Source: Methylocella sp. (GTDB lineage: Bacteria > Pseudomonadota > Alphaproteobacteria > Rhizobiales > Beijerinckiaceae). From it: DNA of 64,000 nt. The notes under the pieces were generated by a model. It was not told the origin of the DNA, did not search any database, and saw only the letters and a program-made list of their open reading frames with translations. Positions 1-64,000 of the stretch are shown here, in pieces. How positions within the stretch are numbered: position 1 is the stretch's first letter; each line of letters begins with the position of its first letter. The position numbers and the translations under genes are program-made. The stretch lies in contig JBOHJQ010000001.1 of assembly GCA_050728655.1 (NCBI GenBank), positions 7,146 to 71,145 on the forward strand, written 5' to 3'.

Positions 1-1950
1 ACACAATCCCATTAAGATATAGGGGCCGCGCGGTTGCGCCTCGCGGATGAGGCGCACGTAATCGGTTGTGATCTCTTCCAGGCTGCGGCGGGGCAACGAA
101 CGAGGATGGCTGGGATCATACAGCTGAACACAAAGAAACGGCCGATCCGTTCCAATCCGTCGCGCGAGATTGTAATAGATCATCGTATTGTTGATGGCGA
201 TAATTGGCGTTTTGTTGCCGCGCGGTTGAACCTGGACAATGCTCCAAGGCTCCCGCGGCGTTTCGATCCTGGCCACATGGGCCACAAACTCTCGCACGGT
301 CGGCGCCTGAAAAAGGGTCATGACATCGATTTTGACGCCAAGGGTGCGCGCGACCTCGGTCATGAGCCGCATGGCCATCAGGGAATGCCCGCCGAGCTCG
401 AAGAAATTCGACGTGGGGCCGATTTCCGGAACATGAAGGACATCTTGCCAGATCGCTATCATTCTTGTTTCGGCATCGGTCGGCGCTCCGCTAGGCAGTG
501 CGCTTGGCGGCGGGCGCGATGCGTCGATCGGCGCAAAATCGTCGCGGGATTTGGGGCGAGCGATCCGGTCTCGAACTGGCGCAACCAGCGAGGACAATCT
601 CGCCTCGGGATTGGAAATAGCGTACTCGAAGGCGGCCATAAGGAATCCATGCAGCCGCTCGGCCGTTTGTCTTTCGAATAGGTCGGGCTTGTACTCCATC
701 GCGATCCGCCAGCCTTCCGGCCAATGCACCATGTAAAAATTGAAATCATAGAGCGCGCCGGAGGACAGCGACGGGAGGGCATTCAAGTAGAAGCCGCCGT
801 AGTCTTTATGATCCATGAGATCACGCAGGACGGTGAAATTGATGGAGATGAGCGGCGTGCGGCTGAGATCGCGCGGGGGATTGAGAACCTCGACTAGCTT
901 GTGGAAGGGCATCCGTTGGTGGATGAGCGCCTCCTGAACCGTTGCGTTCGCCCGGGCCAGGAATTCCGTGAAGGTCGGATCGCCGGACGCATCGAACCTT
1001 ATCACGAGATTGTTGAGGAAAACGCCGATCAAGTTCTCGATTTCGACCTCGTCGCGGCCGCCGATCTGAGTTCCGAAAACCACATCCGTCGCGCCGGTGT
1101 AGCGGTGCAGCATCGCCCCGATCACGGCGCAACCGAAGGCGAACGGCGTCAAATTGTGTTTGCGCGCGGCGTCTTCCAGCTTGTTCCCGAGCGCCGGCGG
1201 CAGACCGGCGGCGAGGATTTCGCCGCGATAGCTCGGCGCGGCCGGGCGCGCATGGTCTGAAACAATCTCGAAATAGGGTGCTCCCTCCAAATTGCGTTTC
1301 CAATAGGCAATCTGCGCCTCGAAGCCGGCACTGGCGAAATATTCCTTCTGCCAGCGGCAATAGTCGCCGTATTGCAGCGGCAGCTCGGGCAGATCGTAAG
1401 CGCGGCTGGCCTCCAGCGCCTCGGCGATCGTGCCAAATTCATGGGCGAGGAGGCGGATGCACCAGCCGTCGAAGGCGATCTCATGCGTGGTCAACAGTAA
1501 AAACCCGTGATCGGCGGACAGGCGCAGCAAGGTCACCCGGAACAGCGGCAATTGTCCAATGTCGAACGGCACGTGCGCCTCGCGGCGGCCCAACGCCATG
1601 GCTTCATCGAGCCGTGTTTCCTCGGGAAACGCCGTCAGATCGACAACCGACAAATGGAAATCGAGGTGGCTGGCGACTTCCTGCATGGGTTCGCCGTCCT
1701 TTTCGAAGAACCTCGTGCGCAGGATCTCGTGCCGCTCGATGATCGTCTGAAAGGCTCGCTCGATTGTCGCGGCGTTGAATCGCCCCTTCAGCTCCCAACG
1801 CAGGGCGATGTTGAGAACCGAACCTCCAGGGCTCAGCGCTTGGATGAACCAGCACCGCTGCTGCGACGACGACAAGGGAAATAACAGTTCGTCGCTCGGC
1901 TTCGTCTCCGGGTCTGGCAATTGATGATCCCCCTCCATCGTCATTTCCAT
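1..1950 (-). CDS. NRPS terminal module, 3'-truncated by the window edge: condensation (C) - PCP - start of thioesterase (TE). No adenylation domain.
   Basis: The reverse frame is open from nt 1950 to nt 1, so it is absent from the ORF track. My translation runs MEMTMEGDHQLPDPETKPSDELLFPLSSSQQRCWFIQAL...IERHEILRTRF...LLLTTHEIAFDGW (C-domain motifs). It continues ...TRMIAIWQDVLHVPEIGPTSNFFELGGHSLMAMRL (PCP, Ser codon at 382-384), then ...KTPIIAINNTMIYYNL...AQPRGPYILMGLC (TE start). The ATG at 1950 lies 2 nt after the TGA of the upstream gene. Confidence 0.85.
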   Translation of the reverse strand, partial: MEMTMEGDHQLPDPETKPSDELLFPLSSSQQRCWFIQALSPGGSVLNIALRWELKGRFNAATIERAFQTIIERHEILRTRFFEKDGEPMQEVASHLDFHLSVVDLTAFPEETRLDEAMALGRREAHVPFDIGQLPLFRVTLLRLSADHGFLLLTTHEIAFDGWCIRLLAHEFGTIAEALEASRAYDLPELPLQYGDYCRWQKEYFASAGFEAQIAYWKRNLEGAPYFEIVSDHARPAAPSYRGEILAAGLPPALGNKLEDAARKHNLTPFAFGCAVIGAMLHRYTGATDVVFGTQIGGRDEVEIENLIGVFLNNLVIRFDASGDPTFTEFLARANATVQEALIHQRMPFHKLVEVLNPPRDLSRTPLISINFTVLRDLMDHKDYGGFYLNALPSLSSGALYDFNFYMVHWPEGWRIAMEYKPDLFERQTAERLHGFLMAAFEYAISNPEARLSSLVAPVRDRIARPKSRDDFAPIDASRPPPSALPSGAPTDAETRMIAIWQDVLHVPEIGPTSNFFELGGHSLMAMRLMTEVARTLGVKIDVMTLFQAPTVREFVAHVARIETPREPWSIVQVQPRGNKTPIIAINNTMIYYNLARRIGTDRPFLCVQLYDPSHPRSLPRRSLEEITTDYVRLIREAQPRGPYILMGLC

Positions 1951-1952
1951 TG

Positions 1953-4900
1953 TCATCCCGATGCCCCGGCGCGGCGCCTGAAACTTTGCAGCGAGGGCGC
2001 CGCATTGCTCGGCGCGAGCAGAGAGTCCTCCGGCCGGTCATTCGCGGCCCGCGCCAATTCGGCAATCGTCGGATGCCGCATCAGCTGCGCCGCATCGAGG
2101 CCGAGGCCCTGCTGCCGCATCCGCGCCGCGATGCGGAATAGGTCGATGGAATCCGCCCCGAGCGCGAAGAGATTATCGTGAATGCCAATCTCGCCCGTTT
2201 GCAGAACTTCGCCCCAAATCGTCGCGAGCTTGGCTTCGAGGGGTGTCTGGGGCAACACAATGACTCGCTCCGGTAGCGCCTGCGCGGGATCGGGTCGCGG
2301 CAGCGCCTTGCGGTCGATCTTGCCGTTCTGGGTGCGGGGTAGCGCGTCGAGACGCAAGACCTGCGACGGCACCATGTAATCCGGCAATTCTTCGCGCAAT
2401 TTGGTTCGTAGCCCGCTCATGCTCTCGACGCTGCCTTCGGGCGCGGCGATATAGCCGACGAGGTCGCCGCCACGCAAAACCGCAGCCGCTTCCGGGCGGC
2501 CGGAAACACGCCGCAGGGCATCTTCGACATCGCCAAGCTCGATGCGGAAACCGCGCAATTTGATTTGGCTATCGGCGCGTCCGAGCAGCTCGAAGCGACC
2601 GTTCGCCAGACAGCGTGCGCGATCGCCAGTGCGATAGAGGCGCCCGCTCGCGCCGCTAGAAGACGGATTTTCGGTGAAGCTTTGCTGGGTGAGCGCTTGA
2701 TTTTTATGATATCCCCGCGCGAGCCCCGCGCCGGCGATGCAAAGCTCTCCGGCAACCCCGATTGCCGCCGTATTTCCCGCCGCGTCGAGGATACAGATCC
2801 TCGTGTTCGCGATCGGCCTGCCGAAATCGATCGCGCCGCCGGTTTGCCGTTGCGCCAGCGACCAGATCGTCGTTTCGGTCGGGCCGTACATATTCCACAG
2901 CTCGCCCGATCCAAGATCCTCGGCGAGTTTCCGGTCGAGCGCCTCGCCGCCGCACAGGATTTTGAGCCCCTTCGGATTGAGTCCCGCTTCCAGCAATACC
3001 CGCCATAGGGCCGGGGTGGCCTGCATCATCGTTGTCGAGGTGCGGGTGATCAGCGCGGCCAAGGAAAACGGGTCCATGACATCGGCCCGGCTCGCGATCG
3101 CGAGCTCGGCGCCAATCGTCAACGGCAAGAAGATTTCAAGAGCGGCAATATCGAAACAAGGCGTCGTCACCGCGAGGAAGACATCGGCGGCGCTAATGCC
3201 GGGCGATTGCCGCATCGCAGTCAAGAGGTTCACGACCGAGCGATGCTCGATATCGATGCCCTTTGGCCGGCCCGTCGAGCCGGAGGTGAAGATGCGATAC
3301 GCGAGATCGGTTGGACGCACCCGCGGAAGCGGCGGCAGTTGTTGTTCGGCCGAGTCCGCGCCGGCTTCGCCAATGCCGATGCAAATCGGGATCGCCGCTT
3401 TGATGCCGTCTTCGAGCGTTGCCGAAGTCAAAGCGATCTTAACATCGGCCTCGGAAACGATCGCGTGGATGCGCGCGGGCGGATAGATCGGATCGAGCGG
3501 AACATAGGCGCCGCCCGCCTTGAGGACGGCGAGCATGGCGACGGCCAGCTCCGCCGAGCGGTCGAGATAAATCGCGACCGGCGTTTCGTGTGCGACTCCG
3601 GCGGCAAGCAACCGCCAAGCCACGCGATCCGCGCGCATTATGAGCTCGCGATAGGTGAGGGTCGTGTCTTCGAAGCGGACCGCGACGGCGTCCGGCGTAG
3701 CCGCCGCCTGCAAATCGATCAATTCGTGAATGGCGAGATCCGGGATGGGACAATCCGGCCCCGCGAGGGCGCCATGCAGCGCCTGCTCCTCCGCCTGGGT
3801 CAGCATCGGCAGCCGCGCGGCCTCCCCGTCCATGTCGCCGGCGATCGCTTCGAGCAGCGTCCGGTAATGGCCGATCCAACGCGCGATGGTTGCCCGCTCG
3901 AACAAGTCCGTGCTGTAATCGCAATCGATGATCAGGCCGTGATCCTCCGCGACGACATTGAAAAACAGATCGAAATTCACAAACCGCTTGGGATTGGCGT
4001 CGGTCGAGACGGCGAGATCCTGGAAGGGAAGATTTTGCCCGATCCGCTCCAAATTGAATTGCGCTTCGATCAAAGGAAGCCGGTTAATCTCCCGCGGCAT
4101 GTCGAGCGCCCGAACGAGGGACCCGAAAGTGTAGCTTTGATGATCGGCCGCATCGAGAAGAAGCTGCTGAGTCTTGCGCGCGGCCTCGAGGAAGGTGACA
4201 TTGCTGGAGAACTGGGCTCGCAACGGCAGGAAGTTGACGCAATGGCCGACGAGAGGCCCTTCGCCGTGCAAGCTCTGGCCGGCGGTCGGAATGCCGGCAA
4301 CGACGTCGGTTTGTCCGCTCAAGCGGGCAAGCACCACCTGATAGGCGGTCAACAGCACGGCGAACAAGGTACAGCCGTTGCGCGCGGCCGCTTGCTTTAC
4401 GCGGTCGAACAGGGGAGCGTCGATCGTCCCGCGCAGCGTATCGCCGCGGAAACTCTTAAGCGCCGGGCGCGGATGATCGAGCGGTAGGGCCAAAGGCTCC
4501 GGCACTTGCGCGAATTGGTGCAGCCAATAGGTCTCCGCCTCCGGCTGCACCGCGCCGTGGCGCACCGCATAGTCAACGAAGCTGTGCGCTTGCGGCAGAT
4601 TGGCGGTGGCTCCGCTTAGGCGGGCCGAATAGAGCGTCCCAAGTTCCTCCAAGAGGATGTTCATCGACCAGCCATCGCAGACGATGTGATGGGCGGTCAT
4701 CACCAGCTTATGGCGGTCTTGGCCATGGTCCGGCACCAAGGTGAAGCGAATGAGCGGTCCATTGACCAAATCAAAGGGAGTCGCGGCCTCGCTTTCGATA
4801 ACATCGGCAAGACGTTTATCGAGAGTCTCATCCTTGCCGGCGTCGGCGATAGTGAAGGCCAGCGGTGCCGCGGGCATCACGGTAAAGCCCTCGCCCGCCG

Positions 4901-7900
4901 GCGCGAACCGGATGCGAAGCGCCTCGTGGCGCTGCACCAAGTCGCGTGCCGCTTTGCGAAGGGCGCGGGTGTCGAGGTTGCCGCGCAAATCGAGTGTGAC
5001 CGATTCGTTGAAGGCGCAGGAAGCGGCGTCGCCGAGTTGGGCGCTGAGCCAAATTTCCATTTGGCTTTCGGTCAACTGGCCTTGGCGCGCGGCAGATTCC
5101 GGCGTCCGCCCGAAAATGCCGGCGGCCATCATCTGTGCCGAAGCCGCATCGAAAGCCGCGACGATTTTCGATAGATCGGCATCGTCGTGGGTGGTCGTCA
5201 GGAAACAGGGGAAGCCTTCGCGGATATGAATGCCCTGTTCGCGTAGCACGTAATAGAAGAGCGACGCGAAATGATGTTCGGCGGGGAATTTGACGAAGAA
5301 GATCGAGCCGAAATGATGAATTTCGGCCGGCACGCCATGGCGCTCGAAGACGCCGTTAAGGTCGTCCACGAGACGTCCGGTACGCTCGGACAAATTTTCC
5401 AGCAGGCTTGGCCCGGCTGCTTTTAGATGCTTCAAAACCGCGGCAGTGGCGGCGAGCGTCAGCGGGTGGCGCACGAACGTGCCGGCGAAGAAGGTCACTC
5501 CGACGGCCGGATAGGAATCGTCGCCATATTGCCAGAACCCGCCGTCGAGAGCGTCCATGAACGCGGCCTTGCCGGCCAAGATGCCGATAGGCATGCCGCC
5601 GCCGGCCACCTTGCCATAGGTGACCAGATCGGCGCGGATGCCGAACAAGGCCTGGACGCCGCCCGGATGGACGCGGAAGCCAGTAACGATTTCGTCAAAA
5701 ATTAAAACGGTCCCAGCCTTGGCGGTCAGGTCGCGCAACGCCTGCAGGAATTGGCGGGGACGCAAGTCCGGCCGCCGGCTCTGCACGGGTTCGACGAGGA
5801 CCGCCGCCAATTCATGGACGTGCCGTTCGAGCCAGGCGAGGCTCTCGGGGGTTCCGTAGTCCAGGATGGTGATGTTAGCGATGGATTCGGCGGGAATACC
5901 TGGAGCGACCGGGAATACCCGCGCAACCCCCTCGCGAACGCCGCCGCGCGCCAAAACTTCGTCGAATTGGCCGTGGTAGTCGCCTGAGAAATAGACGACG
6001 CGGTTGCGCCCGGTCACCGTTCGCGCGATCCGCATCGCCGCCATCACCGCTTCTGATCCGGTGTTGCAAAAGGTCACCCGCTCGTTGCCGGTGAGATCGC
6101 AAAGTAGCTTTGCCACCTCGCCGGCAAGAGGCGTTTGCGGGCCCAATTCAAAGCCCCGGTCGATTTGCGCGATAAGCGCTTCACGAACGAAATCGGGTGC
6201 GTGGCCGAAGGCAGTCTGACCAAAGCCGTTCAAGAGATCGATATAAATGTTGCCATCGACGTCCCAAAGTTTCGAGCCTTCGGAGCGGACGGTGACGATC
6301 GGGTAAACGATCTCCTTCCATTCCGGATTAAATCCCGAGGCAACCCGGGGATCGGCGAGCACCGCGCGCGATGCCTGGGTCATCTCCTTGGAACCGCGCG
6401 TGCGGTTTGCGTAGCGTTCGATCAGATCGGCGACAAAGCGGCGTTGCCCAGCGTCGAGAGCGGCATCGCGCGCTTGCGTGAACGGCTTGAAGGGGCCATG
6501 CGCCTCGGTAGGTTTTTTCTCCGTAATTGGCTTTGCTTGAACCGGTGCCGCTGCCTGCGGGCGTTGCCGGACGGCTGGGGCCGCCGCCGCGGCCAAAGGC
6601 GCCGCGCCGCCGATCTGCCGTAAGGTTTCGAGCTGCCGGTTGATGAGGTCGGTCATGCTGGCAAGCTGCGCCGCCATGACTTGCTCGATGCCCTGTCCCG
6701 GCAAGGATGCGGCCACAAAACCGGATGGGGGGCTTGCGGCTGGAAGAGGCAGAGTGGAAACGGCCTCGGCCGGGCCTGGCGCAGCGATGGCGAGCTCGGC
6801 CGCAAATTCCGTCGCCGTTTGGTTCAAATGCTCGGCCACCGCATCGACCGTTCCAAGTTCGCCCATCATCTGGCGGAAGCTGACGGCGACATTGAAGCGG
6901 GTCTTGATGGCTTGGCTCGCCTGCGTGAGGAACAGCGAATCGAAGCCGAGTTCGAGGAAACTTGTGCCGCGCGGCGCGTCGGTGACGTCGATGCCCGAAA
7001 GATTTTCAAGGAGCGCCGCGAGTTCGGCCCGGATCGCTGCTTGGCGGTTGGGCATCTCGGGTTGTTGCGTGATCCCCCCATTGGGAGCCGGTTGCTGTGC
7101 TGTGTTCGTCATGGCGGTAATTTGATTCCCTTCAAAAGGCATGGTTGCAATGGTGCTGGCGCTTGGGGCATCGATAAAATAGCGCGACCGCTGGAAAGGA
7201 TAAGTAGGCAGGATGACGCGCCGTCGAAGTGCGCCATCATGCAACGCGCGCCAAACCGGCGCCGCTCCCGCGGTCCATAGGCGTCCGAGCGTATCGAGAA
7301 AGACCGCGTCCGCGGCGCGTTCCTCGAAGGGGTCCGGGAGCGAAGCGGCGATCAGAGGCGCCCCGCGCGCCGCACCGTTTTGGCGGGCGAGGCTCGTGAG
7401 TGTCCGCCCCGGGCCGGCCTCGATCAGGATTGGCGAAACTGGCTCGGCGAGGCACGCAAGTGCCGCAGCGTAGCGCACCGTCTCACGGCAATGCCGCGCC
7501 CAATAAAGCGGGTCCGTCGCTTGATCACTCGTTATCCACGTTCCCGACATGGAGGAGACGTAAGGGATCCGGGGGGGGCTTAGGGGAATCCGCGCCAACA
7601 ATTCTGCTAGCGGTTCGATCACCGGATCGACCATCGCCGAATGAAATGCATGCGAGGTCCGCAATCGGCGGCAGCCGGCGCCGCGGGCGGTTAGCGTCGC
7701 CTCGAAGGCGTCGATTGCCGGATGCGGCCCGGCGACCACGCAGACGGCATTGGCGTTGACCGCCGCGATCGAGAGATTGCCGGGCAGGCAGTCCTTAAGT
7801 TCGGGCTCCGCCAGCATGACGGCGAGCATCGCTCCTTCCGGCAGCTCCTGCATCTTGGCGCCGCGCGTGGCGACTACCATCAGGGCGTCTTCGAGCCGCA

Positions 7901-9827
7901 TCACGCCACTGAGCGTCGCGGCGACGAATTCGCCAATGCTGTGGCCCAGCATTGCGGCGGGCGCAAAGCCCAGGCTCCGCCATAACTCCGCGACTGAGAA
8001 GCTGACGCTGAACAGGGCCGGCTGGGCGAGCGCGGTCGCCTGGAGTCGCGGTCCTGCTTCCAGCGGGTCGCCGAAAAGGACCTCCCGCAGGTCGAGGCCA
8101 AGCAAAGGTTGCAAAAACGAAGCGCATTGGTCGAGCGTGCGCGCGAAAACCGGATAACGCCGGTAAAGGCCCTGACCCATGCCAGGATATTGCGCGCCCT
8201 GGCCGGGAAACAGGAATGCAAGCTTTGGCGGGGATGCGGCCGCCGTTTCTGCTTTGCCGCGGCCGCCGAGTTTCTCTATCAGGTCGCGCCTTTCCTTGGC
8301 GACAGCGGCGAACCGCTTGGCGAAACCGCGCCTGCCGGTTTGCAAGGTGGAGGCGATGTCGGCAATGCTCTGCTCCGCGTGCGTTTCGACATGTGCCGCG
8401 AGGCGGCCACGAGCTTCCTCCAAGGCATTGTCGTCGCGGGCCGACAGGACAATGAGATGCGCGGCCTGGTCATCTTGGGCGGTAGCGGCGGCGGCCGGGA
8501 TCGCGGGCGCTTCCTCGATGATCACATGGACGTTGGTGCCGCCTACGCCCGCCGCATTGACCCCGGCGATACGTGGTTTGGCGCCGCGCGGCCAAGGCCG
8601 CAACTCGGCATTGACGAAGAACGGGCTCTCCTCAAGGCCGAGTTTCGGGTTTGGGGTCTTGAAATGAAGCGTTGCAGGCAGGGTTTCATGTTCGAGCGCA
8701 AGAATGGTTTTGATGAGCCCCGTGACTCCGGAGGCAATGTCGAGATGGCCAATGTTCGTCTTGACCGTGCCGATCGCGCAAAATCCCTTGCGATTGGTGG
8801 TCGCCCCAAACGCCTTGGTGAGGCCGGCGATTTCGATCGGATCGCCAAGCGGGGTCGCGGTGCCGTGGCACTCCACATAGGAAATGGAGTCGGCGGCGAT
8901 ATCCGCCACGGCGTGAGCGAGGGCGATTACCTTGGCTTGGCCATCGCTGCTCGGCGCCGTAAAGCCGACTTTCGTCGCCCCATCGTTGTTGACAGCGCTG
9001 CCGCGAATGACCGCGCGGATCTGGTCGCCGTCGGCCAAGGCGGCGTCGAGACGCTTCAACAGCACCACGCCGGCGCCGCTGCCGAACACCGTCCCCGCCG
9101 CTTCGGCGTCGAAGGTGCGGCAGTGACCATCCGGCGAAACCATGCCGCCCTCCTGATAGAGATAGCCGCGCTTCTGCGGGAAGGTGATCGACACCCCGCC
9201 CGCGAGCGCCATATCGGCGCGATAATCGAGCAGGCATTGGCAAGCTTCGGCGACGGCAAGAAGCGAGGTCGAACACGCCGATTGCACGGTAAAGGCGGGA
9301 CCGCGCAGATCGAGCTTGTAAGCGGTCCGCGTCGCGATGAAATCCGCGCCGTTGCCGACGAGCGTCGGAAACTCGCCGACTTGATAATTGCCGGTCATAT
9401 TTTCGAGCCGCTGCCGGTCCTTCAGCACGTTATAGAGAAGGTAGGTATCGAAGCTGCTCCCGGCGTAAACCGCGATATCCCCAGGGAAAGCAGCCGGGTC
9501 ATAACCGGCGCTTTCCAGCGCCTCCCAGGCGATTTCCAGAAAGACCCTTTGCTGCGGGTCGGTCAGCTCCGCCTCGCGCGGCAGGAAGTTGAAGAAGCCG
9601 GCGTCGAACAGCTCGACTCCGTCCAAAATCGATCTTGCGCGTACGTAGCCAGGCTGGTTTTGCACCGAACGGCCGTAGGCGTCCTCCAGCTCCTCCGGAG
9701 GAAAATGGGTGATGGATTCCACGCCGCGGCGGAGATTGTCCCAGAACGCCTCGAGCGTCGACGCGCCAGGGAAGCGGCCGGCCATGCCAATCACGGCTAC
9801 GGAGGGAAGAGCATCTTGGGCGGACAT
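1953..9827 (-). CDS. Hybrid PKS-NRPS megasynthase: KS-AT-ACP-aminotransferase(AMT)-C-A-PCP
   Basis: 2624-aa ORF. KS (aa ~8-437, nt ~8517-9806): SACSTSL, ECHGTATPLGDP, NIGHLD. AT (aa ~535-835, nt ~7323-8225): FLFPGQGAQY, GHSIGEF, HAFHS (malonyl-type). ACP (aa ~930-1000, nt ~6828-7040): LGFDSLF. Class III PLP aminotransferase (aa ~1150-1565, nt ~5133-6380): CNTGSEA, LIFDEI, TYGKVAGGGMP. C (aa ~1583-2000, nt ~3828-5081): HHIVCDGWS. A (aa ~2030-2510, nt ~2298-3740): LAYRIFTSGSTGRPKG, NMYGPTE, YRTGD, GRADSQIKLRGFRIELGDVE, NGKIDRKAL. PCP (aa ~2525-2595, nt ~2043-2255): FALGADSIDL. Confidence 0.95.
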   Translation of the reverse strand: MSAQDALPSVAVIGMAGRFPGASTLEAFWDNLRRGVESITHFPPEELEDAYGRSVQNQPGYVRARSILDGVELFDAGFFNFLPREAELTDPQQRVFLEIAWEALESAGYDPAAFPGDIAVYAGSSFDTYLLYNVLKDRQRLENMTGNYQVGEFPTLVGNGADFIATRTAYKLDLRGPAFTVQSACSTSLLAVAEACQCLLDYRADMALAGGVSITFPQKRGYLYQEGGMVSPDGHCRTFDAEAAGTVFGSGAGVVLLKRLDAALADGDQIRAVIRGSAVNNDGATKVGFTAPSSDGQAKVIALAHAVADIAADSISYVECHGTATPLGDPIEIAGLTKAFGATTNRKGFCAIGTVKTNIGHLDIASGVTGLIKTILALEHETLPATLHFKTPNPKLGLEESPFFVNAELRPWPRGAKPRIAGVNAAGVGGTNVHVIIEEAPAIPAAAATAQDDQAAHLIVLSARDDNALEEARGRLAAHVETHAEQSIADIASTLQTGRRGFAKRFAAVAKERRDLIEKLGGRGKAETAAASPPKLAFLFPGQGAQYPGMGQGLYRRYPVFARTLDQCASFLQPLLGLDLREVLFGDPLEAGPRLQATALAQPALFSVSFSVAELWRSLGFAPAAMLGHSIGEFVAATLSGVMRLEDALMVVATRGAKMQELPEGAMLAVMLAEPELKDCLPGNLSIAAVNANAVCVVAGPHPAIDAFEATLTARGAGCRRLRTSHAFHSAMVDPVIEPLAELLARIPLSPPRIPYVSSMSGTWITSDQATDPLYWARHCRETVRYAAALACLAEPVSPILIEAGPGRTLTSLARQNGAARGAPLIAASLPDPFEERAADAVFLDTLGRLWTAGAAPVWRALHDGALRRRVILPTYPFQRSRYFIDAPSASTIATMPFEGNQITAMTNTAQQPAPNGGITQQPEMPNRQAAIRAELAALLENLSGIDVTDAPRGTSFLELGFDSLFLTQASQAIKTRFNVAVSFRQMMGELGTVDAVAEHLNQTATEFAAELAIAAPGPAEAVSTLPLPAASPPSGFVAASLPGQGIEQVMAAQLASMTDLINRQLETLRQIGGAAPLAAAAAPAVRQRPQAAAPVQAKPITEKKPTEAHGPFKPFTQARDAALDAGQRRFVADLIERYANRTRGSKEMTQASRAVLADPRVASGFNPEWKEIVYPIVTVRSEGSKLWDVDGNIYIDLLNGFGQTAFGHAPDFVREALIAQIDRGFELGPQTPLAGEVAKLLCDLTGNERVTFCNTGSEAVMAAMRIARTVTGRNRVVYFSGDYHGQFDEVLARGGVREGVARVFPVAPGIPAESIANITILDYGTPESLAWLERHVHELAAVLVEPVQSRRPDLRPRQFLQALRDLTAKAGTVLIFDEIVTGFRVHPGGVQALFGIRADLVTYGKVAGGGMPIGILAGKAAFMDALDGGFWQYGDDSYPAVGVTFFAGTFVRHPLTLAATAAVLKHLKAAGPSLLENLSERTGRLVDDLNGVFERHGVPAEIHHFGSIFFVKFPAEHHFASLFYYVLREQGIHIREGFPCFLTTTHDDADLSKIVAAFDAASAQMMAAGIFGRTPESAARQGQLTESQMEIWLSAQLGDAASCAFNESVTLDLRGNLDTRALRKAARDLVQRHEALRIRFAPAGEGFTVMPAAPLAFTIADAGKDETLDKRLADVIESEAATPFDLVNGPLIRFTLVPDHGQDRHKLVMTAHHIVCDGWSMNILLEELGTLYSARLSGATANLPQAHSFVDYAVRHGAVQPEAETYWLHQFAQVPEPLALPLDHPRPALKSFRGDTLRGTIDAPLFDRVKQAAARNGCTLFAVLLTAYQVVLARLSGQTDVVAGIPTAGQSLHGEGPLVGHCVNFLPLRAQFSSNVTFLEAARKTQQLLLDAADHQSYTFGSLVRALDMPREINRLPLIEAQFNLERIGQNLPFQDLAVSTDANPKRFVNFDLFFNVVAEDHGLIIDCDYSTDLFERATIARWIGHYRTLLEAIAGDMDGEAARLPMLTQAEEQALHGALAGPDCPIPDLAIHELIDLQAAATPDAVAVRFEDTTLTYRELIMRADRVAWRLLAAGVAHETPVAIYLDRSAELAVAMLAVLKAGGAYVPLDPIYPPARIHAIVSEADVKIALTSATLEDGIKAAIPICIGIGEAGADSAEQQLPPLPRVRPTDLAYRIFTSGSTGRPKGIDIEHRSVVNLLTAMRQSPGISAADVFLAVTTPCFDIAALEIFLPLTIGAELAIASRADVMDPFSLAALITRTSTTMMQATPALWRVLLEAGLNPKGLKILCGGEALDRKLAEDLGSGELWNMYGPTETTIWSLAQRQTGGAIDFGRPIANTRICILDAAGNTAAIGVAGELCIAGAGLARGYHKNQALTQQSFTENPSSSGASGRLYRTGDRARCLANGRFELLGRADSQIKLRGFRIELGDVEDALRRVSGRPEAAAVLRGGDLVGYIAAPEGSVESMSGLRTKLREELPDYMVPSQVLRLDALPRTQNGKIDRKALPRPDPAQALPERVIVLPQTPLEAKLATIWGEVLQTGEIGIHDNLFALGADSIDLFRIAARMRQQGLGLDAAQLMRHPTIAELARAANDRPEDSLLAPSNAAPSLQSFRRRAGASG

Positions 9828-11713
9828 TAACTGCCTGTGGACGAGTTCGCGTGGACGATCGGCGAACGGGCGCGGTTCTGGCGCGCGCGCCGTTGGAGTG
9901 CCGCATGCGCCGCGGCTTGCGAAGTGGCGTCGGCCGCTGACGCTCCGGACAGTCGGCCGTGCAAAAGGCGGATTGTTGGCAGGTCGAACAAATCCTGGAT
10001 CGAAATCTGTCCCGGGAAAAGCCGTTCGACGTCGTCATACACACCAAGGAGCTGAAGGGAAGTGCCGCCGAGGTCGAAAAAGTTTTGGTTAACATCGACG
10101 GTTTCCAGCTGAAGGTGATGGCGCCACAAATCGATCAGCATGGCCTCGATTGGGGCGGCATAATGGGGGTCCGAGGATTTTTTCGCCCGCACGTTAGCGG
10201 CCATGTGGCTCAGGGCGAGGCGGTCGATCTTGCCGGTCTGGGTTAGCGGAAATTCGTCAACCATCTCCAGGCGCGCCGGGATCATGTGCGGCGGCAAATA
10301 GCTCGTGGCGGCCTCCCGGAAAGCCGCTTCCGTGAGGGAGGCGTCTTTGCGTGGAATGACGAAGGCGACAAGATGCTTTGCACCATCCGCCAGGGTGCAG
10401 GCGACAATGGCTATGTCCGTGAGCGGGAGTTGCCGCCGTAACACGATTTCCACATGTTCGGGCTCAATTCTGTAGCCATTCAACTTGAACTGGTTATCCA
10501 TGCGGCCGAGAAAATGCAGCAGGCCCGCCTGGTCGCGCCGGACGAGATCGCCGGTGCGGTAAAGCCGTTGCCCCGGACCTTGCGCGAAACGGTCCTCGAT
10601 GAATTTTTGTTGCGTGAGCTCGGGAGCGTTAAGATAACCGTGCGCGAGCCCAGTCCCGCCAACATAGAGCTGTCCCGCCGAGCCTTCGGGGACTAGGCGC
10701 ATTTCGTCATCGAGAATACGCAAAACCGTGCCCGCGATCGGCCGGCCGATAGGCACTGGCGTATCGACCGGCAAATCCGGCGGCGCCGTGAAAGTCGTGG
10801 TGAAGGTCGTGTTCTCGGTCGGTCCATAAGCGACGATGAAACGACCGGGACCGAGAAGCCGTGCCGCCGTGGCGGCATGCGTGGGCGACATGACGTCGCC
10901 GCCTGCGATTAAATAGCGAAGCTTTCGCAATGGCTCCGGACACTGATCGATCATAAGGTTGAAGAGACCGCTCGTAAGAAACAGCGTGGTCACGCCTTGT
11001 TCCTCGATCGCGGCGGCTATCTCGCTGAAGCTGAGCAAGCCCGCTCCTGGAACCACCAGCTCGGCACCGTTGAGTAGCGCGCCCCAAATCTCGAATATCG
11101 AAGCATCGAAGCCTAAAGGCGACAACTGCAGAAAAATTTGATCGTCGGTAAACCGCATATAGCCGGGATTTTTGACCAGCCGAACAATGGCGCGATGCGG
11201 GATAACGACGCCTTTCGGCTCTCCCGTGGAGCCGGAGGTGAACATGACGCAGGCGGGATCCGAGCCGGCGATTTTCGCGGCCTCGCCCCGCCGGCCGGCG
11301 GGCACCGCCGATGGCCCGGCATCACCATCGATCACCGGCACCGCCGCGGCGAGTTGCGGGAAACGCCGCAGCGTTGCACCGTTCGATACGACACATTTCA
11401 ATTTGTGCCGCTGGATAACATCGAGAATGGCTTGCGGCGGGCTGCGTGGGTCGAGCGGCACGAACGCCCCGCCTGCTTTAAGCACCGCCAGGAAGGACGT
11501 GACGGTGGCCAACGAGCGGTCGAGGAGGATGCCCGCGAGCGCGCCTTGTTGAATTCCAGCGGCGGTGAGCCGGTCGCAAAGCGCGTCTGTCCGGGCATCG
11601 AGGCCGGCGTAGGTCAATCTTTCGGTGCCGCTCCGGACCGCGAAAAACCCGGGCTTTTCCGTGGCCTGAATTTGAAAACATTGGGGCACATCATCGAAAT
11701 CGTTTCCAGACAT
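9827..11713 (-). CDS. Stand-alone NRPS adenylation-PCP didomain protein (probable loading module)
   Basis: 628-aa ORF with A-domain core motifs LKAGGAFVPLDP, MFTSGSTGEPKG, FDAS, AYGPTE, QLYVGGTGLAHGY, YRTGD, GRMDNQFKLNGYRIEPEHVE and TGKIDR, followed by the PCP motif FFDLGGTSLQLL. Its TAA stop shares one nt with the ATG of the megasynthase (TAATG at 9825-9829). GAGG sits 8 nt upstream of the ATG. Confidence 0.93.
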   Translation of the reverse strand: MSGNDFDDVPQCFQIQATEKPGFFAVRSGTERLTYAGLDARTDALCDRLTAAGIQQGALAGILLDRSLATVTSFLAVLKAGGAFVPLDPRSPPQAILDVIQRHKLKCVVSNGATLRRFPQLAAAVPVIDGDAGPSAVPAGRRGEAAKIAGSDPACVMFTSGSTGEPKGVVIPHRAIVRLVKNPGYMRFTDDQIFLQLSPLGFDASIFEIWGALLNGAELVVPGAGLLSFSEIAAAIEEQGVTTLFLTSGLFNLMIDQCPEPLRKLRYLIAGGDVMSPTHAATAARLLGPGRFIVAYGPTENTTFTTTFTAPPDLPVDTPVPIGRPIAGTVLRILDDEMRLVPEGSAGQLYVGGTGLAHGYLNAPELTQQKFIEDRFAQGPGQRLYRTGDLVRRDQAGLLHFLGRMDNQFKLNGYRIEPEHVEIVLRRQLPLTDIAIVACTLADGAKHLVAFVIPRKDASLTEAAFREAATSYLPPHMIPARLEMVDEFPLTQTGKIDRLALSHMAANVRAKKSSDPHYAAPIEAMLIDLWRHHLQLETVDVNQNFFDLGGTSLQLLGVYDDVERLFPGQISIQDLFDLPTIRLLHGRLSGASAADATSQAAAHAALQRRARQNRARSPIVHANSSTGS

Positions 11714-11809
11714 CGAATCGCCTCAAAAATACGTCGTCGACAAAAAACGGCTGTGAACATAGTCTAACGCTTTAGTCTTTGAAACCCCCCAAATGGGGGA
11801 GGAGGCAAC

Positions 11810-11930
11810 AAAAACGGCATGTTTATGTTGCTTAGTTTTATGATGTATCATGAAATGCAATATTCATCAAGCTAGAATTAAGGCTAAAAAATTACGGTCT
11901 CTGTTATTTATTTTTCATTTGTTGTAAGTA
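11810..11930 (-). promoter_or_regulatory. Strongly AT-rich block upstream of the NRPS-PKS operon (candidate promoter or silencer-binding region)
   Basis: The run gtttatgttgcttagttttatgatgtatcatgaaatgcaatattcatcaagctagaattaaggctaaaaaattacggtctctgttatttatttttcatttgttgtaagta contrasts sharply with the GC-rich surroundings. It lies ~100-200 nt upstream of the first gene of the operon. No specific -35/-10 assignment was made. Confidence 0.3.
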
Positions 11931-12477
11931 ACGGGCACCCGCTCGATCTTCCAGGCATCCGTTTTGCCGTCGCTGGCGACCGACACCTCGCGTAAAAAAT
12001 CCCTCGCGAATCATGTTCTTAGGAGACTCCGGACGACGTTCTCCGAATTTGCCTTGGCGGCGGAATGCCCGAGGAATGCAGCGAAGCTCTTGGCGGCCCG
12101 GACCTCGCCTATCTGGTTCTGCGGGGGAATTTGTCCTTTTGTTAAAATTGGGTCATAAAAGTTTCGTTGCTACCTCATATAGGGAGTTTTGACAACGACA
12201 GCAGGCTTTCGCCCCTGGACCGGGCATCCGGTTTGCAGCGCCAGCGCTTGTCCGCAAATCGGAACGTGGCCCAATTTGGCACCGAGGCTGAAACGCCTGA
12301 GCGTCACGATCCTGCCCCCAGGTCCGTTTTTCCGTTGCCGAGTCGCACCGCGATCATCAAGACTTAACTGAAGCGCATCTTCGCAAGTCCTTGAGGATCT
12401 CAAGCGTCAATCGTCCCTAGCACCGCCGAGGGCGAGGATTCAAGCTCCAATTCGAAGGCGGAAGATGTGCATCGGTA

Positions 12478-12715
12478 AGCAGGGGCTGAAGCTACCGCAG
12501 CCATCTCGGTCGCCGTTGAACGTGCTATAGCGTGTACCCTGGCAACGATCGAGGACGATCAGATTTTCGTGCAGCCGATGTTGAATGAAGCGTCGATGGC
12601 CGGCGTGGCCGTCACTCGCGAACTACATGGTGGTGGACCCTACGTGGTCATTAATTTGGACGATCGCTCCGGGCGCTGCGATCTTGTGACGTCCGGAACC
12701 GGCCTATCAGCAAGG
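12478..12715 (+). pseudogene. Fragment resembling the PEP/pyruvate-binding (PPDK_N-type) domain of a PEP-utilising enzyme
   Basis: The in-frame translation is AGAEATAAISVAVERAIACTLATIEDDQIFVQPMLNEASMAGVAVTRELHGGGPYVVINLDDRSGRCDLVTSGTG. As I recall the family consensus, it resembles the segment mAvlVQpMv...sGVafTrd..tg.pYyvInyDD.sG.td.vTSG of PEP-synthase-like proteins. A stop lies immediately upstream, there is no start codon context, and the similarity ends at ~12715. Confidence 0.45.
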
Positions 12716-12734
12716 CGCGCTACCGCCCGCGGTG

Positions 12735-12905
12735 ACGGCAAGGGTCACGGTGGAAGAAACCTCACCAATCGGTTGGGAGAGATTTGCTGGGCCATGCGGC
12801 GTAGTCCTCGGAATGCGCAGCCTTGGCATGTCGGCGCCGATGAAGATCGCCGAGAGTTTCGGGCTCGGGGCCGAGCATGTGGCGCCGCCGCCAAAAGCTC
12901 CCGGC
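12735..12905 (+). pseudogene. tkt: Relic of the 3' end of a transketolase gene (last ~55 codons only)
   Basis: ARVTVEETSPIGWERFAGPCGVVLGMRSLGMSAPMKIAESFGLGAEHVA matches the transketolase C-terminus pattern (..vavEA....gW.ryvG..G.viGm..FGaSAP...l...FG.t.e.Vv). Nothing of the preceding ~600 aa is present. Confidence 0.6.
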
Positions 12906-12965
12906 GCGGCGCGGCGGGCGGAACAAGCGCGCAGGATGATACGTTTCGCGCATAGGAGAACGCAG

Positions 12966-13994
12966 ATGCAACTTGGCATGATCGGACTTGGCCGAATGGG
13001 TGCAAATATGGTGACGCGGCTCATAAGGGCCGGTCACGAATGCATCGTTTACGACAGCCACCCGGAACCGGTGCGGGAACTGGTCAAGCAGGGGGCCGTG
13101 GGCTTGACCAGTCTGGCGGCGCTCGTGCAGAGTCTGTCAAAGCCCCGGGCCGTGTGGCTGATGGTGCCGGCCGCGGCAGTCGATCCCGTGCTTGGTTCCC
13201 TGACACCGCTGCTCGAATCGGGCGACATCGTGGCCGATGGGGGGAACTCCTACTACCATGACGACATCCGCCGCGCGACTCGGCTTAAGCAAGCTGGAAT
13301 TCATTATGTCGACGTCGGCGTAAGCGGAGGAGTATGGGGTTTGGAGCGTGGCTACTGCCAAATGATCGGCGGCGAGCCCGAGATAGTACAGTATCTCGAT
13401 CCGATCTTTCGCGCTTTGGCGCCGGGAGTGGCCGCCGCGCCCCGCACCCCAGGCGCAACTGGCGATCCAAAGCAGTCCGAATGTGGCTATCTCCATTGTG
13501 GTCCGAATGGCGGCGGTCATTTTGTCAAAATGGTCCATAATGGCATCGAATATGGCATCATGGCCGCCTATTCAGAAGGTTTGAACATTATCAAGAACGC
13601 CAATGCCGGCCGTGTGAGCCGCGCGGCAGATGCGGAGACGACGCCGTTGCGTAATCCAGAATTCTATCGATTCGCGTTCGACATCGCTGAGATCGCCGAG
13701 GTCTGGCGGCGCAGCAGCGTCATCGGCTCATGGTTGCTGGATCTTACCGCCGCGGCGCTACGCAAGAATTCGGAGCTGACGAGCTTCGCAGGACATGTCT
13801 CGGATTCCGGCGAGGGACGCTGGACGCTGCAGGCAGCGATCGACGAAGGAGTCCCGGTCCCCGTGATCAGCGCCGCCTTATTTGGGCGTTTCGAGTCCCG
13901 CGGGCTTGCCGACTATGCGGACAAGCTGCTGTCGGCAATGCGCTACGAATTCGGCGGCCACGTCGAGAAACCCGCAAGCACGGAAACGACTTGA
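12966..13994 (+). CDS. gnd: 6-phosphogluconate dehydrogenase, decarboxylating (short Gnd/YqeC-like form)
   Basis: I place the start at MQLGMIGLGRMGANMV (Rossmann GxGxxG) rather than the track start 12732, which fuses it to the tkt relic. Supporting motifs are DGGNSYY, VDVGVSGGVWG, GHFVKMVHNGIEYG and a C-terminal YEFGGH. Confidence 0.9.
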   Translation: MQLGMIGLGRMGANMVTRLIRAGHECIVYDSHPEPVRELVKQGAVGLTSLAALVQSLSKPRAVWLMVPAAAVDPVLGSLTPLLESGDIVADGGNSYYHDDIRRATRLKQAGIHYVDVGVSGGVWGLERGYCQMIGGEPEIVQYLDPIFRALAPGVAAAPRTPGATGDPKQSECGYLHCGPNGGGHFVKMVHNGIEYGIMAAYSEGLNIIKNANAGRVSRAADAETTPLRNPEFYRFAFDIAEIAEVWRRSSVIGSWLLDLTAAALRKNSELTSFAGHVSDSGEGRWTLQAAIDEGVPVPVISAALFGRFESRGLADYADKLLSAMRYEFGGHVEKPASTETT

Positions 13995-15383
13995 ATGCGC
14001 CACGCGGCCTCCGATGCGATCGTCTTCTTTGGTGCCACGGGCGACCTTGCCAAAAAGCAGATCTTTCCCGCATTGCAGGGCCTGGCTCGCGACGAAGGAC
14101 TGGATGTGCCGATCATCGGTGTTGCCAAGGCGGGATGGTCGCTCTCCCAATTGCAGGCGCGCGCCAAGGAGAGCATCTCCAGCCAGGGCAGTCTCGACGC
14201 CAAAGCCTTTGCCAAGCTCACCAGTCTGCTCCGCTATGTTGACGGCGACTACAATGATCCATCAACCTATGTGCGGCTGCGCCAGGAACTAGGCGAAGCA
14301 AGGCGACCGCTGCATTATCTCGCCATTCCTCCGAGCCTGTTTGCGATAGTGGCGGAAGGGCTCGCAAAACAAGGCGCCGGAACGGACGCACGCCTCGTTG
14401 TAGAAAAGCCTTTCGGCCACAATAGAGAGTCGGCACGCCAGCTCGATCGCATTCTCAACCGCTTCTTTCCAGAAGAAAACATCTTCCGGATCGATCACTA
14501 CCTCGGCAAGGAACCGGTGCAGAATATACTTTATACGCGATTTGCGAATTCGATGTTCGAACCGATCTGGAACCGCACCTACGTCAACAGCATTCAGATC
14601 ACCATGGCCGAGAGCTTCGGGGTGCAAGATCGAGGCAAATTCTATGATGAGACAGGCGCCATTCGCGATGTATTTCAGAACCACATGCTGCAGGTGCTCG
14701 CTAGCCTGACCATGGATCCGCCGACTGGTGAGGAATCCGACGCCGTGCGCGAGCAGAAGGCGGGTTTGCTGAAGGCTCTGCGACCGCTCGATGCGGCGCA
14801 TGTCGTTCGCGGTCAATATGCGGGCTATCAATCGGTGCCGGGCGTGAAGGCCGGCTCGACCGTCGAGACATTTGTCGCGGCCAAACTTTTCATCGATTCC
14901 TGGCGGTGGGCCAGCGTGCCGATTTACATTCGCGCCGGCAAGGCGCTCCCGGTGACGGCCACGGAGATAATGGTGGATTTCAAAAGACCACCGCGAGAAA
15001 CCTTCGCGGAGATTATTCCCGCCGCGTCGGGCCATATGCGGCTGCGGATCAGCCCAGACGTCACCATCGCGCTGGGTGTGCGGGTCAAACATCCAGGCGA
15101 GGGCATGAGTGGCGAGGACGTCGAGCTGATCCTGACCGAGCAGACGACGGCTTTCATCCCGCCCTATCAGCGTCTGCTTGGCGACGCTATGCATGGAATC
15201 GGGGATCTTTTCGGCCGGCAGGACATTGTCGACGCTCAATGGCGCATCGTGGAGCCGGTCCTGGACGAGGAGGCGCCGCCGAATACCTACGCAAAGGGAA
15301 GCTGGGGACCGGAGGAGGCCAGCCGCCTGATCGGGCCGGACGGCCCGTGGCACGATCCGGAGCAAGCGGTCCTGCGCCCATGA
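13995..15383 (+). CDS. zwf: Glucose-6-phosphate 1-dehydrogenase
   Basis: VFFGATGDLAKKQIFPAL (NADP site), EKPFGH and RIDHYLGKEPVQN (active-site motif). The ATG directly follows the gnd TGA. Confidence 0.95.
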   Translation: MRHAASDAIVFFGATGDLAKKQIFPALQGLARDEGLDVPIIGVAKAGWSLSQLQARAKESISSQGSLDAKAFAKLTSLLRYVDGDYNDPSTYVRLRQELGEARRPLHYLAIPPSLFAIVAEGLAKQGAGTDARLVVEKPFGHNRESARQLDRILNRFFPEENIFRIDHYLGKEPVQNILYTRFANSMFEPIWNRTYVNSIQITMAESFGVQDRGKFYDETGAIRDVFQNHMLQVLASLTMDPPTGEESDAVREQKAGLLKALRPLDAAHVVRGQYAGYQSVPGVKAGSTVETFVAAKLFIDSWRWASVPIYIRAGKALPVTATEIMVDFKRPPRETFAEIIPAASGHMRLRISPDVTIALGVRVKHPGEGMSGEDVELILTEQTTAFIPPYQRLLGDAMHGIGDLFGRQDIVDAQWRIVEPVLDEEAPPNTYAKGSWGPEEASRLIGPDGPWHDPEQAVLRP

Positions 15384-16093
15384 CCAATATGCATGACCTC
15401 GTCTTTCTTTTCGATGTCGACAACACGCTTCTTGATAATGATCGCGTCGAGGCCGATCTCGCGGCCCATCTGGCCGAGGCATATGGGGCGGATGCCTGCA
15501 AGCTTTACTGGGACATTTTTGAAAAACTGCGGCAAGAGCTCGGCTATGCTGATTACCTCGGCGCGCTGGAACGATTCCGGCTTGAAAAGGTGCACGATCC
15601 AAGGGTGCTGCGGATGTCAAGCTGGCTCGTCGATTATCCGTTTGCCGACCGGCTTTATGCAGGCGCGCTTAATGCCATCAAGCACGTACAGCAATGGGGT
15701 CTTGCGGTAATCCTCTCCGATGGCGACGCGGTGTTCCAGCCCCGGAAGGTCGAGCGCTCCGGACTTTGGGCAGCCGTCGACGGCCGCGTGCTTATTTATG
15801 TCCACAAGGAGCGGGAACTTGCCGATGTCGAGCGCTTTTATGCGGCTAGGCGGTATTTCATGGTCGATGATAAGCTGCGCATCCTAAACGCGGTCAAGCA
15901 AGTGTGGGGCGAGCGCGTCACCACCATTTTTGTGAAACAAGGCCACTACGCCCGAGACGCGAAATTTCTCGCCGGCTGTCAGGCGGCCGACGTTCAATTG
16001 GACCATCTCAGCGATATAAACAATTGCACCTCGGCTGCGTTCATGACCGCGCCTGGGAGACGAAACCATGCAAGCAACAACAATACTGCATGA
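15380..16093 (+). CDS. HAD-superfamily hydrolase
   Basis: I place the start at MTNMHDLVFLFDVDNTLLDND (DxDxT motif I), with the ATG overlapping the zwf stop (ATGA at 15380-15383). The later SDGD and MVDDK motifs are consistent with HAD motifs II-IV. The longer track ORF from 14906 is an out-of-frame overlap with zwf. Confidence 0.8.
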   Translation: MTNMHDLVFLFDVDNTLLDNDRVEADLAAHLAEAYGADACKLYWDIFEKLRQELGYADYLGALERFRLEKVHDPRVLRMSSWLVDYPFADRLYAGALNAIKHVQQWGLAVILSDGDAVFQPRKVERSGLWAAVDGRVLIYVHKERELADVERFYAARRYFMVDDKLRILNAVKQVWGERVTTIFVKQGHYARDAKFLAGCQAADVQLDHLSDINNCTSAAFMTAPGRRNHASNNNTA

Positions 16094-16290
16094 TCTTGGC
16101 CATAGTCTTTGGCTTGATAACATAACTCGTGATCTCACCAGCGGCGCACTGGCGGCATATGCCAGAGCAGGCATCGAAGGCGCAGCGCTGGCGAGCCAGC
16201 TTCCGATGCAAAGGGGAAAAATCATTCGACGAGTCTTGGCAAGATGTGCTGGACGCAACTGGAACAGAGAGCCGGCTTTGGCCTAGTTAA
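16068..16290 (+). pseudogene. tal: Internally deleted, frameshifted transaldolase relic
   Basis: MQATTILHDLGHSLWLDNITRDLTSGALAAY matches a transaldolase N-terminus (L..LGQS.WLDni.R.ll.sG.L). About 30 codons later, in the +1 frame, KGEKSFDESWQDVLDATG resembles a transaldolase C-terminus (G..sF..sw..LL..i). The ~300 central codons are missing. Confidence 0.55.
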
Positions 16291-16330
16291 TCGAATGAGC
16301 GGATCGTGACGCAGCTGAGGTGTCTTTCCA

Positions 16331-17143
16331 ATGCTTGAGGCTGCAGCTCACTTGCTTTCCGATTTGCCCACCACTCTAGCCGTCATCGTATCGCTCCTTG
16401 TCGGCGCGGGACTGTCGGCGCTTGGCCTATTGCTGGTCCACCCGATCTTGCCGCATAATGTGCGCGCTGTTCACAACGACGTGTCGGGCTTCATGTTCGC
16501 GACGGTCGGCACCACTTACGCCGTCTTGCTCGCGTTCGTCGCGGTGGCCGTCTGGCAAAATTTTGCTCAAATCGAAACTCAAGTGCAAACGGAAGCCAAT
16601 CTCGTTGGTAATCTATATCGCGACACTGTGGGGTTTCCAGAACCCTCGGCTTCAAGATTGCGGCACTTTCTCTTTGTCTACGCGGAAATCGTCGTGCAGG
16701 ACGAGTGGCCGGCCTTGGCCGCCGGACGTGCAGACGAGGCCCCGGGTTGGCAATTAATGGACAAGTTTCACTCCGAGCTTCTGCAATTTCAAGCAAATGA
16801 TCAAAGTGTCGGCCTTATGCGCGCCGACGCCATCAAAACTTTGAACCAGCTTTACGACGCCCGCCGCGGCCGCTTCCACGCCGCGACCTCGGAATTGCCG
16901 CCGATCTTGTGGTGGAATCTCATTGCCGGGGCAGTGATATTAATGATGTTCACCTATCTTTTCGGCGCGCCACGCTTATGGATGCATCTGGTTACGGTGT
17001 CGCTGCTTGGAGCTTTGATTGGCCTCATTATGGCGCTCGTCGTCTTGCTCAATAATCCGTTCCGGGGACCGAATCATGTGTCCATTGCGCCATTCCATAG
17101 ACTCGTAAAGTCCGTGGAGGCGATGGCATATCCTCACGATTAG
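16331..17143 (+). CDS. DUF4239-like integral membrane protein
   Basis: 270-aa ORF with N-terminal and C-terminal hydrophobic helices. These include LAVIVSLLVGAGLSALGLLLV, FATVGTTYAVLLAFVAVAVW, ILWWNLIAGAVILMMF and LLGALIGLIMALVVLL. The central YDARR segment is typical of the DUF4239 family as I recall it. Confidence 0.7.
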   Translation: MLEAAAHLLSDLPTTLAVIVSLLVGAGLSALGLLLVHPILPHNVRAVHNDVSGFMFATVGTTYAVLLAFVAVAVWQNFAQIETQVQTEANLVGNLYRDTVGFPEPSASRLRHFLFVYAEIVVQDEWPALAAGRADEAPGWQLMDKFHSELLQFQANDQSVGLMRADAIKTLNQLYDARRGRFHAATSELPPILWWNLIAGAVILMMFTYLFGAPRLWMHLVTVSLLGALIGLIMALVVLLNNPFRGPNHVSIAPFHRLVKSVEAMAYPHD

Positions 17144-17149
17144 CGTAAC

Positions 17150-18790
17150 GTGGATAAAACCATGACCCACATGCAACCGAAAGCGACGCCAGCCTGGCAG
17201 GCCCTGAGGGCCCACTACGGTAAGTTCAAGACGCTGCATCTGCGCGAGATGTTTGCGCAGGACCCCGGCCGTGGCGAGCGGTTTGTGGCGGAAGGGGCTG
17301 GACTTTATCTCGACTACTCAAAGAACCGCATTACCGAGGAGACGCTGCGGCTGTTGCTGCGGCTTGCGGAGGAGCGCGGCGTCGCGGCGCGGCGCGACGC
17401 GATGTTTCGCGGGGAAAAGATCAATATCACCGAAGGGCGCGCCGCCTTTCATGTGGCGCTGCGGGCGCCCAAAGGATCGGTCATGCGGATCGATGGCCTT
17501 GATGTCGTGCCCGATGTTCACGCGGTCCTCGACCACATGGGCGAATTCGCCCGGCGGCTGCGGGATGGGACGTGGCTGGGGCATACCGGCAAGCCTATCA
17601 GGAACGTCGTCAATATCGGCATCGGCGGATCTTATCTCGGTCCGGAAATGGCCTATCGGGCGTTGCGCTCCTGCACCGACCGGTCGATGATATTTCGCTT
17701 CGTCGCAAATGTGGACGGCGCCGCTTTCGACGAGGCGACCGGCGACCTCGATCCGCGCGAGACGTTGTTCATCGTGGCGTCCAAGACGTTCACGACGCTG
17801 GAGACGATGTCCAATGCCGCCACCGCGCGGAATTGGATCGTGCAGGCGCTCGGCAGCGACGCCGCGGTGGCCAAGCACTTCGTCGCGGTCTCTACCAATG
17901 CTCGCGAGGTCAAGGAGTTTGGGATCGACACGGCGCAAATGTTCGGCTTCTGGGACTGGGTCGGGGGCCGCTATTCGATGGATTCCGCGATCGGGCTATC
18001 GACCATGCTCGCCATCGGCCGCGAAAACTTCGCCGACATGCTCGCCGGCTTTCACGCGATGGATGAGCATTTTCGGACCGCGCCGCTTGGCACAAACCTG
18101 CCGATCCTGCTCGGATTGCTTACCGTTTGGTATAATAATTTCTTCGAGGCGCAGACGGTCGGAATCATGCCTTATTCGGCAGCCCTCGCACGCTTTCCAG
18201 CCTATTTGCAGCAATTGCAAATGGAGAGCAACGGCAAACATGTGGATTTCGAAGGCCAGGCCGTCGACTATCAAACCGGCCCGATTATCTGGGGCGAGCC
18301 TGGCACCGACGGCCAGCATTCTTTCTACCAGCTGATCCATCAGGGTACCAAACTTATTCCCTGCGATCTCATCGGCTTCTGTCGGCCGCTCAGCCAGCAT
18401 CGGGAGCATCACGATCTCCTTATCGCCAATCTCTTCGCGCAGGCCGAGGGGCTGGCATTCGGCAGGACGGTCGAGGAGCTTGCGGCGGAGGGAGCTTCCA
18501 CTTTCCAGATACCGTTCCGGGTGACGGAGGGAAACCAGCCAACCAATGTCATTTTGGCGGATGCGCTCACCCCGCAAAGCCTCGGCAGCCTCGTGGCTCT
18601 TTATGAGCACAGCGTATTTACCCAAGGCGCGGTGTGGGCGATCGACAGTTTTGACCAGTGGGGCGTGGAACTCGGCAAGATATTGGCGACGCGCATCATC
18701 GAGGAGTTGCGATCTGGCGGCGAGCCAAGTCCCGCCCACGACAGCTCAACCAATGCTCTCATCCGGCGTTATCGCCATAGGCGCGGCTGA
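17150..18790 (+). CDS. pgi: Glucose-6-phosphate isomerase
   Basis: [29 protein letters not shown] and [17 protein letters not shown]. The start is GTG 17150, or alternatively ATG 17162. Confidence 0.95.
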
Positions 18791-18968
18791 TGCTACATCC
18801 AAAACGTAAGGCGCATTCCCGCCGTCGTTGGACTGCGACAGATAGATGTGATTACGCTTCGTCCCACCCTTTAGCGTCAAAAGGAAGCGAGCAAACAATG
18901 GTCGTTTATCCCGCATTCCCGGGATTACCTACAATTGTTGCTGCGCAAATGCGACGAGGAGAGCGGCG

Positions 18969-19910
18969 ATGACACCGCGGGTAAGAGAGATTCTGAGCTG
19001 GTATGGCGCGGATAGCGCTGGGACACTGACCAACCTGGCCCGGCTATTGAACCACGGCCGGCTGGCGGGAACCGGCAAACTAGTGATTTTGCCGGTCGAT
19101 CAGGGCTTCGAGCATGGGCCGGCGCGCTCCTTCGCCGCAAATCCGCCGGCTTACAATCCGCACTACCACTTCGAGCTCGCGATCGAAGCGCGTTGCAATG
19201 CGTACGCTGCGCCGCTCGGCTTCCTGGAGGCAGGCGCCCGCGATTTCGCGGGGGAAATTCCGCTCATCCTCAAAACCAACGACAATGACGCGCTGCGGGA
19301 CGAGAAAGATCCGAACCAGGCATTAACCGCTAGCGTGCAGGACGCGCTTCGTCTCGGCTGCTGCGCGGTCGGGTTTACGATCTACCCGGGATCGGCGCAC
19401 GAGCTTGCGATGTACGGACAGCTCCGCGCCTATGCCGAGGAGGCAAAACGCAACGGGCTCGCGGTCGTCATCTGGTCCTATCCGCGTGGATCGGGACTGA
19501 GCAAGGACGGCGAAACAGCGATCGATGTCGTTGGCTATGCCGTCCAGATCGCGGCTCAGCTCGGGGCGCACGTCATCAAGGTGAAGCTACCGACGGCGCA
19601 TATCGAGCAAGACGCGGCTCGCAAGGTATATGACGAGCGGCGCATTCCGATCGCGACCGCGGCGGAGCGCGTCCGTCACGTCGTTGATTGTGCTTTCGCT
19701 GGCCACCGCATCGTTATCTTTTCGGGCGGTGCCGCGGTCTTCGATGACGACAAGCTGCTCGATGAGATCCGTGCGATCCATGCCGGTGGCGGGTTTGGTT
19801 CGATCATTGGTCGCAACTCATTCCAACGGCCGAAGGAGGAGGCGCTCCGGATGCTTAGCGCGGTCATGGACATTTATGCGGCGGCGCCAGACCGGAATCG
19901 AACGCGTTGA
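18969..19910 (+). CDS. fbaB: Class I fructose-bisphosphate aldolase, FbaB/DhnA type
   Basis: NHGRLAGTGKLVILPVDQGFEHGPARSFAANPPAYNP aligns closely with E. coli FbaB ([32 protein letters not shown]). The Schiff-base Lys context IKVKLP is present. Confidence 0.85.
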   Translation: MTPRVREILSWYGADSAGTLTNLARLLNHGRLAGTGKLVILPVDQGFEHGPARSFAANPPAYNPHYHFELAIEARCNAYAAPLGFLEAGARDFAGEIPLILKTNDNDALRDEKDPNQALTASVQDALRLGCCAVGFTIYPGSAHELAMYGQLRAYAEEAKRNGLAVVIWSYPRGSGLSKDGETAIDVVGYAVQIAAQLGAHVIKVKLPTAHIEQDAARKVYDERRIPIATAAERVRHVVDCAFAGHRIVIFSGGAAVFDDDKLLDEIRAIHAGGGFGSIIGRNSFQRPKEEALRMLSAVMDIYAAAPDRNRTR

Positions 19911-20108
19911 GCGCCGGGGAGTCATGCCGCAAGTTGGCCGGCGCGTTCATGTTGCTTTTGTCCTCGCCCAAGCCGAGACCGGCGCCAAGCCGCGCACCAG
20001 GGAACAGCGGATGCCGGCTTAGCGAAAAAGTCGCATCGTCAGAACGAATTTGATGTTGAGCTTCCTGGCGAACGATGCACGGTCGCAATTCTCGAGGAAG
20101 GACCCGGT

Positions 20109-22277
20109 ATGCTGCGATCCGGCGAACTTGCCCTTATCGAGCGTCTCATCGCGGAGATGACGCTCGAAGAGAAGCTCGGTCAGCTGACGATGATCAGCGC
20201 CGAGCTTATCCAAACCGGTCCAACCTCCGCGCTCATAACTCCGACATTAATCAGAGAGGGACGAATCGGGAGCCTCCTCAATCTGTGGGGCGCCGCGCGG
20301 GTGCGCGAGGTGCAGCGGCTCGCTGTCGAGGAATCTCGGCTCAAGATCCCACTCTTCTTCGGCTTGGATGTGGTGCATGGGCACAAGACCATGTTTCCGA
20401 TTCCGCTCGGCGAAACCTGTGCCTTCGATCCTCAACTGTGGGGGCGAACAGCTCGGGCGGCGGCGGAAGAAGCAGCTGCCGATGGCGTCGACCTGACTTT
20501 CGCTCCCATGCTCGACGTCGCGCGCGATCCGCGCTGGGGACGGACCGCCGAGGGCCCAGGCGAGGACACCTTTGTCGCGGCACGTTTCGCGGAAGCGAAG
20601 GTGCGCGGCTTCCAGTCGCCGCATCTTGGCGACGCAAGTGCCATCGCGGCGACTGCCAAGCATCTTGCCGCCTACGGAGCCGTCACCGCGGGCCGGGAAT
20701 ATGCTTCGGTCGACATCTCCCAACGGCAATTGCACGAGGTCTATCTGCCACCCTTCCGTGCGGCCGTGGCGGCTGGCGTCGCGGCGATCATGCCCGCCTT
20801 CACGGATCTCGACGGAATGCCGATGACGGCCAATGCCGCCATATTGCGTGATCTCGTGCGCGGCAAATGGGGCTTCTCGGGCGTCATGATCAGCGATTAC
20901 GGGGCGGTCGCCGAGCTTGTTGCGCACGGAGTTGCCGAGGATCTTGCCGACGCCGCAGCACTTGCGCTCGCTGCCGGTGTCGATATCGATATGATGGGTG
21001 GCGGCGCCTATGCCGAGGGGCTGCCGCGTGCCTTGGAGCGCGGCAAAGCAACGGTCGAAGCCATCGACGCGGCCGTCCGACGCGTGCTCGCGTTGAAGGC
21101 GAGACTAGGATTGCTCGAGGATCCCTTTAGGCGCTGCGGAACGGCGAGCGCGCTCGACGCCGGCAACGCCGGCAGCAAGCGCCGGCAACTTGCCTTCGAG
21201 GCCGCTTGCCGTTCGATCGTGCTGTTAAAGAACAAAGGCGGCATATTGCCGCTTCGCGATGGTCGCAGGTCGATTTCGGTCATCGGACCGCTCGCCGACG
21301 CCGGCGGCGAATTCCAGGAGCCAGGGTCAGTTTCCGGAATTGCGGGCAAGGCGATTGCGGTTGTTGATGGGCTGCGCGGCGCGCTGCCCGAAGCTGCGAT
21401 CTCCCTCGCCCCCGGTTGTGGGATCGACCGGATTGAGGATAGCGGCAAGGCGCGCGCGCTCGAGCTGGCGCGGCAAAGCGACATTGTGGTCCTTTGCCTG
21501 GGAGAGACGCCGGCGATGAGCGGGGAAGCCGCGAGCCGCGCCCGCCCGGGCCTGCTCACGGCTCAAGCCGAGCTCGCGCGCGCCGTCATCGCGCTCAAAA
21601 AGCCGGTGATCGCCCTCTTGTTCTCGGGCCGCCCGCTCGTCCTGCCGGATTGGCTGGTGGGGGGAGCCGACGCGCTTCTGGCGCTTTGGTTCCCGGGCAG
21701 CGAAGCCGGTCGGGCGATCGGCGACGTGCTGAGCGGCCACTTCAATCCGAGTGGACGGCTTTGCATGTCTTGGCCCGTCGATGTCGGGCAGATTCCCATT
21801 TTCTTCGGGCAACGTCCGACCGGGCGCCCGGCAGCGGCCGACATCCGCTATTCGAGCAAATACCTCGACGTGGCGGTTGAGCCGCTGTTTGGCTTCGGGC
21901 ACGGATTGTCCTATGGCCAGTTCGGCTTGAGCGGGCTTAGGGTCGATCGATCCGAGTTGCATGCGGGCGAATGGCTTCATGTGGAGGTGGACGTCACCAA
22001 TCTGGGTGCGGTTGCCGGCGAGGAGACGATCCTCCTCTTCATTCACGATCTGGTCGCCAGCGTTGCCCGGCCGCTGCTCGAGCTCAAGGGCTTTCACAAG
22101 ATTGCGCTCGCTGCAGACCAGCGTGGCACGGTTCGCTTCCGCCTCGCCGCGGAGGATCTTCGCTTCGTTGGACCGGATCTTGCTCCCCGGCTGGAGCCGG
22201 GAGCCTTCGATCTCTATGTTGGCCGAAGCGCCGCGAGGGACACGCTCTTGCGCATGCGCATCGAGCTCCTCAGTTGA
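20109..22277 (+). CDS. bglX: Glycoside hydrolase family 3 beta-glucosidase (BglX-like, no obvious signal peptide)
   Basis: EEKLGQL, GLDVVHGH, ARDPRWGRTAEGPGEDT, KHLAAYG and ISDYGAV (the nucleophile Asp context), plus the C-terminal GH3 and fibronectin-like regions. Confidence 0.9.
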   Translation: MLRSGELALIERLIAEMTLEEKLGQLTMISAELIQTGPTSALITPTLIREGRIGSLLNLWGAARVREVQRLAVEESRLKIPLFFGLDVVHGHKTMFPIPLGETCAFDPQLWGRTARAAAEEAAADGVDLTFAPMLDVARDPRWGRTAEGPGEDTFVAARFAEAKVRGFQSPHLGDASAIAATAKHLAAYGAVTAGREYASVDISQRQLHEVYLPPFRAAVAAGVAAIMPAFTDLDGMPMTANAAILRDLVRGKWGFSGVMISDYGAVAELVAHGVAEDLADAAALALAAGVDIDMMGGGAYAEGLPRALERGKATVEAIDAAVRRVLALKARLGLLEDPFRRCGTASALDAGNAGSKRRQLAFEAACRSIVLLKNKGGILPLRDGRRSISVIGPLADAGGEFQEPGSVSGIAGKAIAVVDGLRGALPEAAISLAPGCGIDRIEDSGKARALELARQSDIVVLCLGETPAMSGEAASRARPGLLTAQAELARAVIALKKPVIALLFSGRPLVLPDWLVGGADALLALWFPGSEAGRAIGDVLSGHFNPSGRLCMSWPVDVGQIPIFFGQRPTGRPAAADIRYSSKYLDVAVEPLFGFGHGLSYGQFGLSGLRVDRSELHAGEWLHVEVDVTNLGAVAGEETILLFIHDLVASVARPLLELKGFHKIALAADQRGTVRFRLAAEDLRFVGPDLAPRLEPGAFDLYVGRSAARDTLLRMRIELLS

Positions 22278-22774
22278 TTCATGCCGGCGGGGCGATGCCT
22301 TCGGACAGGCTTGGCGCGCAAGGCGAATTTGCGAAAGCATCCGAGAGCGCCAAGACTCTTGCCAAAGGGCGACAGGTCTTTGGGTTCGCAAGAATAAACC
22401 ACGCCACTCAAAAGCGCACGGCCGTCCGGCACGCGCGCTCTCTGCTCTCGGCCGCGCCGCCCGCCGCAAACTCTCCGCCGCAAGAGCTTTTCTCCAGTCC
22501 CTTCAAGCCTTGCTCGACATAGGCGCCGGGCGCATCCCGGAAAATCTAACCTCTTCTACAACCTGCGCGTGAGAATCGGGTCCTATGATTGGGCCTGCTG
22601 GGGTGCGGGCACAATCGCCCTGCGCGCGGCCAATGACCGGCGCGGCCGCGACGAAATGCCTTCTGGTTAACCGATTGACGATTGACATCACTACATTATC
22701 TTGTTAAATAGTCACGCCAGAGGTCAGGCTAAATGTAACGAAATCATGATGTTACCGTGACTGCGAAGGTTGCC

Positions 22775-23884
22775 ATGTCACCGCACTTGATGATCCTTGG
22801 GTGCCGGGGAGTGCCTGCGGATCATGGGGGGTTCGAAACCTTCGCCGAGCAGATCGCCCTATTCCTTACGGGGAAGGGGTGGGCGGTCTCTGTCTATTGT
22901 CAGGCAGATGAGAGCAAGGCGTCCGCGATTGATGTGCGAGAGTGGCGCGGAGTCACCCGGTTGGTTGTGCCGACGCGCGCAAAGGGATCCCTTGGTTCCA
23001 TTATATTCGATTGGAAGTCGATATTGCACGCGATGCGCCGCCCTGGTGTGTTGCTGGTTCTAGGTTTCAACACGGGCGTTTTCGCGGTTTTGCCGCGATT
23101 GTTAGGCCGCCGGGTGATGATTAGTATGGACGGGTTCGAGTGGCGGCGAACCAAATGGTCACCGCCCGTTCAACTCTGGTTCTGGATGAATGCGCGCCTC
23201 GCCGCGGCTTTGGGAATAACTCTTATCGCGGATCATCCACTCATCAGGGAGTATTATGGAGCCTTTATACGCCACGGCAAGGTCGTGATGATCCCTTACG
23301 GAGCCGCGCCAAATGTAAAGGTCGGGATAGAACCTTTAAGAGCGCTGAATTTGACCCCAGGGGGATATTTCCTGATTGTCTGTCGCATCGAACCAGAAAA
23401 TTCCGTGTTGGAGATCGTGCGCGCGTTCTCCGCGGTCAAAGGGCCACGTTTCCTGGTGGTTCTCGGCAAAATGGACAAGAACCACCCATATCAGGCCGCT
23501 GTTCTTCAGGCCGCCAGCGATAAGGTGAAATTTCTCGGCGCCATCTACGAACCGCAAATCACGTCTAGCTTGAGGAAGCACGCGCGGGCCTATTGTCATG
23601 GGCACCGGGTGGGCGGAACGAACCCTTCCTTGGTCGAGTCGCTTTCTTTTGGAACCGCGATCATCGCTCATGATAACCAATTCAATCGCTGGACCGCAGG
23701 CGAGGGGCAATTCTATTTCTACGACGTAGAATCCTGCTTGAGGTGCATTAGCCAAGTTGATGCCGACGACGAAGCGGTAACACGGGCGCAAGCCGCCGCT
23801 GCGGAACGCTTCCAGAGCGATTTCACGCTGGATTCAGTTTTATATTCTTATGAGAAGCTACTTTTGGCCTATCATTATACATGA
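22775..23884 (+). CDS. GT4-family glycosyltransferase with a DUF1972-type N-terminus
   Basis: MSPHLMILGCRGVPADHGGFETFAEQIA is the typical DUF1972 start. The C-terminal half carries a GT1/GT4 E-x7-E-like region (HGHRVGGTNPSLVESLSFG). The track start at GTG 22757 is also possible. Confidence 0.8.
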   Translation: MSPHLMILGCRGVPADHGGFETFAEQIALFLTGKGWAVSVYCQADESKASAIDVREWRGVTRLVVPTRAKGSLGSIIFDWKSILHAMRRPGVLLVLGFNTGVFAVLPRLLGRRVMISMDGFEWRRTKWSPPVQLWFWMNARLAAALGITLIADHPLIREYYGAFIRHGKVVMIPYGAAPNVKVGIEPLRALNLTPGGYFLIVCRIEPENSVLEIVRAFSAVKGPRFLVVLGKMDKNHPYQAAVLQAASDKVKFLGAIYEPQITSSLRKHARAYCHGHRVGGTNPSLVESLSFGTAIIAHDNQFNRWTAGEGQFYFYDVESCLRCISQVDADDEAVTRAQAAAAERFQSDFTLDSVLYSYEKLLLAYHYT

Positions 23885-24069
23885 CTATTCAGGTAGCATA
23901 GCTAACGTGTTTTGCCTGGATGCATGACTTGACCCGGCCCGGGCGCTTGTGGATCGATTTACGGATCGACGAGGTGGCAGCGACGCGGTCGTCACGGGTC
24001 TTGGCGCGCGATTTGTTTTTGATCGTCGCTAGCTTCGCCTATTGGGTCTGAATCAATTGAGTCCGGACC

Positions 24070-24918
24070 CTAAAAGGATCTCGGCTTGCTGGCGGTTACA
24101 AGGGTTTCCCGTGGGTTGAGCCCTAGACTTTTTGCCTCTTCGGGGAAATCGTCGTAACCGTTAAATGGCGTCACATGAAATCCGGTTTTCCGAAGGCGGT
24201 TCATGAAGTCGTCACGCCCATAGATACGGACATGGTCCCACTGTCCGAACCGGCGTTCCTGTTCGCGCGGGTCTTTAACGGAGGGGTCTTCCTCGGTCGG
24301 AAGCCCGTCGCAGGCGAGCGGCACCATCAGCATCGCGGTCGCTTCCGGTTTAAGCACGCGCAGGATTTCTTGCATCGCCGCCCGGTCGTCTGGAATATGT
24401 TCAAGGATGTGCGAACAGATGACGGCATCGAACGAATCCCCTTCGAACGGCAGGTCGGTCAGGTTTGCTTCGTGCATGTTTTCTATGTGGCGGTAGCGGG
24501 AACGGTCCAGATCGGTCGCCACGTAATCCATGTTGCCCTGACGCTTCAGCCACAAAAAGAGTCCGAACTCGGGCGCGATGTGAAGGACGCGCAAGGTGCA
24601 CTGTCCCGCGTGCAACACATTTTTCAGGTAAAGCATCATCAGGCGCATGCGATCAGAACTGCGGCAGACAGGGCACTCATCATGTTCCCGGCGCAGCCCG
24701 CCGACAACTTGGCGACGCTCTAACACTTCAAAGCCGCCGCCGTGTGAAATATAGGTGCGCACAGAATTACAGCACATCGGGCATGTTTCGCCATTTCCAC
24801 TGTACAGAATCTTCCGTAACTGAAACCGTACCGGTTGCGGCAGCAGTCCAGCCACTTTCCGGCGCACTGATACCATGCTGATTCTTCCGTATGCGGTAAA
24901 TTTGTTACTCATGTACAT
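24070..24918 (-). CDS. Class I SAM-dependent methyltransferase with an N-terminal CxxC...CxxC zinc-ribbon-like element
   Basis: CPMCCNS...CPVCRSSDR precedes VLHIAPE (a degenerate motif I), FDAVICSHILEHI and LKPEATAMLMVP. Confidence 0.8.
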   Translation of the reverse strand: MYMSNKFTAYGRISMVSVRRKVAGLLPQPVRFQLRKILYSGNGETCPMCCNSVRTYISHGGGFEVLERRQVVGGLRREHDECPVCRSSDRMRLMMLYLKNVLHAGQCTLRVLHIAPEFGLFLWLKRQGNMDYVATDLDRSRYRHIENMHEANLTDLPFEGDSFDAVICSHILEHIPDDRAAMQEILRVLKPEATAMLMVPLACDGLPTEEDPSVKDPREQERRFGQWDHVRIYGRDDFMNRLRKTGFHVTPFNGYDDFPEEAKSLGLNPRETLVTASKPRSF

Positions 24919-24931
24919 TCCAGTTTTCCAT

Positions 24932-25165
24932 TTATAAGGATCCCAGGCACGAAATCGGAAGCGTTGATCCTGACTTTCTCAAGCATAGCCTGAATTTGCC
25001 TCGATTGGTAATTGTGGATCGAGCGTCCACTTGATGCTGGCCAATCCGCGCCTGGAGCTGCTCGAGAATGAGTTTGGCCTCGGACAATTTCAAGCCGCGG
25101 TCAGAACCGCCGGCTCGATCCAGATCACGCATGATCGTGATGCAATAAGTTCGGGGCATCTCCAA
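24932..25165 (-). mobile_element. Possible relic of a transposase N-terminus (very tentative)
   Basis: TIMRDLDRAGGSDRGLKLSEAKLILEQLQARIGQHQV resembles the lGLtLaEaKalL..lQ..lv..Qv segment that I recall from ISKra4-type transposase N-termini. The rest of the transposase is absent and I see no inverted repeats. Confidence 0.2.
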
Positions 25166-25321
25166 TGTTTTCCCATCGACGCCGATCGCCCGAAGCCGCG
25201 GGGCTTCCGGTCCCTCGTGACGATCATGGATTGGACGCGCCGCGCGGGGCTGTCGTGGCGGCGGTCGAAGACGATGACCGCCGCGTTCTGCGGCCCGGCG
25301 CCGGAGGAGGCGGTGACGTCT

Positions 25322-26236
25322 CTATCGTGAGTTACGGACCATGAGAGAAAACATTTCCCACGTTCTCCAAAGGCGCAGGCGAGCGAGCACCTTCAAGCCA
25401 CCCCACCGCGATTTGGAGTTAATCAGTTTGGACGACGTTAAGATATGGCAAGCGTGCGGGAGGACAGACAAAGGCATAAGAGATGCGCGTAGCAACCAGC
25501 TCACTATGAAAAAAGGGCGTTCCCGATAAAGCAAATATTCTTCCAACAACATCCGCTTCCATCGCGCGATTAATGCGGACCACGTTTGCCGCGCGGGATG
25601 TTCGACGATCAAGTCCGCTGCATAGCCGAGCCGGAAGTTTTGGGCGCGGGCTCGAAAGGACCAATCCATGTCTTCAGCTACACCGTTCCTAAATGGCCCA
25701 ACGGCATCGAAAACTTTGTGCCATACGGCCATATTGGCAGTGACCGTGAATCCTACCCGGCTTATATAACGTTCACAATCAAACGCGAAAACCATTTCGA
25801 ATGCTTCGATCGGATTCGGACGGAGCGGGTCCTCGCTGGTAACAACAACGCGGCCACCGATAAAATCGTAAGCCTGAATTGCCGCAACCGCTTTCTCGAT
25901 CCAGTCGAAATCGGGCAGACAGTCTGCATCGATGAACGCTAGGATGCTTCCCTTCGACGCAGCGACCCCCGCATTTCGCGCCGGACCAGCGCCTTGCTCG
26001 TTGGCATGGATAACCGTTGCCCCTGGCGCCGCCGCCCGAACCGCGTTTATACCGCAAGTCGAGTTATTGTCCGCGACGATAATTTCGAAACGATCGCGGC
26101 CGAATGTTTGTCTATCGAGAAGCGAGACACAGTTCTTCAATGTCGCAAGGCTGTTGTAGTGCGGGATCACCACCGACACCAAGGGCAGCGGCGCGCTATT
26201 GTTGGTCGCGCTATCATGGGATGATTCCTTGCTCAT
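25322..26236 (-). CDS. Family 2 glycosyltransferase
   Basis: VSVVIPHYNS, ADNNST, ARNAG and FIDADC (DxD). I prefer the start at MSKESSHD (26236). The track ORF extends to 26389. Confidence 0.85.
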   Translation of the reverse strand: MSKESSHDSATNNSAPLPLVSVVIPHYNSLATLKNCVSLLDRQTFGRDRFEIIVADNNSTCGINAVRAAAPGATVIHANEQGAGPARNAGVAASKGSILAFIDADCLPDFDWIEKAVAAIQAYDFIGGRVVVTSEDPLRPNPIEAFEMVFAFDCERYISRVGFTVTANMAVWHKVFDAVGPFRNGVAEDMDWSFRARAQNFRLGYAADLIVEHPARQTWSALIARWKRMLLEEYLLYRERPFFIVSWLLRASLMPLSVLPHACHILTSSKLINSKSRWGGLKVLARLRLWRTWEMFSLMVRNSR

Positions 26237-26704
26237 CGCTAAATCTGTACCACCATCAAAAGTAGCCCGATTTGTTCGCGGCGCTTCACACGAAGCACAT
26301 GCTGGATATTCTCTAACGTGCCAACGTAGGTCCAAGAATTCGAAATAATCGCACGCTTGTATCTCGCGCGGTTTGCGGCCGGTCCTCATCGGCGGGCCTC
26401 TGATCGCCTGCCTATAGAATGATCTCTATCTACGGATCAGAAAATACAGTGAAGCGAGGCCGCATCAAGGGCGCCGGTGTTGCGGCAAGACCTCGACTGC
26501 AAAATTTCCTTGACGCCATTCCAACTGGAAGAAAAAATGATTGCCGCCTGATCAAGGTCAAAAAGCCAAACCCCTCCATCTCTAGACGCCGTCTGTCAGA
26601 TCAAACACCAGCAATTGCATCTTCATGCCGATGGCTACGCCGGGTTCGCCTGTCGCTGCGCTGGGAGCAACCCGGGTGACGTGCATGTTAATGGAAATCT
26701 TTAG

Positions 26705-27430
26705 TCAAATTCTGAGACGCCGGGTATTTGACCGCGCGTCAACTTCCAACCCTTCCCCGCCCACCGCCACCAGCGATTTCGTCAAACCATACACGATCTC
26801 GCTATGGATCGATGAAGTTGGGAAAAGCGCGGCAAACTGCCTGCGGTCAAGCAAATAACTCGACTGCACCAAACGCATTGCCTCACCGACGCTTGTGGCG
26901 CGAGGCCAGAAGCCGAGGCCGCGACTCATAACCAACCGGTAGCGGTACTGCTCGGGGAGCCAGTGGAAAAACGGCGTGCGATTATGCGGCTCGATAGGAA
27001 AACCCCAGTAAGGCGTCTGGACATAATGCAGCCGCGCGACGCGACGCACCTCTCCAGCCATGGCACACATATCGGGCCAGCGGCCGACATGCTCGATGAC
27101 CGAATTGGAATGTGCCACGTCAAATGATTTATCGGCGATACCGTCGAGATTCCGCGCGTCGCCCGTGAGACGTCGAAATCTCCAGTCGAATTCCGAACTG
27201 TATTTGTCCTCGGGATAGCGGAGATTCAGCAGAGAGACTGATACGCGCGCATCGGCCACCAGGTCGGGTCCATAGATACGCCAGTAATCAGGCAAGCCGC
27301 CGATATCAAGGACCCGGCAGGCGCCGGTTTGAGCGAGCACGCTCTCAACCAGCTTTCGGCAGAGAGCGAAGCGCCGCTTCCGAAACGGGTTGTCGTGGCT
27401 GGTTGGAGGGGCGGCGGTGGCTAGGCTCAT
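26705..27430 (-). CDS. Class I SAM-dependent methyltransferase
   Basis: RVLDIGGLPDYW (motif I-like) and FDVAHSNSVIEHV. I prefer the start at MSLATAAPP (27430). The track ORF extends to 27490. Confidence 0.75.
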   Translation of the reverse strand: MSLATAAPPTSHDNPFRKRRFALCRKLVESVLAQTGACRVLDIGGLPDYWRIYGPDLVADARVSVSLLNLRYPEDKYSSEFDWRFRRLTGDARNLDGIADKSFDVAHSNSVIEHVGRWPDMCAMAGEVRRVARLHYVQTPYWGFPIEPHNRTPFFHWLPEQYRYRLVMSRGLGFWPRATSVGEAMRLVQSSYLLDRRQFAALFPTSSIHSEIVYGLTKSLVAVGGEGLEVDARSNTRRLRI

Positions 27431-27785
27431 TCGCACTCGGTATATGCTAGATGGAGAGAAGAAGAGAATACAAGGGTTCTTGAGCCGCAAAATCTGTCGC
27501 GAGAAGATCGCGCGATCGCACGAAATTGAAACTAACTTCTAAGCCTCCGTCGTGCTCGCTACCGCGGCCGGTCAACATGTGGAGTAGCATAACCTCGTGG
27601 CTGTCGAAGAAGTGGATCACGCGGCCGTTCAAAAGATCGGCTGCCTTGACTGCAACACCGCGAAAGGCGAACGGCGCATTTTCCAAGACGTTCTTATTGC
27701 CTGTCGCCTGCGCTAGGTTGCGAACTCCCAATCTCCCTAGTGGTTATTCATGGCCAACCAGCCAATTTCATATTGCTGGGGAGCA

Positions 27786-28520
27786 TCATAAGCGCCGAAA
27801 CGCCGCCTTGGCGATAATAACCGCAAATGCCATGTTTGTGGTGAGGTACCGCTTCCACATCCTGCGTGGCTCCTGCATGGTGCGATATAGCCATTCTAGC
27901 CCCATCCGTTGCATCCAAACGGGAGCCCGCTTGGTGATACGGGCGATGATATCAATACCGCCTCCGACCCCCATGATGAAAGGCACATTGATCGTCTCTC
28001 TATGAGCCGCCAAAAACCGTTCCTTTTGCGGTGTAGGCATACCGATGAATAGGCAGTCGGCTCCGGAAGCACGAATCGCCGCGACCACATCGGCCTCGGA
28101 CTCAGGTGGGTAATAGCCATGCTGCGCCCCTGCGATTTCGAGGTTCGGGAACCGAATTCGCAAGTTGCGGATAGCCGCAGACAAGGCTATTTCCGTCGCA
28201 CCTAGAAAATATGGATGATAGCCCTTGGCCGCACATGTCTCCAGCAAACGTTCCATTAGATCTACGCCCGCGACTCTTTGGGGTACTCCGATCCCAAACA
28301 GACGCGCCGCGAGGACGATACCCATCCCATCGATTCCGATGATATCGCTAGCTAAGACGTCGTCGCGCAACTCTTGATTTTTTTGCATATAAACAAATTT
28401 TGCTACATTCAGAGCCACATGTTGCAGGCGGCAACGCACACGCATGGCTTGCTCGGCCCTCCGCGCGGTTTCCTCAAGGTCTATCAGGTCGACTGGAACG
28501 CCTAGAAAATCTGCCCGCAT
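27786..28520 (-). CDS. WecG/TagA/CpsF-family (GT26) glycosyltransferase
   Basis: FLGVPVDLIDLEETARRAEQAM is the typical GT26 N-terminus. YFLGATEI, IGMPTPQKERF, MGVGGGIDIIA and GLEWLYR are also present. The start is uncertain: 28520 is preferred, and 28607 or 28712 are possible. Confidence 0.8.
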   Translation of the reverse strand: MRADFLGVPVDLIDLEETARRAEQAMRVRCRLQHVALNVAKFVYMQKNQELRDDVLASDIIGIDGMGIVLAARLFGIGVPQRVAGVDLMERLLETCAAKGYHPYFLGATEIALSAAIRNLRIRFPNLEIAGAQHGYYPPESEADVVAAIRASGADCLFIGMPTPQKERFLAAHRETINVPFIMGVGGGIDIIARITKRAPVWMQRMGLEWLYRTMQEPRRMWKRYLTTNMAFAVIIAKAAFRRL

Positions 28521-28798
28521 TTCCCGTCGTCGCCTAAACCAGCGTTGTCCATCATCCGCCTGGGCCAGTTCGCTTGCGCGAGGCCAGCCTCCTTTAGACC
28601 GCACCATATCGCATCGGAACTCTTGCGCAAGCGCGCGCGCAAATAAGCGAGCTCCGCGGATATTTACCTCCCCTCGACACACGGAAGGACGGCGCCGCAG
28701 CTTGCCAATCATGGTCGGAAGTCAGCGCTGGGCGGGGCCCGCAGCGTGGTCGAGGCGCATCTCGCCGTCAACCGCGTCACGCCAATGGAGCGGCGCAT

Positions 28799-30115
28799 CT
28801 ACTTTATTCCAAGTCCTTGAAAGTCGCGCCAAATCCCGCGCGTGTCGAGAACAGACAGATGGCGCCGTTCGCCCAACGGAACGTTGCGAAATTCGTCGTG
28901 GTCAACAAGGACGATGGCAACCTCACAATTGGCGAGAGCATTGCCAAGGCCAACGAACTCCGCACCGGTTGCCGCGATCTCGTCCGGTAGTGCATCAATA
29001 TACGGCTCCACCACCTTAATGCGCGGTCCGTACCGCTCGCCCAAGCCCTTGGTAACCTCGACAGCAGGACTTTCTCGCAGGTCGTTCACATTTGGTTTGA
29101 ACGCAAGCCCGAGACAGGCAACATTCGCGTATGGATGTTCCTCGATCAGAGCGGACGCACCCGCGATCGTGTAGTGAATCATAGCGTCGTTCGTCCTGCG
29201 CGCCGTGGCGACAAGCTTCGCGAGGTCGGGGGCCGAATTGACGATGAACCACGGATCGACGGCAATGCAATGGCCGCCCACCCCCGGACCAGGCCGCAGG
29301 ATATTTACCCTTGGATGCCGATTCGCAAGATCGATAAGATCCCACACATTGACTCCGAGCCTGTCGCAGATCATCGACAACTCGTTTGCAAACGCGATGT
29401 TGGTGTCGCGGAATGCGTTTTCCGCCAGCTTGACAAGCTCGGCGGTCCGCGCCGTGCTGACGATGCATGCGCCGCGCACAAAAAGCTTGTAGAAGCGCTG
29501 TGCCCGACGCGCGCAAGCCGGCGAAATCCCGCCAATGCAACGATCGTTTTGGACTAGCTCCGAAAGAATCCGACCCGGTAGGACGCGTTCCGGGCAATAA
29601 GCAACGTTAACGGTCGCCGCCGACCCGGCTCGCGTTGGAAATGAGAGATCCGGACGCATGCTGGCAAGCGTCTCCGATATCTCTTCGGTCGTTCCGACCG
29701 GCGAGGTTGATTCGAGAAGAACCAGGTTGCCTGCTTGAAGAAACGGAGCAATGGCCCGTACCGCCGTGAAAACGGCGTCGAGGACCGGCGCTTTCTCGGC
29801 GTTGATCGGAGTGGGCACGGCGATTATGAAGGCGTCGCTTGGCGCCGGCTGCATCGAAACCGTCAGCGCACCGGTCGAGATTACTTTCTGAACAAGGCCA
29901 TCCAGGTCTGGTTCGTAGATGTGAACCGCGCCGGAAGATATCTTCCGAACAACGTCCTCATTTACGTCAATGCCGAGAACATGAATGCCGCGGCTGGCGA
30001 TGAGCGCGGCGGTGGGAAGGCCGATGTATCCAAGGCCAACTACCGCAGCGTCGTTAAACTCCGTCTTCGCACTGGAACTCGCCCGCGTGCGATGATATTC
30101 TACAATGTCATCCAT
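28799..30115 (-). CDS. wecC: UDP-N-acetyl-D-mannosamine (nucleotide-sugar) dehydrogenase
   Basis: AVVGLGYIGLPTAALIASRG (Rossmann fold), VYCPERVLPG, the catalytic Cys context GPGVGGHCIAVDP, and LGLAFKPNVNDLRESPA. Confidence 0.9.
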   Translation of the reverse strand: MDDIVEYHRTRASSSAKTEFNDAAVVGLGYIGLPTAALIASRGIHVLGIDVNEDVVRKISSGAVHIYEPDLDGLVQKVISTGALTVSMQPAPSDAFIIAVPTPINAEKAPVLDAVFTAVRAIAPFLQAGNLVLLESTSPVGTTEEISETLASMRPDLSFPTRAGSAATVNVAYCPERVLPGRILSELVQNDRCIGGISPACARRAQRFYKLFVRGACIVSTARTAELVKLAENAFRDTNIAFANELSMICDRLGVNVWDLIDLANRHPRVNILRPGPGVGGHCIAVDPWFIVNSAPDLAKLVATARRTNDAMIHYTIAGASALIEEHPYANVACLGLAFKPNVNDLRESPAVEVTKGLGERYGPRIKVVEPYIDALPDEIAATGAEFVGLGNALANCEVAIVLVDHDEFRNVPLGERRHLSVLDTRGIWRDFQGLGIK

Positions 30116-30270
30116 AGGTCACTCTTTAATTGGTCTTAAATGGCACGTCTAGTATATTTCGGCTCGACCGCCACGGCCGCCGCTTCTTTAGGACATCGGC
30201 GGTAGCACTGAGAAAATAGGGACGAAATCCCTCCCGCACATGCAGCGAGAGCACTTCGCTTGATCACGCT

Positions 30271-31500
30271 CTAAGCACCCGATTGCAACGCCTGCTCCTC
30301 GGCATGGGCCAAACTTGAAGCTGCCAGGTCGTGTAGGACGTGCATACTGGACCTGATTTGCTCAGTAGCGCTGTGATTGCGCAAGCCCTGCGACTTCGCA
30401 AGCGCCGCGACAATGCGGCAAGCGGCTTTGCCGTCTCCGTAAACTGACTGATTAGTTTCCGGCGTGGTTTCGTCGCTGACCTCCATGACCTCCTTGAATT
30501 TCGAACAGATGAGATTGGGGTCCGTTCCCACAAGGTGGGCAAGCCCGGCTTCGACACCCTCCGGCCGCTCCGTCAACTCCCGCAGAACAAGCACGCGCTT
30601 GCCGAGCGAAACAGCCTCTTCTTGCACACCTCCCGAGTCGGTTATCACGACCGCGGCCCGCGAAAGAAGATGTACGAAGGTCATGTAGTCAACGGGCGGA
30701 ATGAGATGCACGCGCCGCGCTCGTCCAAGAATGCTGTTAACCGGTTTCGACACGTTGGGATTGAGGTGAACGGGGTAAACTAGCTCCACGTCGCCCCGCG
30801 CCGCGATGCGACGAAGCGCTTGACAAATTCGCTCGAAACCGGGACCGAAACTTTCCCGACGATGACCCGTCACGAGTACGAGCTTTCGACCCGAGGGGAG
30901 AACGGGGAATCGTTCAGCAAGCCGCAGTTGAAGCTCGGAGTCGGCGTCGATTTTGGCAATCATGAACCGCAGCGAATCGACGATGGTATTCCCGGTCACA
31001 TGAATCTCATCGGACACAACACCTTCAGCGAGAAGATTCTGCTTTGCTCGCGCGGTCGGGGCGAAAAGATAAGTCGATACAATGTCGACAATCCTGCGAT
31101 TCATTTCCTCCGGAAAGGGACGCTTCAAGTCGTGTGTGCGCAGGCCGGCTTCGACGTGCCCGACTGGAATGTTGCGGTGAAAACAAGCGACACTGGTCAC
31201 GAATGCCGTCGTGGTATCCCCGTGGACTAGGACGACGTCAGGTTTCGCAGACGTAATAATTTCGTCGATGTTCTGAAAGATCCGCGACGAAAGCCCGTTC
31301 AGCGTCTGTGACGGCTGCATCAGATCAAGATCAAAATCGCCTTTGATGGCAAAAATCTGAAGCACCTGGTCCAACATTTCTCGGTGTTGCGCTGTCAGAC
31401 AGAGCACGGACTTCATGTTTGAATGGGCCTGCAACGCCTTGATCACAGGCGCCATCTTGATGGCCTCCGGTCGAGTTCCAACAACGCTCATGACTCGCAT
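30271..31500 (-). CDS. wecB: UDP-N-acetylglucosamine 2-epimerase (non-hydrolysing)
   Basis: MRVMSVVGTRPEAIKMAPVI, VLVHGDTTT, HVEAGLRT, PFPEE, VTGNTIVD and TDSGGVQEEA. A C-terminal extension of ~35 aa is present. Confidence 0.92.
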   Translation of the reverse strand: MRVMSVVGTRPEAIKMAPVIKALQAHSNMKSVLCLTAQHREMLDQVLQIFAIKGDFDLDLMQPSQTLNGLSSRIFQNIDEIITSAKPDVVLVHGDTTTAFVTSVACFHRNIPVGHVEAGLRTHDLKRPFPEEMNRRIVDIVSTYLFAPTARAKQNLLAEGVVSDEIHVTGNTIVDSLRFMIAKIDADSELQLRLAERFPVLPSGRKLVLVTGHRRESFGPGFERICQALRRIAARGDVELVYPVHLNPNVSKPVNSILGRARRVHLIPPVDYMTFVHLLSRAAVVITDSGGVQEEAVSLGKRVLVLRELTERPEGVEAGLAHLVGTDPNLICSKFKEVMEVSDETTPETNQSVYGDGKAACRIVAALAKSQGLRNHSATEQIRSSMHVLHDLAASSLAHAEEQALQSGA

Positions 31501-31739
31501 GCGACTATCCTAAAATGATGAATAACATTCGCGCGAACTTGTGATGATCGCGTTCGAGGTTCGGATCGAAATCCACTTGCTTTTTGCCAATTGGCATCAC
31601 AACATTCGTAGATCCCTCTGAAATGACGCAGCGAGGGATCGTCATGGTGTTGGAGCCGAACGCGGATTGCGCAAGGCTGCTTCTTCAAATACGTGGTGGG
31701 ATCGTTAAGTAGGAGCATGTAATGTCCTCGGAATAATCT

Positions 31740-32501
31740 TCAGGTCGAACTAAATAGACCATTTTTAGATATACTTATTTTTCGATATACTTGATGCCGC
31801 GCCCGACCCGCCGCTTCAACCGAAGCAAGTTCGCCGCGCAATCCGTTGATCTGAGCCGATCCGGTGATACCCGGCTTATCCCGGTGGCGGGCGGCGTAAT
31901 CGTCGAAAAGCTCCGCGAGAAGTCGCCCTTCCCCCCGTATGTCCAGAGCGCGCGCTCGCGGACCGGCGACGGGCACCCTGCACTGGATGCTTTTTTTCAA
32001 CCGCGGCAAGTCGTCGATGCGCGAACGCCGAACGGCGCGGCGTATTACCCGCGGATTGTCCTTGCTTGTCTGCCGCGCAGCATCCGGACCGGGACGCTCG
32101 TCGCAATTCGAGCGGAATTTCCAAATCGCGGAGATCGATCCGTTACGGCCGATCCTTTTCCGGCGAAAGATAATCGGACCAGGCCATTCGAGCTTAATCG
32201 CCTGCGCCGCACGCAACATGAGCGGGGCCGAAAGGGCCATTGCGATCGCGGCGACAACAATGTCCAGAACTTTTTTGAGCGAGATACGACGACCGCCGCA
32301 CGCCGAAGCGGGTGCCCGATCTATCCCGACGAATGACGCTGTTCGAACATTATTCTGGTAGGAAAACGGCAATGCTCGCATGAAGAAATACTCTAGCGCT
32401 CGAAATGATTGGGTACGAATGTCAAGGCGTAGAAGCGAGGAAAGCAAACAGCGAAAAACCATTATCGATTTTGATCTAGACGATAATTTAGAAATACGCA
32501 A
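31740..32501 (-). CDS. Bacterial sugar transferase (polyprenyl-phosphate hexose/HexNAc-1-phosphate transferase), divergent and possibly decaying
   Basis: KKVLDIVVAAIAMALSAPLML...GPIIFRRKRIGRNG...KFRS...DNPRVIRRAVRRSRIDDLPRL...AGPRA...RHRDKPGITGSAQINGLRG follows the family pattern, but several near-invariant positions deviate (see findings). An alternative start is M41 at 32381. Confidence 0.65.
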   Translation of the reverse strand: MRISKLSSRSKSIMVFRCLLSSLLRLDIRTQSFRALEYFFMRALPFSYQNNVRTASFVGIDRAPASACGGRRISLKKVLDIVVAAIAMALSAPLMLRAAQAIKLEWPGPIIFRRKRIGRNGSISAIWKFRSNCDERPGPDAARQTSKDNPRVIRRAVRRSRIDDLPRLKKSIQCRVPVAGPRARALDIRGEGRLLAELFDDYAARHRDKPGITGSAQINGLRGELASVEAAGRARHQVYRKISISKNGLFSST

Positions 32502-32977
32502 TGGGGGTGCAGCAAGAAGAATAAAGTATTAATTTCATCAGTCTTCACCCAAGACGCGTACTGCTCCGAACGCGCGTCGCACCTGCGGAGTGGCGCACCG
32601 CCGACAGTGCGGCCTTGCGCCAATTCCAGTTGGTTAAGTATGGCGCGACGTCGCCTAGCCTTCGATTGCTTGAGCCAATAGCTTCTTGCCGTTCAGCTCC
32701 ACGATTTGCAAGTGGTGCGTCAGCCCGGCGCTTACAGCAAATATGAACAAGCAAACCTTCATAGGCACTTCCTCCGATCTCGCTCGTACCGCATTATGAG
32801 GAAAGGCACCATGCCTCATATGCGTCAGCGTCGCATCGACGCAATATTCCTTCCCGACGCTCAAGACGCCACGTTCAACCGAAGGCCGACGCCGGATTTG
32901 CAGGTATCGAAACGTCAAATGCCATTGACTGGCAAGAACACTTCGAAACTGGGCGTCAATGGCACGCTGAATAGCTG

Positions 32978-33009
32978 TTAGAAAATTACTGCCGGGATGG
33001 TTCCGGCAG
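32978..33009 (-). terminator. Rho-independent terminator candidate downstream of the Gly-rich protein gene
   Basis: On the minus strand the sequence reads CTGCCGG-aaccatc-CCGGCAG (a 7-bp perfect stem at 32989-33009) followed by TAATTTTCT. It lies ~37 nt after the stop at 33046. Confidence 0.45.
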
Positions 33010-33045
33010 CATCTTTACCGAAGGCTTTCCTTCAAGCCAAAATAA

Positions 33046-33774
33046 TCAGTGTGTCACGAAACCCCGCGCACGTCCGCCCGGCACCCTGCACGAACAGGTG
33101 CCGCCGACATAGGACGGGTGCTGGAGCTCGCAAGTTTTTACGGAAATGGTGCAGTAGCTGCCCAGCTGCCCCGTCGCCACGCTCCGGCCGGTCACGAGAG
33201 GCGCCGCCGAGTAATAGTTGCTGGAGCCGGTCGCGGGATAGCCGTAGTCGTAGGAGTAATCCGGGTAGCCGTATCCGTAGGCGTAATCCGGATAGCCATA
33301 GCCGCAATAGTCGCTGCCCCAATAGCCGCAGTCCGCATAGGGATAGTCCCAGTCCCAGCCGCCCCCGAAGAACGGAAAGAAGGCAAAGCGGTTACGGAAA
33401 TGGTGGAAATGGTGGAAATGATCGAAGCGGGCGAAGCGGTGGTCGAAGCCGTGGTTAAAGCCAGAGCCGCGATTGAAGCCCCCAATAGCCATGCTCCGGC
33501 CCGCAAACATGGGGCCATGGATTCCACGAAAACCGCCGCCACCGAAGCCGCCAAAACCGCCGCCGCCGAAATGACTGCCGCCAAAACCACCCATGTGGCC
33601 GCCGCCAAATCCACCACCGCCGTGGAAACCGCCACCGCCAAATCCACCACCGCCGTGGAAACCGCCGCCGCCAAAGCCGCCGCCGCCGTGGCTCCCGAAC
33701 GCCAGCGCCGGACCGCTCGAGGCCAGCGCCGCGCCGAGCGCGGCCGAGGCCACCAACACACCGAAGCGTTTCAT
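33046..33774 (-). CDS. Secreted Gly/Phe/His/Tyr-rich low-complexity protein with a Cys-containing C-terminus
   Basis: The start at 33774 (MKRFGVLVASAALGAALASSGPALA, signal-peptide-like) is preceded by GGGAGGAG. The body contains GGGGFHGGGGF repeats, FDHFHHFHHF, GYGYPDYAYGYGYPDYSYDYGYP and CTISVKTCELQHPSYVGGTCSC. The track ORF extends upstream to 33882. Confidence 0.78.
   Translation of the reverse strand: MKRFGVLVASAALGAALASSGPALAFGSHGGGGFGGGGFHGGGGFGGGGFHGGGGFGGGHMGGFGGSHFGGGGFGGFGGGGFRGIHGPMFAGRSMAIGGFNRGSGFNHGFDHRFARFDHFHHFHHFRNRFAFFPFFGGGWDWDYPYADCGYWGSDYCGYGYPDYAYGYGYPDYSYDYGYPATGSSNYYSAAPLVTGRSVATGQLGSYCTISVKTCELQHPSYVGGTCSCRVPGGRARGFVTH
33604..33669 (-). repeat. 33-bp tandem duplication inside the Gly-rich gene
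   Basis: The string gccaaatccaccaccgccgtggaaaccgcc occurs at 33604-33633 and again at 33637-33666 (30/30 identical, period 33 bp). It encodes GGGGFHGGGGF twice. Confidence 0.85.
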
Positions 33775-34105
33775 ATCATTCTCCTCCCACAAACTCATTT
33801 TCGCCGGCGGCGCCTGAATGGCGAATGAACGATCTCGCGTCAGCGCAGCCTTTAGATCCAACGACATTCGAGGGTAAAACACGGGATTGCCGGAAATCGT
33901 TCCATAAATTTTGATATACGCGACGGGCTTGCCTTCCGGCGCGCTTTTCGCGTTATGCGGCCACGCTTGCGAACCCTGGTGCGAGACCTCCCGCTTTGGC
34001 TTTCGGGTACCCCGGCAGAATGCTAGAGTTCAAAGCAATCCCTGGTTCAACTGGAGAATATCGGCTTGATCTCGGCGGTTCGGCGACAAGAGTTTGGAGG
34101 CGACA

Positions 34106-34741
34106 ATGGTGGACATTGAATGGCATCTCAAAGGCCGGAATTTTTCCCACTGCAATTGCGCATACGGTTGCCCTTGCCAGTTCAACGCCCTGCCGACCCA
34201 CGGCAACTGCACGGCGGTTGTCGGGATAATGGTTGATGAGGGCCGCCACGGCGGCACGAGGCTCGACGGGCTAAAATTCGCCGGCGTGTTTGCCTGGCCT
34301 GGCCCGATCCATGAGGGCCATGGCGAAGCAGTCCCCATCGTCGACGAACGCGCGAGCCCCGCGCAGCGCGAGGCCATTTTGCGCATCATGAGCGGCCAGG
34401 ACACGGAACCCGGCGCGACATTCTTTCAGGTCTACGCATCGATGCTTGAGAAGGTCCACGATCCGGTCGTCGCCAAGATCGACCTCGACATCGATGTGAA
34501 CGCGCGCACGGCGCGTCTTATCGTTCCAGATGTCGTGGAAGCGCGCGGCGAGCCGATCGTAAATCCGGTCACAAAGCAGCAGCACCGCGCGCGCTTCAAC
34601 ATGCCGAATGGCTTCGAGTTTACCTTGGCCGAGGTCGGGCGCGGCTGGGCGAAGACGATGGGTGGCATCAAGCTCAATCTTGCCGACTCGCACGCTCATT
34701 TCGCCGAGCTGAATATCACCGGGACGGGTGTCATCCGCTAA
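34106..34741 (+). CDS. DUF1326 domain protein
   Basis: MVDIEWHLKGRNFSHCNCAYGCPCQFNALPTHGNC is the characteristic Cys-rich DUF1326 N-terminus. GGAGG sits 6 nt upstream of ATG 34106. The track start is TTG 34094. Confidence 0.8.
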   Translation: MVDIEWHLKGRNFSHCNCAYGCPCQFNALPTHGNCTAVVGIMVDEGRHGGTRLDGLKFAGVFAWPGPIHEGHGEAVPIVDERASPAQREAILRIMSGQDTEPGATFFQVYASMLEKVHDPVVAKIDLDIDVNARTARLIVPDVVEARGEPIVNPVTKQQHRARFNMPNGFEFTLAEVGRGWAKTMGGIKLNLADSHAHFAELNITGTGVIR

Positions 34742-34747
34742 CGACCC

Positions 34748-35566
34748 ATGACCGAGGCGCTTCTTGAGGTTTTACTCCGGCGCGACCGCATCATTGTCGC
34801 GGTTGGCCTCGCCGCGCTGGCCGCGCTCGCATGGACTTATGTGCTGTGGCTTGCCGCGGACATGGACATGGGCGCAATGGACATGACCGGTTCCCGAATG
34901 ATTCCCGCCGGTCTTGGGATCATGACGCCTGCGCACGCGCCTTGGAAAGCAATCGAATTCGCATACGTCTTCGCCATGTGGGCGGTGATGATGGTCGCCA
35001 TGATGACCCCATCCGCCGCGCCGATGATTTTGATCTACGCGCGCGTCGGCCGCCAAGCGTCGACGCAAAATAAGCCGTTTGCGGCGACCGGCTGGTTCGC
35101 AACCGGGTATTTTCTGACCTGGCTCGGCTTCTCGCTCGTCGCCACCATGGCGCAGTGGGCGCTTGAGCGCACGGCCTTGCTCGACCCCATGATGGCAGGC
35201 ACGAGCCACGTGTTCGGAGGAATCGTTCTGATCGCGGCAGGTGTCTATCAGTGGACGCCGCTCAAGGATACATGTCTGACGCAATGCCAGTCGCCACTCC
35301 TGTTCATTCATCTGCACGGCGGGTTCCATCGCACTCGGTGGGCCTCCTTGCCGCTCGGCCTGCGCCATGGCGCGCATTGCGTCGGCTGCTGTTGGGCGTT
35401 GATGGCGCTGTTGTTTGTCGGCGGCGTGATGAATTTGCTGTGGATCGCCACGATCTCTGCCTTCGTGCTCATTGAAAAGATTGTGCCGGTCGGCCGCCTG
35501 ATCTCCCGCATCGCGGGAGTAGGTTTTGTCGCGGCTGGCGCCTGGCTTATTGCTGGATCAACCTGA
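34748..35566 (+). CDS. DUF2182 predicted metal-binding integral membrane protein
   Basis: MWAVMMVAMMTPSAAPM, YQWTPLKDTCLTQCQSPL, GAHCVGCCWALMALLFVGGVMNLLWI and multiple TM helices. It starts 6 nt after the DUF1326 stop. Confidence 0.85.
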   Translation: MTEALLEVLLRRDRIIVAVGLAALAALAWTYVLWLAADMDMGAMDMTGSRMIPAGLGIMTPAHAPWKAIEFAYVFAMWAVMMVAMMTPSAAPMILIYARVGRQASTQNKPFAATGWFATGYFLTWLGFSLVATMAQWALERTALLDPMMAGTSHVFGGIVLIAAGVYQWTPLKDTCLTQCQSPLLFIHLHGGFHRTRWASLPLGLRHGAHCVGCCWALMALLFVGGVMNLLWIATISAFVLIEKIVPVGRLISRIAGVGFVAAGAWLIAGST

Positions 35567-35927
35567 ATTGGATTCCGACGCGCGACGAGCTCGGAGCGAC
35601 TCGCTATCCGACGCGTGTCCGGGTTCGACTCCCGCCGTCCGGACGCCAGCCATGAGCGGGGCTCGGGCTTTTGAAAAGAGGCGCCTGCCGGACATATCCC
35701 GCACGCGTGTCGCGATCATGACTCGATAGGCCGCAAAGAGTGCTGACCAAAAACTCTTTTGCCGTCAACTGACTATGGATCGGGTCCTCCTCCCTCTCGA
35801 CACAAGCCGTAGTTGCGCGTTATAGGCTCGATGTGCGTTAAACAAAGCGCCGCAGCTGCCAAGGGCTTTGGCGCCACGGAATTATGACGACAGTCTTTCG
35901 TTCCTGGTCAAGGATCGGACAATCAAC

Positions 35928-36485
35928 ATGACACCAAAGCTCCGCAATATGTTATTTGGCACCGTAATCGCCTTGCTGGTCGCCGCCAGCCCCGCCGCGC
36001 TCCTATACTACTTCCTTCCACGTCATGAAGTATTGCGTATTATTGGAACAGATACCCGGCGTCCGATCGGCAGCGGCAAATCCGATGTATCTACGCACAT
36101 GGAGTTTTTTATCAATGCTGAGGACGTCGAAACACAAAAACCCCGTGTGTTTCATAACGAAGACACTCGCTGGGGTTTCCCTTGGTATTTTAAATTCAAT
36201 TCGGCCGAGCTCCAGGCGGTCGCGCAATCCATTGCGAACGAGCGTGGCACCGCGCTCATTACCTATTACGGTTTGCGTATCAAAATTCTCTCAATCTTGC
36301 CGAATATAACGAACATCAAACGTGCTGCGCCTGACGAGGCGCCGCCGATTCCATGGTTCAACCTCGTTTTCGCCGCGGTGGTCGTTGGCGCAAGCGTTTG
36401 GTTCGCCTTGTGGATTCGCCGTCTGAACCGGCGTCGCGTCGCGCGCGGTTTTGCCCGCGGTGAGAAAGACCATGACGCCGTCTAA
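35928..36485 (+). CDS. Membrane-anchored hypothetical protein (DUF1523-like by recollection)
   Basis: It has N- and C-terminal TM helices (LFGTVIALLVAASPAALLYYF and FNLVFAAVVVGASVWFALWI). The central segment is HNEDTRWGFPWYFKFNSAELQA. The start is chosen at MTPKLRNM. Confidence 0.55.
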   Translation: MTPKLRNMLFGTVIALLVAASPAALLYYFLPRHEVLRIIGTDTRRPIGSGKSDVSTHMEFFINAEDVETQKPRVFHNEDTRWGFPWYFKFNSAELQAVAQSIANERGTALITYYGLRIKILSILPNITNIKRAAPDEAPPIPWFNLVFAAVVVGASVWFALWIRRLNRRRVARGFARGEKDHDAV

Positions 36486-36707
36486 GTGTTGATGCCATGC
36501 CCGAGAACACATCACAGAGGCGTGATGGCCGAAAATATTCGGACCATCCTTCGCGAAGTTCGCGGCGGTCCGGGACGCCGCTTCCGGGTTTCGCGAGCAA
36601 GGGGGGACGTAATTCGGCAAGCGCCATACCGCCATAAATGAAATTGTGCGCGGAACAGGAACCAACGAGCACCTCAACGGTTACAGCGCCTGAATAAGGA
36701 GCAATTC

Positions 36708-36965
36708 ATGAAAAAGGCGATTTTGATACAGGGTCTCTTCTGTATTGCTGCCATGACATTCGCCATCCCAGCTGATGCGAAGCCAGGCGGCTGCCTTAAA
36801 GGTGCGATTGTCGGTGGGATCGCCGGTCACTTCATGGGTCATGGCGGAATTGGCGCGGCCGCTGGATGCACGTATGGCCACCACGAGCGCAAGGAATATA
36901 GCCGCGAAAATCAGAATGAGGGCCGCTCTGGTTACGAACAGCGCGACGGAGCGCAGCGGCAATAG
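36708..36965 (+). CDS. Small secreted glycine-zipper protein
   Basis: AAGGAG sits 7 nt upstream of the ATG. The signal-like N-terminus is MKKAILIQGLFCIAAMTFAIPADA, followed by GAIVGGIAGHFMGHGGIGAAAG (glycine zipper) and a charged tail. Confidence 0.6.
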   Translation: MKKAILIQGLFCIAAMTFAIPADAKPGGCLKGAIVGGIAGHFMGHGGIGAAAGCTYGHHERKEYSRENQNEGRSGYEQRDGAQRQ

Positions 36966-37459
36966 CGGAGATGAGACGAGCGGACGTTCGATTTGTCGGC
37001 AACCGCATCTCGTGCCGGATCGACGGTCTGGGATTGCGGTTTGTTGCCCCCAGCACGGAAAAATCGCCCTGAACGGGCAAAATTGAGGAACGCGATCGCC
37101 GCGAAACTGCGGCCGATCGCGGCCCAGTGCTGACGATAACGGAAGGCCGACAACGAGCAACGCCGCAGGTCATACGATATGTGCCGGGTTGGGGCTCGCT
37201 TTCGTTTTCTGTACCCTCGTTCCGAATATCTCCTCCCGCGGTGACATTGGCCCCGTCATCCGCCGCCAGGGCGCAAGGTATGCCTTCGGTGTGAGTCTCG
37301 CGGATGGCGCGCCCGTCCGAGAGACAAACTCATGAGCGATTTTCTCGGAAGTCCGCACGCCAATGGAGCGGCGGCGGGCTAGAGGGCCCGCCTCGCTGGG
37401 ATCAATGGGATCGCCAGAGGCCGGAAGGGTGGAGCTGTCACGGGTCACTTATCACTCTT

Positions 37460-37876
37460 TCAGCTCTTCAAATCGTCTGGCAGCTTGCCGCCGTTAGCTG
37501 CAAGTTTCACCATGATTTGTTTGTGAAGCCAGATATTCATCGAAGCGGAATTGCTAGTATCGCCATCGTAGTGAAGCTCACTTGCGAGTTCCTTGCGCGC
37601 AGCGAGACTGCTGTCTATGGACAAGAGCTTCATCAGATCGACGATGGAGTGTCTCCAGTCGAGCTTCTCAGTTGTTTTGCCGCTCAAGTCATCAAGCACC
37701 GCGGCGACATCCACGTTTGGCCCCGGCGGCGCCGGCGACGAACTCGGAACTGGGGAGGATGGCGCTGCGTTCGTCGTCCCGCTCGCTTGAGCAGAGGGCC
37801 TGGCTTGAGCAGCGGCGGCGGGAGAGTCTGGCGCCTTGCCCAATACTTTCGACATGATCGTTCCAAAGATGCTCAT
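37460..37876 (-). CDS. DUF3597 domain protein
   Basis: The N-terminus MSIFGTIMSKVLGK, a Pro/Ser/Ala-rich linker, and the C-terminal LDWRHSIVDLMKLLSIDSSLAARKELASELHY are typical of DUF3597 as I recall it. Confidence 0.75.
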   Translation of the reverse strand: MSIFGTIMSKVLGKAPDSPAAAAQARPSAQASGTTNAAPSSPVPSSSPAPPGPNVDVAAVLDDLSGKTTEKLDWRHSIVDLMKLLSIDSSLAARKELASELHYDGDTSNSASMNIWLHKQIMVKLAANGGKLPDDLKS

Positions 37877-37899
37877 TGCACTCTCCTATGTTGCATTCG

Positions 37900-38110
37900 A
37901 TCTCTGTCGCGCCCACGTCCAGCGCCACGCGCTGAACGCTGCGCAACAATGCGATGTTGCCATGGCTCGGTCGCGCTACGCTGAAGCGGCCACGCACTTT
38001 GCCGAGGCGGCGGCAAAAGTGCCGGCGGGGCACGAAGACGAGCGCTGAGAATATCTTAACACAGAGGTGCTCTCCGGCAAGGATATGAATCTAGCGACGA
38101 CGAGTCTGCG
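37900..38110 (+). pseudogene. Decayed fragment paralogous to the N-terminal region of the TPR gene at 53348-55888
   Basis: ALNAAQQCDVAMARSRYAEAATHFAEAAAKVPAGHEDER*EYLN compares with ALNAAQTTAQRGDVALTRLRYVDAAKRFADAAAKVPAGHEDERWKYLN. The 26-nt string gcggcggcaaaagtgccggcggggca is identical at 38007-38032 and 53960-53985. The relic has an in-frame TGA and loses frame afterwards. Confidence 0.65.
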
Positions 38111-38297
38111 CGGTCGGCGAAGCCCTGGGGCCGGTCAGAATGACGCGAAGCCTGCGGCAATATCCTTCGCCGGACCGGCGGAAAGTTAGAACATATGAAG
38201 TTGCGCAACGGACTCAAAGAACGGCAATGGTTTGCCGAGAATAACAACCGGGACTGGTGCACACGCATCCAAGGCTGGCTAGTTCTGTCCTACTTCC

Positions 38298-38801
38298 TCA
38301 TGCTGCCGCGCAGGTCCGGCAGCGGCCGGCGACTTCCATGACCTGGGCGCGGGGCGAGAATTTGGCTTGGCGGGCAAGCTCGGCCAGACTACCCCGCATC
38401 TCCGCGGAGGTCGTCTCGACGACCTCGCCACAAACCTCGCAAATGAGAAACACGATCGGCTCCTGGGCGGCATGACCGTGGCCGCAGGCAAGATAGGCAT
38501 TGCGCGACGCGAGCCTGTGGACAAGGCTGTTTTCGAGCAAAAAATCGAGCGCCCGGTAAATCGAAATGGGTGCCGGACGCTTGCCGGTCGCTTGCGCCAC
38601 CCTGTCGATCATCTCATAGGCGCCAAGCGGGCGGCCCTCGCGGGCTAAAATTTCGAGAATACGCCGCCGTCCGGGGGTCAGGCTTATTTTGTTCCGGCGG
38701 CAGAGCGCAAGCGCGGTGGCGAGCGCGACCTTTGCGCCGGGACCCTCCGGCTCACCCGCCTCGGGAAGCCTTTCCCGGAGTGTCTCACGTGAAACATTCA
38801 T
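38298..38801 (-). CDS. zur: Fur-family transcriptional regulator, Zur-like
   Basis: The winged-helix part is LTPGRRRILEILAREGRPLGAYEMIDRV. The metal-site motifs are CGHGH...FLICEVCGEV...GRCRTC. The start is at MNVSRE, and the track start is 38819. Confidence 0.65.
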   Translation of the reverse strand: MNVSRETLRERLPEAGEPEGPGAKVALATALALCRRNKISLTPGRRRILEILAREGRPLGAYEMIDRVAQATGKRPAPISIYRALDFLLENSLVHRLASRNAYLACGHGHAAQEPIVFLICEVCGEVVETTSAEMRGSLAELARQAKFSPRAQVMEVAGRCRTCAAA

Positions 38802-38945
38802 AGCGCTATCGTATCCCAATTGGGCGATTAAAGCGACCTTTAAGCACCAACCCCGGAGTTGGTTTCATCTTTCCGCCGCACCGCTGTAGCATGGCGATGC
38901 AGCAATTCGTCCGGCCCAATTCCCTGCCGGCGAGCTGGAGGACAA

Positions 38946-39728
38946 ATGACCCTTAAAACGCGCAATGCCATCGTGACCGGCTCGACCAGCGGCATTGGTC
39001 TTGCCATCGCCCGCGCGCTCGCCAAGGAAGGCGCCAATGTGATGATCAACGGCATGGGCGATGCCGCGGCGATCGAAGCCGAGCGGGCGGGCATCGCGAA
39101 GGAGTTCGGCGTCGCGGCGGTTTATTCGGGCGCTGACATGACCAAGCCGGAGGAAATCCACGCCATGGTGAAGGAAGCCGAGGCGAAGCTCGGCTCGGTC
39201 GATATCCTCGTCAACAATGCCGGGGTTCAGCATGTCGCGCCGATCGAGGAATTTCCGCGCGAAACCTGGGACATGATCATTGCCATCAATCTCTCCGCCG
39301 CGTTCCATGCGATGGCCGCCGCGATCCCCGGCATGAAGGCGCGCAAATGGGGCCGTATTCTCAGCACCGCCTCGGCCCATTCGCTCGTCGCCTCGCCATT
39401 TAAATCCGCGTATGTGACGGCCAAACACGGTCTTGCCGGACTAACCAAAACGGCGGCGCTTGAACTGGCGACCTTCGGCGTCACGGTTAACTGTGTCTCA
39501 CCGGGCTACGTCTGGACGCCGCTCGTCGAAAAGCAGATCCCCGACACGATGGCGGCGCGCAACATGACGCGCGAACAGGTCATCCACGATGTGATTTTGC
39601 TCGCCCAGCCGACCAAGCAATTCGTGACCGCGGATCAGGTTGCCTCGCTTTTTGTCTTTCTCTGTTCCGATGCGGCGGCGCAGATCACGGGAGCCAATTA
39701 TTCGATCGATGGCGGCTGGACCGCCTGA
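38946..39728 (+). CDS. bdhA: 3-hydroxybutyrate dehydrogenase (SDR family)
   Basis: I place the start at MTLKTRNAIVTGSTSGIGLAIA. NNAGVQHVAPIEEFP, SAHSLVASPFKSAYVTAKHG and the C-terminal SIDGGWTA are also present, giving the 260 aa typical of BdhA. Confidence 0.88.
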   Translation: MTLKTRNAIVTGSTSGIGLAIARALAKEGANVMINGMGDAAAIEAERAGIAKEFGVAAVYSGADMTKPEEIHAMVKEAEAKLGSVDILVNNAGVQHVAPIEEFPRETWDMIIAINLSAAFHAMAAAIPGMKARKWGRILSTASAHSLVASPFKSAYVTAKHGLAGLTKTAALELATFGVTVNCVSPGYVWTPLVEKQIPDTMAARNMTREQVIHDVILLAQPTKQFVTADQVASLFVFLCSDAAAQITGANYSIDGGWTA

Positions 39729-39746
39729 GTTTGTTGCGGAGTTGAA

Positions 39747-40787
39747 ATGGCGGTCGCGAACGATCCGATCGATTGGACCGGGCGAAAAAAAGTGAGTCTC
39801 GCTTTGCAGGGCGGCGGCTCGCATGGCGCCTTTACCTGGGGCGTGCTCGACTATTTGCTTGAGGACGCAAGACTCGAAATCGACGCGATCACCGGGACGA
39901 GCGCCGGCGCGATGAATGCAGTGGTGCTGGCCGAAGGTTATCTAGAAGGCGGCCGCAAGGGCGGGCGCGAGAGTCTCGCCAAATTCTGGCGATCGATCAG
40001 CGACGCGGGCGCGTTTTCCCCGATCGAGCGAAGGTTCCTCGACATTTTTTTCAGTTCGCCGTTGCAGTCGATGGCCACGCAATGGTGGACCGATTTTATC
40101 ACCCATTATGCCAGCCCTTACGACTTCAATCCGCTCAACCTCAATCCGCTGCGCGATCATCTCGAAAAGATGGTCGATTTCGCCAAGGTGCGGGCCTTGA
40201 CCGAACTCAAATTATTTGTCGCGGCGACAAATGTCCAAACCGGCAAGATCAAGGTTTTCGAGGGACCCGAGCTCACCGCCGATCACGTCATGGCCTCGGC
40301 GTGCCTGCCCTATTTGTTTCAGGGCGTGGAGATCGACGGCGTGCCTTATTGGGACGGCGGCTACATGGGCAATCCTGCTTTGTTTCCGTTGTTCTACAAG
40401 ACAGCTTCGCCTGACATTGTCATCGTCCAAATCAACCCGATCGAGCGCGACGAGGCGCCGCGGTCCGCCCATGAAATTCAAGATCGCCTGAACGAGATCA
40501 CCTTCAATGGCGCCTTGATGGGCGAGCTGCGGGCGATCGATTTCGTCAACCGGCTGGTCGATTCGGGCAAACTATCGCGCGACGACTACATGCGCCCTTT
40601 CGTGCATAGGATCGGCGGCGGCAACTTCCTCGCCCCATTCCCGGCATCCTCGAAACTCGACGCTTCCTGGTCCTTAATCAGTAAACTGCATGGGATTGGA
40701 CGACATGCCGCCAGGCAATGGCTCGACGTGACCTACGATTCGATCGGGCAGGAAGGAACCCTCGATCTGCGAATGGCCTATACCTGA
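39747..40787 (+). CDS. Patatin-like phospholipase family protein
   Basis: LALQGGGSHGAFTWGVL (oxyanion GGG), GTSAGAMNA (GxSxG nucleophile) and YWDGGY (the DG of the catalytic dyad). Confidence 0.88.
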   Translation: MAVANDPIDWTGRKKVSLALQGGGSHGAFTWGVLDYLLEDARLEIDAITGTSAGAMNAVVLAEGYLEGGRKGGRESLAKFWRSISDAGAFSPIERRFLDIFFSSPLQSMATQWWTDFITHYASPYDFNPLNLNPLRDHLEKMVDFAKVRALTELKLFVAATNVQTGKIKVFEGPELTADHVMASACLPYLFQGVEIDGVPYWDGGYMGNPALFPLFYKTASPDIVIVQINPIERDEAPRSAHEIQDRLNEITFNGALMGELRAIDFVNRLVDSGKLSRDDYMRPFVHRIGGGNFLAPFPASSKLDASWSLISKLHGIGRHAARQWLDVTYDSIGQEGTLDLRMAYT

Positions 40788-41578
40788 CCGGTATTTTTTT
40801 CCGATCAGGGATTCATAATCGCGAACGCGGCGTTCGCTGTGCTCGCATGACAAAGCCACGAGCGAGAAGGGATGAGCAGAACGGCAGCGACGCGGCTGGA
40901 CTTCGCGCTGAACCACGGCGTCTCGCAGCGACTCGCATCGAGAATTAAGAGGATCGCAAGTCCGGCGCGCATCGCGCCGATGTTACGGGCTTTGGACTGC
41001 CGGAGCATCACGGCAATGGTTTGGCTTTGCCGATGCTCCTCCGGAGCGGCAATCCCGGCCCCGAACCTGGTCATTGGGGGGATGCCGGCTTGGAGGTAAT
41101 CCCACGACAGTGAGCAAGATGCGTCCCCAATCGGCCGTTGCACGACCGCAACACCCCGTCGTGGATATTCCAGCATACCGATCTGTTAAACAATATTAAT
41201 AGTCATTAGAGAAAGATGGCACCAGTTCTCATGGGTGGGAAATGGATTTCAATCTACTCCAAGCGGTGACAGGGCGCAAACCGCGCAGTCCCGATCACCT
41301 GCCTTTGCCTAGTCGCTACGCGGTTCGAATTGCCGCCGATAAAGATCACTTAAACAATGGAGGCCCGAGCACGATTCAGTCGTTGCCGAGCTTGAGCAGG
41401 TTAACTGGCACCTGTAAGGTGTGCTTTTTCGAGTGTCTTCAACGCGTCATCCTGCGCAATGGGATGCGCCATCTAGAAGCGGCGCGGTGGCATAGGGATC
41501 TCGTACGCAAACGCGAAAAACAGGCCGACCATATTGGCCTGAGGGCAGCCGCCGTTCTTGCGCGCACAAAGGACGGCA

Positions 41579-41812
41579 ATGATGAAAACCTTTAGCGGCG
41601 CTGGCGCATTCGGCACAACGCCAGGATCTGGCTTGCCGTCGCAAGAGGTGATCGAACGAAATGACGCCAGCGTCAAGGTCATGCGGCTTCGCGAGGCGGG
41701 CTACCGGTACGAAGCGCAGCTTCGCCAGCTTGAACGGCAATTCGATGCGAAGGCAAGAGAGCTGAGCGCGGAATTTTTGTCTGCCGTTGACGAACTGAAC
41801 GGAGGGGAATAG
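41579..41812 (+). CDS. Small hypothetical coiled-coil protein (weak call)
   Basis: MMKTFSGAGAFGTTPGSGLPSQEV...AQLRQLERQFDAKARELSAEFLSAVDEL, with AGGA ~7 nt upstream. No family was recognised. Confidence 0.3.
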   Translation: MMKTFSGAGAFGTTPGSGLPSQEVIERNDASVKVMRLREAGYRYEAQLRQLERQFDAKARELSAEFLSAVDELNGGE

Positions 41813-42074
41813 TCAGCGCGACGGCCGGCCCGGGCACGCGCGACCGCCTCTAATGGCGCCGCCGAAGCAACGGAACCTCTTCCTGGCGGCGCGGACCAGA
41901 GCGACCGTAGTTTCGCCAGGCCGAAATCTACGCCGTGCCGAACAAGCGCTGCTTGCCCAATCGAGACCTTGTTACGTCGTTGCGTCGAGCCGGTAGCCAA
42001 TCCTATCAAATCGTTTCAGGTGAAACATTTTGGTCCGAGTGGCCCAGGTCATCATCCGTTCAGCTGACGTAAAA

Positions 42075-45000
42075 TCATGGTCCAAAATTTTGTCTTTTCG
42101 CAGGATCCGGAAAACCTCCGCCTGTTTGCACGGATGATGTCAAAGTCCCGAAACCTTCAGCTTGACCGACTGTCCTTGTGCGTTGGGCGGGCGGCGGCGT
42201 GATTTCGTTCGCCGCGTGATCGGCCGGGCGGGGCGCAAAACCCGCGACGGCCGCATTGGCGGCGGCCAGTTCCGAACTCGTGAGCCTTGCGGAAACGTCG
42301 TCGCGTTTCCGGGCGGCGTCGGTGTCGCCTGCCGCCGCGACGATCGAAAACCAGGTGTAGGATTTGACAAGGTCTTTCGGCACCCCCAGGCCCCGCGCAA
42401 GCAGAACCGCCAAATTATACTGGCTGTCGCGAATGCCATATTCGGCCGCTTTGCCAAACCACAAAGCCGCGCTCGTATAATTGGGCTTGCCGCCTTCGGC
42501 GGCGAGCACACCGAGATTATGCATGGCGCGGGTGTTACCCTTCTCGGCCGCCCGCTGATACAAATTCTTGGCGCGCTCCAAGTCCTTGCCAACGCCGAGG
42601 CCTTTTTCGTAAAGCGACCCGAGCCGGTATTCGGCCGCCGCGAGACCTTGCTGCGCCGCCTTCTCGTACCATTGCGCCGCCAGCTCATAATTCCGCGAGC
42701 CCGCGCCGCCCTCGGCGTAACTAACCGCGAGATCGAATTGCGCCGCCGCGTCGCCGGCTTCGGCTTGGCCAAGCAGACTTTTACTTGGTCCAACGGCAGG
42801 CGGAGCTGCCGGCGCGGTTAGCGTGCCGGCGGCGGACACTGTTGGCGCGGCCGAAAAGGCGGCTGACGGAAGAGCTTGCGCGGGGACGGTGGCGACAGAA
42901 GGGCGGGGCAGCGCGGATGTGCTCGCCAAATTGCCCGGTCGAATGGTCCCGGCCAAGATGGCGTCGCTGCCCGCGATGGCTCGCGTGGCGGGCGAAAGCT
43001 TGCCGAACGCACCGTCCGAAGTAAACTCGGGTTCCGCCGGCGCCGCTAGCGGCGACGGAGCGAGCGGGGCGGCCATCGTGCTCGCCGCGCCGGTTGCCGG
43101 AAGCTGGCCTCCTGGCGCTGCGTTTCGTCGCGCCTGGCTTGCTGGCCGTCGGCCCACGGGCGTCATGCTTGCGAAAGTCCGGGTTGCGCCGCCCGCCGCC
43201 TTCGCGTGCTCAGCCGCTCTACCGGAATGCCTGAGAAAGTCAGGCACGAAATCGTTCAGATTACTATGAGCGAGCGTTCTGGCCATGGCATAAATGCCAA
43301 TCGCGGCGAACAAAACGGCAGCGCCCAAAACGAGCGGACGCTTTTTCGTGACGAAAAAGCCCCGGCTCCGGCCAAATAGCAAAGTGCGCGCCGCCCAGCC
43401 GTCGTCTGCGGCCAGGGATCTAGACGTCGCGCCATCCAGTTCCATTTGCGCGGTACGCGCCGCGCGGCGGGCGGCGGCGATGAAATCGGTGCGGCTCGCC
43501 GCTTCGTCGCTAGCCTGGGATGCCTTGGGCGGCGCACCTCGGGGCTCGCTCTGTTCGCCCCGGCCGGGAAAGCCAAGGCCGGGTTCAATCAGGAAACCAG
43601 CGTCGCCGGCTGTGTCGCCTTGCGCGGCAGGTTGGGACTTCCCGGCGCCTTGCCCGCCATCGTTGGCAAGGGCCTCCCTGGCGAGCGGGTTCTCGCGCTG
43701 GGCGAGGTACGTAAAGATCGGCGCAAAGGGGTCCTCAGGGGCAACCCCGGCACCATGGCGGTCCGGCCGCAGCCCGCCAGTGGCGGCCTCCAGTCGAGCG
43801 CAGTAACCGGCGACTTGGTCCACGGATTCCTGGATCGCGGTCAAGTCGACTTGCGCGCGCTGGGCAGTTTCTTCGTGACGGGCGCGCAGCCCGGCAATTT
43901 CGCGCATGATGCTTTGCGCATCCTCGAACGAACCAGCTCCGTTCGACGGTTTCGGCTCGGCCACATTGGCCAGGCCGCTCACGATCCGGTGCGTCTCCTC
44001 GAGCTGAACGGACAGGCCGCCGATAGAACGTTCAAGCGAAGTCAGCAAAGTAAGGCCTTCGCCGGCGCGATCGAGACGCTCGGCGAGCGTGGCGATCTCC
44101 CGTTCCAGAGCCGCGCCTGCGCACTTGCCTTGACCGGGATCTAGGGCTAGCGCCATTCTTGCGACGGCGTCGCCGACCAGATCCTTTAGCGTGTTCATCT
44201 CGTTCGCGCCTGCGGCCAGGCCCGCTTCGAGCCGTGCCGTGAGTTGCTGGTGCGAGGTCTCGATCTGCCGCGCAAGCGCATCGTCGCGGGCCGGATTCTT
44301 GCTTGGCGCCAAACACGTTTCAAGGCCGGGATTTTCCGCGCCATTCCCCTCGAACGAAGCCCTATAAGCTTTTGCCGCCTCGAGTTGCGTCATTGACCAT
44401 TGAAACTCTCGTGCGAGTCGATCGAATTGTTCCAGCGAACTCCCGCATTCGCCAAGTTCCCGGATGGTTTGGGCGCCCCCCTTCAAATCGCGAACCGGGG
44501 TTTCGAGCGCAACTCGCTGCCTCGCTTCCGCGCCGGGCACACCGGCCTTGGGGTCGCGATCGACGCTGGCGCCGCCAAAATCGCGGTCAACGACATCGCA
44601 AAAATTCTCATGCTTTCCAGCAAGCGCCGCAACGTCGCTTTCCTGGTCGCCCAAGATCGGCGCGGCGACCGTGCGGCTTGCGCGATTCAAAGCCATTTCA
44701 CCCGCCGCCGATGAACTCCGCTTGACCGCGCCTCCGTTGCCAGTTTGCAGGGCGGTCATTTGCCGCGGCGGTTCAACCCTGGCGGGCAAGCGCCGGGAAG
44801 CCCGCAGCTCGGCTTCAAGCCCGGCCAACGCGGCCTTTAGCGAGTCGTTGTCATCGGCGCCGCGATCACGCAGCCACACCTCCAGTTCAGCCAATTTTTG
44901 GACCAGCTTCGCGCCGCTTTCGCGGTCCGTCTCGCGCGTGATCAAGCCCGGCGACAGCAGCTTCGCGATCCCGGCGGCAAGTTCCCCGCTCTCCGCCAGG

Positions 45001-45209
45001 CGTCCTCCTTGGCCTCCAGGCGAGGCATTGACCAGCGCTTCCGGATCGCTCGGTTTAGCAGAGCCGTAATCACCCTCGGAGGAATTTGCGGACACAGGCT
45101 GCCTCTCACCGTCAAAAAACCAGGTTTGATTCGCATGTTCGCGCCGCTGGCTTGCCCGGGGCGGACCAGCCAACTGAGCGTCGCCTGTGTCTTGGTCCTT
45201 GCCCCGCAT
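42075..45209 (-). CDS. podJ: PodJ-like polar localisation factor: coiled-coil cytoplasmic region, one TM helix, Ala/Pro/Ser-rich linker, C-terminal Sel1 (SLR) repeats
   Basis: The 1044-aa ORF has long Ala/Leu/Glu/Arg-rich coiled-coil-like segments and one TM helix (PLVLGAAVLFAAIGIYAMA). Its Sel1 repeats read AQFDLAVSYAEGGAGSRNYELAAQWYEKAAQQGLAAAEYRLGSLYEKGLGVGKDLERAKNLYQRAAEKGNTRAMHNLG...AALWFGKAAEYGIRDSQYNLAVLLARGLGVPKD. Confidence 0.7.
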   Translation of the reverse strand: MRGKDQDTGDAQLAGPPRASQRREHANQTWFFDGERQPVSANSSEGDYGSAKPSDPEALVNASPGGQGGRLAESGELAAGIAKLLSPGLITRETDRESGAKLVQKLAELEVWLRDRGADDNDSLKAALAGLEAELRASRRLPARVEPPRQMTALQTGNGGAVKRSSSAAGEMALNRASRTVAAPILGDQESDVAALAGKHENFCDVVDRDFGGASVDRDPKAGVPGAEARQRVALETPVRDLKGGAQTIRELGECGSSLEQFDRLAREFQWSMTQLEAAKAYRASFEGNGAENPGLETCLAPSKNPARDDALARQIETSHQQLTARLEAGLAAGANEMNTLKDLVGDAVARMALALDPGQGKCAGAALEREIATLAERLDRAGEGLTLLTSLERSIGGLSVQLEETHRIVSGLANVAEPKPSNGAGSFEDAQSIMREIAGLRARHEETAQRAQVDLTAIQESVDQVAGYCARLEAATGGLRPDRHGAGVAPEDPFAPIFTYLAQRENPLAREALANDGGQGAGKSQPAAQGDTAGDAGFLIEPGLGFPGRGEQSEPRGAPPKASQASDEAASRTDFIAAARRAARTAQMELDGATSRSLAADDGWAARTLLFGRSRGFFVTKKRPLVLGAAVLFAAIGIYAMARTLAHSNLNDFVPDFLRHSGRAAEHAKAAGGATRTFASMTPVGRRPASQARRNAAPGGQLPATGAASTMAAPLAPSPLAAPAEPEFTSDGAFGKLSPATRAIAGSDAILAGTIRPGNLASTSALPRPSVATVPAQALPSAAFSAAPTVSAAGTLTAPAAPPAVGPSKSLLGQAEAGDAAAQFDLAVSYAEGGAGSRNYELAAQWYEKAAQQGLAAAEYRLGSLYEKGLGVGKDLERAKNLYQRAAEKGNTRAMHNLGVLAAEGGKPNYTSAALWFGKAAEYGIRDSQYNLAVLLARGLGVPKDLVKSYTWFSIVAAAGDTDAARKRDDVSARLTSSELAAANAAVAGFAPRPADHAANEITPPPAQRTRTVGQAEGFGTLTSSVQTGGGFPDPAKRQNFGP

Positions 45210-45719
45210 CGAGCCCTTGGTCTCTTCGTGATTCGGCCGGATCCCGCAGCTTCGGCATCGGGGGGCCTATTATGCGGCAAACCCACGGCACCCGGCAAAT
45301 CGCCCGGCCCATGCCGAGGATACGCGCGGCGCCGCTAGGTTCGAGAGCGCCGAATCCGATTTCTATGACCACGCCCATAGCATGTTCCCGCGCGCGCCGC
45401 CTTCGGCGCTTGCTTTGCCGAAAGCGCCAGCATGACCCGATCGCGACGCGCCACCACAAATCATTGCGACGTTCAAAGCGCCCAGTAAACAATAAATTAA
45501 GGCGCGGCAGGCCGAAACCCGGAGCGGCCGCTATTTTTAGGTGTATTGCATTGACTTACACTTTTTAGTTGTGTCCGCAGCGATACCGGCCCACCTTCAG
45601 ATTAGAGTTGATAAAGTCCACGGCGGACGCCCGTATCAATCCCGATCTTCATGGACGGCGATGCGGGACCGCTTGCGGAATTTAATGAAGCTTGAGATTC
45701 GCGCCAGGTCGCTGCTAGC

Positions 45720-46190
45720 CTAACCCTCGCGCTCGCCAGCGTCCAGAATCCAGGTCCGGTCGCAAAACGCCACATAGAGCCGTTCCTGCCCCAGGGCGGC
45801 GCCGAGCTCGACCGCAAGTTCGTTGAGCATCGCCTCGATCTCGTGGTCGGGCAGATGTCCCAGATAGGCATGCACCGCCTCGCCGGTGAACACCGCTACC
45901 GGTTCCCGGTCGGAGCCGGCCGAGCCGTCCGGGCGGGGCCAGGCATAGGTCACCTCGGCGCGGGTGAACATGCCAGAAAGCGCCGGCAGGCTGGCCCCCA
46001 CCCGGCGGCGCATCCAGGCCCGCGCCGTGCGTACCGCCTCTGAAACGTCGTAGACCCGCCCCTCGTCGTCCCAACCCTCCCGCAGCCCGACCGTGATCCT
46101 GAAATCACGGCGCGGCCCGCGCGAGCCGTCCACGACCACATAGTCCTCGTGCCGCGGCGGCGGAGGGCGCCGCGCAATTCCTTCGGTCAT
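45720..46190 (-). CDS. Hypothetical protein
   Basis: 156-aa ORF with GGAGG ~10 nt upstream of the ATG and protein-like composition. No family was recognised. Confidence 0.6.
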   Translation of the reverse strand: MTEGIARRPPPPRHEDYVVVDGSRGPRRDFRITVGLREGWDDEGRVYDVSEAVRTARAWMRRRVGASLPALSGMFTRAEVTYAWPRPDGSAGSDREPVAVFTGEAVHAYLGHLPDHEIEAMLNELAVELGAALGQERLYVAFCDRTWILDAGEREG

Positions 46191-46260
46191 TTCTCGCTCC
46201 CTCCTGCTTGCGAACGTGCTTGCCTAATTGCTTGGGATGTCCCGACGGAAGCGATGTATT

Positions 46261-46893
46261 TCAAGGCGCCAACCTGCGCCAGACGCTCGCCAGCCAGGGC
46301 TGCTGCTCGCGTGGCATGCCGTCAGGACGGTAATAATGGGCTAGTTCCACGAACCCCGCGGCTGACACGTAGCGGCGCCAACTTGCAAGATCATGATACA
46401 CGCCATAGCGCCCGCCATTCCAGCCTTCTTCATTACGCCCGCGCGGGTTCGAGCTAAACAGCGCGCCATTCGGCTTTAGCGTGGCGTGGAGTTGCAGTAA
46501 AACGCGCGGCAGCTCCTGGCTCGGGACATGAAACAACGCGGCGTTGGCGAACACGCCATCGAAATATTTTTCCGGCAGTTCGAGCTTGAGGAAATCCTGC
46601 TGCCATACCTCGCAGCCGCTATGGGCGCGCGCCATTGCCGCAAGATGCGCGGCGCCTTCCAAACCGATCGCGATGTGACCTTGTTTTGCAAACTCCTTGA
46701 GGTCGCGTCCTGGTCCGCAGCCTAAATCGAGGATCGTGAACCCCGGCTCGCCCTTGATATGCCGCAACAGCGCCGCGATGTTCTGGCTGACGTTGTGATC
46801 GCGTGTGCCTTCCCAGAATTCTCTAGCATGCTGATTGTAGTGCTCCAGCGTGAGGCGGGCGATTTTTTGCAGGTCTTGCGGATGCAGTTTCAT
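46261..46893 (-). CDS. Class I SAM-dependent methyltransferase
   Basis: ILDLGCGPGRD (motif I), FDGVFANAALFHV and LKPNGALF. Confidence 0.8.
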   Translation of the reverse strand: MKLHPQDLQKIARLTLEHYNQHAREFWEGTRDHNVSQNIAALLRHIKGEPGFTILDLGCGPGRDLKEFAKQGHIAIGLEGAAHLAAMARAHSGCEVWQQDFLKLELPEKYFDGVFANAALFHVPSQELPRVLLQLHATLKPNGALFSSNPRGRNEEGWNGGRYGVYHDLASWRRYVSAAGFVELAHYYRPDGMPREQQPWLASVWRRLAP

Positions 46894-47027
46894 ATTCGCC
46901 CCACGCGCGCAAACGGTGTGCCTTGCGCTTGCAGCTGGCCGCTCCGTGTTTGAGATGGCACCGATTCAGCGGCCGTTACAAGCCTGAAGACATCTTGCGG
47001 CTTGCTGCGCGCGCCGGGTTTCCGGGC

Positions 47028-50000
47028 CTACCGGAACTCCCGCGTCTTCAACTTGATCGTGTCGATGTGGAGACCGGGAATGGGGATGCCGCGCGGCTCC
47101 AGGCTCGTTGACGGCAGGCTGCGCGGATCAAGGCCAGGACTGCTATGGTGCAATTCATCGCCGCGCCCGTGCGGCATGGGGAAGGCAGCGTCGCGGCCGC
47201 CGACGCTCGCCAGCGCGTCCGACAGATCGGTCACCCGGTGAGCGACGAGATGGACGACCTCGCCCTCGCGCTGGATGCGGCCATTGACCGCCATCATCCT
47301 GGCCGAGAGAATAATCCGGCGCTGCTTCTCGAACACCTTCGGCCAGATGACCAGGTTGGCGATGCCGGTCTCGTCCTCGATGGTGATGAACATGACGCCT
47401 TTCGCCGAGCCCGGCATTTGCCGCACAAGCACGAGGCCGGCGGTTTTTAGCCAGCGGCCGTCGCGGGCCTGCATCGCCTCGGCGCAGGTGACCATGTGCT
47501 GGCGGCGCAGATCTCCGCGCAGGAAGGCAACGGGGTGGTTACGCAGACTCAGCCCGACATGGCCATAGTCCTCGACCACCTCGCCGCCGGCGGTCATGGG
47601 GCGTAGCGCCACCGTTGGCTCTTGGGCCTCCGGCACGGCTGCCGCCTCGCGGGCCGAGGCGGCCGCAAAGAGCGGCAGCGGCTCGTCGCGCAACGCCTTG
47701 ATCGCCCACAGCGTCTCGCGCCGCGTGAGCCGCATTGAGGGCCGAAAGGCGTCGGCCTCGGCGAGCCGCACGAGCGATGCGACCGCAACACCAGCGCGGC
47801 GCCAGAGATCGTCGACCGACGCGAAGGGCTGGTCCGCCCGCGCACTGATGATGGCGGCGGTTTCGTGATTGGCAAGGCCGCGCACCATGCGCAGGCCGAG
47901 CCTGACGGCGAAGCGGTTCTCCCTCTCCGTCGGCTCCAGCGTGCAATCCCAACGCGAGGCATTCACGCAGACCGGCCGAACATCGACGCCATGATCGCGC
48001 GCATCGCGCACAATCTGGGCTGGTGCGTAAAAGCCCATCGGCTGCGCGTTCAATAGCGCCGCGCAGAAGACATCCGGGTGATGGCATTTGAGCCAAGACG
48101 AGGCATAGGCGATCAGCGCGAACGAGGCCGCGTGGCTTTCCGGAAATCCGTAACTCCCAAACCCTTCGAGCTGCTTAAAAGTCTTCTCGGCGAAATCACG
48201 TTCGTAGCCATTGACGACCATGCCGGAGACCAGCTTGTCGCGGAATTTCGAGACGCCGCCGGTATGTTTGAAGGTTGCCATGCTCCGTCTGAGCTGGTCG
48301 GCTTCGCTCGGGGTGAAGCCGGCGCATTCGATGGCGACGCGCATCGCCTGCTCCTGAAAGAGCGGGACCCCCAAGGTCTTGCCCAGCACCTTCTCCAGCT
48401 CGGGCTTGGGATAGGCCACCTCCTCCTTGCCTTCGCGCCGGCGGAGATAAGGATGGACCATGTCGCCCTGGATCGGGCCCGGCCGGACGATCGCCACCTC
48501 GATGACGAGGTCGTAGAAGGTGCGCGGCTTAATCCGCGGCAGCATCGCCATCTGGGCGCGGCTCTCGATCTGGAAGACGCCGAGCGTGTCGGCCTTGCGG
48601 ATCATGGCATAGGTGCGCAAATCCTCCGCCGGGACGGAGGCGAGGTCGAGCGCGATCCCCTTGTGCTCGGCGAGCAAATCGAGACCGCGCTTCATGCAGG
48701 AGAGCATCCCGAGCGCAAGGCAATCGACCTTCATGAAGCGCAGCGCGTCGATGTCGTCCTTGTCCCATTCGATCACTTGACGGTCCTTCATCGCGGCAGG
48801 CTCGATCGGGACGAGCTCGTCGAGCCGGTCGTGGGTGAGGACGAAGCCGCCGGGATGCTGCGAGAGATGGCGCGGCGTGCCGATCAGCTCGCGGGCGAGA
48901 TCCAAAGCGAGACGCAGGCGCCGGTCGCCGAGATTGAGGTTCAGATCCTCGGCGTGCTTCGCCTCGATGCCTTGTTCCGGCCAGCCCCAGACCTGTGAGG
49001 ACAGCATTTTGGTGAGGTCCTCGGGCAACCCGAGCGCCTTGCCGACGTCACGGAGTGCGCCCTTGGTGCGATAGCGGATGACGGTCGAGCAGAGCGCTGC
49101 ATGGTCGCGGCCATAGGTATCAAACACCCATTGCATGACGATCTCGCGCCGCTCGTGCTCGAAATCGACATCGATATCGGGCGGCTCGCGCCGCTCTTCC
49201 GAGACGAAGCGCTCGAACAAAAGATCGTTGCGCTCAGGGTCGATCGAGGTGATGCCGAGCACATAGCAGATGGCGCTGTTGGCGGCCGAGCCGCGGCCCT
49301 GACAGAGGATGTCCTGGCCGCGGGCGAAACGGACAATCGCATTCACCGTCAGGAAGTATGGCGCATAGCCGAGCTTCTCGATGAGGCGCAGCTCGTGGGT
49401 GAGGATGGCGGCGACCTTGCCGGGCACGCCCTCGGGATAGCGCGCGGCGGCGCCTTCAAAGGTCAGCTTTTCGAGCGCCTGCTGCGGCGTGAGGCCGGGC
49501 ATAGTGCGCTCTTCGGGATATTGATAGGCAAGCTCGTCGAGCGAGAAGCGGCAGCGCTCGGCGATTTCAATCGTGCGGGCCAGCGCCTCGGGATAGCGGT
49601 CGAAAAGCCGGGCCATCTCGTCCGGCGGTTTCAGATAGCGGTCGGCATGGCGCTCGCGGCGAAACCCGGCCTCGTCGATGCTGCAATTGTGCCGGACGCA
49701 GGTCACCACATCCTGCAGGATGCGCCGCGCCGGGACATGGAAGAGGACATCGTTGGTGACGACGGTGGGGACGCCCGCCCGCGCCGCCATGGTCGACAGC
49801 TCATAGAGCCGCAGCGAATCGTTCGGCCGCCGGCGCAAGGTCAAGGCCAGATAGGCGCGGTCGCCGAAAGCATCCTTGAGGCGGCGAAGGTGCAACGCGC
49901 AGATATCGTCCGCCGCATCGGGGATAAGGACCGCGATCAGGCCCTCGCCATAAGTGGCGACATCGGACCAATCGAGCCGGCATTGCGCCTTGCCGCCGCG

Positions 50001-50303
50001 CTTCTTGCCGAGCGAAAGCAGCCGGCAAAGCCGCGCGTAAGCGGGCCGGCCGGTTGGATAGACGAGGACGGACATGCCATCAGCGAGATCGACGCGGCAG
50101 CCCACGATCAGGCGCACGCCTGTCGTCTTGGCGGCTTCATGGGCGCGAACGATGCCAGCAAAACTGTTGCGGTCGGTGATCGCGAGCGCCTCGAGACCGA
50201 GTCGAGTAGCCTCGGCGAATAATTCCTCGCAGGAGCTCGCTCCACGAAGAAAGCTGAAATGCGAGGTGCATTGCAGCTCCACGTAATGTCCGCCGCCGGT
50301 CAT
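47028..50303 (-). CDS. dnaE2: Error-prone DNA polymerase III alpha-like subunit DnaE2 (ImuC)
   Basis: The 1091-aa ORF starts with a PHP domain ([17 protein letters not shown]). Pol III alpha core motifs include [13 protein letters not shown] and FQIESRAQM. It sits downstream of imuA-imuB with a 4-nt start/stop overlap. Confidence 0.95.
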
Positions 50304-51913
50304 CCGAATATCCCGTGCAGGAACCAGCGATGCGCGCCGGTGGCGGGGTCATCGCCTCGTCGCCCCGCTCTCAACGCGTCTCTTCGTGCCGCTGCGCGGC
50401 AGCGACGCGTCTCGAAACGCGCGGCGTCCTCGCCATCGCCGGCGCGGTAGATCCAGAAGCGCTCGCCCGCCTCGTCCTCGATGCGGAAATAGTCGCGCAC
50501 CGCGGAGAGCTCGGCGTCGCGTTTCCACCATTCCCCGAAGACGCGCTCGGGGCCGTCGGCGCATTTCACGCGGCGACGCACGCCGCGCCAGGTAAAGCTG
50601 ACGGGCGGATGATCGGGCAGCAACGCAATCGTCTCGATCGGTTCCGGGGTCGGCAACAGGCGCGCGGGACGCGGCCAATGGTCCGGCCAAGGATCTGGCC
50701 AAGCCTCGCCGGTATTTGGCGCCGCCGGCGCGATCTTCTGAATCGAGCGTTCCGGCACATCGCTCGCGACCGGCGCGAAGCGGTAGAGCCGCTGTTCGCC
50801 AACGCGATTGGCGAGCGTGTCGATGAGGCCAGAGACATCCGCCTCCGGTTCCTCGGCCAGCGAGGAAATCGTCTGTTTTTGCGCGAGCGGCTCGGCGAGC
50901 GTGGCGGCAAGGCGCATGATCTCGATGCCAAAACCCGGATCGATGGTTTCCATCTTATCGCGGAGGAGCCGGGTCAGACGCTTCACATCGCGCACCGGCA
51001 GCGCCGTCCCGATCCGGATGGCCTCGATGCGGTTGTCGACGCGATGAAAGAGAAGGTCGAGGCGCCGCGCGCCGAGGCCTTTGGCCTCGAGCATCTCACA
51101 AAGTTGGGTGACCAGCTTGGCCGTGATGCGAGCGATTGTCTCGGGAGCGCTAATCGGCTCGGCGAAGACGCGGCGAACCTCGATGCGGCTTGGCGGGCGA
51201 ACCGGGTCAATCGGCTCGCTTAAGGATCCCATGGCCTGATCGAGGCGGCGGCCAAGCTCGGGACCGAAGCGCAAGGCGAGCGGCGCGCGGGGTTTTGCCG
51301 CCAGTTCGCCGATCCGCTCGAAGCCGAGGACGGACAAGTCCTCCACTATAGTTTGGGGCAGGCGAAGGGCGGCGATGGGCAGGTCGAGAATAGCCTTCGC
51401 GCTTTCCCCCTTCGGAACGACGAGAGTGGGCCGCGCCATAGTGCGGGCAAAGGCATGGGCGGCGCCCCAGCAGTCGGCGAGCGCCGCGCGGGCGGAGAAG
51501 CCCGATGCGGCAAGCTGGTCGACCATCCCTTTCAGCATGGCGTCTTCACCGCCATGAAGATGCGCGGCGCCGGTCGTGTCGATCACCAGCCCGTCCGGCG
51601 GATCGGCGGCGGCGATCGGCGCGTAATGCCGCAGGGCCCAGAGAGCGAGCCGGTCGAGGGCTTTCGCGTCGGCGGCAGGCTCCGCGTCCTTGACGATGAG
51701 CCCGGGCACCAGTGCCTGCGCCTTGGTCGCCGGCATGCCGGCGCGCAAGCCCGCGCGCCGCGCGGCCGCGTCCAGGGCCAGCACCACCCGCCGCCTCCCC
51801 TCATGGCCAATCAGGACGAGCGGTGCCTCAGCCAGCGGCGCGGCGGCGCCCAATGTCCTTCTCAGCCGGTCCGTGGACCAGGTCGGAAAGAAGAGCGAGA
51901 CGACCCTTGGCAT
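50300..51913 (-). CDS. imuB: ImuB, Y-family polymerase-like protein of the mutagenesis cassette
   Basis: The start [19 protein letters not shown] is the typical ImuB N-terminus. The gene sits between imuA and dnaE2. The track ORF begins 9 codons earlier at 51940. Confidence 0.9.
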
Positions 51914-52589
51914 CGCAAGCCTCCACTTCAAAATCGGCACTTTCCCCGGCGCGGCAGCGGATCAATTCGAGCCGCCATCGGGCGCGTCCAACGCCGGGAA
52001 CAGGCAAGGGGGTGGCGGGGAGTGCGCTGACCCGCCAGCGGGTGACGGACGCCGTCGGCTGTCCGAAGTCGGCGGCCTCGGTGTGACGCCGCCAGCGGCG
52101 GATGGCGATGCCGATGGCGCCGGAGCTTTCGGCGGCAAGCTGAAGACGGCGGGAGGCCGTCATCGAGAGCCGGGCCACTTCTGCTACGACGGCGCCGAGC
52201 CCGCCGTGCCGCAAGCCCTCCTCGAAACAGACGAGGACCGAGGTCTCGTCGCCCGCCTCGACATAGATCACGCGATCGGGCAATAACCCTGCTTGCGCGA
52301 GGGCCGGGGCGAAAAGGTCCGGGCGCGTGATGCACCAGAGCACAAGGCCGGGTGTCCGCGCGGCGATTCCCGCCGCAAAGAGCGCCGCGGCGGCAGCGTC
52401 GATCGCGCCATGGCCGCCGCCTGCCACCTCATGCAGCGCGCCAAGCGCCAAGCCGCCTCCCGGCAGATGCCGGTCGATCGCCTTGATGCCGAAGGGCAGC
52501 ACGGTTCGCCGGCGTGCGGCCGCGCCCTCGAGGCGAAGGATGCGCTCTCGAAGCTCCTCGACAATAGGAAGGCCAGCAGACGTCCTCAT
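51828..52589 (-). CDS. imuA: ImuA (RecA/SulA-like) protein of the mutagenesis cassette
   Basis: GGLALGALHEV, a RecA-fold-like core, first gene of the cassette, with a LexA box 31-45 nt upstream. Confidence 0.85.
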   Translation of the reverse strand: MRTSAGLPIVEELRERILRLEGAAARRRTVLPFGIKAIDRHLPGGGLALGALHEVAGGGHGAIDAAAAALFAAGIAARTPGLVLWCITRPDLFAPALAQAGLLPDRVIYVEAGDETSVLVCFEEGLRHGGLGAVVAEVARLSMTASRRLQLAAESSGAIGIAIRRWRRHTEAADFGQPTASVTRWRVSALPATPLPVPGVGRARWRLELIRCRAGESADFEVEACDAKGRLALLSDLVHGPAEKDIGRRRAAG

Positions 52590-52619
52590 GTCCTTGGCAA
52601 CGGGCTCGGAAGATGCTAT

Positions 52620-52634
52620 GTTCCCTATTTGTTC
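52620..52634. promoter_or_regulatory. Alphaproteobacterial LexA (SOS) box, GTTC-N7-GTTC
   Basis: GTTCCCTATTTGTTC lies immediately upstream of imuA (ATG at 52589). This direct-repeat motif is the established LexA operator of Alphaproteobacteria. Confidence 0.7.
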
Positions 52635-52651
52635 TCATTATGCCAAGAGAG

Positions 52652-52995
52652 TCAACTGGAGTCTGATGGAAGGGGTGGCGCGGCGATCTGTCTCGCTGAC
52701 TGACCGATGCCTCTCAGGTTCTCGGAGACGTCGAGATAGGCCTCATCAAGCGACAACGGCTCGATAATTGGCGTATGTTCGGTGAAAATCTCGCGGATCT
52801 GGAGCGATACCGCCTTGTCGACGTCGAACCGCGACGTCATGAAGATCCGGCCGGGCATCTGCGCATTGCCGCCGCGGATGGCATTGCGGAGCGCATCCCG
52901 AACGTCCTTGCCTCGTAGCTTGCGGCGCCGCCGCCGCCCCGCTCGCGCGAACCACCGACTGCAACGGGCTTGCCACGCAGCTCGGGATTGTCGCG
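52652..52995 (-). pseudogene. dinB: DNA polymerase IV (dinB) remnant: 5'- and 3'-truncated and frameshifted
   Basis: Two frames give [48 protein letters not shown], then after a frameshift RFDVDKAVSLQIREIFTEHTPIIEPLSLDEAYLDVSENL. Both match the DinB N-terminal ~110 aa. The first ~15 and the last ~250 codons are absent. Confidence 0.75.
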
Positions 52996-53088
52996 CTTTC
53001 GGCTTAGGTTTGGGCTCTTGCGACAGGTCTTAAACCGAACGGCGGAATATGCTAACTTTATTGGTCTTCCCGGCGCCGGAATGCCGCC

Positions 53089-53346
53089 ATGTGGAAAAAG
53101 ATTTGGGAGTTTTTCCTAGACGAAAAGAACCAGAGGATGCTGACCTTGATCGGCGGCGGTGTCGCTGTCGTCGTTGGAGCGCTCTGGACGGCCTACGTTT
53201 ATTTCTTCCCGGCGCCCGAGGCGAAGCCGAGTCCTCCCCAACACAGGATCGAAGCCGATTGCGGCAGCGTCGCCATCGGCGGCGATGTGTCGGGCGCGAC
53301 GATCACGGCGGGCAGCAGCAACGACTGCCCGAAGCGAGGGCGATGA
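53089..53346 (+). CDS. Small single-pass membrane protein sharing a GSVAIGGDV motif with the downstream TPR protein
   Basis: [40 protein letters not shown] (TM helix), then [21 protein letters not shown]. Its stop lies 1 nt before the ATG of the next gene (TGAgATG). Confidence 0.55.
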
Positions 53347-53347
53347 G

Positions 53348-55888
53348 ATGGGCAGTATCGTCCGTGCCTTCGGCCTTGTCCTCGCGCTGGCTTTCGCGCG
53401 GGGGGCCCCGAACGCTTGGGCGCAGGAGCGGCCTCCGGTTCACGCCGAGCAGGGCAGTGTCGCGATCGGTGGCAATGTAACGAACAGCATGATCGGCGTC
53501 CCTCCCGACAAGGTCGAGGAATTGGTGCGGCTCAGGACGAAGCCGCTCGAAGATTTGTCAGAGTCGCAAAAGGACACCATCGCGCTTTTGAAGGACAAAC
53601 TTGATCTCAACCAGCGCCAGGTCAAAAGCGCGCTGGAGATTTTGGGCGAAGCCGATGTGCCGCCCGAACGGCTCGCGGCGAAGCTTGCCGAGATCGCCGG
53701 GAAATATAAGGAGCTGCAAATGGCGGCGGCGGCGCAACCCGGCGACGACGCGAAAATCACCGCCTTGAAGGCGGAGGCGCAAAAGGCGATTGCCGATGGG
53801 CAACTCGGCAAGGCCGACGAAATTTTGGTCGCGATCGAAAAAATCCAATCCGAAGCGTTGGACCGGCTGGCGCTGAATGCCGCGCAAACCACCGCTCAGC
53901 GCGGCGACGTGGCCTTGACCCGGTTGCGCTACGTCGATGCAGCCAAGCGCTTCGCCGACGCGGCGGCAAAAGTGCCGGCGGGGCATGAAGACGAACGCTG
54001 GAAATACCTTAACGAAGAGGCCAGTGCTCTCTACCGGCAAGGCGAGGAATTTGGCGACAACGCAGCCGCGCAGTCGGCGATCGAACGCTTGCAGCAGCTT
54101 GTCGAGCTAAGGCCCCGCAAAGCTTTTCCGCATGACTGGGCCGCGACCGAGAACGATCTTGGCAACGCATTCTTGGCGCTCGGGGAGCGGGAAAATGGGA
54201 CGGCGCAGCTGGAAGAGGCGGTCGCCGCTTATCATGAGGCGCTGAAGGAATGGACGCGCGAACGCGCGCCGCTCGATTGGGCGACGGCGCAAAACAATCT
54301 GGGTCTTGCCCTTTGGGCCCTCGGAGAGCGCGAATCCGGAACGACGCGGCTGGAGGAGGCGGTCACCGCGTTTCGCGACGTTTTGAAGGAGTGGACCCGA
54401 GATCGCGTCCCAGAAGACTGGGCTGTTACTGAGAATAATCTTGGCAATGCACTCATGCGGCTCGGAGAGCGGGAAAGTGGGACCGCGCAGCTGAACGAGG
54501 CCATCACCGCTTTTCGCGCGGCGCTGAACGAAAATACCCGCGAGTCCGCGCCGCTCGATTGGGCCATGACCCAGAACAATCTGTGTAATGCGCTTCGTAG
54601 TCTTGGAGAGCGCGAGGGCGGACCGGCGCGGCTGGAGGAAGCGGTCGCCGCCTGTCGTGAGGCAATGAAAGAACGGACCCGTGAGCGGCTGCCGCTCGAT
54701 TGGGCCATGACCCAGACCAACCTGGGAAATGCGCTCATGCGTCTCGGCGAGAGGGAAAGCGACGCGGCGCGGCTGGAGGAGGCCGTCGCCGCCTATCGCG
54801 AGGCTCTAAAGGAAAGGACCCGCGAGCGGGTGCCGCTTGATTGGGCCGCGAGCCAGAACAATCTGGGCGCCGCGCTCGAGACCCTTGGCGCGCGGGAGAG
54901 CGGGACGGCGCGGCTTGAGGAGGCCGTTGCCGCCTATCGCGAGGCTCTAAAGGAAAGGACCCGCGAGCGGGTGCCGCTCATTTGGGCCAAGACCCAGAAC
55001 AATCTAGGTGCTGCGCTCGCGACCCTTGGCGGGCGCGAGAGCGAGACCGCGCGGCTGGAGGAGGCTGTCCTCGCTTTTCGCGAGACTCTGAACGAATTTA
55101 CCCGTGACCGCGTGCCGCTTGATTGGGCCAAGGCCCAGATTAATTTGGGCAACACGCTTCGATCCCTCGGAGACCGCGAGTTGGGGACGGCGCGGCTGGA
55201 CGAGTCCGTCACCGCTTTTCGCGAGGCGTTGAAGGAAAACACCCGCGAGCGTGTGCCGCTCGAATGGGCCAAGACCAAGACCAATCTGGGCAATGCGCTT
55301 CGAACCCTTGGCGAGCGGGAGAGTGGAACAGCGCGGTTGAAAGAGGCGATCGCCGCATATCGGGAGGCGCTCACGGAACAGCCCCGCGATCGTGTGCCGC
55401 TCGATTGGGCGGGGACCGAGACCAATCTGGGTAAGGCGCTTCGAACCCTCGGCGAGCGGGAAGGCAGGGCGGCGGAGCTGGAAGAGGCGATCACCCTTAT
55501 TCGCGAGGCGCTTGCCGAACAGCCCCGCGACCGCATGCCGCTCGACTGGGCCTCTACCCAGACCAATTTGGGCAACGCGCTTCGAACCCTTGGCGAGCGC
55601 GAGAGTGGGACATCGCTGCTGGAGGAGGCCGTCACCGCTTTTCGTGGCGCCCTGGAGGAAAGGACCCGCGAGCGCGTGCCGCTCATGTGGGCGCAGACGC
55701 AAGAAAAACTGGCCTTGGTCCATCTTGCCTATTTCAAAAAAATCCGCGAGCCCCGCCATCTCGACGAAGCCCTCGAAGATGTCGGCGGAGCTCTCGAAGA
55801 ATATCGTAAGGCCAAGGCCGCTTTCTACATCAAGAGGGCCGAGCGCGTCCGTGCGCGGACCCTCGCGTCCAGAACTGCAAAATTTTGA
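53348..55888 (+). CDS. Secreted TPR-like repeat protein (signal peptide, helical N-terminal region, twelve 47-aa repeats)
   Basis: The start is at MGSIVRAFGLVLALAFARGAPNAWAQE (signal-like) with GAGGG 9 nt upstream. QGSVAIGGNVTNSMIGVPPDKVEELVR follows. The repeats have the consensus RERVPLDWA.TQNNLGNAL..LGERESGTARLEEAVAAYREALKERT. The track start 53159 overlaps the small ORF out of frame. Confidence 0.85.
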   Translation: MGSIVRAFGLVLALAFARGAPNAWAQERPPVHAEQGSVAIGGNVTNSMIGVPPDKVEELVRLRTKPLEDLSESQKDTIALLKDKLDLNQRQVKSALEILGEADVPPERLAAKLAEIAGKYKELQMAAAAQPGDDAKITALKAEAQKAIADGQLGKADEILVAIEKIQSEALDRLALNAAQTTAQRGDVALTRLRYVDAAKRFADAAAKVPAGHEDERWKYLNEEASALYRQGEEFGDNAAAQSAIERLQQLVELRPRKAFPHDWAATENDLGNAFLALGERENGTAQLEEAVAAYHEALKEWTRERAPLDWATAQNNLGLALWALGERESGTTRLEEAVTAFRDVLKEWTRDRVPEDWAVTENNLGNALMRLGERESGTAQLNEAITAFRAALNENTRESAPLDWAMTQNNLCNALRSLGEREGGPARLEEAVAACREAMKERTRERLPLDWAMTQTNLGNALMRLGERESDAARLEEAVAAYREALKERTRERVPLDWAASQNNLGAALETLGARESGTARLEEAVAAYREALKERTRERVPLIWAKTQNNLGAALATLGGRESETARLEEAVLAFRETLNEFTRDRVPLDWAKAQINLGNTLRSLGDRELGTARLDESVTAFREALKENTRERVPLEWAKTKTNLGNALRTLGERESGTARLKEAIAAYREALTEQPRDRVPLDWAGTETNLGKALRTLGEREGRAAELEEAITLIREALAEQPRDRMPLDWASTQTNLGNALRTLGERESGTSLLEEAVTAFRGALEERTRERVPLMWAQTQEKLALVHLAYFKKIREPRHLDEALEDVGGALEEYRKAKAAFYIKRAERVRARTLASRTAKF
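54110..55801 (+). repeat. Tandem array of 12 x 141 bp (47 codons) inside the TPR gene
   Basis: The conserved Trp codon recurs at 54137 + 141k for k = 0..11. I checked positions 54137, 54278 and 55688 directly. Units 5 and 6 share a 50-nt identical stretch (54788-54837 = 54929-54978). The last unit is degenerate. Confidence 0.9.
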
Positions 55889-55903
55889 GACAGAGGCCGG
55901 TTC

Positions 55904-56179
55904 TCAGCTGCAACCCGGGATGCGGCGATAAGCTACGATAGTGCCGTGCGTGTCGACGACCGGTTTGAAGCAGTTGCTGCTCACCGCCCGGCCAGTCGCG
56001 CCGCTGTCGAGGATAAGAGGCGGCGGACCACCGGGGTGGCCATGCATACCGCCGCCGCCCCTACCGCCGCCACCGCCGCCGCCGCCCCCAGCTAAAGCTG
56101 GCACGGGCATCGCGGCGACGCACATGCTAAGGATAATGGCTGCGAAGCTGGCCGCCAGGGGATTGCGAAAATTGGTCAT
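55904..56179 (-). CDS. Small secreted poly-Gly protein
   Basis: GGAGG sits ~7 nt upstream of the ATG. The signal-like N-terminus is MTNFRNPLAASFAAIILSMCVAAMPVPALA, followed by GGGGGGGGGRGGGGMHGHPGGPPP and a two-Cys C-terminal part. Confidence 0.62.
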   Translation of the reverse strand: MTNFRNPLAASFAAIILSMCVAAMPVPALAGGGGGGGGGRGGGGMHGHPGGPPPLILDSGATGRAVSSNCFKPVVDTHGTIVAYRRIPGCS

Positions 56180-56436
56180 TACTTTCCTCCCTCATTCGAT
56201 GTTTGGACATTATTGTATTTGAGGAGCACCCCGCGCCCCCTGATTGGGGGGCACCCCTGCGCCCCTGCCCGCACAGGAACGGCGAAGGCGATTTCTTTAA
56301 CAGCTGTGATGAAAACGGTGGGACAGCCGTTTTATTTCTTCCGATCCAAAAAGGCTGCGACTATTTGGGATCATGCTCTGGGTTGATCGCGCGGGCTTCG
56401 ATCGCTATGACAGCGCTCCCACATAGGAATAAGGTC

Positions 56437-58296
56437 ATGCCGCGCAAGACCACCAGCAAATCCCTCAGCATGTTCCGCAAGGCGCAAACCAGCGCGAAGT
56501 CGAAGCAAGCGGCCGGACTCGGCGATCTGCCGGAGTGGAACCTCGACGACCTCTATCCGTCGATGGATTCGCAAGCCTTCGCGGGCGACCTCGCCAAGGC
56601 AGCCGCCGAATGCACCGCCTTCAACGCCGCCTACAAAGGTAAGCTCGAAGCGCTGGCCAAGAAAGCTTCCGGCGCGGGGCTTCTTGAAGCGATCCGGCGT
56701 TACGAGGCATTGGAAGATCTTTTGGGGCGCATCATGGCCTATGCTGGGCTCGTCTATGCCGAGGATACAACCGACCCGGCGCGAATGAAATTCTATGGCG
56801 ACGCGCAGGAAAGAGTCACCAATGCCTCCACCGATCTTTTGTTCTTCGAGCTCGAATTGAACCGGCTCGACGACGGTCTCGCGGCGAAAGTGGCGGCGGG
56901 GCTGCTCAGGCATTATAGGCCCTGGCTCGAAGACATCCGCAAGGGCAAGCCATACCAGCTCGAAGATAAGCTCGAGCAATTGTTCCATGAAAAATCGATC
57001 ACCGGTTATGGCGCCTGGAACCGGCTGTTCGACGAGACAATCGCGAGCTTGCGCTTTGACGTCGATGGCAAGAAGCTCGCGATCGAGCCGGTGCTCAATC
57101 TGATGCAGGACCCGGACGAGAAGACAAGGGCGAAGGCCGCGATTGCGTTTGGCGCGGGCCTCAAGCAAAACCTGCGAACGTTCGCGCTCGTCACCAACAC
57201 GCTTTCGAAGGACAAGGAGATTTCCGACCGCTGGCGCGGTTTTAAGGACGTGGCGGACGCCAGGCATCTCGCCAACCGGGTCGAGCGCGACGTCGTCGAT
57301 GCGCTGGTTTCCGCCGTGCGCGCCGCCTATCCGCGCCTGTCGCATCGCTATTATCGCCTCAAGGCCAAATGGTTCGGCAAGCCCGCGCTCAAGCATTGGG
57401 ACCGCAACGCGCCGCTGCCGCAGGTCCCGGCGAAGGTCTACCCTTGGGATGACGCGCGGGACATCGTGCTTGATGCCTACGACGGTTTCTCGCCGAAGAT
57501 GGCGGGCATCGCTAAACGTTTTTTCGACGAGCGCTGGATCGACGCGCCAGTGCGGCCGGGTAAGCAGCCGGGCGCCTTCGCGCATCCAACGGTGCCCTCC
57601 GCGCATCCGTACGTGCTGATGAACTATCAGGGCAAGCCGCGCGACGTGATGACACTCGCGCATGAACTCGGCCATGGCGTGCATCAGGTTTTGGCCGGCC
57701 CCAACGGCGCGCTCATGGCGCCGACGCCTTTGACCTTGGCCGAAACCGCGTCGGTCTTTGGCGAAATGGTGACCTTCCGCGCCTTGCTTCTGCGCACGGC
57801 GAATGCCGCGCAGCGCCGCGCCCTGCTCGCCGCCAAGGTCGAGGACATGCTGAATACGGTGGTGCGGCAGATCGCTTTCTATTCCTTCGAACGCAAGCTG
57901 CACGTCGAGCGGCGCAATGGCGAGCTAACGGCGGCGCAAATCTGCGGCCTGTGGATGAGCGAGCAGGCCGAAAGCCTCGGGCCGGCGATCGAGCTTGGCA
58001 ACGATTACGAGACCTATTGGGCCTATATCCCGCATTTCGTCCACTCGCCCTTTTATGTCTACGCCTATGCGTTCGGCGATTGTCTCGTGAATTCCCTCTA
58101 TGGCATCTATCAGGGCGCGCGCGAAGGCTTTGCCGAACGCTACCTCGCCATGCTTGCGGCGGGTGGGACCAAGCATCATTCAGAATTGCTCGCGCCGTTT
58201 GGGCTTGACGCGCGCGACCCCGCCTTCTGGCACATCGGCCTGAAGATGATCGAGGGAATGATCGCCGATCTCGAAGGTTTGGAAGGAAGGGCCTGA
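56437..58296 (+). CDS. pepF: M3-family oligoendopeptidase (PepF-like)
   Basis: HELGHGVH (zinc HExxH) and the M3B-like length (619 aa) from the start MPRKTTSK. AGGAA is upstream. The track ORF starts earlier at 56203. Confidence 0.88.
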   Translation: MPRKTTSKSLSMFRKAQTSAKSKQAAGLGDLPEWNLDDLYPSMDSQAFAGDLAKAAAECTAFNAAYKGKLEALAKKASGAGLLEAIRRYEALEDLLGRIMAYAGLVYAEDTTDPARMKFYGDAQERVTNASTDLLFFELELNRLDDGLAAKVAAGLLRHYRPWLEDIRKGKPYQLEDKLEQLFHEKSITGYGAWNRLFDETIASLRFDVDGKKLAIEPVLNLMQDPDEKTRAKAAIAFGAGLKQNLRTFALVTNTLSKDKEISDRWRGFKDVADARHLANRVERDVVDALVSAVRAAYPRLSHRYYRLKAKWFGKPALKHWDRNAPLPQVPAKVYPWDDARDIVLDAYDGFSPKMAGIAKRFFDERWIDAPVRPGKQPGAFAHPTVPSAHPYVLMNYQGKPRDVMTLAHELGHGVHQVLAGPNGALMAPTPLTLAETASVFGEMVTFRALLLRTANAAQRRALLAAKVEDMLNTVVRQIAFYSFERKLHVERRNGELTAAQICGLWMSEQAESLGPAIELGNDYETYWAYIPHFVHSPFYVYAYAFGDCLVNSLYGIYQGAREGFAERYLAMLAAGGTKHHSELLAPFGLDARDPAFWHIGLKMIEGMIADLEGLEGRA

Positions 58297-58312
58297 CGCA
58301 CGCGATCCCGCC

Positions 58313-59347
58313 TTACCGCACGAAACCCAAAATATCCTTCACGCACGCCATGTTCTGCGCGGCCACCGCGTGTGCGCGCGCGGCGCCATCGACGAGAACG
58401 CCGTCGATAAAGGCGGGATCGTCCTTGAGGCGTTGCATCTCGGCGCCGATCGGCCCGAGCTTTGCCACCGCGAGATCGACAAGCGCCGATTTGAACGCCG
58501 AGAAATTGCCGCCACCGAAAACCTTCAAGACATCCTGCTTCGTCTCGCCATTGAGCGCGGCAAAAATGCCGATAAGATTTTCGGCTTCCGGCCGCTGCTT
58601 GAGCCCTTCGACTTCGGAAGGGAGCGCGTCCGGGTCGGTCTTCGCCTTGCGGATTTTTTGCGCGATCGTGCTGGCATCGTCGGACAGATTGATCCGCGAA
58701 TACTCCGACGGGTCCGACTTCGACATTTTTTTCGAACCGTCGCGGAGACTCATGACGCGGGTGGCCGGCCCTTGAATGAGCGGCTCCGGCAATGGGAAAA
58801 ACGCCTCGCCATGACCATTGGCCGCGATCGAGGCGGCAAAATCGAGATTGAATTTTTGCGCGATGTCGCGGGCAAGCTCGAGATGTTGCTTTTGGTCCTC
58901 GCCAACCGGGACATGGGTCGCGCGATAGGCAAGAATATCGGCGGCCATCAGGCACGGATAGGCATAAAGCCCAACCGAGGCGTTCTCGCGGTCTTTTCCC
59001 GCCTTCTCCTTGAATTGCGTCATGCGATTGAGCCAGCCGAGGCGCGCCACGCAATTAAACACCCAGGCGAGCTCGGCATGCTCGCCAACCTGGCTCTGGT
59101 TGAACACAATGTGTTTTTTGGGATCGATGCCGCAGGCGATGAAGGCCGCCGTCACTTCCCTTATGCTCGCCTTCAATTCGTCCGGCTTTTGCGGCAGCGT
59201 GATCGCGTGAAGGTCAACCACGCAATAGATGCAGGCGTGGGTTTTTTGCAGCTCGACGAATTTCGCGATCGCGCCGAGATAATTTCCAAGATGCAGATTC
59301 CCCGTCGGCTGCACGCCGGAAAAAACCCGTTCAACGAACTTTGCCAT
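58313..59347 (-). CDS. trpS: Tryptophan--tRNA ligase
   Basis: [16 protein letters not shown] (HIGH-type) and KMSKSDP (KMSKS), in a 344-aa ORF. Confidence 0.95.
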
Positions 59348-59451
59348 GTCAGAGAGACTCCCGAGCTCGGGCTAGCAGCCTGGTTTATTATGCTGCCTTG
59401 AGGGGTGGCAAGGGCAATACCCAGCCAATAGATTTATCCTTTCACGATTGA

Positions 59452-60084
59452 GTGGAGAGAAGCTTGAGCAAAGGAAATGGTATCCTCGGCGGAACAGCCA
59501 TTGTGACTGATGTCATGGCGGCACTTAGCATCCCTGGATCGGCAACGCTTGGACTTGCCGTTAGCAGGGCATTGCAGCGTCGCAAACAAGCAGCAATTGA
59601 ATTACTGCTTGCCGAAATCGCCAAGGGGAAGAGAGAAGGCATCGAATTCTCGAATGGTGACGCGGACGAATTGGTACAGATGCTGCTTCGTTTTTCAAGC
59701 GCTGTTGACGCCGGAGCCGCGCGCCAAAATTTGCGCTTGTTGGCTCAAGTCATCTTCGGATTGAAGCGCAACAAGACGTTTGAATATGACAAATTTTCAA
59801 AATGGGCCAACATTCTCCAATCACTAACAAGAAATGAGATTCTGTTTCTCGGCGCTGCGTATGGCATCATCAACGAAACACCAGACGAGTTCTGGAAGAA
59901 AATTAGGGAAAGCCTTTCCAGCAATTTTTCATCCGATGAATGCAACGAAGTTGCGGCAGCGCTGACACGAACAGGATTGATATTGCCAGTTTCTGCCTAT
60001 GGCAGATTGGCCTACGTCGCAAGCACTGCGCTGAAAGAATTGGGCCAATTGGCCGAAATCGAGCCGACCTCTCCAGACCTTTAA
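59452..60084 (+). CDS. Low-GC orphan hypothetical protein
   Basis: 210-aa ORF (GTG start with no clear SD, so the start is uncertain). Its A/T-ending codons (aaa, gaa, att, ttt) are visibly unlike the flanking genes. No family was recognised. Confidence 0.55.
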   Translation: MERSLSKGNGILGGTAIVTDVMAALSIPGSATLGLAVSRALQRRKQAAIELLLAEIAKGKREGIEFSNGDADELVQMLLRFSSAVDAGAARQNLRLLAQVIFGLKRNKTFEYDKFSKWANILQSLTRNEILFLGAAYGIINETPDEFWKKIRESLSSNFSSDECNEVAAALTRTGLILPVSAYGRLAYVASTALKELGQLAEIEPTSPDL

Positions 60085-60105
60085 GACCGATCGATGAGTG
60101 AACTG

Positions 60106-61413
60106 CTAAAGAATGAACCGGCTCAAATCGGCGTTCCGCGCGAGGTCGCCGATGTTTTTCTCGACGAACGCCGCATCGATTTCGATCCTCTCGCCGAACC
60201 GGTCGGACGCGGTGAAGCTCACCTCGTCGAGGACGCGTTCCATCACCGTCTGTAACCGTCGCGCGCCGATATTTTCGACCGAGGAATTGACCTGCACCGC
60301 GATTCGCGCCACCGCGTAGATCGCTTCCGGCGTGAACGAAAGCTCGACCCCCTCCGTGCGCAGAAGAGCTTCGTATTGCTTGATGAGGCATGCTTCGGTT
60401 TCGGTGAGGATGCGGCGGAAATCATCCTCGTTCAAGGGCGACAGTTCGACTCTTATCGGTAGCCGCCCCTGCAATTCGGGAAGCAGATCGGACGGTTTCG
60501 AGGCATGGAAGGCGCCCGAGGCGATGAACAGGATGTGATCGGTCTTCACCGTGCCATGCTTGGTCGCGACCGTGGTGCCTTCGATGAGCGGGAGCAGATC
60601 GCGTTGCACGCCCTCGCGCGAGACATCGCCGCCGCCACGCCCCTCGCGCGCGCAAATCTTGTCGATCTCGTCGAGAAACACGATCCCGTTGTTTTCGACC
60701 TCCCGGATCGCTTCCTGAATGATCTGATCCTGATCGATCATCTTGTCGCTTTCCTCGACGATCAAGGGGGCGTGGGCGTCCTTGACCGTGGTGCGCCGCG
60801 GTTTTGCGCGATTGCCGAGCGCCTTGCCGAAAATATCGCCGATCGAAATCGCGCCGATCGCCGAGCCCGGCATGTTTGGCAATTCGAACATCGGCATCGA
60901 CGACGCGGTTTGCGTAATCTCGATCTCGATTTCCTTGTCGTCGAGTTCGCCCGCCCGCAACCTCTTGCGGAAGCTTTCACGCGTGGACGCCGACGCGCTG
61001 GTTCCGACGAGTGCGTCCAAGACCCTCTCTTCCGCGGCCAGCTGCGCGCGAGCCTGGACCGATTTGCGCTTTTCTACCTTCATCATCGTGATCGCGGTCT
61101 CGACGAGATCGCGGACGATCTGCTCGACATCGCGGCCGACATAGCCGACCTCGGTGAATTTCGTCGCCTCTACTTTGAGAAAGGGCGCACCTGCGAGCTT
61201 GGCGAGGCGGCGGGAAATCTCGGTCTTGCCGCAACCGGTCGGCCCGATCATCAAAATGTTCTTCGGCAGCACCTCTTCGCGCATCGCGCCTTCGAGGCGC
61301 AGCCGGCGCCAGCGGTTGCGAAGCGCGATCGCTACGGCGTGTTTGGCGTCCTTTTGTCCGACGATAAAACGGTCGAGTTCGGAAACAATTTCACGCGGAG
61401 AAAAATCGGTCAT
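60106..61413 (-). CDS. hslU: ATP-dependent protease ATPase subunit HslU
   Basis: The start is at [20 protein letters not shown]. Walker A is [12 protein letters not shown], and [11 protein letters not shown] and FIASGAF are present. The track ORF extends 41 codons upstream. Confidence 0.95.
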
Positions 61414-61438
61414 TTGAGGCTTTCCTACTGCCGCGCGG

Positions 61439-62011
61439 TTATTTCGAGGCAATCGATTCGAGCACGAATTTATCGTTGGTATAGACGCAAATGCCGGCCG
61501 CGATTTCGAGCGCGCGGCGGGCGATCGCCTCGGCATCGAGATCGGTCGAAAGCAGCGCGCGGCCCGCGGCGAGCGCGTAATTGCCGCCAGACCCGATCCC
61601 CATCACGCTGCCATCGCCGGTGGACTCCGGTTCGAGCACGTCACCGGTTCCGGTTAGAACGAGAGCCGCCTCGGCGTCGGCGACGAGCATCATCGCCTCG
61701 AGCCGGCGCAAATAGCGGTCGGTGCGCCAATCCTTGGCGAGTTCCACGCAGGCGCGCATGAGCTGGCCTGGATATTGTTCGAGTCTCGTTTCGAGACGCT
61801 CGAACAGGGTGAAGGCGTCGGCGGTCGCGCCGGCGAAGCCGCCGATCACTTCGCCCTTGGCTAGTCTACGAACTTTTTTTGCATTGCCCTTGACAATGGT
61901 CTGCCCGATCGAGACCTGGCCGTCGCCGCCGATCACCGTGCGGCCGCCTTTCTTAACCATGACGATCGTGGTCGCGTGAAACCCTTCCCGTCCGGACGGA
62001 ATATCTTGCAT
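61439..62011 (-). CDS. hslV: ATP-dependent protease subunit HslV
   Basis: The start is at [23 protein letters not shown], which includes the N-terminal Thr nucleophile context TTIV. GDGQVS and GSGGNYA are also present. Confidence 0.95.
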
Positions 62012-62073
62012 GAAACTTCTCAATAATCGCCCGGCCCCGCGCGGCGCGGGCAAGGAAAGGTTTGGCCGTTTTC

Positions 62074-62102
62074 ATCTATGGGCTTGCGCCAAGCGATGCA
62101 AG
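62074..62102 (-). promoter_or_regulatory. Candidate sigma-32 (RpoH) heat-shock promoter of hslVU
   Basis: The minus strand reads CTTGCAT-N13-CCCATAGA, compared with the E. coli-type consensus CTTGAAA-N13/14-CCCCATNT. It lies ~60-90 nt upstream of the hslV ATG. hslVU is a classical heat-shock operon. Confidence 0.35.
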
Positions 62103-62309
62103 TGCGGCGATAGGTGGCGTGACCGGCGGTGGGGAGGGACCCATGCGGGCAACCGGCCTCGGCAAGAGGCCGATGCTCTTTCCCGGCCGCGCGATGTTTT
62201 TTGAGCCGGGCGTCACCTAGGCGGCATTCAGGGGTGTGTGTAGACTAGTTGGCGAATGAATTTTTTGAGTGATACAGCTTGAATTCTCCTTAGCTGCGAG
62301 AGGTGCGCC

Positions 62310-63017
62310 ATGAAGCGGTTCCGCCCCATTTTTATTGCCGCCGCGTTCATCGCGTGGCGCGGCATAGCGCCGTCCGCCGCCGAATCGAACCCGAAGGATT
62401 GCAATGGCATCGACTTTGATGTGAAACGTCCGCTCGTCGCCTCCAAGGTGACAGCCAAGCGCGCCTATTTCGTGAAGAACGCGGGGGAAGATGCTTCCTG
62501 CCCGGCCGAGGATGCGGCGTGCCGGGACAAAGCGTATCTGGTGCAAGGCGATGTGGCGCTGACCGGCAAAACGCTCGGGCCTTATACCTGTGTCTCCTAT
62601 CAGTCGCCGCGCGACCGCAAGCAAATTTGGACGAGCGGCTGGATGCTATCCTCGGCCTTGTCGCCCATCGCGCCCAATCCGTCTCCCAAGTTGAGGGATT
62701 GGATCGGCACCTGGTCGTTGCATGGCGAAATCACGATCTCCCGTGGCAAGCGCGGCAGTCTCGCGATCACGGGGCTACAAGTCTACACCTTCCCGGCGAC
62801 TGGGGACACGTCCAACGGCGAACTCGGAGCCGAAGCCAGGCCGGCTGGCGGGATTCTCGCCTTCGCCGACGATGGCAGCATTCCATTCGACAAGGCTGAA
62901 GAGGGCGATTGCCAAGTCCGGATGCAGTTGATCGGCGCATTGCTCCTCGTCGAGGACAATGACATGTGCGGCGGCATCGCGATATCCTTCACGGGTTTCT
63001 ATCGTCGAAAGCGTTGA
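62310..63017 (+). CDS. Secreted hypothetical protein
   Basis: GAGAGG is upstream of the ATG and the signal-like N-terminus is MKRFRPIFIAAAFIAWRGIAPSAAE. It has several Cys residues. No family was recognised. Confidence 0.6.
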   Translation: MKRFRPIFIAAAFIAWRGIAPSAAESNPKDCNGIDFDVKRPLVASKVTAKRAYFVKNAGEDASCPAEDAACRDKAYLVQGDVALTGKTLGPYTCVSYQSPRDRKQIWTSGWMLSSALSPIAPNPSPKLRDWIGTWSLHGEITISRGKRGSLAITGLQVYTFPATGDTSNGELGAEARPAGGILAFADDGSIPFDKAEEGDCQVRMQLIGALLLVEDNDMCGGIAISFTGFYRRKR

Positions 63018-63052
63018 CGACCCGCCCGCGCATCCTCCGCGATCGGCCGCAT

Positions 63053-63814
63053 TCATTGCGGCTTGCCCCGGAACCGGCGCTGGTAGTCTTTGTCATAGAG
63101 GGCGCTTTCGCGAAAATCGCCGCGCGCCAAGACTTGCCCGACGAGGATCAGCGCGGTGCGCTCGATCGGCGTCGCCGCGACCATTCCGGCGATGGTCGCG
63201 AGCGTCCCCTTAAGAATCGTTTGATCCGGCCATGAGGCGCGAAACACGATCGCGACCGGGCAGTCGGCGCCATAATGCGGCGTCAATTCGGCCGCGATCC
63301 GCTCGATCGCATGGATCGAGAGATGAATGGCGAGGGTCGTTCGCGTGGCCGCGAAAGCCGCGAGCTTTTCATGCTCAGGCATCGCGGAGGCGCGTCCCTG
63401 GATGCGCGTCAGAACCAGGGATTGCGCCAGTTCCGGCAGAGTGAGTTCGACGCCCAAGGCGGCGGCGGCGGCGGCGAAAGCCGGAACGCCAGGCGTGATC
63501 GTGTAGGGAAGTGCGAGCTGGTCCAGCACGCGAATTTGTTCGCCCAAGGCGCTCCATATCGAAAGATCGCCCGAATGCAGGCGCGCAACATCCTCTCCGG
63601 CGCGATGCGCGCGCAAAAATTCGGCGCCGATCTCGTCGAGGCTCAGCGGGGCCGTATCGACGATGCGGGCGCCCTTGGGACAATGTTCGAGCAGCGCGCG
63701 CGGCACGAGAGAGCCGGCGAAGAGGCACACGGGCGAACGGGCGATCAGATCGCGCCCACGCAAGGTGATGAGATCGGGGGCGCCAGGCCCCGCGCCGATG
63801 AAGTGAACGGTCAT
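63053..63814 (-). CDS. cobM: Precorrin-4 C11-methyltransferase
   Basis: [38 protein letters not shown] is the typical CobM/CbiF N-terminus, part of a tetrapyrrole methylase fold, in a 253-aa ORF. Confidence 0.92.
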
Positions 63815-64000
63815 GGCTCTCTAGTGCCGGCGATCGCGCAGCTTGCGCACCCATCGCTCATGCGCGCGACGAGCAGGACGGACGAAGGCCCAGCCCCGGC
63901 AAGTGCTGCGGCCTCCGCGATCGACGGAAGCCCAAACATCGCCATCACTCTTGGCGAGTTCGTGACGGCGCGTAAAGAGGCTTGCCGCAAAACTTGGCCG
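63811..64000 (-). CDS. 3' end of a cobalamin-biosynthesis gene (CbiG C-terminal/CobE-like), 5'-truncated by the window edge
   Basis: The reverse translation ends ...[40 protein letters not shown], resembling the SVAEaaAL..AG...L...k......T.AiA end of CbiG/CobE. Its TGA overlaps the cobM ATG (ATGA). Confidence 0.45.

Follow-up and report, generated by a model that had tools for sequence, protein, structure and literature searches.

The locus raises the question of what a hybrid NRPS-PKS assembly line would make when its KS appears to be fed by an amino-acid-type adenylation (A) domain and its last module has no A domain of its own. The window, a 64,000-nt stretch of DNA, comes from an uncultured Methylocella/Methylocapsa-like Beijerinckiaceae soil bacterium, and the genes concerned are g1, g2 and g3 (Table 1). 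Pfam searches confirmed the predicted domain order A-PCP, KS-AT-ACP-AMT-C-A-PCP, and C-PCP-TE. Eleven families were found in this order in g2 (ketoacyl-synt, 2e-69; Acyl_transf_1, 6e-52; Aminotran_3, 2e-49; Condensation, 2e-84; AMP-binding, 4e-80; PP-binding twice), with Aminotran_3 falling between the ACP and C domains. The g1 product matched AMP-binding (4e-75, aa 13-361), AMP-binding_C (aa 421-495) and PP-binding (aa 527-584), and that of g3 matched Condensation (8e-87), PP-binding (5e-20) and a Thioesterase domain cut by the window edge. With E values this low, chance is excluded for the domain calls.

Table 1. Features of the locus, with positions counted in the window
Feature	Position (nt)	Strand	Description
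g1	9827-11713	minus	ORF; 628 aa, stand-alone loading module A-PCP
A1 adenylation domain	10229-11677	minus	code DAFFIGATFK, Val/Ile-like
PCP1	9962-10135	minus	Pfam PP-binding; Ser551 in LGGTSL, codon nt 10061-10063
g1/g2 junction	9825-9829	minus	TAATG stop/start overlap, read in sequence
g2	1953-9827	minus	ORF; 2624 aa, KS-AT-ACP-AMT-C-A-PCP hybrid megasynthase
KS	8661-9803	minus	Pfam ketoacyl-synt + Ketoacyl-synt_C
AT, malonyl-type	7380-8216	minus	Pfam Acyl_transf_1; GHSIGE, HAFH
ACP	6828-7040 (limits approximate)	minus	second PP-binding stretch in g2; Ser964 in LGFDSL
AMT	5169-6479	minus	MycA-type class-III PLP aminotransferase; Pfam Aminotran_3 aa 1176-1537 (nt 5217-6302)
C2 condensation domain	3777-5078	minus	Pfam Condensation aa 1584-2017
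A2 adenylation domain	2319-3713	minus	code DILQLGMIWK, Gly
PCP2	2046-2231	minus	Pfam PP-binding aa 2533-2594; Ser2560 in LGADSI
g2/g3 junction	1948-1956	minus	TGA 1953-1955, ATG 1948-1950, alternative in-frame ATG 1954-1956
g3	1-1950	minus	first 650 of 852 aa; A-less terminal module C-PCP-TE, cut by window edge
C3 condensation-type domain	586-1881	minus	HEIAFDG, second His replaced by Glu
PCP3	274-462	minus	Pfam PP-binding aa 497-559; Ser523 in LGGHSL
TE, N-terminal part	1-228	minus	nucleophile Cys650 codon = window nt 3..1
Upstream intergenic region	11714-12731	minus	conserved AT-rich block; right-hand cluster boundary

The three genes are translationally coupled as originally predicted, through TAATG between g1 and g2 and TGAcaATG (nt 1948-1955) between g2 and g3. 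The alternative g3 ATG overlaps the g2 stop as ATGA, and g3 may therefore start 6 nt earlier; this earlier ATG is used in the ORF list of an identical Logan contig (L001), which carries a g2-identical protein and the full-length g3 at 14539-17097. The same contig showed that the cluster does continue past nt 1, as had been proposed, but only for about 2.3 kb, enough to complete the TE and to encode a serine hydrolase with a membrane anchor. The hydrolase gene directly follows g3, an arrangement kept in distant taxa, and overlaps g3 in L024; in some orthologous loci (L005, L007, L008, L012, L016) it is fragmentary or absent. The enzyme seems to lie on the periplasmic side of the membrane; it probably either uses the exported product as substrate or plays an accessory part. 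On the other side, divergent pentose-phosphate genes begin at 12732. Sequence blocks in the intergenic region before them are kept across orthologous loci, and a promoter sought there was not confirmed. The absence of PPTase, MbtH and transporter genes, first noted for the part carrying g1 to g3, extends to the whole window. We read the locus as a probable orphan operon for a hybrid NRPS-PKS, with four genes: g1, g2, g3 and that of the hydrolase.

We further investigated the starter unit. The A-domain codes were taken from a MAFFT alignment to GrsA-PheA, in which the control gave DAWTIAAICK, and were read from Stachelhaus codes of the literature rather than from a database run; on this basis we take DAFFIGATFK of A1 to denote Val/Ile and DILQLGMIWK of A2 to denote Gly. 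The g1 product scored 369 bits against the amino-acid adenylation model TIGR01733 (cutoff, 317), and A1 retains Asp235 (nt 11105-11107) and Lys517 (nt 10229-10231). Codes of A1 orthologues were DAFFVGVTFK or DAFWIGGTFK. Among the 120 best homologues of g2, 53 have an A-PCP unit fused directly before the KS, every one with a Val-type code, and in P0148 a single chain reads A-PCP-KS-AT-ACP-AMT-C-A-PCP. These fusions support priming by an amino acid and, as an intermediate, 3,4-diaminoacyl-Gly; together with the features of A1 they support the proposal that an amino-acid-type A domain would feed the KS.

In g2, all KS catalytic residues were located (Cys185, nt 9273-9275; His321, nt 8865-8867; His361, nt 8745-8747), and the best PDB relatives of this domain are KS domains from PKSs and NRPS/PKS hybrids, ClbK among these. 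The AT (Ser630 codon, nt 7938-7940) carries the expected HAFH motif at nt 7641-7652, which we take to indicate malonyl specificity, and the ACP serine codon lies at nt 6936-6938. The predicted TYGKVAGGGMP motif was likewise found in the AMT, with the PLP lysine, Lys1406, at nt 5610-5612. Over aa ∼1117-1553 this domain matched the MycA aminotransferase structure 6KFM with 452 bits (E value, 1.8e-134), whereas free-standing glutamate-1-semialdehyde aminomutases reached about 200 bits; the PLP lysine aligned as well (LVTYGKVAGGG versus LVTYGKIIGGG of 6KFM). With the AMT placed between the ACP and C domains, the MycA/McyE logic of the original prediction holds. Downstream, C2 has the canonical motif HHIVCDG (nt 4671-4691), the first A domain after the AMT has a Gly-type code in 92 of 96 homologues, and the PCP2 serine codon is present at nt 2148-2150; the second amino acid that had been predicted to extend the chain can now be named as Gly from the canonical A2 code.

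Three features of the terminal module had passed without comment in the first reading of this DNA: the missing A domain, the altered C motif and the cysteine TE. Pfam detected no A domain in g3, including its full length on L001, and PCP3 starts 38 aa past C3 with nothing A-like between. The C3 motif (nt 1465-1485) aligned to HHIVSDG of Txo2, and C3 orthologues read HQ or HE at this position. FFELGGHSL of PCP3 was identical in 15 of 15 aligned loci. In the alignment, Cys650 of the TE falls on the catalytic Ser in 7crn and on Cys in AB3403 (4zxh); Asp677 and His814 lie outside the window, on L001. The A-less layout with the PCP Ser and the TE Cys-Asp-His is kept in >100 homologues from Alphaproteobacteria and one Steroidobacteraceae gammaproteobacterium. 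We also found a series of states of the module 3 A domain: an active Gly domain with HH in C3 (L026), a dead one with HQ (L027), AMP-binding_C remnants with HQ in M. aurea, B. indica and Methylobacterium, and, in the state seen in the window, complete absence with HQ or HE. HH was found in 6 of 6 module 3 proteins with an active A domain (five stand-alone paralogues among 120 g3 homologues, and L026), but also in at least five A-less lineages, and the association of the His-to-Gln/Glu change with loss of the A domain is only a correlation.

From these domains and active-site residues we propose a route to which, as a whole, we assign a probability of roughly 0.6. A1 would activate a branched-chain amino acid, either Val or Ile, and load it on PCP1. 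The malonyl-type AT would provide malonyl-ACP, with which the KS would condense this starter to give a 4-amino-3-oxoacyl thioester. The AMT would turn the beta-keto group into an amine, yielding a 3,4-diaminoacyl thioester; the amine donor would probably be Gln, which is the donor for MycA (PMC3870968, citing Aron et al. 2005). C2 would then link the diaminoacyl unit to Gly on PCP2, and the chain would be off-loaded by the A-less C3(HExxxDG)-PCP3-TE(Cys650/Asp677/His814) module. We favor a transfer in which diaminoacyl-Gly is handed to PCP3 and the TE without extension, although A2 (Gly) or A1 (Val/Ile) might instead load one more residue in trans. Release could occur by hydrolysis or by lactamization via one of the free amines. 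Against the route, we infer that the free alpha-amine on the starter could attack the thioester, with self-release as a gamma-lactam or tetramate; the relatives L003 and B. indica begin instead with C-A-PCP. The lack of PPTase, MbtH and transporter genes in the window and the fragmentary or absent hydrolase of some orthologous loci also count against it.

The carrier of the A-less g3 might be served by another A domain, as A-less carriers are by SyrB1 and HMWP2 in other systems. The A domain of g1 could then load PCP3 in trans and not, or not only, prime the KS, which would take a primary-metabolism acyl-ACP or acyl-CoA, and the product would be an iturin-like beta-amino acyl-Gly-Val/Ile lipopeptide. 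Consistent with this, g2 opens directly with the KS and has no obvious docking region, and A1 resembles related termination-module A domains (P0190 module 3, DALWLGGTFK; stand-alone paralogue P0094, DAFFLGITFK). However, the 53 Val-type fusions N-terminal to the KS, the TAATG overlap joining g1 to g2 and the lack of a FAAL or stand-alone ACP in the cluster all argue against such a role, and fused relatives (L026, P0155) have their own Gly A domain in module 3. The catalytic His is also mostly missing in A-less C3 domains, which would be unexpected if C3 still had to condense the chain with a residue loaded in trans. We consider this reading unlikely.

Alternatively, the Gly-specific A2 could charge both PCP2 and PCP3, with C3 condensing despite its His-to-Glu change and the cysteine TE releasing diaminoacyl-Gly-Gly. 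A single A domain serves several carriers in yersiniabactin HMWP2, and Gly-Gly is predicted in related lines, as two A domains of P0155 read DILQLGMVWK and module 3 of L026 is C(HH)-A(Gly)-PCP-TE(Cys). C3 is conserved, as are the PCP3 Ser and the TE triad, and in our reading of the translation the remaining core motifs of C3 look intact. Nevertheless, the distribution of HH with an active A domain, and mostly of HQ or HE otherwise, suggests that canonical condensation is no longer selected. This product is a doubtful candidate, if a better one than the lipopeptide.

The missing A domain, the replaced His, pseudogenization of the hydrolase in some lineages and the absence of a nearby PPTase could also point to decay of the terminal module, which would leave the cluster a relic with no defined product. 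This is very improbable: the three ORFs are intact over 11.7 kb, the second His of C3 is the sole replacement among the catalytic residues, all of which were mapped, the A-less layout persists in the >100 homologues, and in distant comparisons C3 roughly matches or exceeds the other domains in identity.

Non-extending release of diaminoacyl-Gly remains our preferred reading. We also compared the cluster with known systems. MycA (mycosubtilin) and ItuA (iturin) of Bacillus have, like g2, KS-AT-ACP-AMT-C-A-PCP in one polypeptide, and follow the same logic of converting a beta-keto thioester to a beta-amino acyl unit that is amide-linked to the next amino acid. MycA, however, is primed by an N-terminal fatty-acyl-AMP ligase and ACP and feeds a seven-residue cyclic lipopeptide line, whereas here the predicted primer is a separate Val/Ile-code A-PCP and the next residue, Gly, is followed by one A-less C-PCP-TE module. 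In McyE (microcystin) and NdaF (nodularin), an in-line class-III AMT between ACP and C generates the beta-amino group; these enzymes take over a long polyketide chain built by PKS modules upstream, of which there are none here, the boundary lying at nt 11713. The AMT step would also parallel, by analogy, the KAPA to DAPA conversion of biotin synthesis, in which BioF and BioA extend an amino acid to an alpha-amino ketone by C-C bond formation and convert it to a vicinal diamine with a class-III aminotransferase, except that BioF and BioA are free-standing enzymes with free acids as substrates, while carrier-bound thioesters within an assembly line are proposed here.

The TE resembles that of the stand-alone C-A-PCP-TE protein AB3403 of Acinetobacter baumannii (4ZXH) in its Cys nucleophile (GWCFGG aligned to GLCVSG) and in having Asp at canonical position I (PMC11298585). 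ObiF1 and SulM also have a cysteine TE, but with Asp at position II, and these TEs form a four-membered ring from a C-terminal residue with a beta-hydroxy or beta-amino group (PMC11298585), whereas the predicted C-terminal residue here is Gly. All three systems have an A domain in the TE module, unlike g3.

The architecture is less novel than first implied, because Milano et al. 2013 (PMC3870968) had already listed A-CP-KS-AT-CP-aminotransferase layouts and the family has a wide distribution. The domain grammar of the window recurs in that survey in Pedobacter heparinus (A-CP-KS-AT-CP-PLP) and Salinisphaera (C-A-CP-KS-AT-CP-PLP-C-A-CP). The family ranges over Beijerinckiaceae, including USC-alpha MAGs, Acidobacteria, Verrucomicrobia and Gammaproteobacteria, and fused Val-malonyl(AMT)-Gly megasynthases of 45-55% identity occur in Bryobacteraceae, Steroidobacteraceae, Terrimicrobiaceae and Longimicrobium. 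The window differs from these relatives in its separate loading gene, in the A1 code (DAFFIGATFK, not DAFWLGGTFK) and in complete loss of the module 3 A domain. We found no product, expression or biochemical data for any family member, and neither the catalogued nor the fused relatives have a known product. The cluster is an uncharacterized variant of a known enzyme type with a stripped-down final module, and if the proposed route is correct, it would turn Val or Ile into a two-amine building block joined to Gly.

Three minus-strand ORFs were found at the positions given in the original prediction, together with both of the tight junctions it had claimed, and Pfam returned the proposed domain order: A-PCP in the first gene (g1), KS-AT-ACP-Aminotran_3-C-A-PCP in the second (g2) and C-PCP-TE in the third (g3), with domain E-values of 1e-49 to 1e-87. 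A second in-frame ATG overlaps the TGA stop of g2, so g3 may begin via an ATGA overlap. The exact g2 protein was present on one public contig (L001), whose 16,488-nt overlap with the window is identical and which reaches 2,322 nt past nt 1. On this contig g3 is complete (852 aa, C-PCP-TE) and is followed, after a 229-nt gap, by a gene for a 432-aa alpha/beta hydrolase. On the right side, a 1-kb AT-rich intergenic region lies between g1 and divergently transcribed pentose-phosphate genes. The hydrolase gene on one side and the pentose-phosphate boundary on the other thus delimit a cluster of four genes. Genes for a PPTase, MbtH, transporter or cupin were not detected anywhere in the 64-kb window, and scans with Rfam and for tRNAs yielded no RNA genes there.

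Positions of the cluster genes, their domains and related features; the catalytic residues and motifs of KS, AT, carriers, AMT and C2 are all present and were mapped to window coordinates
Feature	Location	Strand	Details
g1	window 9827-11713	minus	628 aa
g2	window 1953-9827	minus	2624 aa
g3	window 1-1950	minus	open at the window edge
g1/g2 junction	window 9825-9829		TAATG
g2/g3 junction	window 1948-1955		TGAcaATG
Second in-frame ATG	window 1956-1954		overlaps g2 stop
KS catalytic residues	g2		Cys185, His321, His361
AT motifs	g2		GHSIGE, HAFH
Carrier serines	ACP and all three PCPs		Ser964 in ACP
AMT (Aminotran_3)	g2 aa 1176-1537		catalytic Lys1406
C2 (Condensation)	g2 aa 1584-2017		HHIVCDG
PCP2 motif	window 2148-2150		GADSI
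C3 end	g3 ~aa 455
PCP3 start	g3 ~aa 497
TE triad	g3		Cys650 (in GLCVSG), Asp677, His814
AT-rich region upstream of g1	window 11714-11960	minus
6PGD ORF	window 12732-13994		420 aa, GTG start
Polysaccharide genes	window 22757-31500
DnaE2/ImuB-like genes	window 47028-52589	minus	1091 aa, 546 aa
Tandem-C protein P0077	L021/L022 10001-14173
C(HQ)-PCP-TE gene with hydrolase and PPTase	L025 2413-6739
Cupin_8/JmjC-like protein, Methylocapsa aurea	L016 13212-15337
Cupin_8/JmjC-like protein	L026 1191-2093
Cupin_8/JmjC-like protein	L027 7483-8409

The aminotransferase domain (AMT) lies between ACP and C as had been proposed, in the Pfam order PP-binding, Aminotran_3, Condensation. It aligned over its entire length to the AMT structure of the mycosubtilin synthase MycA (6KFM) with 452 bits (E 1.8e-134), compared with 203 bits at most for free-standing glutamate-1-semialdehyde (GSA) aminomutases, and its PLP lysine aligned to that of MycA (LVTYGKVAGGG vs LVTYGKIIGGG). 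The gap between 452 and ~200 bits indicates that, judged by sequence, the g2 AMT is a genuine MycA-type in-line aminotransferase. A condensing KS with Cys-His-His, an AT with the HAFH motif, which we take to be malonyl-type, and an in-cis ACP are all present in g2. According to PMC3870968, which cites Aron et al. 2005, MycA was shown to move an amine from Gln onto an ACP-bound beta-keto thioester.

The A domain of g1 (A1) passed the amino-acid-adenylation model TIGR01733 (cutoff 317 bits) with a score of 369 bits, and Asp235 is present. Specificity codes were extracted by alignment to a GrsA-PheA fragment, the control giving the expected DAWTIAAICK. The A1 code was DAFFIGATFK in the window, DAFFVGVTFK in close orthologues and DAFWIGGTFK in M. 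aurea, the last being what we take to be the canonical Val code, and the code of the g2 A domain (A2), DILQLGMIWK, corresponds to Gly. Among the 120 best g2 homologues, which include Bryobacteraceae, Steroidobacteraceae, Terrimicrobiaceae, Longimicrobium and Pseudoxanthomonas, A-PCP is fused directly N-terminal to KS in 53, every one of them with a Val-type code, and the first A domain past the AMT was Gly-type in 92/96. These gene fusions are the strongest support for g1 priming the KS. The best solved relatives of the KS were KS domains of PKS and hybrid NRPS/PKS proteins, ClbK among them, which is compatible with priming by g1 without deciding the matter. Not every family member has this starter: L003, the closest full-length relative, opens with C-A-PCP, as does Beijerinckia indica, and the L003 starter A domain has a Thr code. 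The early route first put forward, from amino-acid priming through a beta-keto intermediate to a diamino acid and on to a second amino acid, is thus supported, with Val/Ile and Gly now predicted as the residues. Val/Ile on PCP1 would be the starter thioester, which would be converted to a 4-amino-3-oxoacyl-S-ACP, then to a 3,4-diaminoacyl-S-ACP and finally to a diaminoacyl-Gly-S-PCP2. Such early chemistry would follow naturally from the logic of MycA.

In its predicted AMT step the module is like those of MycA, ItuA and McyE, but the cluster is without their other defining features, namely a fatty-acyl ligase, upstream PKS or a long NRPS continuation. MycA and ItuA are primed by a fatty-acyl-AMP ligase and ACP, whereas the sole upstream activating domain here is the amino-acid A domain with DAFFIGATFK, and no further gene of the cluster was found upstream of g1. 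A multi-module NRPS leads to a cyclic heptapeptide in those systems; here the 852-aa C-PCP-TE protein alone follows, and then the hydrolase gene. In McyE and NdaF upstream PKS modules deliver a polyketide chain, while in this cluster g1 is an A-PCP beyond which lie the 1-kb gap and the pentose-phosphate genes. No named NRPS/PKS equivalogue in NCBIfam was matched at cutoff, generic domain models alone passing, and a near-identity search with nt 1-11713 gave no plasmid near relative and only 100-nt NRPS core-motif matches. AMT pathways met in the literature had fatty-acid starters (e.g., flavipulchrins) or were otherwise different. We know of no amino-acid-primed AMT architecture that has been characterised; the literature search likewise returned no characterised line of this kind and no Beijerinckiaceae product, only fatty-acid-primed lipopeptides and surveys. 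A 2013 survey did list uncharacterised A-CP-KS-AT-CP-aminotransferase proteins (PMC3870968), so such architectures had already been catalogued.

The terminal module encoded by g3 is unusual, a point on which the original prediction is silent. With a canonical C-A-PCP-TE termination module g3 shares the carrier Ser and the TE triad, but neither the A domain (A3) nor the HHxxxDG motif: Pfam placed no A domain between its C domain (C3) and PCP3. The C3 motif HEIAFDG aligned to HHIVSDG of Txo2, which makes the second, catalytic His of C3 a Glu. The PCP3 motif GGHSL is invariant, and FFELGGHSL was identical in 15/15 loci aligned. The triad of the TE aligns to known TE triads, with Cys replacing Ser; its nucleophile aligned to the Cys of AB3403 (4ZXH) and to the 7crn catalytic Ser, which the mutant 7dxo replaces by Ala, and the Asp, 27 residues past the nucleophile, to the position-I Asp of AB3403 and 7crn. 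Nearly all of 120 g3 homologues have the Cys nucleophile, and 92 of the 120 have HQ or HE at the C3 motif. All five homologues with an active A domain have HH, compared with HQ in 72, HE in 20 and HH in 9 of those without one. The five A-bearing homologues are stand-alone paralogues in different genomic contexts. Stand-alone C-A-PCP-TE paralogues (M. silvestris BL2 P0094, P0068) were considered as direct ancestors of g3 and rejected, being in unrelated contexts and nested within the family tree.

Module 3 itself occurs in several states. At the active-A end of the series, the distant locus L026 reads C(HH)-A(Gly)-PCP-TE(Cys); in L027, also distant, C(HQ) is followed by a dead A3, with a destroyed P-loop and without the A8-A10 motifs, and by PCP-TE(Cys); M. 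aurea, M. tundrae, B. indica, Methylobacterium and L021 retain an AMP-binding_C remnant only; and in the window's clade no trace of A3 is left. The A10 lysine was read as lost from the remnants of M. aurea, B. indica and Methylobacterium, and comparison of the remnants with A1, A2 and A3 subdomains gave no informative signal of the lost specificity. On a neighbour-joining tree the deep branches have HQ and the window's clade HE, with HH in at least five scattered A-less places, a distribution suggesting that the position, with A3 dead, switches back and forth between H, Q and E. C3 is 71% identical to that of M. aurea and 56% to that of Methylobacterium, equal to or above the other domains, and its remaining core motifs appear intact in the translation. 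C3 does not, then, look like a decaying domain, and its conservation, together with that of FFELGGHSL in PCP3, favours a retained, non-canonical role.

We favour a model in which module 3 adds no residue and passes the chain on to PCP3 and then to the TE. Alternatively, PCP3 could be loaded in trans by A2 or A1, with condensation following. The off-loading model in its full form, to which we assign a probability of roughly one in five, would make the A-less module a selected non-extending off-loader. The His-less C3, with Gln/Glu for the catalytic His, would serve as a PCP-to-PCP translocase working through thiol-thioester exchange, or as a scaffold for docking; unextended 3,4-diaminoacyl-Gly would pass to the Cys TE; and a widespread orphan Val-malonyl(NH2)-Gly family would thus make a small peptide with a vicinal diamine. 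Such a peptide could bind metals or be attached to the cell surface, and its producers would include atmospheric-methane-oxidising USC-alpha bacteria.

Other features of the carriers and C domains were also recorded. PCP2 has a GADSI motif, presumably typical of carriers before epimerisation domains (we take GGHSL to mark those before C domains), though its predicted residue, Gly, is achiral and the domain after it is the atypical C3. The homologues P0077 and P0086 have two tandem C-type domains, then an A remnant, PCP and TE, with both C motifs altered (HSIICDG or HGMISDG in the first, HQ in the second). In Chelatococcus reniformis (L025), the A-less C(HQ)-PCP-TE gene occurs with hydrolase and PPTase genes and without adjoining A-PCP or KS-AMT genes, which indicates that the off-loading unit can exist separately from the remaining assembly line.

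The Cys nucleophile of the g3 TE is shared with ObiF1 and SulM, whose TEs form four-membered rings. Those enzymes carry the Asp past strand beta7, at position II, and act on a C-terminal residue with a beta-nucleophile (PMC11298585). In g3, however, Asp677 occupies position I and Gly is the predicted last residue to be activated, and we therefore rejected an ObiF/SulM-type beta-lactone/beta-lactam TE.

The hydrolase has a Ser nucleophile in GFSLGG and matched PAF-AH, PETase and DLH models weakly; its nearest solved relatives were esterases, PAF-AH and cutinases, the best being esterase 5YAE. One or two N-terminal hydrophobic segments (TM or signal-anchor) suggest a membrane-anchored, periplasm-facing enzyme. 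A SyrC/CmaE-like aminoacyl shuttle to the A-less PCP3 was rejected because of the Ser nucleophile and these relatives; the suggested location is, in addition, extracytoplasmic. The gene comes after g3 not only in Beijerinckiaceae loci but also in the distant L021, L023, L024 (4-nt overlap), L025, L026 and L027, and lies near a stand-alone paralogue in L020. In L005, L007, L008, L012 and L016, by contrast, it is missing or reduced to fragments, so that the hydrolase is often present but can be dispensed with. Elsewhere in the family, a PPTase of the Sfp type and a Cupin_8/JmjC-like protein also recur, neither of them in this window. The latter adjoins the cluster in three distant members, with 31-40% identity between loci. 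A RuBisCO-like protein directly follows g3 in M. aurea, in the place of the hydrolase, and L021/L022 have more NRPS/PKS genes past the hydrolase, with formyltransferase, luciferase-like and methyltransferase domains.

The sequence upstream of g1 is AT-rich within a region of ~60% GC and contains blocks conserved across orthologous loci, one reading TAGCCT..TTCTAGCTTGAT.AATATTGA and another the palindrome CCCCCATTTGGGGGG, which varies between loci with apparent compensation. These blocks could be an operator or promoter. For the 5′ leader, the RNAalifold consensus structure was unconvincing, at -3.8 kcal/mol and without real covariation, and promoter and terminator scans gave counts at chance level. 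Beyond the cluster, the 6PGD ORF has a transketolase C-terminal-like match N-terminally, before the 6PGD domains, and was called as 342 aa on L001; the longer form probably runs too far, into an upstream region or what remains of a transketolase gene. About 10 kb from the cluster are polysaccharide genes (GT4, GT2, methyltransferase, UDP-glucose dehydrogenase and UDP-GlcNAc 2-epimerase), and glycosyltransferase, flippase or polysaccharide-export genes flank family members in the unrelated loci L020, L024, L025 and L027. This proximity may be coincidence or a hint of a cell-surface role. Further along, a DnaE2-type error-prone polymerase gene lies beside one for an ImuB-like IMS-family protein, with an overlapping 253-aa ORF upstream of the pair; the region looks like an imuA-imuB-dnaE2 mutagenesis cassette.

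Among species-representative genomes, relatives of g3 were exclusively from Beijerinckiaceae (Methylocella and Methylocapsa MAGs, two USC-alpha MAGs and Methylocapsa aurea KYG). A wider protein search added Methylocella tundrae, M. silvestris, Beijerinckia indica, B. mobilis and Methylobacterium sp. Leaf104, as well as Ancylobacter, Chelatococcus, Caulobacterales and Hyphomonadaceae.

Taken together, the ORFs, junctions, Pfam order, MycA-type AMT and amino-acid A domain show that the predicted gene cluster is real and support the interpretation given to it. The cluster is best classed as a split-gene, orphan member of the widespread Val-malonyl(NH2)-Gly family whose off-loading module has a Cys TE but neither an A domain nor the catalytic His. 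If the prediction is true, no assembly line characterised before it would have an in-line MycA-type aminotransferase that works on an amino-acid-derived beta-keto thioester. The reaction would leave a vicinal (beta,gamma) diamino acid on the carrier, and pathway engineering could draw on it as a source of diamine building blocks. The compact four-gene operon offers a tractable way into a large orphan family that spans several soil phyla and the hard-to-culture USC-alpha methane oxidisers. Within that family, module 3 forms a natural series (active A, dead A, remnant, none) coupled to replacement of the catalytic His of the C domain, and this series could reveal the function of a condensation domain that no longer condenses.

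What the first reader, a model, noticed from the sequence alone, without database searches (positions are those of the whole stretch)
1..300. Thioesterase nucleophile position appears to be Cys (GPYILMGLC at the window edge)
After the PCP, the last visible residues of the terminal gene read ...IREAQPRGPYILMGLC and the window then ends. In NRPS TE domains this segment normally reads GPYxLxGxSxGG (for example GPYYLLGYSLGG), where the Ser is the nucleophile. Here a Cys (tgt, nt 3-1) occupies that position. Cys-for-Ser TEs are rare. They have been reported for the obafluorin (beta-lactone) and sulfazecin (beta-lactam) synthetases, where they are linked to strained-ring formation. Together with the beta-amine installed upstream, this raises the possibility of unusual release chemistry.
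Basis: partly seen in the sequence, partly recalled or inferred. Interest (0 to 1): 0.7.

Follow-up and report, generated by a model that had tools for sequence, protein, structure and literature searches.

The report
Cysteine-nucleophile thioesterase ending an NRPS-PKS line
The release enzyme at the end of a small peptide-polyketide assembly line really does use cysteine instead of the usual serine, but it belongs to a large, mostly unstudied cysteine-type family (nearest solved relative: AB3403 of Acinetobacter) and not to the rare beta-lactam/beta-lactone-forming kind.

Summary
Window nt 3-1 (minus strand) is a TGT Cys codon ending ...GPYILMGLC. A near-identical contig (L018) supplies the missing 609 nt: GLCVSG...VVMAD...PGWH.

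The Cys sits at the nucleophile elbow:
- It aligns with the catalytic Ser of SkyXY, NocB and fengycin TEs, and with the Cys of AB3403.
- In an AlphaFold model (pLDDT 89) it directly follows strand b5.
- It is invariant in 109/109 orthologues.

The link to strained rings is not supported:
- The Asp follows b6 ("position I", as in AB3403 and BulbE). In ObiF and SulM it follows b7.
- ObiF and SulM are absent from the listed sequence and fold matches. The family profile scores SulM TE at -0.6 bits.
- The last working A domain looks Gly-specific, and Gly has no beta-nucleophile.

Cys TEs of this clade are not rare in sequence space. At least 132 distinct 50%-identity clusters carry Cys.

Most likely mechanism: transthioesterification to Cys, then release of a short Gly-terminated, vicinal-diamine chain, probably by amine attack or hydrolysis.

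The terminal module has other oddities. It has no A domain, and its C motif reads HExxxDG. The loader is an amino-acid A-PCP, judged by its family match.

Verdict: a new member of a known kind, of moderate interest.

The parts
1..3 (-). TGT codon for the TE nucleophile Cys (residue 652 of the visible protein; C86 in the TE-domain numbering used in this report)
   Evidence: Invariant in 109/109 orthologues. Aligned to the catalytic Ser or Cys of solved TEs.
1..27 (-). Nucleophile-elbow segment GPYILMGLC: strand b5 plus the elbow. The elbow is completed as GLCVSG just outside the window.
1..246 (-). Visible N-terminal third of the type-I thioesterase domain (from WSIVQVQ). It includes AINNTM in place of the usual HPxGG-type segment after the first core strand.
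   Evidence: Pfam PF00975; model secondary structure; coordinates
274..462 (-). Terminal peptidyl carrier domain. The pantetheine-attachment Ser lies in GGHS, nt 382-393.
   Evidence: PF00550, 72 bits. The FF[ED]LGGHS motif was found in 95 of the 120 retrieved proteins; the other 25 gave no match to the pattern. Coordinates.
586..1881 (-). Terminal condensation domain with a non-canonical active-site motif. H-E-IAF-DG (nt 1465-1485) replaces HHxxxDG. No adenylation domain lies between it and the carrier domain.
   Evidence: PF00668, 292 bits; motif survey; domain conservation
1..1956 (-). Edge gene, C-PCP-TE, cut by the window after residue 652. The full length is 848-854 aa, depending on which start codon is used.
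1953..9827 (-). Hybrid PKS-NRPS gene: KS (8661-9803), malonyl-type AT (7380-8216), ACP (~6828-7040), class-III aminotransferase domain (5217-6302), C (3777-5078), A with a Gly-like code DILALGMIWK (2319-3713), PCP (2046-2231)
9827..11713 (-). Loading gene, A-PCP. It is an amino-acid adenylation domain (code DAFFIGATFK, Val/Ile-like), judged by family match not to be a fatty-acyl-AMP ligase.
   Evidence: TIGR01733, 369 bits against a cut-off of 317; code. Conserved at about 73-82% identity in 9 orthologous loci.

Best explanation
The Cys is the catalytic nucleophile of a canonical type-I thioesterase with a Cys-His-Asp triad. Cys follows strand b5, Asp follows b6 and His follows b8. A long helical lid of about 85 residues covers the site.

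The domain belongs to a large, mostly uncharacterised clade of Cys-type TEs. The closest solved member of that clade is the TE of AB3403 from Acinetobacter baumannii. The closest biochemically studied analogue is BulbE-TE.

How it works (inferred):
1. The chain on the terminal carrier domain is passed to the Cys thiol by thioester exchange.
2. This gives an acyl-thioester enzyme, which reacts with amines more readily than an oxoester would.
3. The chain is released by attack of an amine or of water.

The assembly line (A(Val/Ile-like)-PCP; KS-AT-ACP-aminotransferase-C-A(Gly-like)-PCP; C-PCP-TE) should deliver a short, Gly-terminated chain. That chain would carry a 3,4-diamino acid made from an amino acid, malonate and a transamination. 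The most likely release is therefore intramolecular aminolysis by one of those two amines, giving a 7- or 8-membered lactam, or 10/11-membered if a second Gly is added. Plain hydrolysis is the alternative.

It is not an ObiF/SulM-type maker of four-membered rings.
For: Shown:
- The Cys aligns with the nucleophile of SkyXY-TE (GWSLGS), NocB-TE and fengycin TE, and with the Cys of AB3403 (GWCFGG). The family profile aligns AB3403 over the whole TE, lid included, at E=1.4e-23.
- The AlphaFold2 model has pLDDT 89 and pTM 0.87, with strands 81-85, 108-112, 213-218 and 241-245. C86, D113 and H250 each lie directly after a strand.
- Fold matches are type-I TEs: SkyXY, Pks13, AB3403, NocB, FAS and Srf.
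- Conservation among orthologues: C 109/109, D113 102/109, H250 99/109.
- 132 of the 145 best 50%-identity representatives have Cys. Those whose source records name an organism come from Alpha- and Gammaproteobacteria and Acidobacteriota, and two that were looked up lie in unrelated assembly lines.
- The upstream line looks intact: KS Cys-His-His, AT GHSIG/HAFH, aminotransferase DEIVTGFR/YGK, A-domain motifs.
- 12 of 27 Cys-TEs with an intact upstream A domain have Gly-like codes. AB3403 was crystallised with Gly in its A domain (PMC10510592).

From the literature:
- Replacing Cys with Ser in BulbE-TE abolishes lactam formation but not hydrolysis. The authors explain this by the greater reactivity of thioesters toward amines (PMC11536411).
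Against: - No product is known for this cluster or for AB3403, so the release step is inference only.
- An acidic pair (D220/E221; position 220 is acidic in 94/109) also follows b7. I had no model coordinates, so I could not measure which acid contacts the His.
- The terminal module lacks an A domain, and its C motif has Glu or Gln in place of the second His. How the chain reaches the last carrier domain is unclear, as is whether another residue is added.
- A-domain codes are predictions made by hand-aligning to a GrsA sequence recalled from memory.
Confidence: 0.7

Rival explanations
1. One reading: an ObiF/SulM-like TE in which the Cys enables 4-exo-trig closure to a strained beta-lactam or beta-lactone, using the beta-amine installed upstream.
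For: - A Cys nucleophile is present and invariant.
- An aminotransferase domain installs a beta-amine.
- An acidic residue also follows strand b7.
Against: - Asp113 occupies the position after b6. ObiF has Gly there, and an Asp there is reported to block loading of the substrate (PMC6668435). SulM has GG at that position.
- ObiF (6N8E) and SulM (8W2C) are absent from the 60 PDB sequence matches shown (of 65 found) and from the 50 fold matches listed.
- The family profile scores SulM TE at -0.6 bits.
- The elbow reads LCV, not SulM's QCN motif.
- The beta-amino residue is not C-terminal. A Gly-like A domain follows it, so the amine is not beta to the thioester carbonyl.
Confidence: 0.04
2. An ordinary hydrolytic TE. 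The Cys is a lineage trait of this clade with no special chemical consequence, and the product is a linear acid.
For: - The clade is large and sits in many unrelated assembly lines, which suggests a general-purpose domain.
- Thioesters and oxoesters hydrolyse at similar rates (PMC11536411).
- A separate alpha/beta-hydrolase gene follows the TE gene in several relatives.
Against: - Cys is strictly kept (109/109), although one base change would give Ser.
- In the three biochemically tested Cys TEs (ObiF, SulM, BulbE), Ser could not replace Cys for ring closure; where the Ser mutant's products were reported (ObiF, BulbE) it hydrolysed instead.
- The predicted substrate carries two free amines.
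Confidence: 0.2
3. The TE, or the whole terminal module, is a decaying and non-functional relic, and the Cys is a tolerated substitution.
For: - The module's A domain is degenerate in Lichenicoccus, reduced to a remnant in other relatives and absent from the window protein.
- The second His of the C motif is replaced.
- Some sub-clades lack the Asp or the His.
Against: - The C domain is the best conserved part of the protein: mean identity 70%, with 31% of columns at least 95% conserved.
- The first half of the TE core is conserved to a similar degree (71% mean identity).
- The linker where the A domain used to be has 0/35 conserved columns.
- The Cys, the carrier-domain Ser motif and most of the triad are kept across more than 100 orthologues.
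Confidence: 0.03
4. The TE acts as an acyltransferase to an external nucleophile (as Pks13 TE transfers to trehalose), or joins two chains, rather than closing a ring within one chain.
For: - Pks13 and FAS TEs, which have long lids, are among the best fold matches.
- The lid here is about 85 residues.
- A thioester enzyme intermediate favours amine acceptors.
Against: - No candidate acceptor-supplying gene was found in the window. The genes to the right of 11.7 kb encode primary-metabolism and glycosyl-hydrolase/transferase enzymes.
- The fold similarity is generic, with TM-scores of about 0.6.
Confidence: 0.08

Closest known systems
AB3403 (ABBFA_003403) thioesterase domain, Acinetobacter baumannii, PDB 4ZXH/4ZXI
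   Same: - Type-I TE at the end of an NRPS.
- Cys at the elbow (GWCFGG here against GLCVSG).
- Asp after strand b6 and His after b8.
- A long lid that aligns over its whole length (profile E=1.4e-23).
- Fed by a Gly-accepting A domain.
- Product and release chemistry are unknown for both.
   Different: - About 21% identity in the fold alignment.
- AB3403 is a complete C-A-PCP-TE module with a normal elbow ending in GG.
- Here the A domain is absent, the C motif is HExxxDG, and the residue two after the Cys is Ser or Ala instead of Gly.
BulbE-TE (bulbiferamide synthetase, Microbulbifer)
   Same: - Cys/Asp(after b6)/His triad (PMC11536411).
- The Cys is needed for aminolytic ring closure. This is the mechanistic model adopted here.
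   Different: - Its nucleophile is a Trp indole nitrogen, and it forms a 15-membered ring.
- Sequence relatedness to the window TE was not tested, because no sequence was available to me.
ObiF and SulM thioesterase domains (obafluorin beta-lactone, sulfazecin beta-lactam)
   Same: Cys nucleophile, and an acyl-thioester enzyme intermediate.
   Different: - Their Asp follows b7, with Gly or GG after b6. SulM has a QCN elbow. Their C-terminal residue carries a beta-nucleophile.
- None of these features is found here.
- No detectable sequence similarity.
SkyXY-TE (PDB 7CRN), the best sequence and fold match
   Same: The strongest match: profile E=1.5e-25 and Foldseek E of about 1e-15, with the same core and the same Asp position.
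   Different: It uses Ser (GWSLGS). It is a bifunctional enzyme that epimerises and cyclises a much larger peptide.
Aminotransferase-containing PKS-NRPS modules such as MycA (mycosubtilin) and McyE (microcystin). This comparison rests on my own knowledge and was not tested here.
   Same: The domain order KS-AT-ACP-aminotransferase-C-A-PCP, which turns a beta-keto thioester into a beta-amino acyl unit.
   Different: - The starter here is an amino acid loaded by an A-PCP protein, not a fatty acid or polyketide, so a vicinal 3,4-diamine is predicted.
- The line has only three modules.

Membership tests
Type-I thioesterase domain (Pfam PF00975, alpha/beta hydrolase) | Profile match above the curated cut-off | tested here: met
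   Full-length P0002 scores 63.2 bits against a cut-off of 26.4. The window fragment alone scores 21.9 bits, below the cut-off, because it is truncated.
Type-I thioesterase domain (Pfam PF00975, alpha/beta hydrolase) | Alpha/beta-hydrolase core with the nucleophile at a small-x-Nu-x-small-small elbow after strand b5, and a lid between b6 and b7 | tested here: met
   The model (pLDDT 89) has strand 81-85, then G-L-C86-V-S-G, then a helix. Lid helices span 125-204. The best fold matches are all TE domains.
Type-I thioesterase domain (Pfam PF00975, alpha/beta hydrolase) | Position directly downstream of a carrier domain at the C-terminus of the last synthetase | tested here: met
   The domain order is C-PCP-TE, with a stop codon after the TE.
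AB3403/BulbE-type Cys thioesterases (Cys nucleophile, Asp at position I) | Cys at the nucleophile position | tested here: met
AB3403/BulbE-type Cys thioesterases (Cys nucleophile, Asp at position I) | Catalytic Asp on the loop after strand b6 (position I) and His after b8 | tested here: met
   D113 follows strand 108-112 and aligns with the Asp of AB3403 (VMID), SkyXY, NocB and fengycin TEs. H250 follows strand 241-245. The His-Asp contact itself could not be measured, because no coordinates were available.
AB3403/BulbE-type Cys thioesterases (Cys nucleophile, Asp at position I) | Significant full-length sequence similarity to AB3403 TE | tested here: met
   Profile E=1.4e-23, profile positions 25-268 aligned to AB3403 residues 1077-1315.
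AB3403/BulbE-type Cys thioesterases (Cys nucleophile, Asp at position I) | Cys required for catalysis; Ser mutant diverted to hydrolysis | not testable with these tools
   Needs mutagenesis and enzyme assays.
ObiF/SulM-type strained-ring-forming Cys thioesterases | Cys nucleophile | tested here: met
ObiF/SulM-type strained-ring-forming Cys thioesterases | No Asp after b6 (Gly there); catalytic Asp moved to the loop after b7 (position II) | tested here: not met
   Asp113 is present after b6 in 102/109 orthologues. An acidic residue also follows b7, so only the first half of this criterion clearly fails. The criterion comes from PMC6668435 and PMC11298585.
ObiF/SulM-type strained-ring-forming Cys thioesterases | Sequence or fold relatedness to ObiF or SulM TE; SulM's Gln-Cys-Asn elbow | tested here: not met
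   Neither protein is among the 60 sequence matches shown (of 65 found) or the 50 fold matches listed. The family profile scores SulM TE at -0.6 bits. The elbow reads L-C-V.
ObiF/SulM-type strained-ring-forming Cys thioesterases | C-terminal residue with a beta-hydroxyl or beta-amino nucleophile (beta-hydroxy amino acid or Dap) | tested here: not met
   The last intact A domain has the code DILALGMIWK, which matches the Gly code DILQLGLIWK at 8 of 10 positions. This is a prediction only, and the loading of the terminal carrier domain is unknown.

The most novel reading that the evidence does not exclude
The terminal C(HE/HQ)-PCP-TE(Cys) protein may be a dedicated off-loading unit that adds no residue. 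In this reading the non-canonical C domain passes the chain from the upstream carrier thiol to the free thiol of the last carrier domain, and from there it goes to the TE cysteine. That would be an all-thioester relay. The Cys-TE would then close a medium-sized (7- or 8-membered) lactam onto one of the vicinal amines of a Gly-terminated chain. More broadly, this Cys-TE clade could be specialised for glycyl-terminated chains. That would give a predictive rule for a widespread but unstudied class of release domains.
Probability: 0.12. Interest if true: 0.65.

Novelty: new member of a known kind. Interest (0 to 1): 0.35.

Why it matters
Cys-for-Ser thioesterases are currently discussed mainly as markers of strained-ring or otherwise difficult release chemistry, on the basis of three characterised enzymes.

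This case shows that the Cys alone is a poor marker. The position of the Asp and relatedness to ObiF or SulM must also be checked. It also shows that a large AB3403-like Cys clade exists across several phyla and has no assigned chemistry.

The cluster is small (three genes) and is conserved in Beijerinckiaceae and related Alphaproteobacteria, including methanotroph relatives. It is therefore a tractable system for finding out:
- what this clade of TEs does;
- how a module with no A domain and an altered C motif functions;
- whether a vicinal-diamine peptide is made.

Tried and rejected
1. Recovering the source genome from genome contigs. It is not in that collection; the best match is 87% identical. 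Looking up P0002 by exact sequence also failed. P0001 led to L018, which solved the problem.

2. Reading the upstream 628-aa protein as a fatty-acyl-AMP ligase, which would imply an iturin-like lipopeptide. Rejected, because it passes the amino-acid adenylation model TIGR01733.

3. Looking for a lost starter C domain upstream of nt 11713. tblastn found nothing.

4. Finding names or characterised members for the Cys-TE clade through cluster look-ups. Only generic annotations came back.

5. Literature searches for this cluster type, or for a census of Cys TEs. Neither turned up. The product of the AB3403 pathway is still undefined according to PMC10510592.

6. Measuring the triad geometry in the model. 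Not possible, because the tool returns no coordinates; I used secondary structure and alignments instead.

7. Using intact third-module A domains in relatives to infer what loads the last carrier domain. The Lichenicoccus third A domain is itself degenerate. The Gly-type C-A-PCP-TE proteins P0126 and P0130 turned out to lie in unrelated clusters.
Full report
**1. The observation**

On the minus strand the window ends with ...DYVRLIREAQPRGPYILMGLC. The final TGT codon is nt 3-1. The gene begins at ATG 1956, overlapping the stop of the preceding gene. Pfam reads it as Condensation, PP-binding and the first 59 residues of Thioesterase PF00975. The description is accurate.

**2. The missing part**

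A protein search returned three full-length sequences that are 100% identical over the visible part (P0001-P0003, 848-852 aa). Contig L018 (GCA_975256035.1) carries P0001. It has no mismatch over window 1-1950 and one mismatch over the 6677 nt upstream, and it extends 609 nt beyond nt 1.

The domain continues GLCVSGIIAYEAAQQLRQVGEPVPLVVMADAW ... VIVLQSDEVV ... VPGWHVDMF and then stops. The complete protein passes the PF00975 cut-off (63.2 against 26.4 bits).

**3. Is the Cys at the nucleophile elbow?**

Yes.
- Searches of PDB sequences, with the single sequence and with a family profile, align the Cys with the catalytic Ser of SkyXY-TE (GWSLGS), NocB-TE (GWSFGG) and fengycin TE (GYSAGG). They also align it with the Cys of AB3403 (GWCFGG). 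AB3403 aligns over the entire TE, lid included, at E=1.4e-23.
- An AlphaFold2 model built from 23 family sequences has pLDDT 89 and pTM 0.87. C86 comes directly after strand 81-85 and before a helix. D113 comes directly after strand 108-112. H250 comes after strand 241-245. Lid helices span 125-204.
- Foldseek finds only TE domains at the top: SkyXY, Pks13, AB3403, NocB, FAS and SrfTE.
- Among 109 orthologous TE domains, the Cys and the Gly two residues before it are invariant. The Asp is kept in 102 and the His in 99.
- Twenty independently assembled loci encode the Cys, 18 with TGT and 2 with TGC.

**4. Is it the strained-ring kind?**

The papers on ObiF and SulM define those TEs by two features. 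One is the Cys. The other is a catalytic Asp moved to the loop after b7 ("position II"), with Gly at the usual site after b6. An Asp at the usual site is reported to hinder loading in ObiF (PMC6668435, PMC11298585). AB3403 and BulbE-TE have Cys with the Asp in the usual place.

- The window TE has the Asp in the usual place.
- ObiF (6N8E) and SulM (8W2C) are absent from the 60 PDB sequence matches shown (of 65 found at E<=10) and from the 50 fold matches listed.
- The family HMM scores the SulM TE sequence, taken from that paper's supplement, at -0.6 bits.
- The elbow reads LCV, not SulM's QCN.

One caveat remains. An acidic pair (D220/E221) also follows b7, as it does in AB3403. Without coordinates I could not measure which acid contacts the His.

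**5. How rare is it?**

A profile search of 1.84 billion representatives at 50% identity found 40,108 TE matches at E<=1e-3 and 1715 at E<=1e-30. Of the 145 new proteins among the best 150, 132 have Cys at the elbow and 10 have Ser; most of the Ser cases are proteins with two or more TE matches.

Where the source records name an organism, members come from Beijerinckiaceae, Acetobacteraceae, Nevskiaceae and Acidobacteriota. Two that were looked up sit in unrelated assembly lines. Cys TEs are therefore rare among studied enzymes but not in nature.

**6. The assembly line**

Three co-directional genes occupy nt 1-11713. To their right lie genes for primary-metabolism and glycosyl-hydrolase/transferase enzymes.

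- The 628-aa protein is an amino-acid A-PCP, not a fatty-acyl ligase. It scores 369 bits on TIGR01733 against a cut-off of 317. Its code is DAFFIGATFK, which is Val/Ile-like.
- The 2624-aa protein is KS (Cys-His-His intact), AT (GHSIG/HAFH, malonyl type), ACP, a class-III aminotransferase domain, C (HHIVCDG), A (DILALGMIWK, 8 of 10 matches to the Gly code) and PCP.

By collinearity the chain reaching the end is (3,4-diamino-acyl)-Gly. This is inference. The beta-amine is not beta to the final thioester, which is a second argument against a four-membered ring.

**7. The terminal module is odd in other ways**

- No A domain lies between C and PCP. The 35-residue linker has no conserved column.
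- Relatives keep an AMP-binding_C remnant (for example Methylocella silvestris P0075). Lichenicoccus roseus keeps a whole third A domain whose core motifs are degenerate.
- The C motif reads HEIAFDG in the window. It reads HQxxFDG in 76 orthologues, HExxFDG in 18 and HH in only 12.
- Even so, the C domain is the best conserved part of the protein: 70% mean identity, with 31% of columns at least 95% conserved. It is under selection.

Two readings are possible. The Gly A domain may load the last carrier domain in trans. Alternatively the C domain may relay the chain to the free carrier thiol. I could not decide between them.

**8. Mechanism proposed**

- Thioester exchange from the carrier domain to Cys86, activated by His250 and Asp113. 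This step is well supported by homology.
- Release by amine attack, giving a lactam through one of the two vicinal amines, or by hydrolysis. This step is inferred from the BulbE rationale that a thioester enzyme favours aminolysis and from the predicted substrate.
- A weak supporting pattern: 12 of 27 Cys-TEs with an intact upstream A domain have Gly-like codes, and AB3403 was crystallised with Gly. This sample was not corrected for shared ancestry.

**9. Verdict**

This is a new member of a known kind, the AB3403/BulbE-type Cys TE, embedded in an unusual and conserved terminal module without an A domain. Interest is moderate. The product and the release chemistry are unknown and can be tested.

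Noticed in passing
window 1465-1485 (minus strand); the C domain spans 586-1881: The terminal condensation domain has H-E-IAF-DG instead of HHxxxDG. Orthologues have HQ (76), HE (18) or HH (12). The domain is nevertheless the most conserved part of the protein. In a rough motif-based count, 103 terminal modules without an A domain have HQ or HE and 22 have HH. All 8 modules with an A domain and a recognisable H-type motif have HH; 5 others gave doubtful motif matches.
   Followed up: partly
window 463-585 (minus strand): the linker between C and PCP: The terminal module has no adenylation domain. Relatives show a series: a whole but degenerate A domain (Lichenicoccus roseus P0233, L022), then only an AMP-binding_C remnant (Methylocella silvestris P0075, P0034), then nothing (the window). 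The third A domain seems to have died first and been deleted later.
   Followed up: partly
proteins P0066-P0068, and P0093, P0095, P0102, P0105, P0107, P0113, P0119 (relatives, not in the window): In two sub-clades the TE His after b8 is missing, and a His appears next to the Cys instead (GHCLAG with PGWL; GLCVHG or GLCMHG). In most of the second group the Asp is also replaced, by Asn or Ser. This could be a relocated catalytic His or a loss of activity.
   Followed up: no
relatives retrieved; window 2319-3713 (the Gly-like A domain): Of 27 Cys-TEs with an intact A domain directly upstream, 12 have a Gly-like specificity code. AB3403 also binds Gly. This Cys-TE clade may prefer glycyl-terminated chains. 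The count is not corrected for shared ancestry.
   Followed up: partly
window 9827-11713 (minus strand): The loading protein is an amino-acid A-PCP with a Val/Ile-like code. After malonyl extension and transamination the line should make a vicinal 3,4-diamino acid, not the beta-amino fatty acid typical of lines with an aminotransferase domain. In L003 and L019-L021 this loader is replaced by a C-A-PCP whose A domain is only 33% identical.
   Followed up: partly
L003 13103-14440, L008 12811-14130, L013 12808-14106, L015 12818-14137, L019 12738-14075, L022 13964-15007 (left of the window edge): A DLH/PETase/PAF-AH-like alpha/beta-hydrolase gene, with an apparently hydrophobic N-terminus in the Beijerinckiaceae copies, follows the TE gene in six related loci. 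In L019 it is followed by a FUSC/AaeAB-type efflux system. Whether the window's own genome has this gene is unknown, because L018 ends right after the TE gene.
   Followed up: no
L011 about 11770-11950: The orthologous TE gene is frame-shifted. The ORF stops at 614 aa, and the elbow GPYILFGLCVAG appears in another frame. L013 and L015 show similar split matches in the large PKS-NRPS gene. These may be assembly errors in the MAGs rather than pseudogenes.
   Followed up: no
window 12732-19910 (plus strand): A sugar-phosphate metabolism block lies directly next to the cluster: 6-phosphogluconate dehydrogenase, glucose-6-phosphate dehydrogenase, phosphoglucose isomerase and a DeoC/LacD-type aldolase, with a bestrophin-like gene in between. 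The first ORF carries a short transketolase C-terminal fragment at its N-terminus, which suggests an over-extended ORF call or a gene remnant.
   Followed up: no
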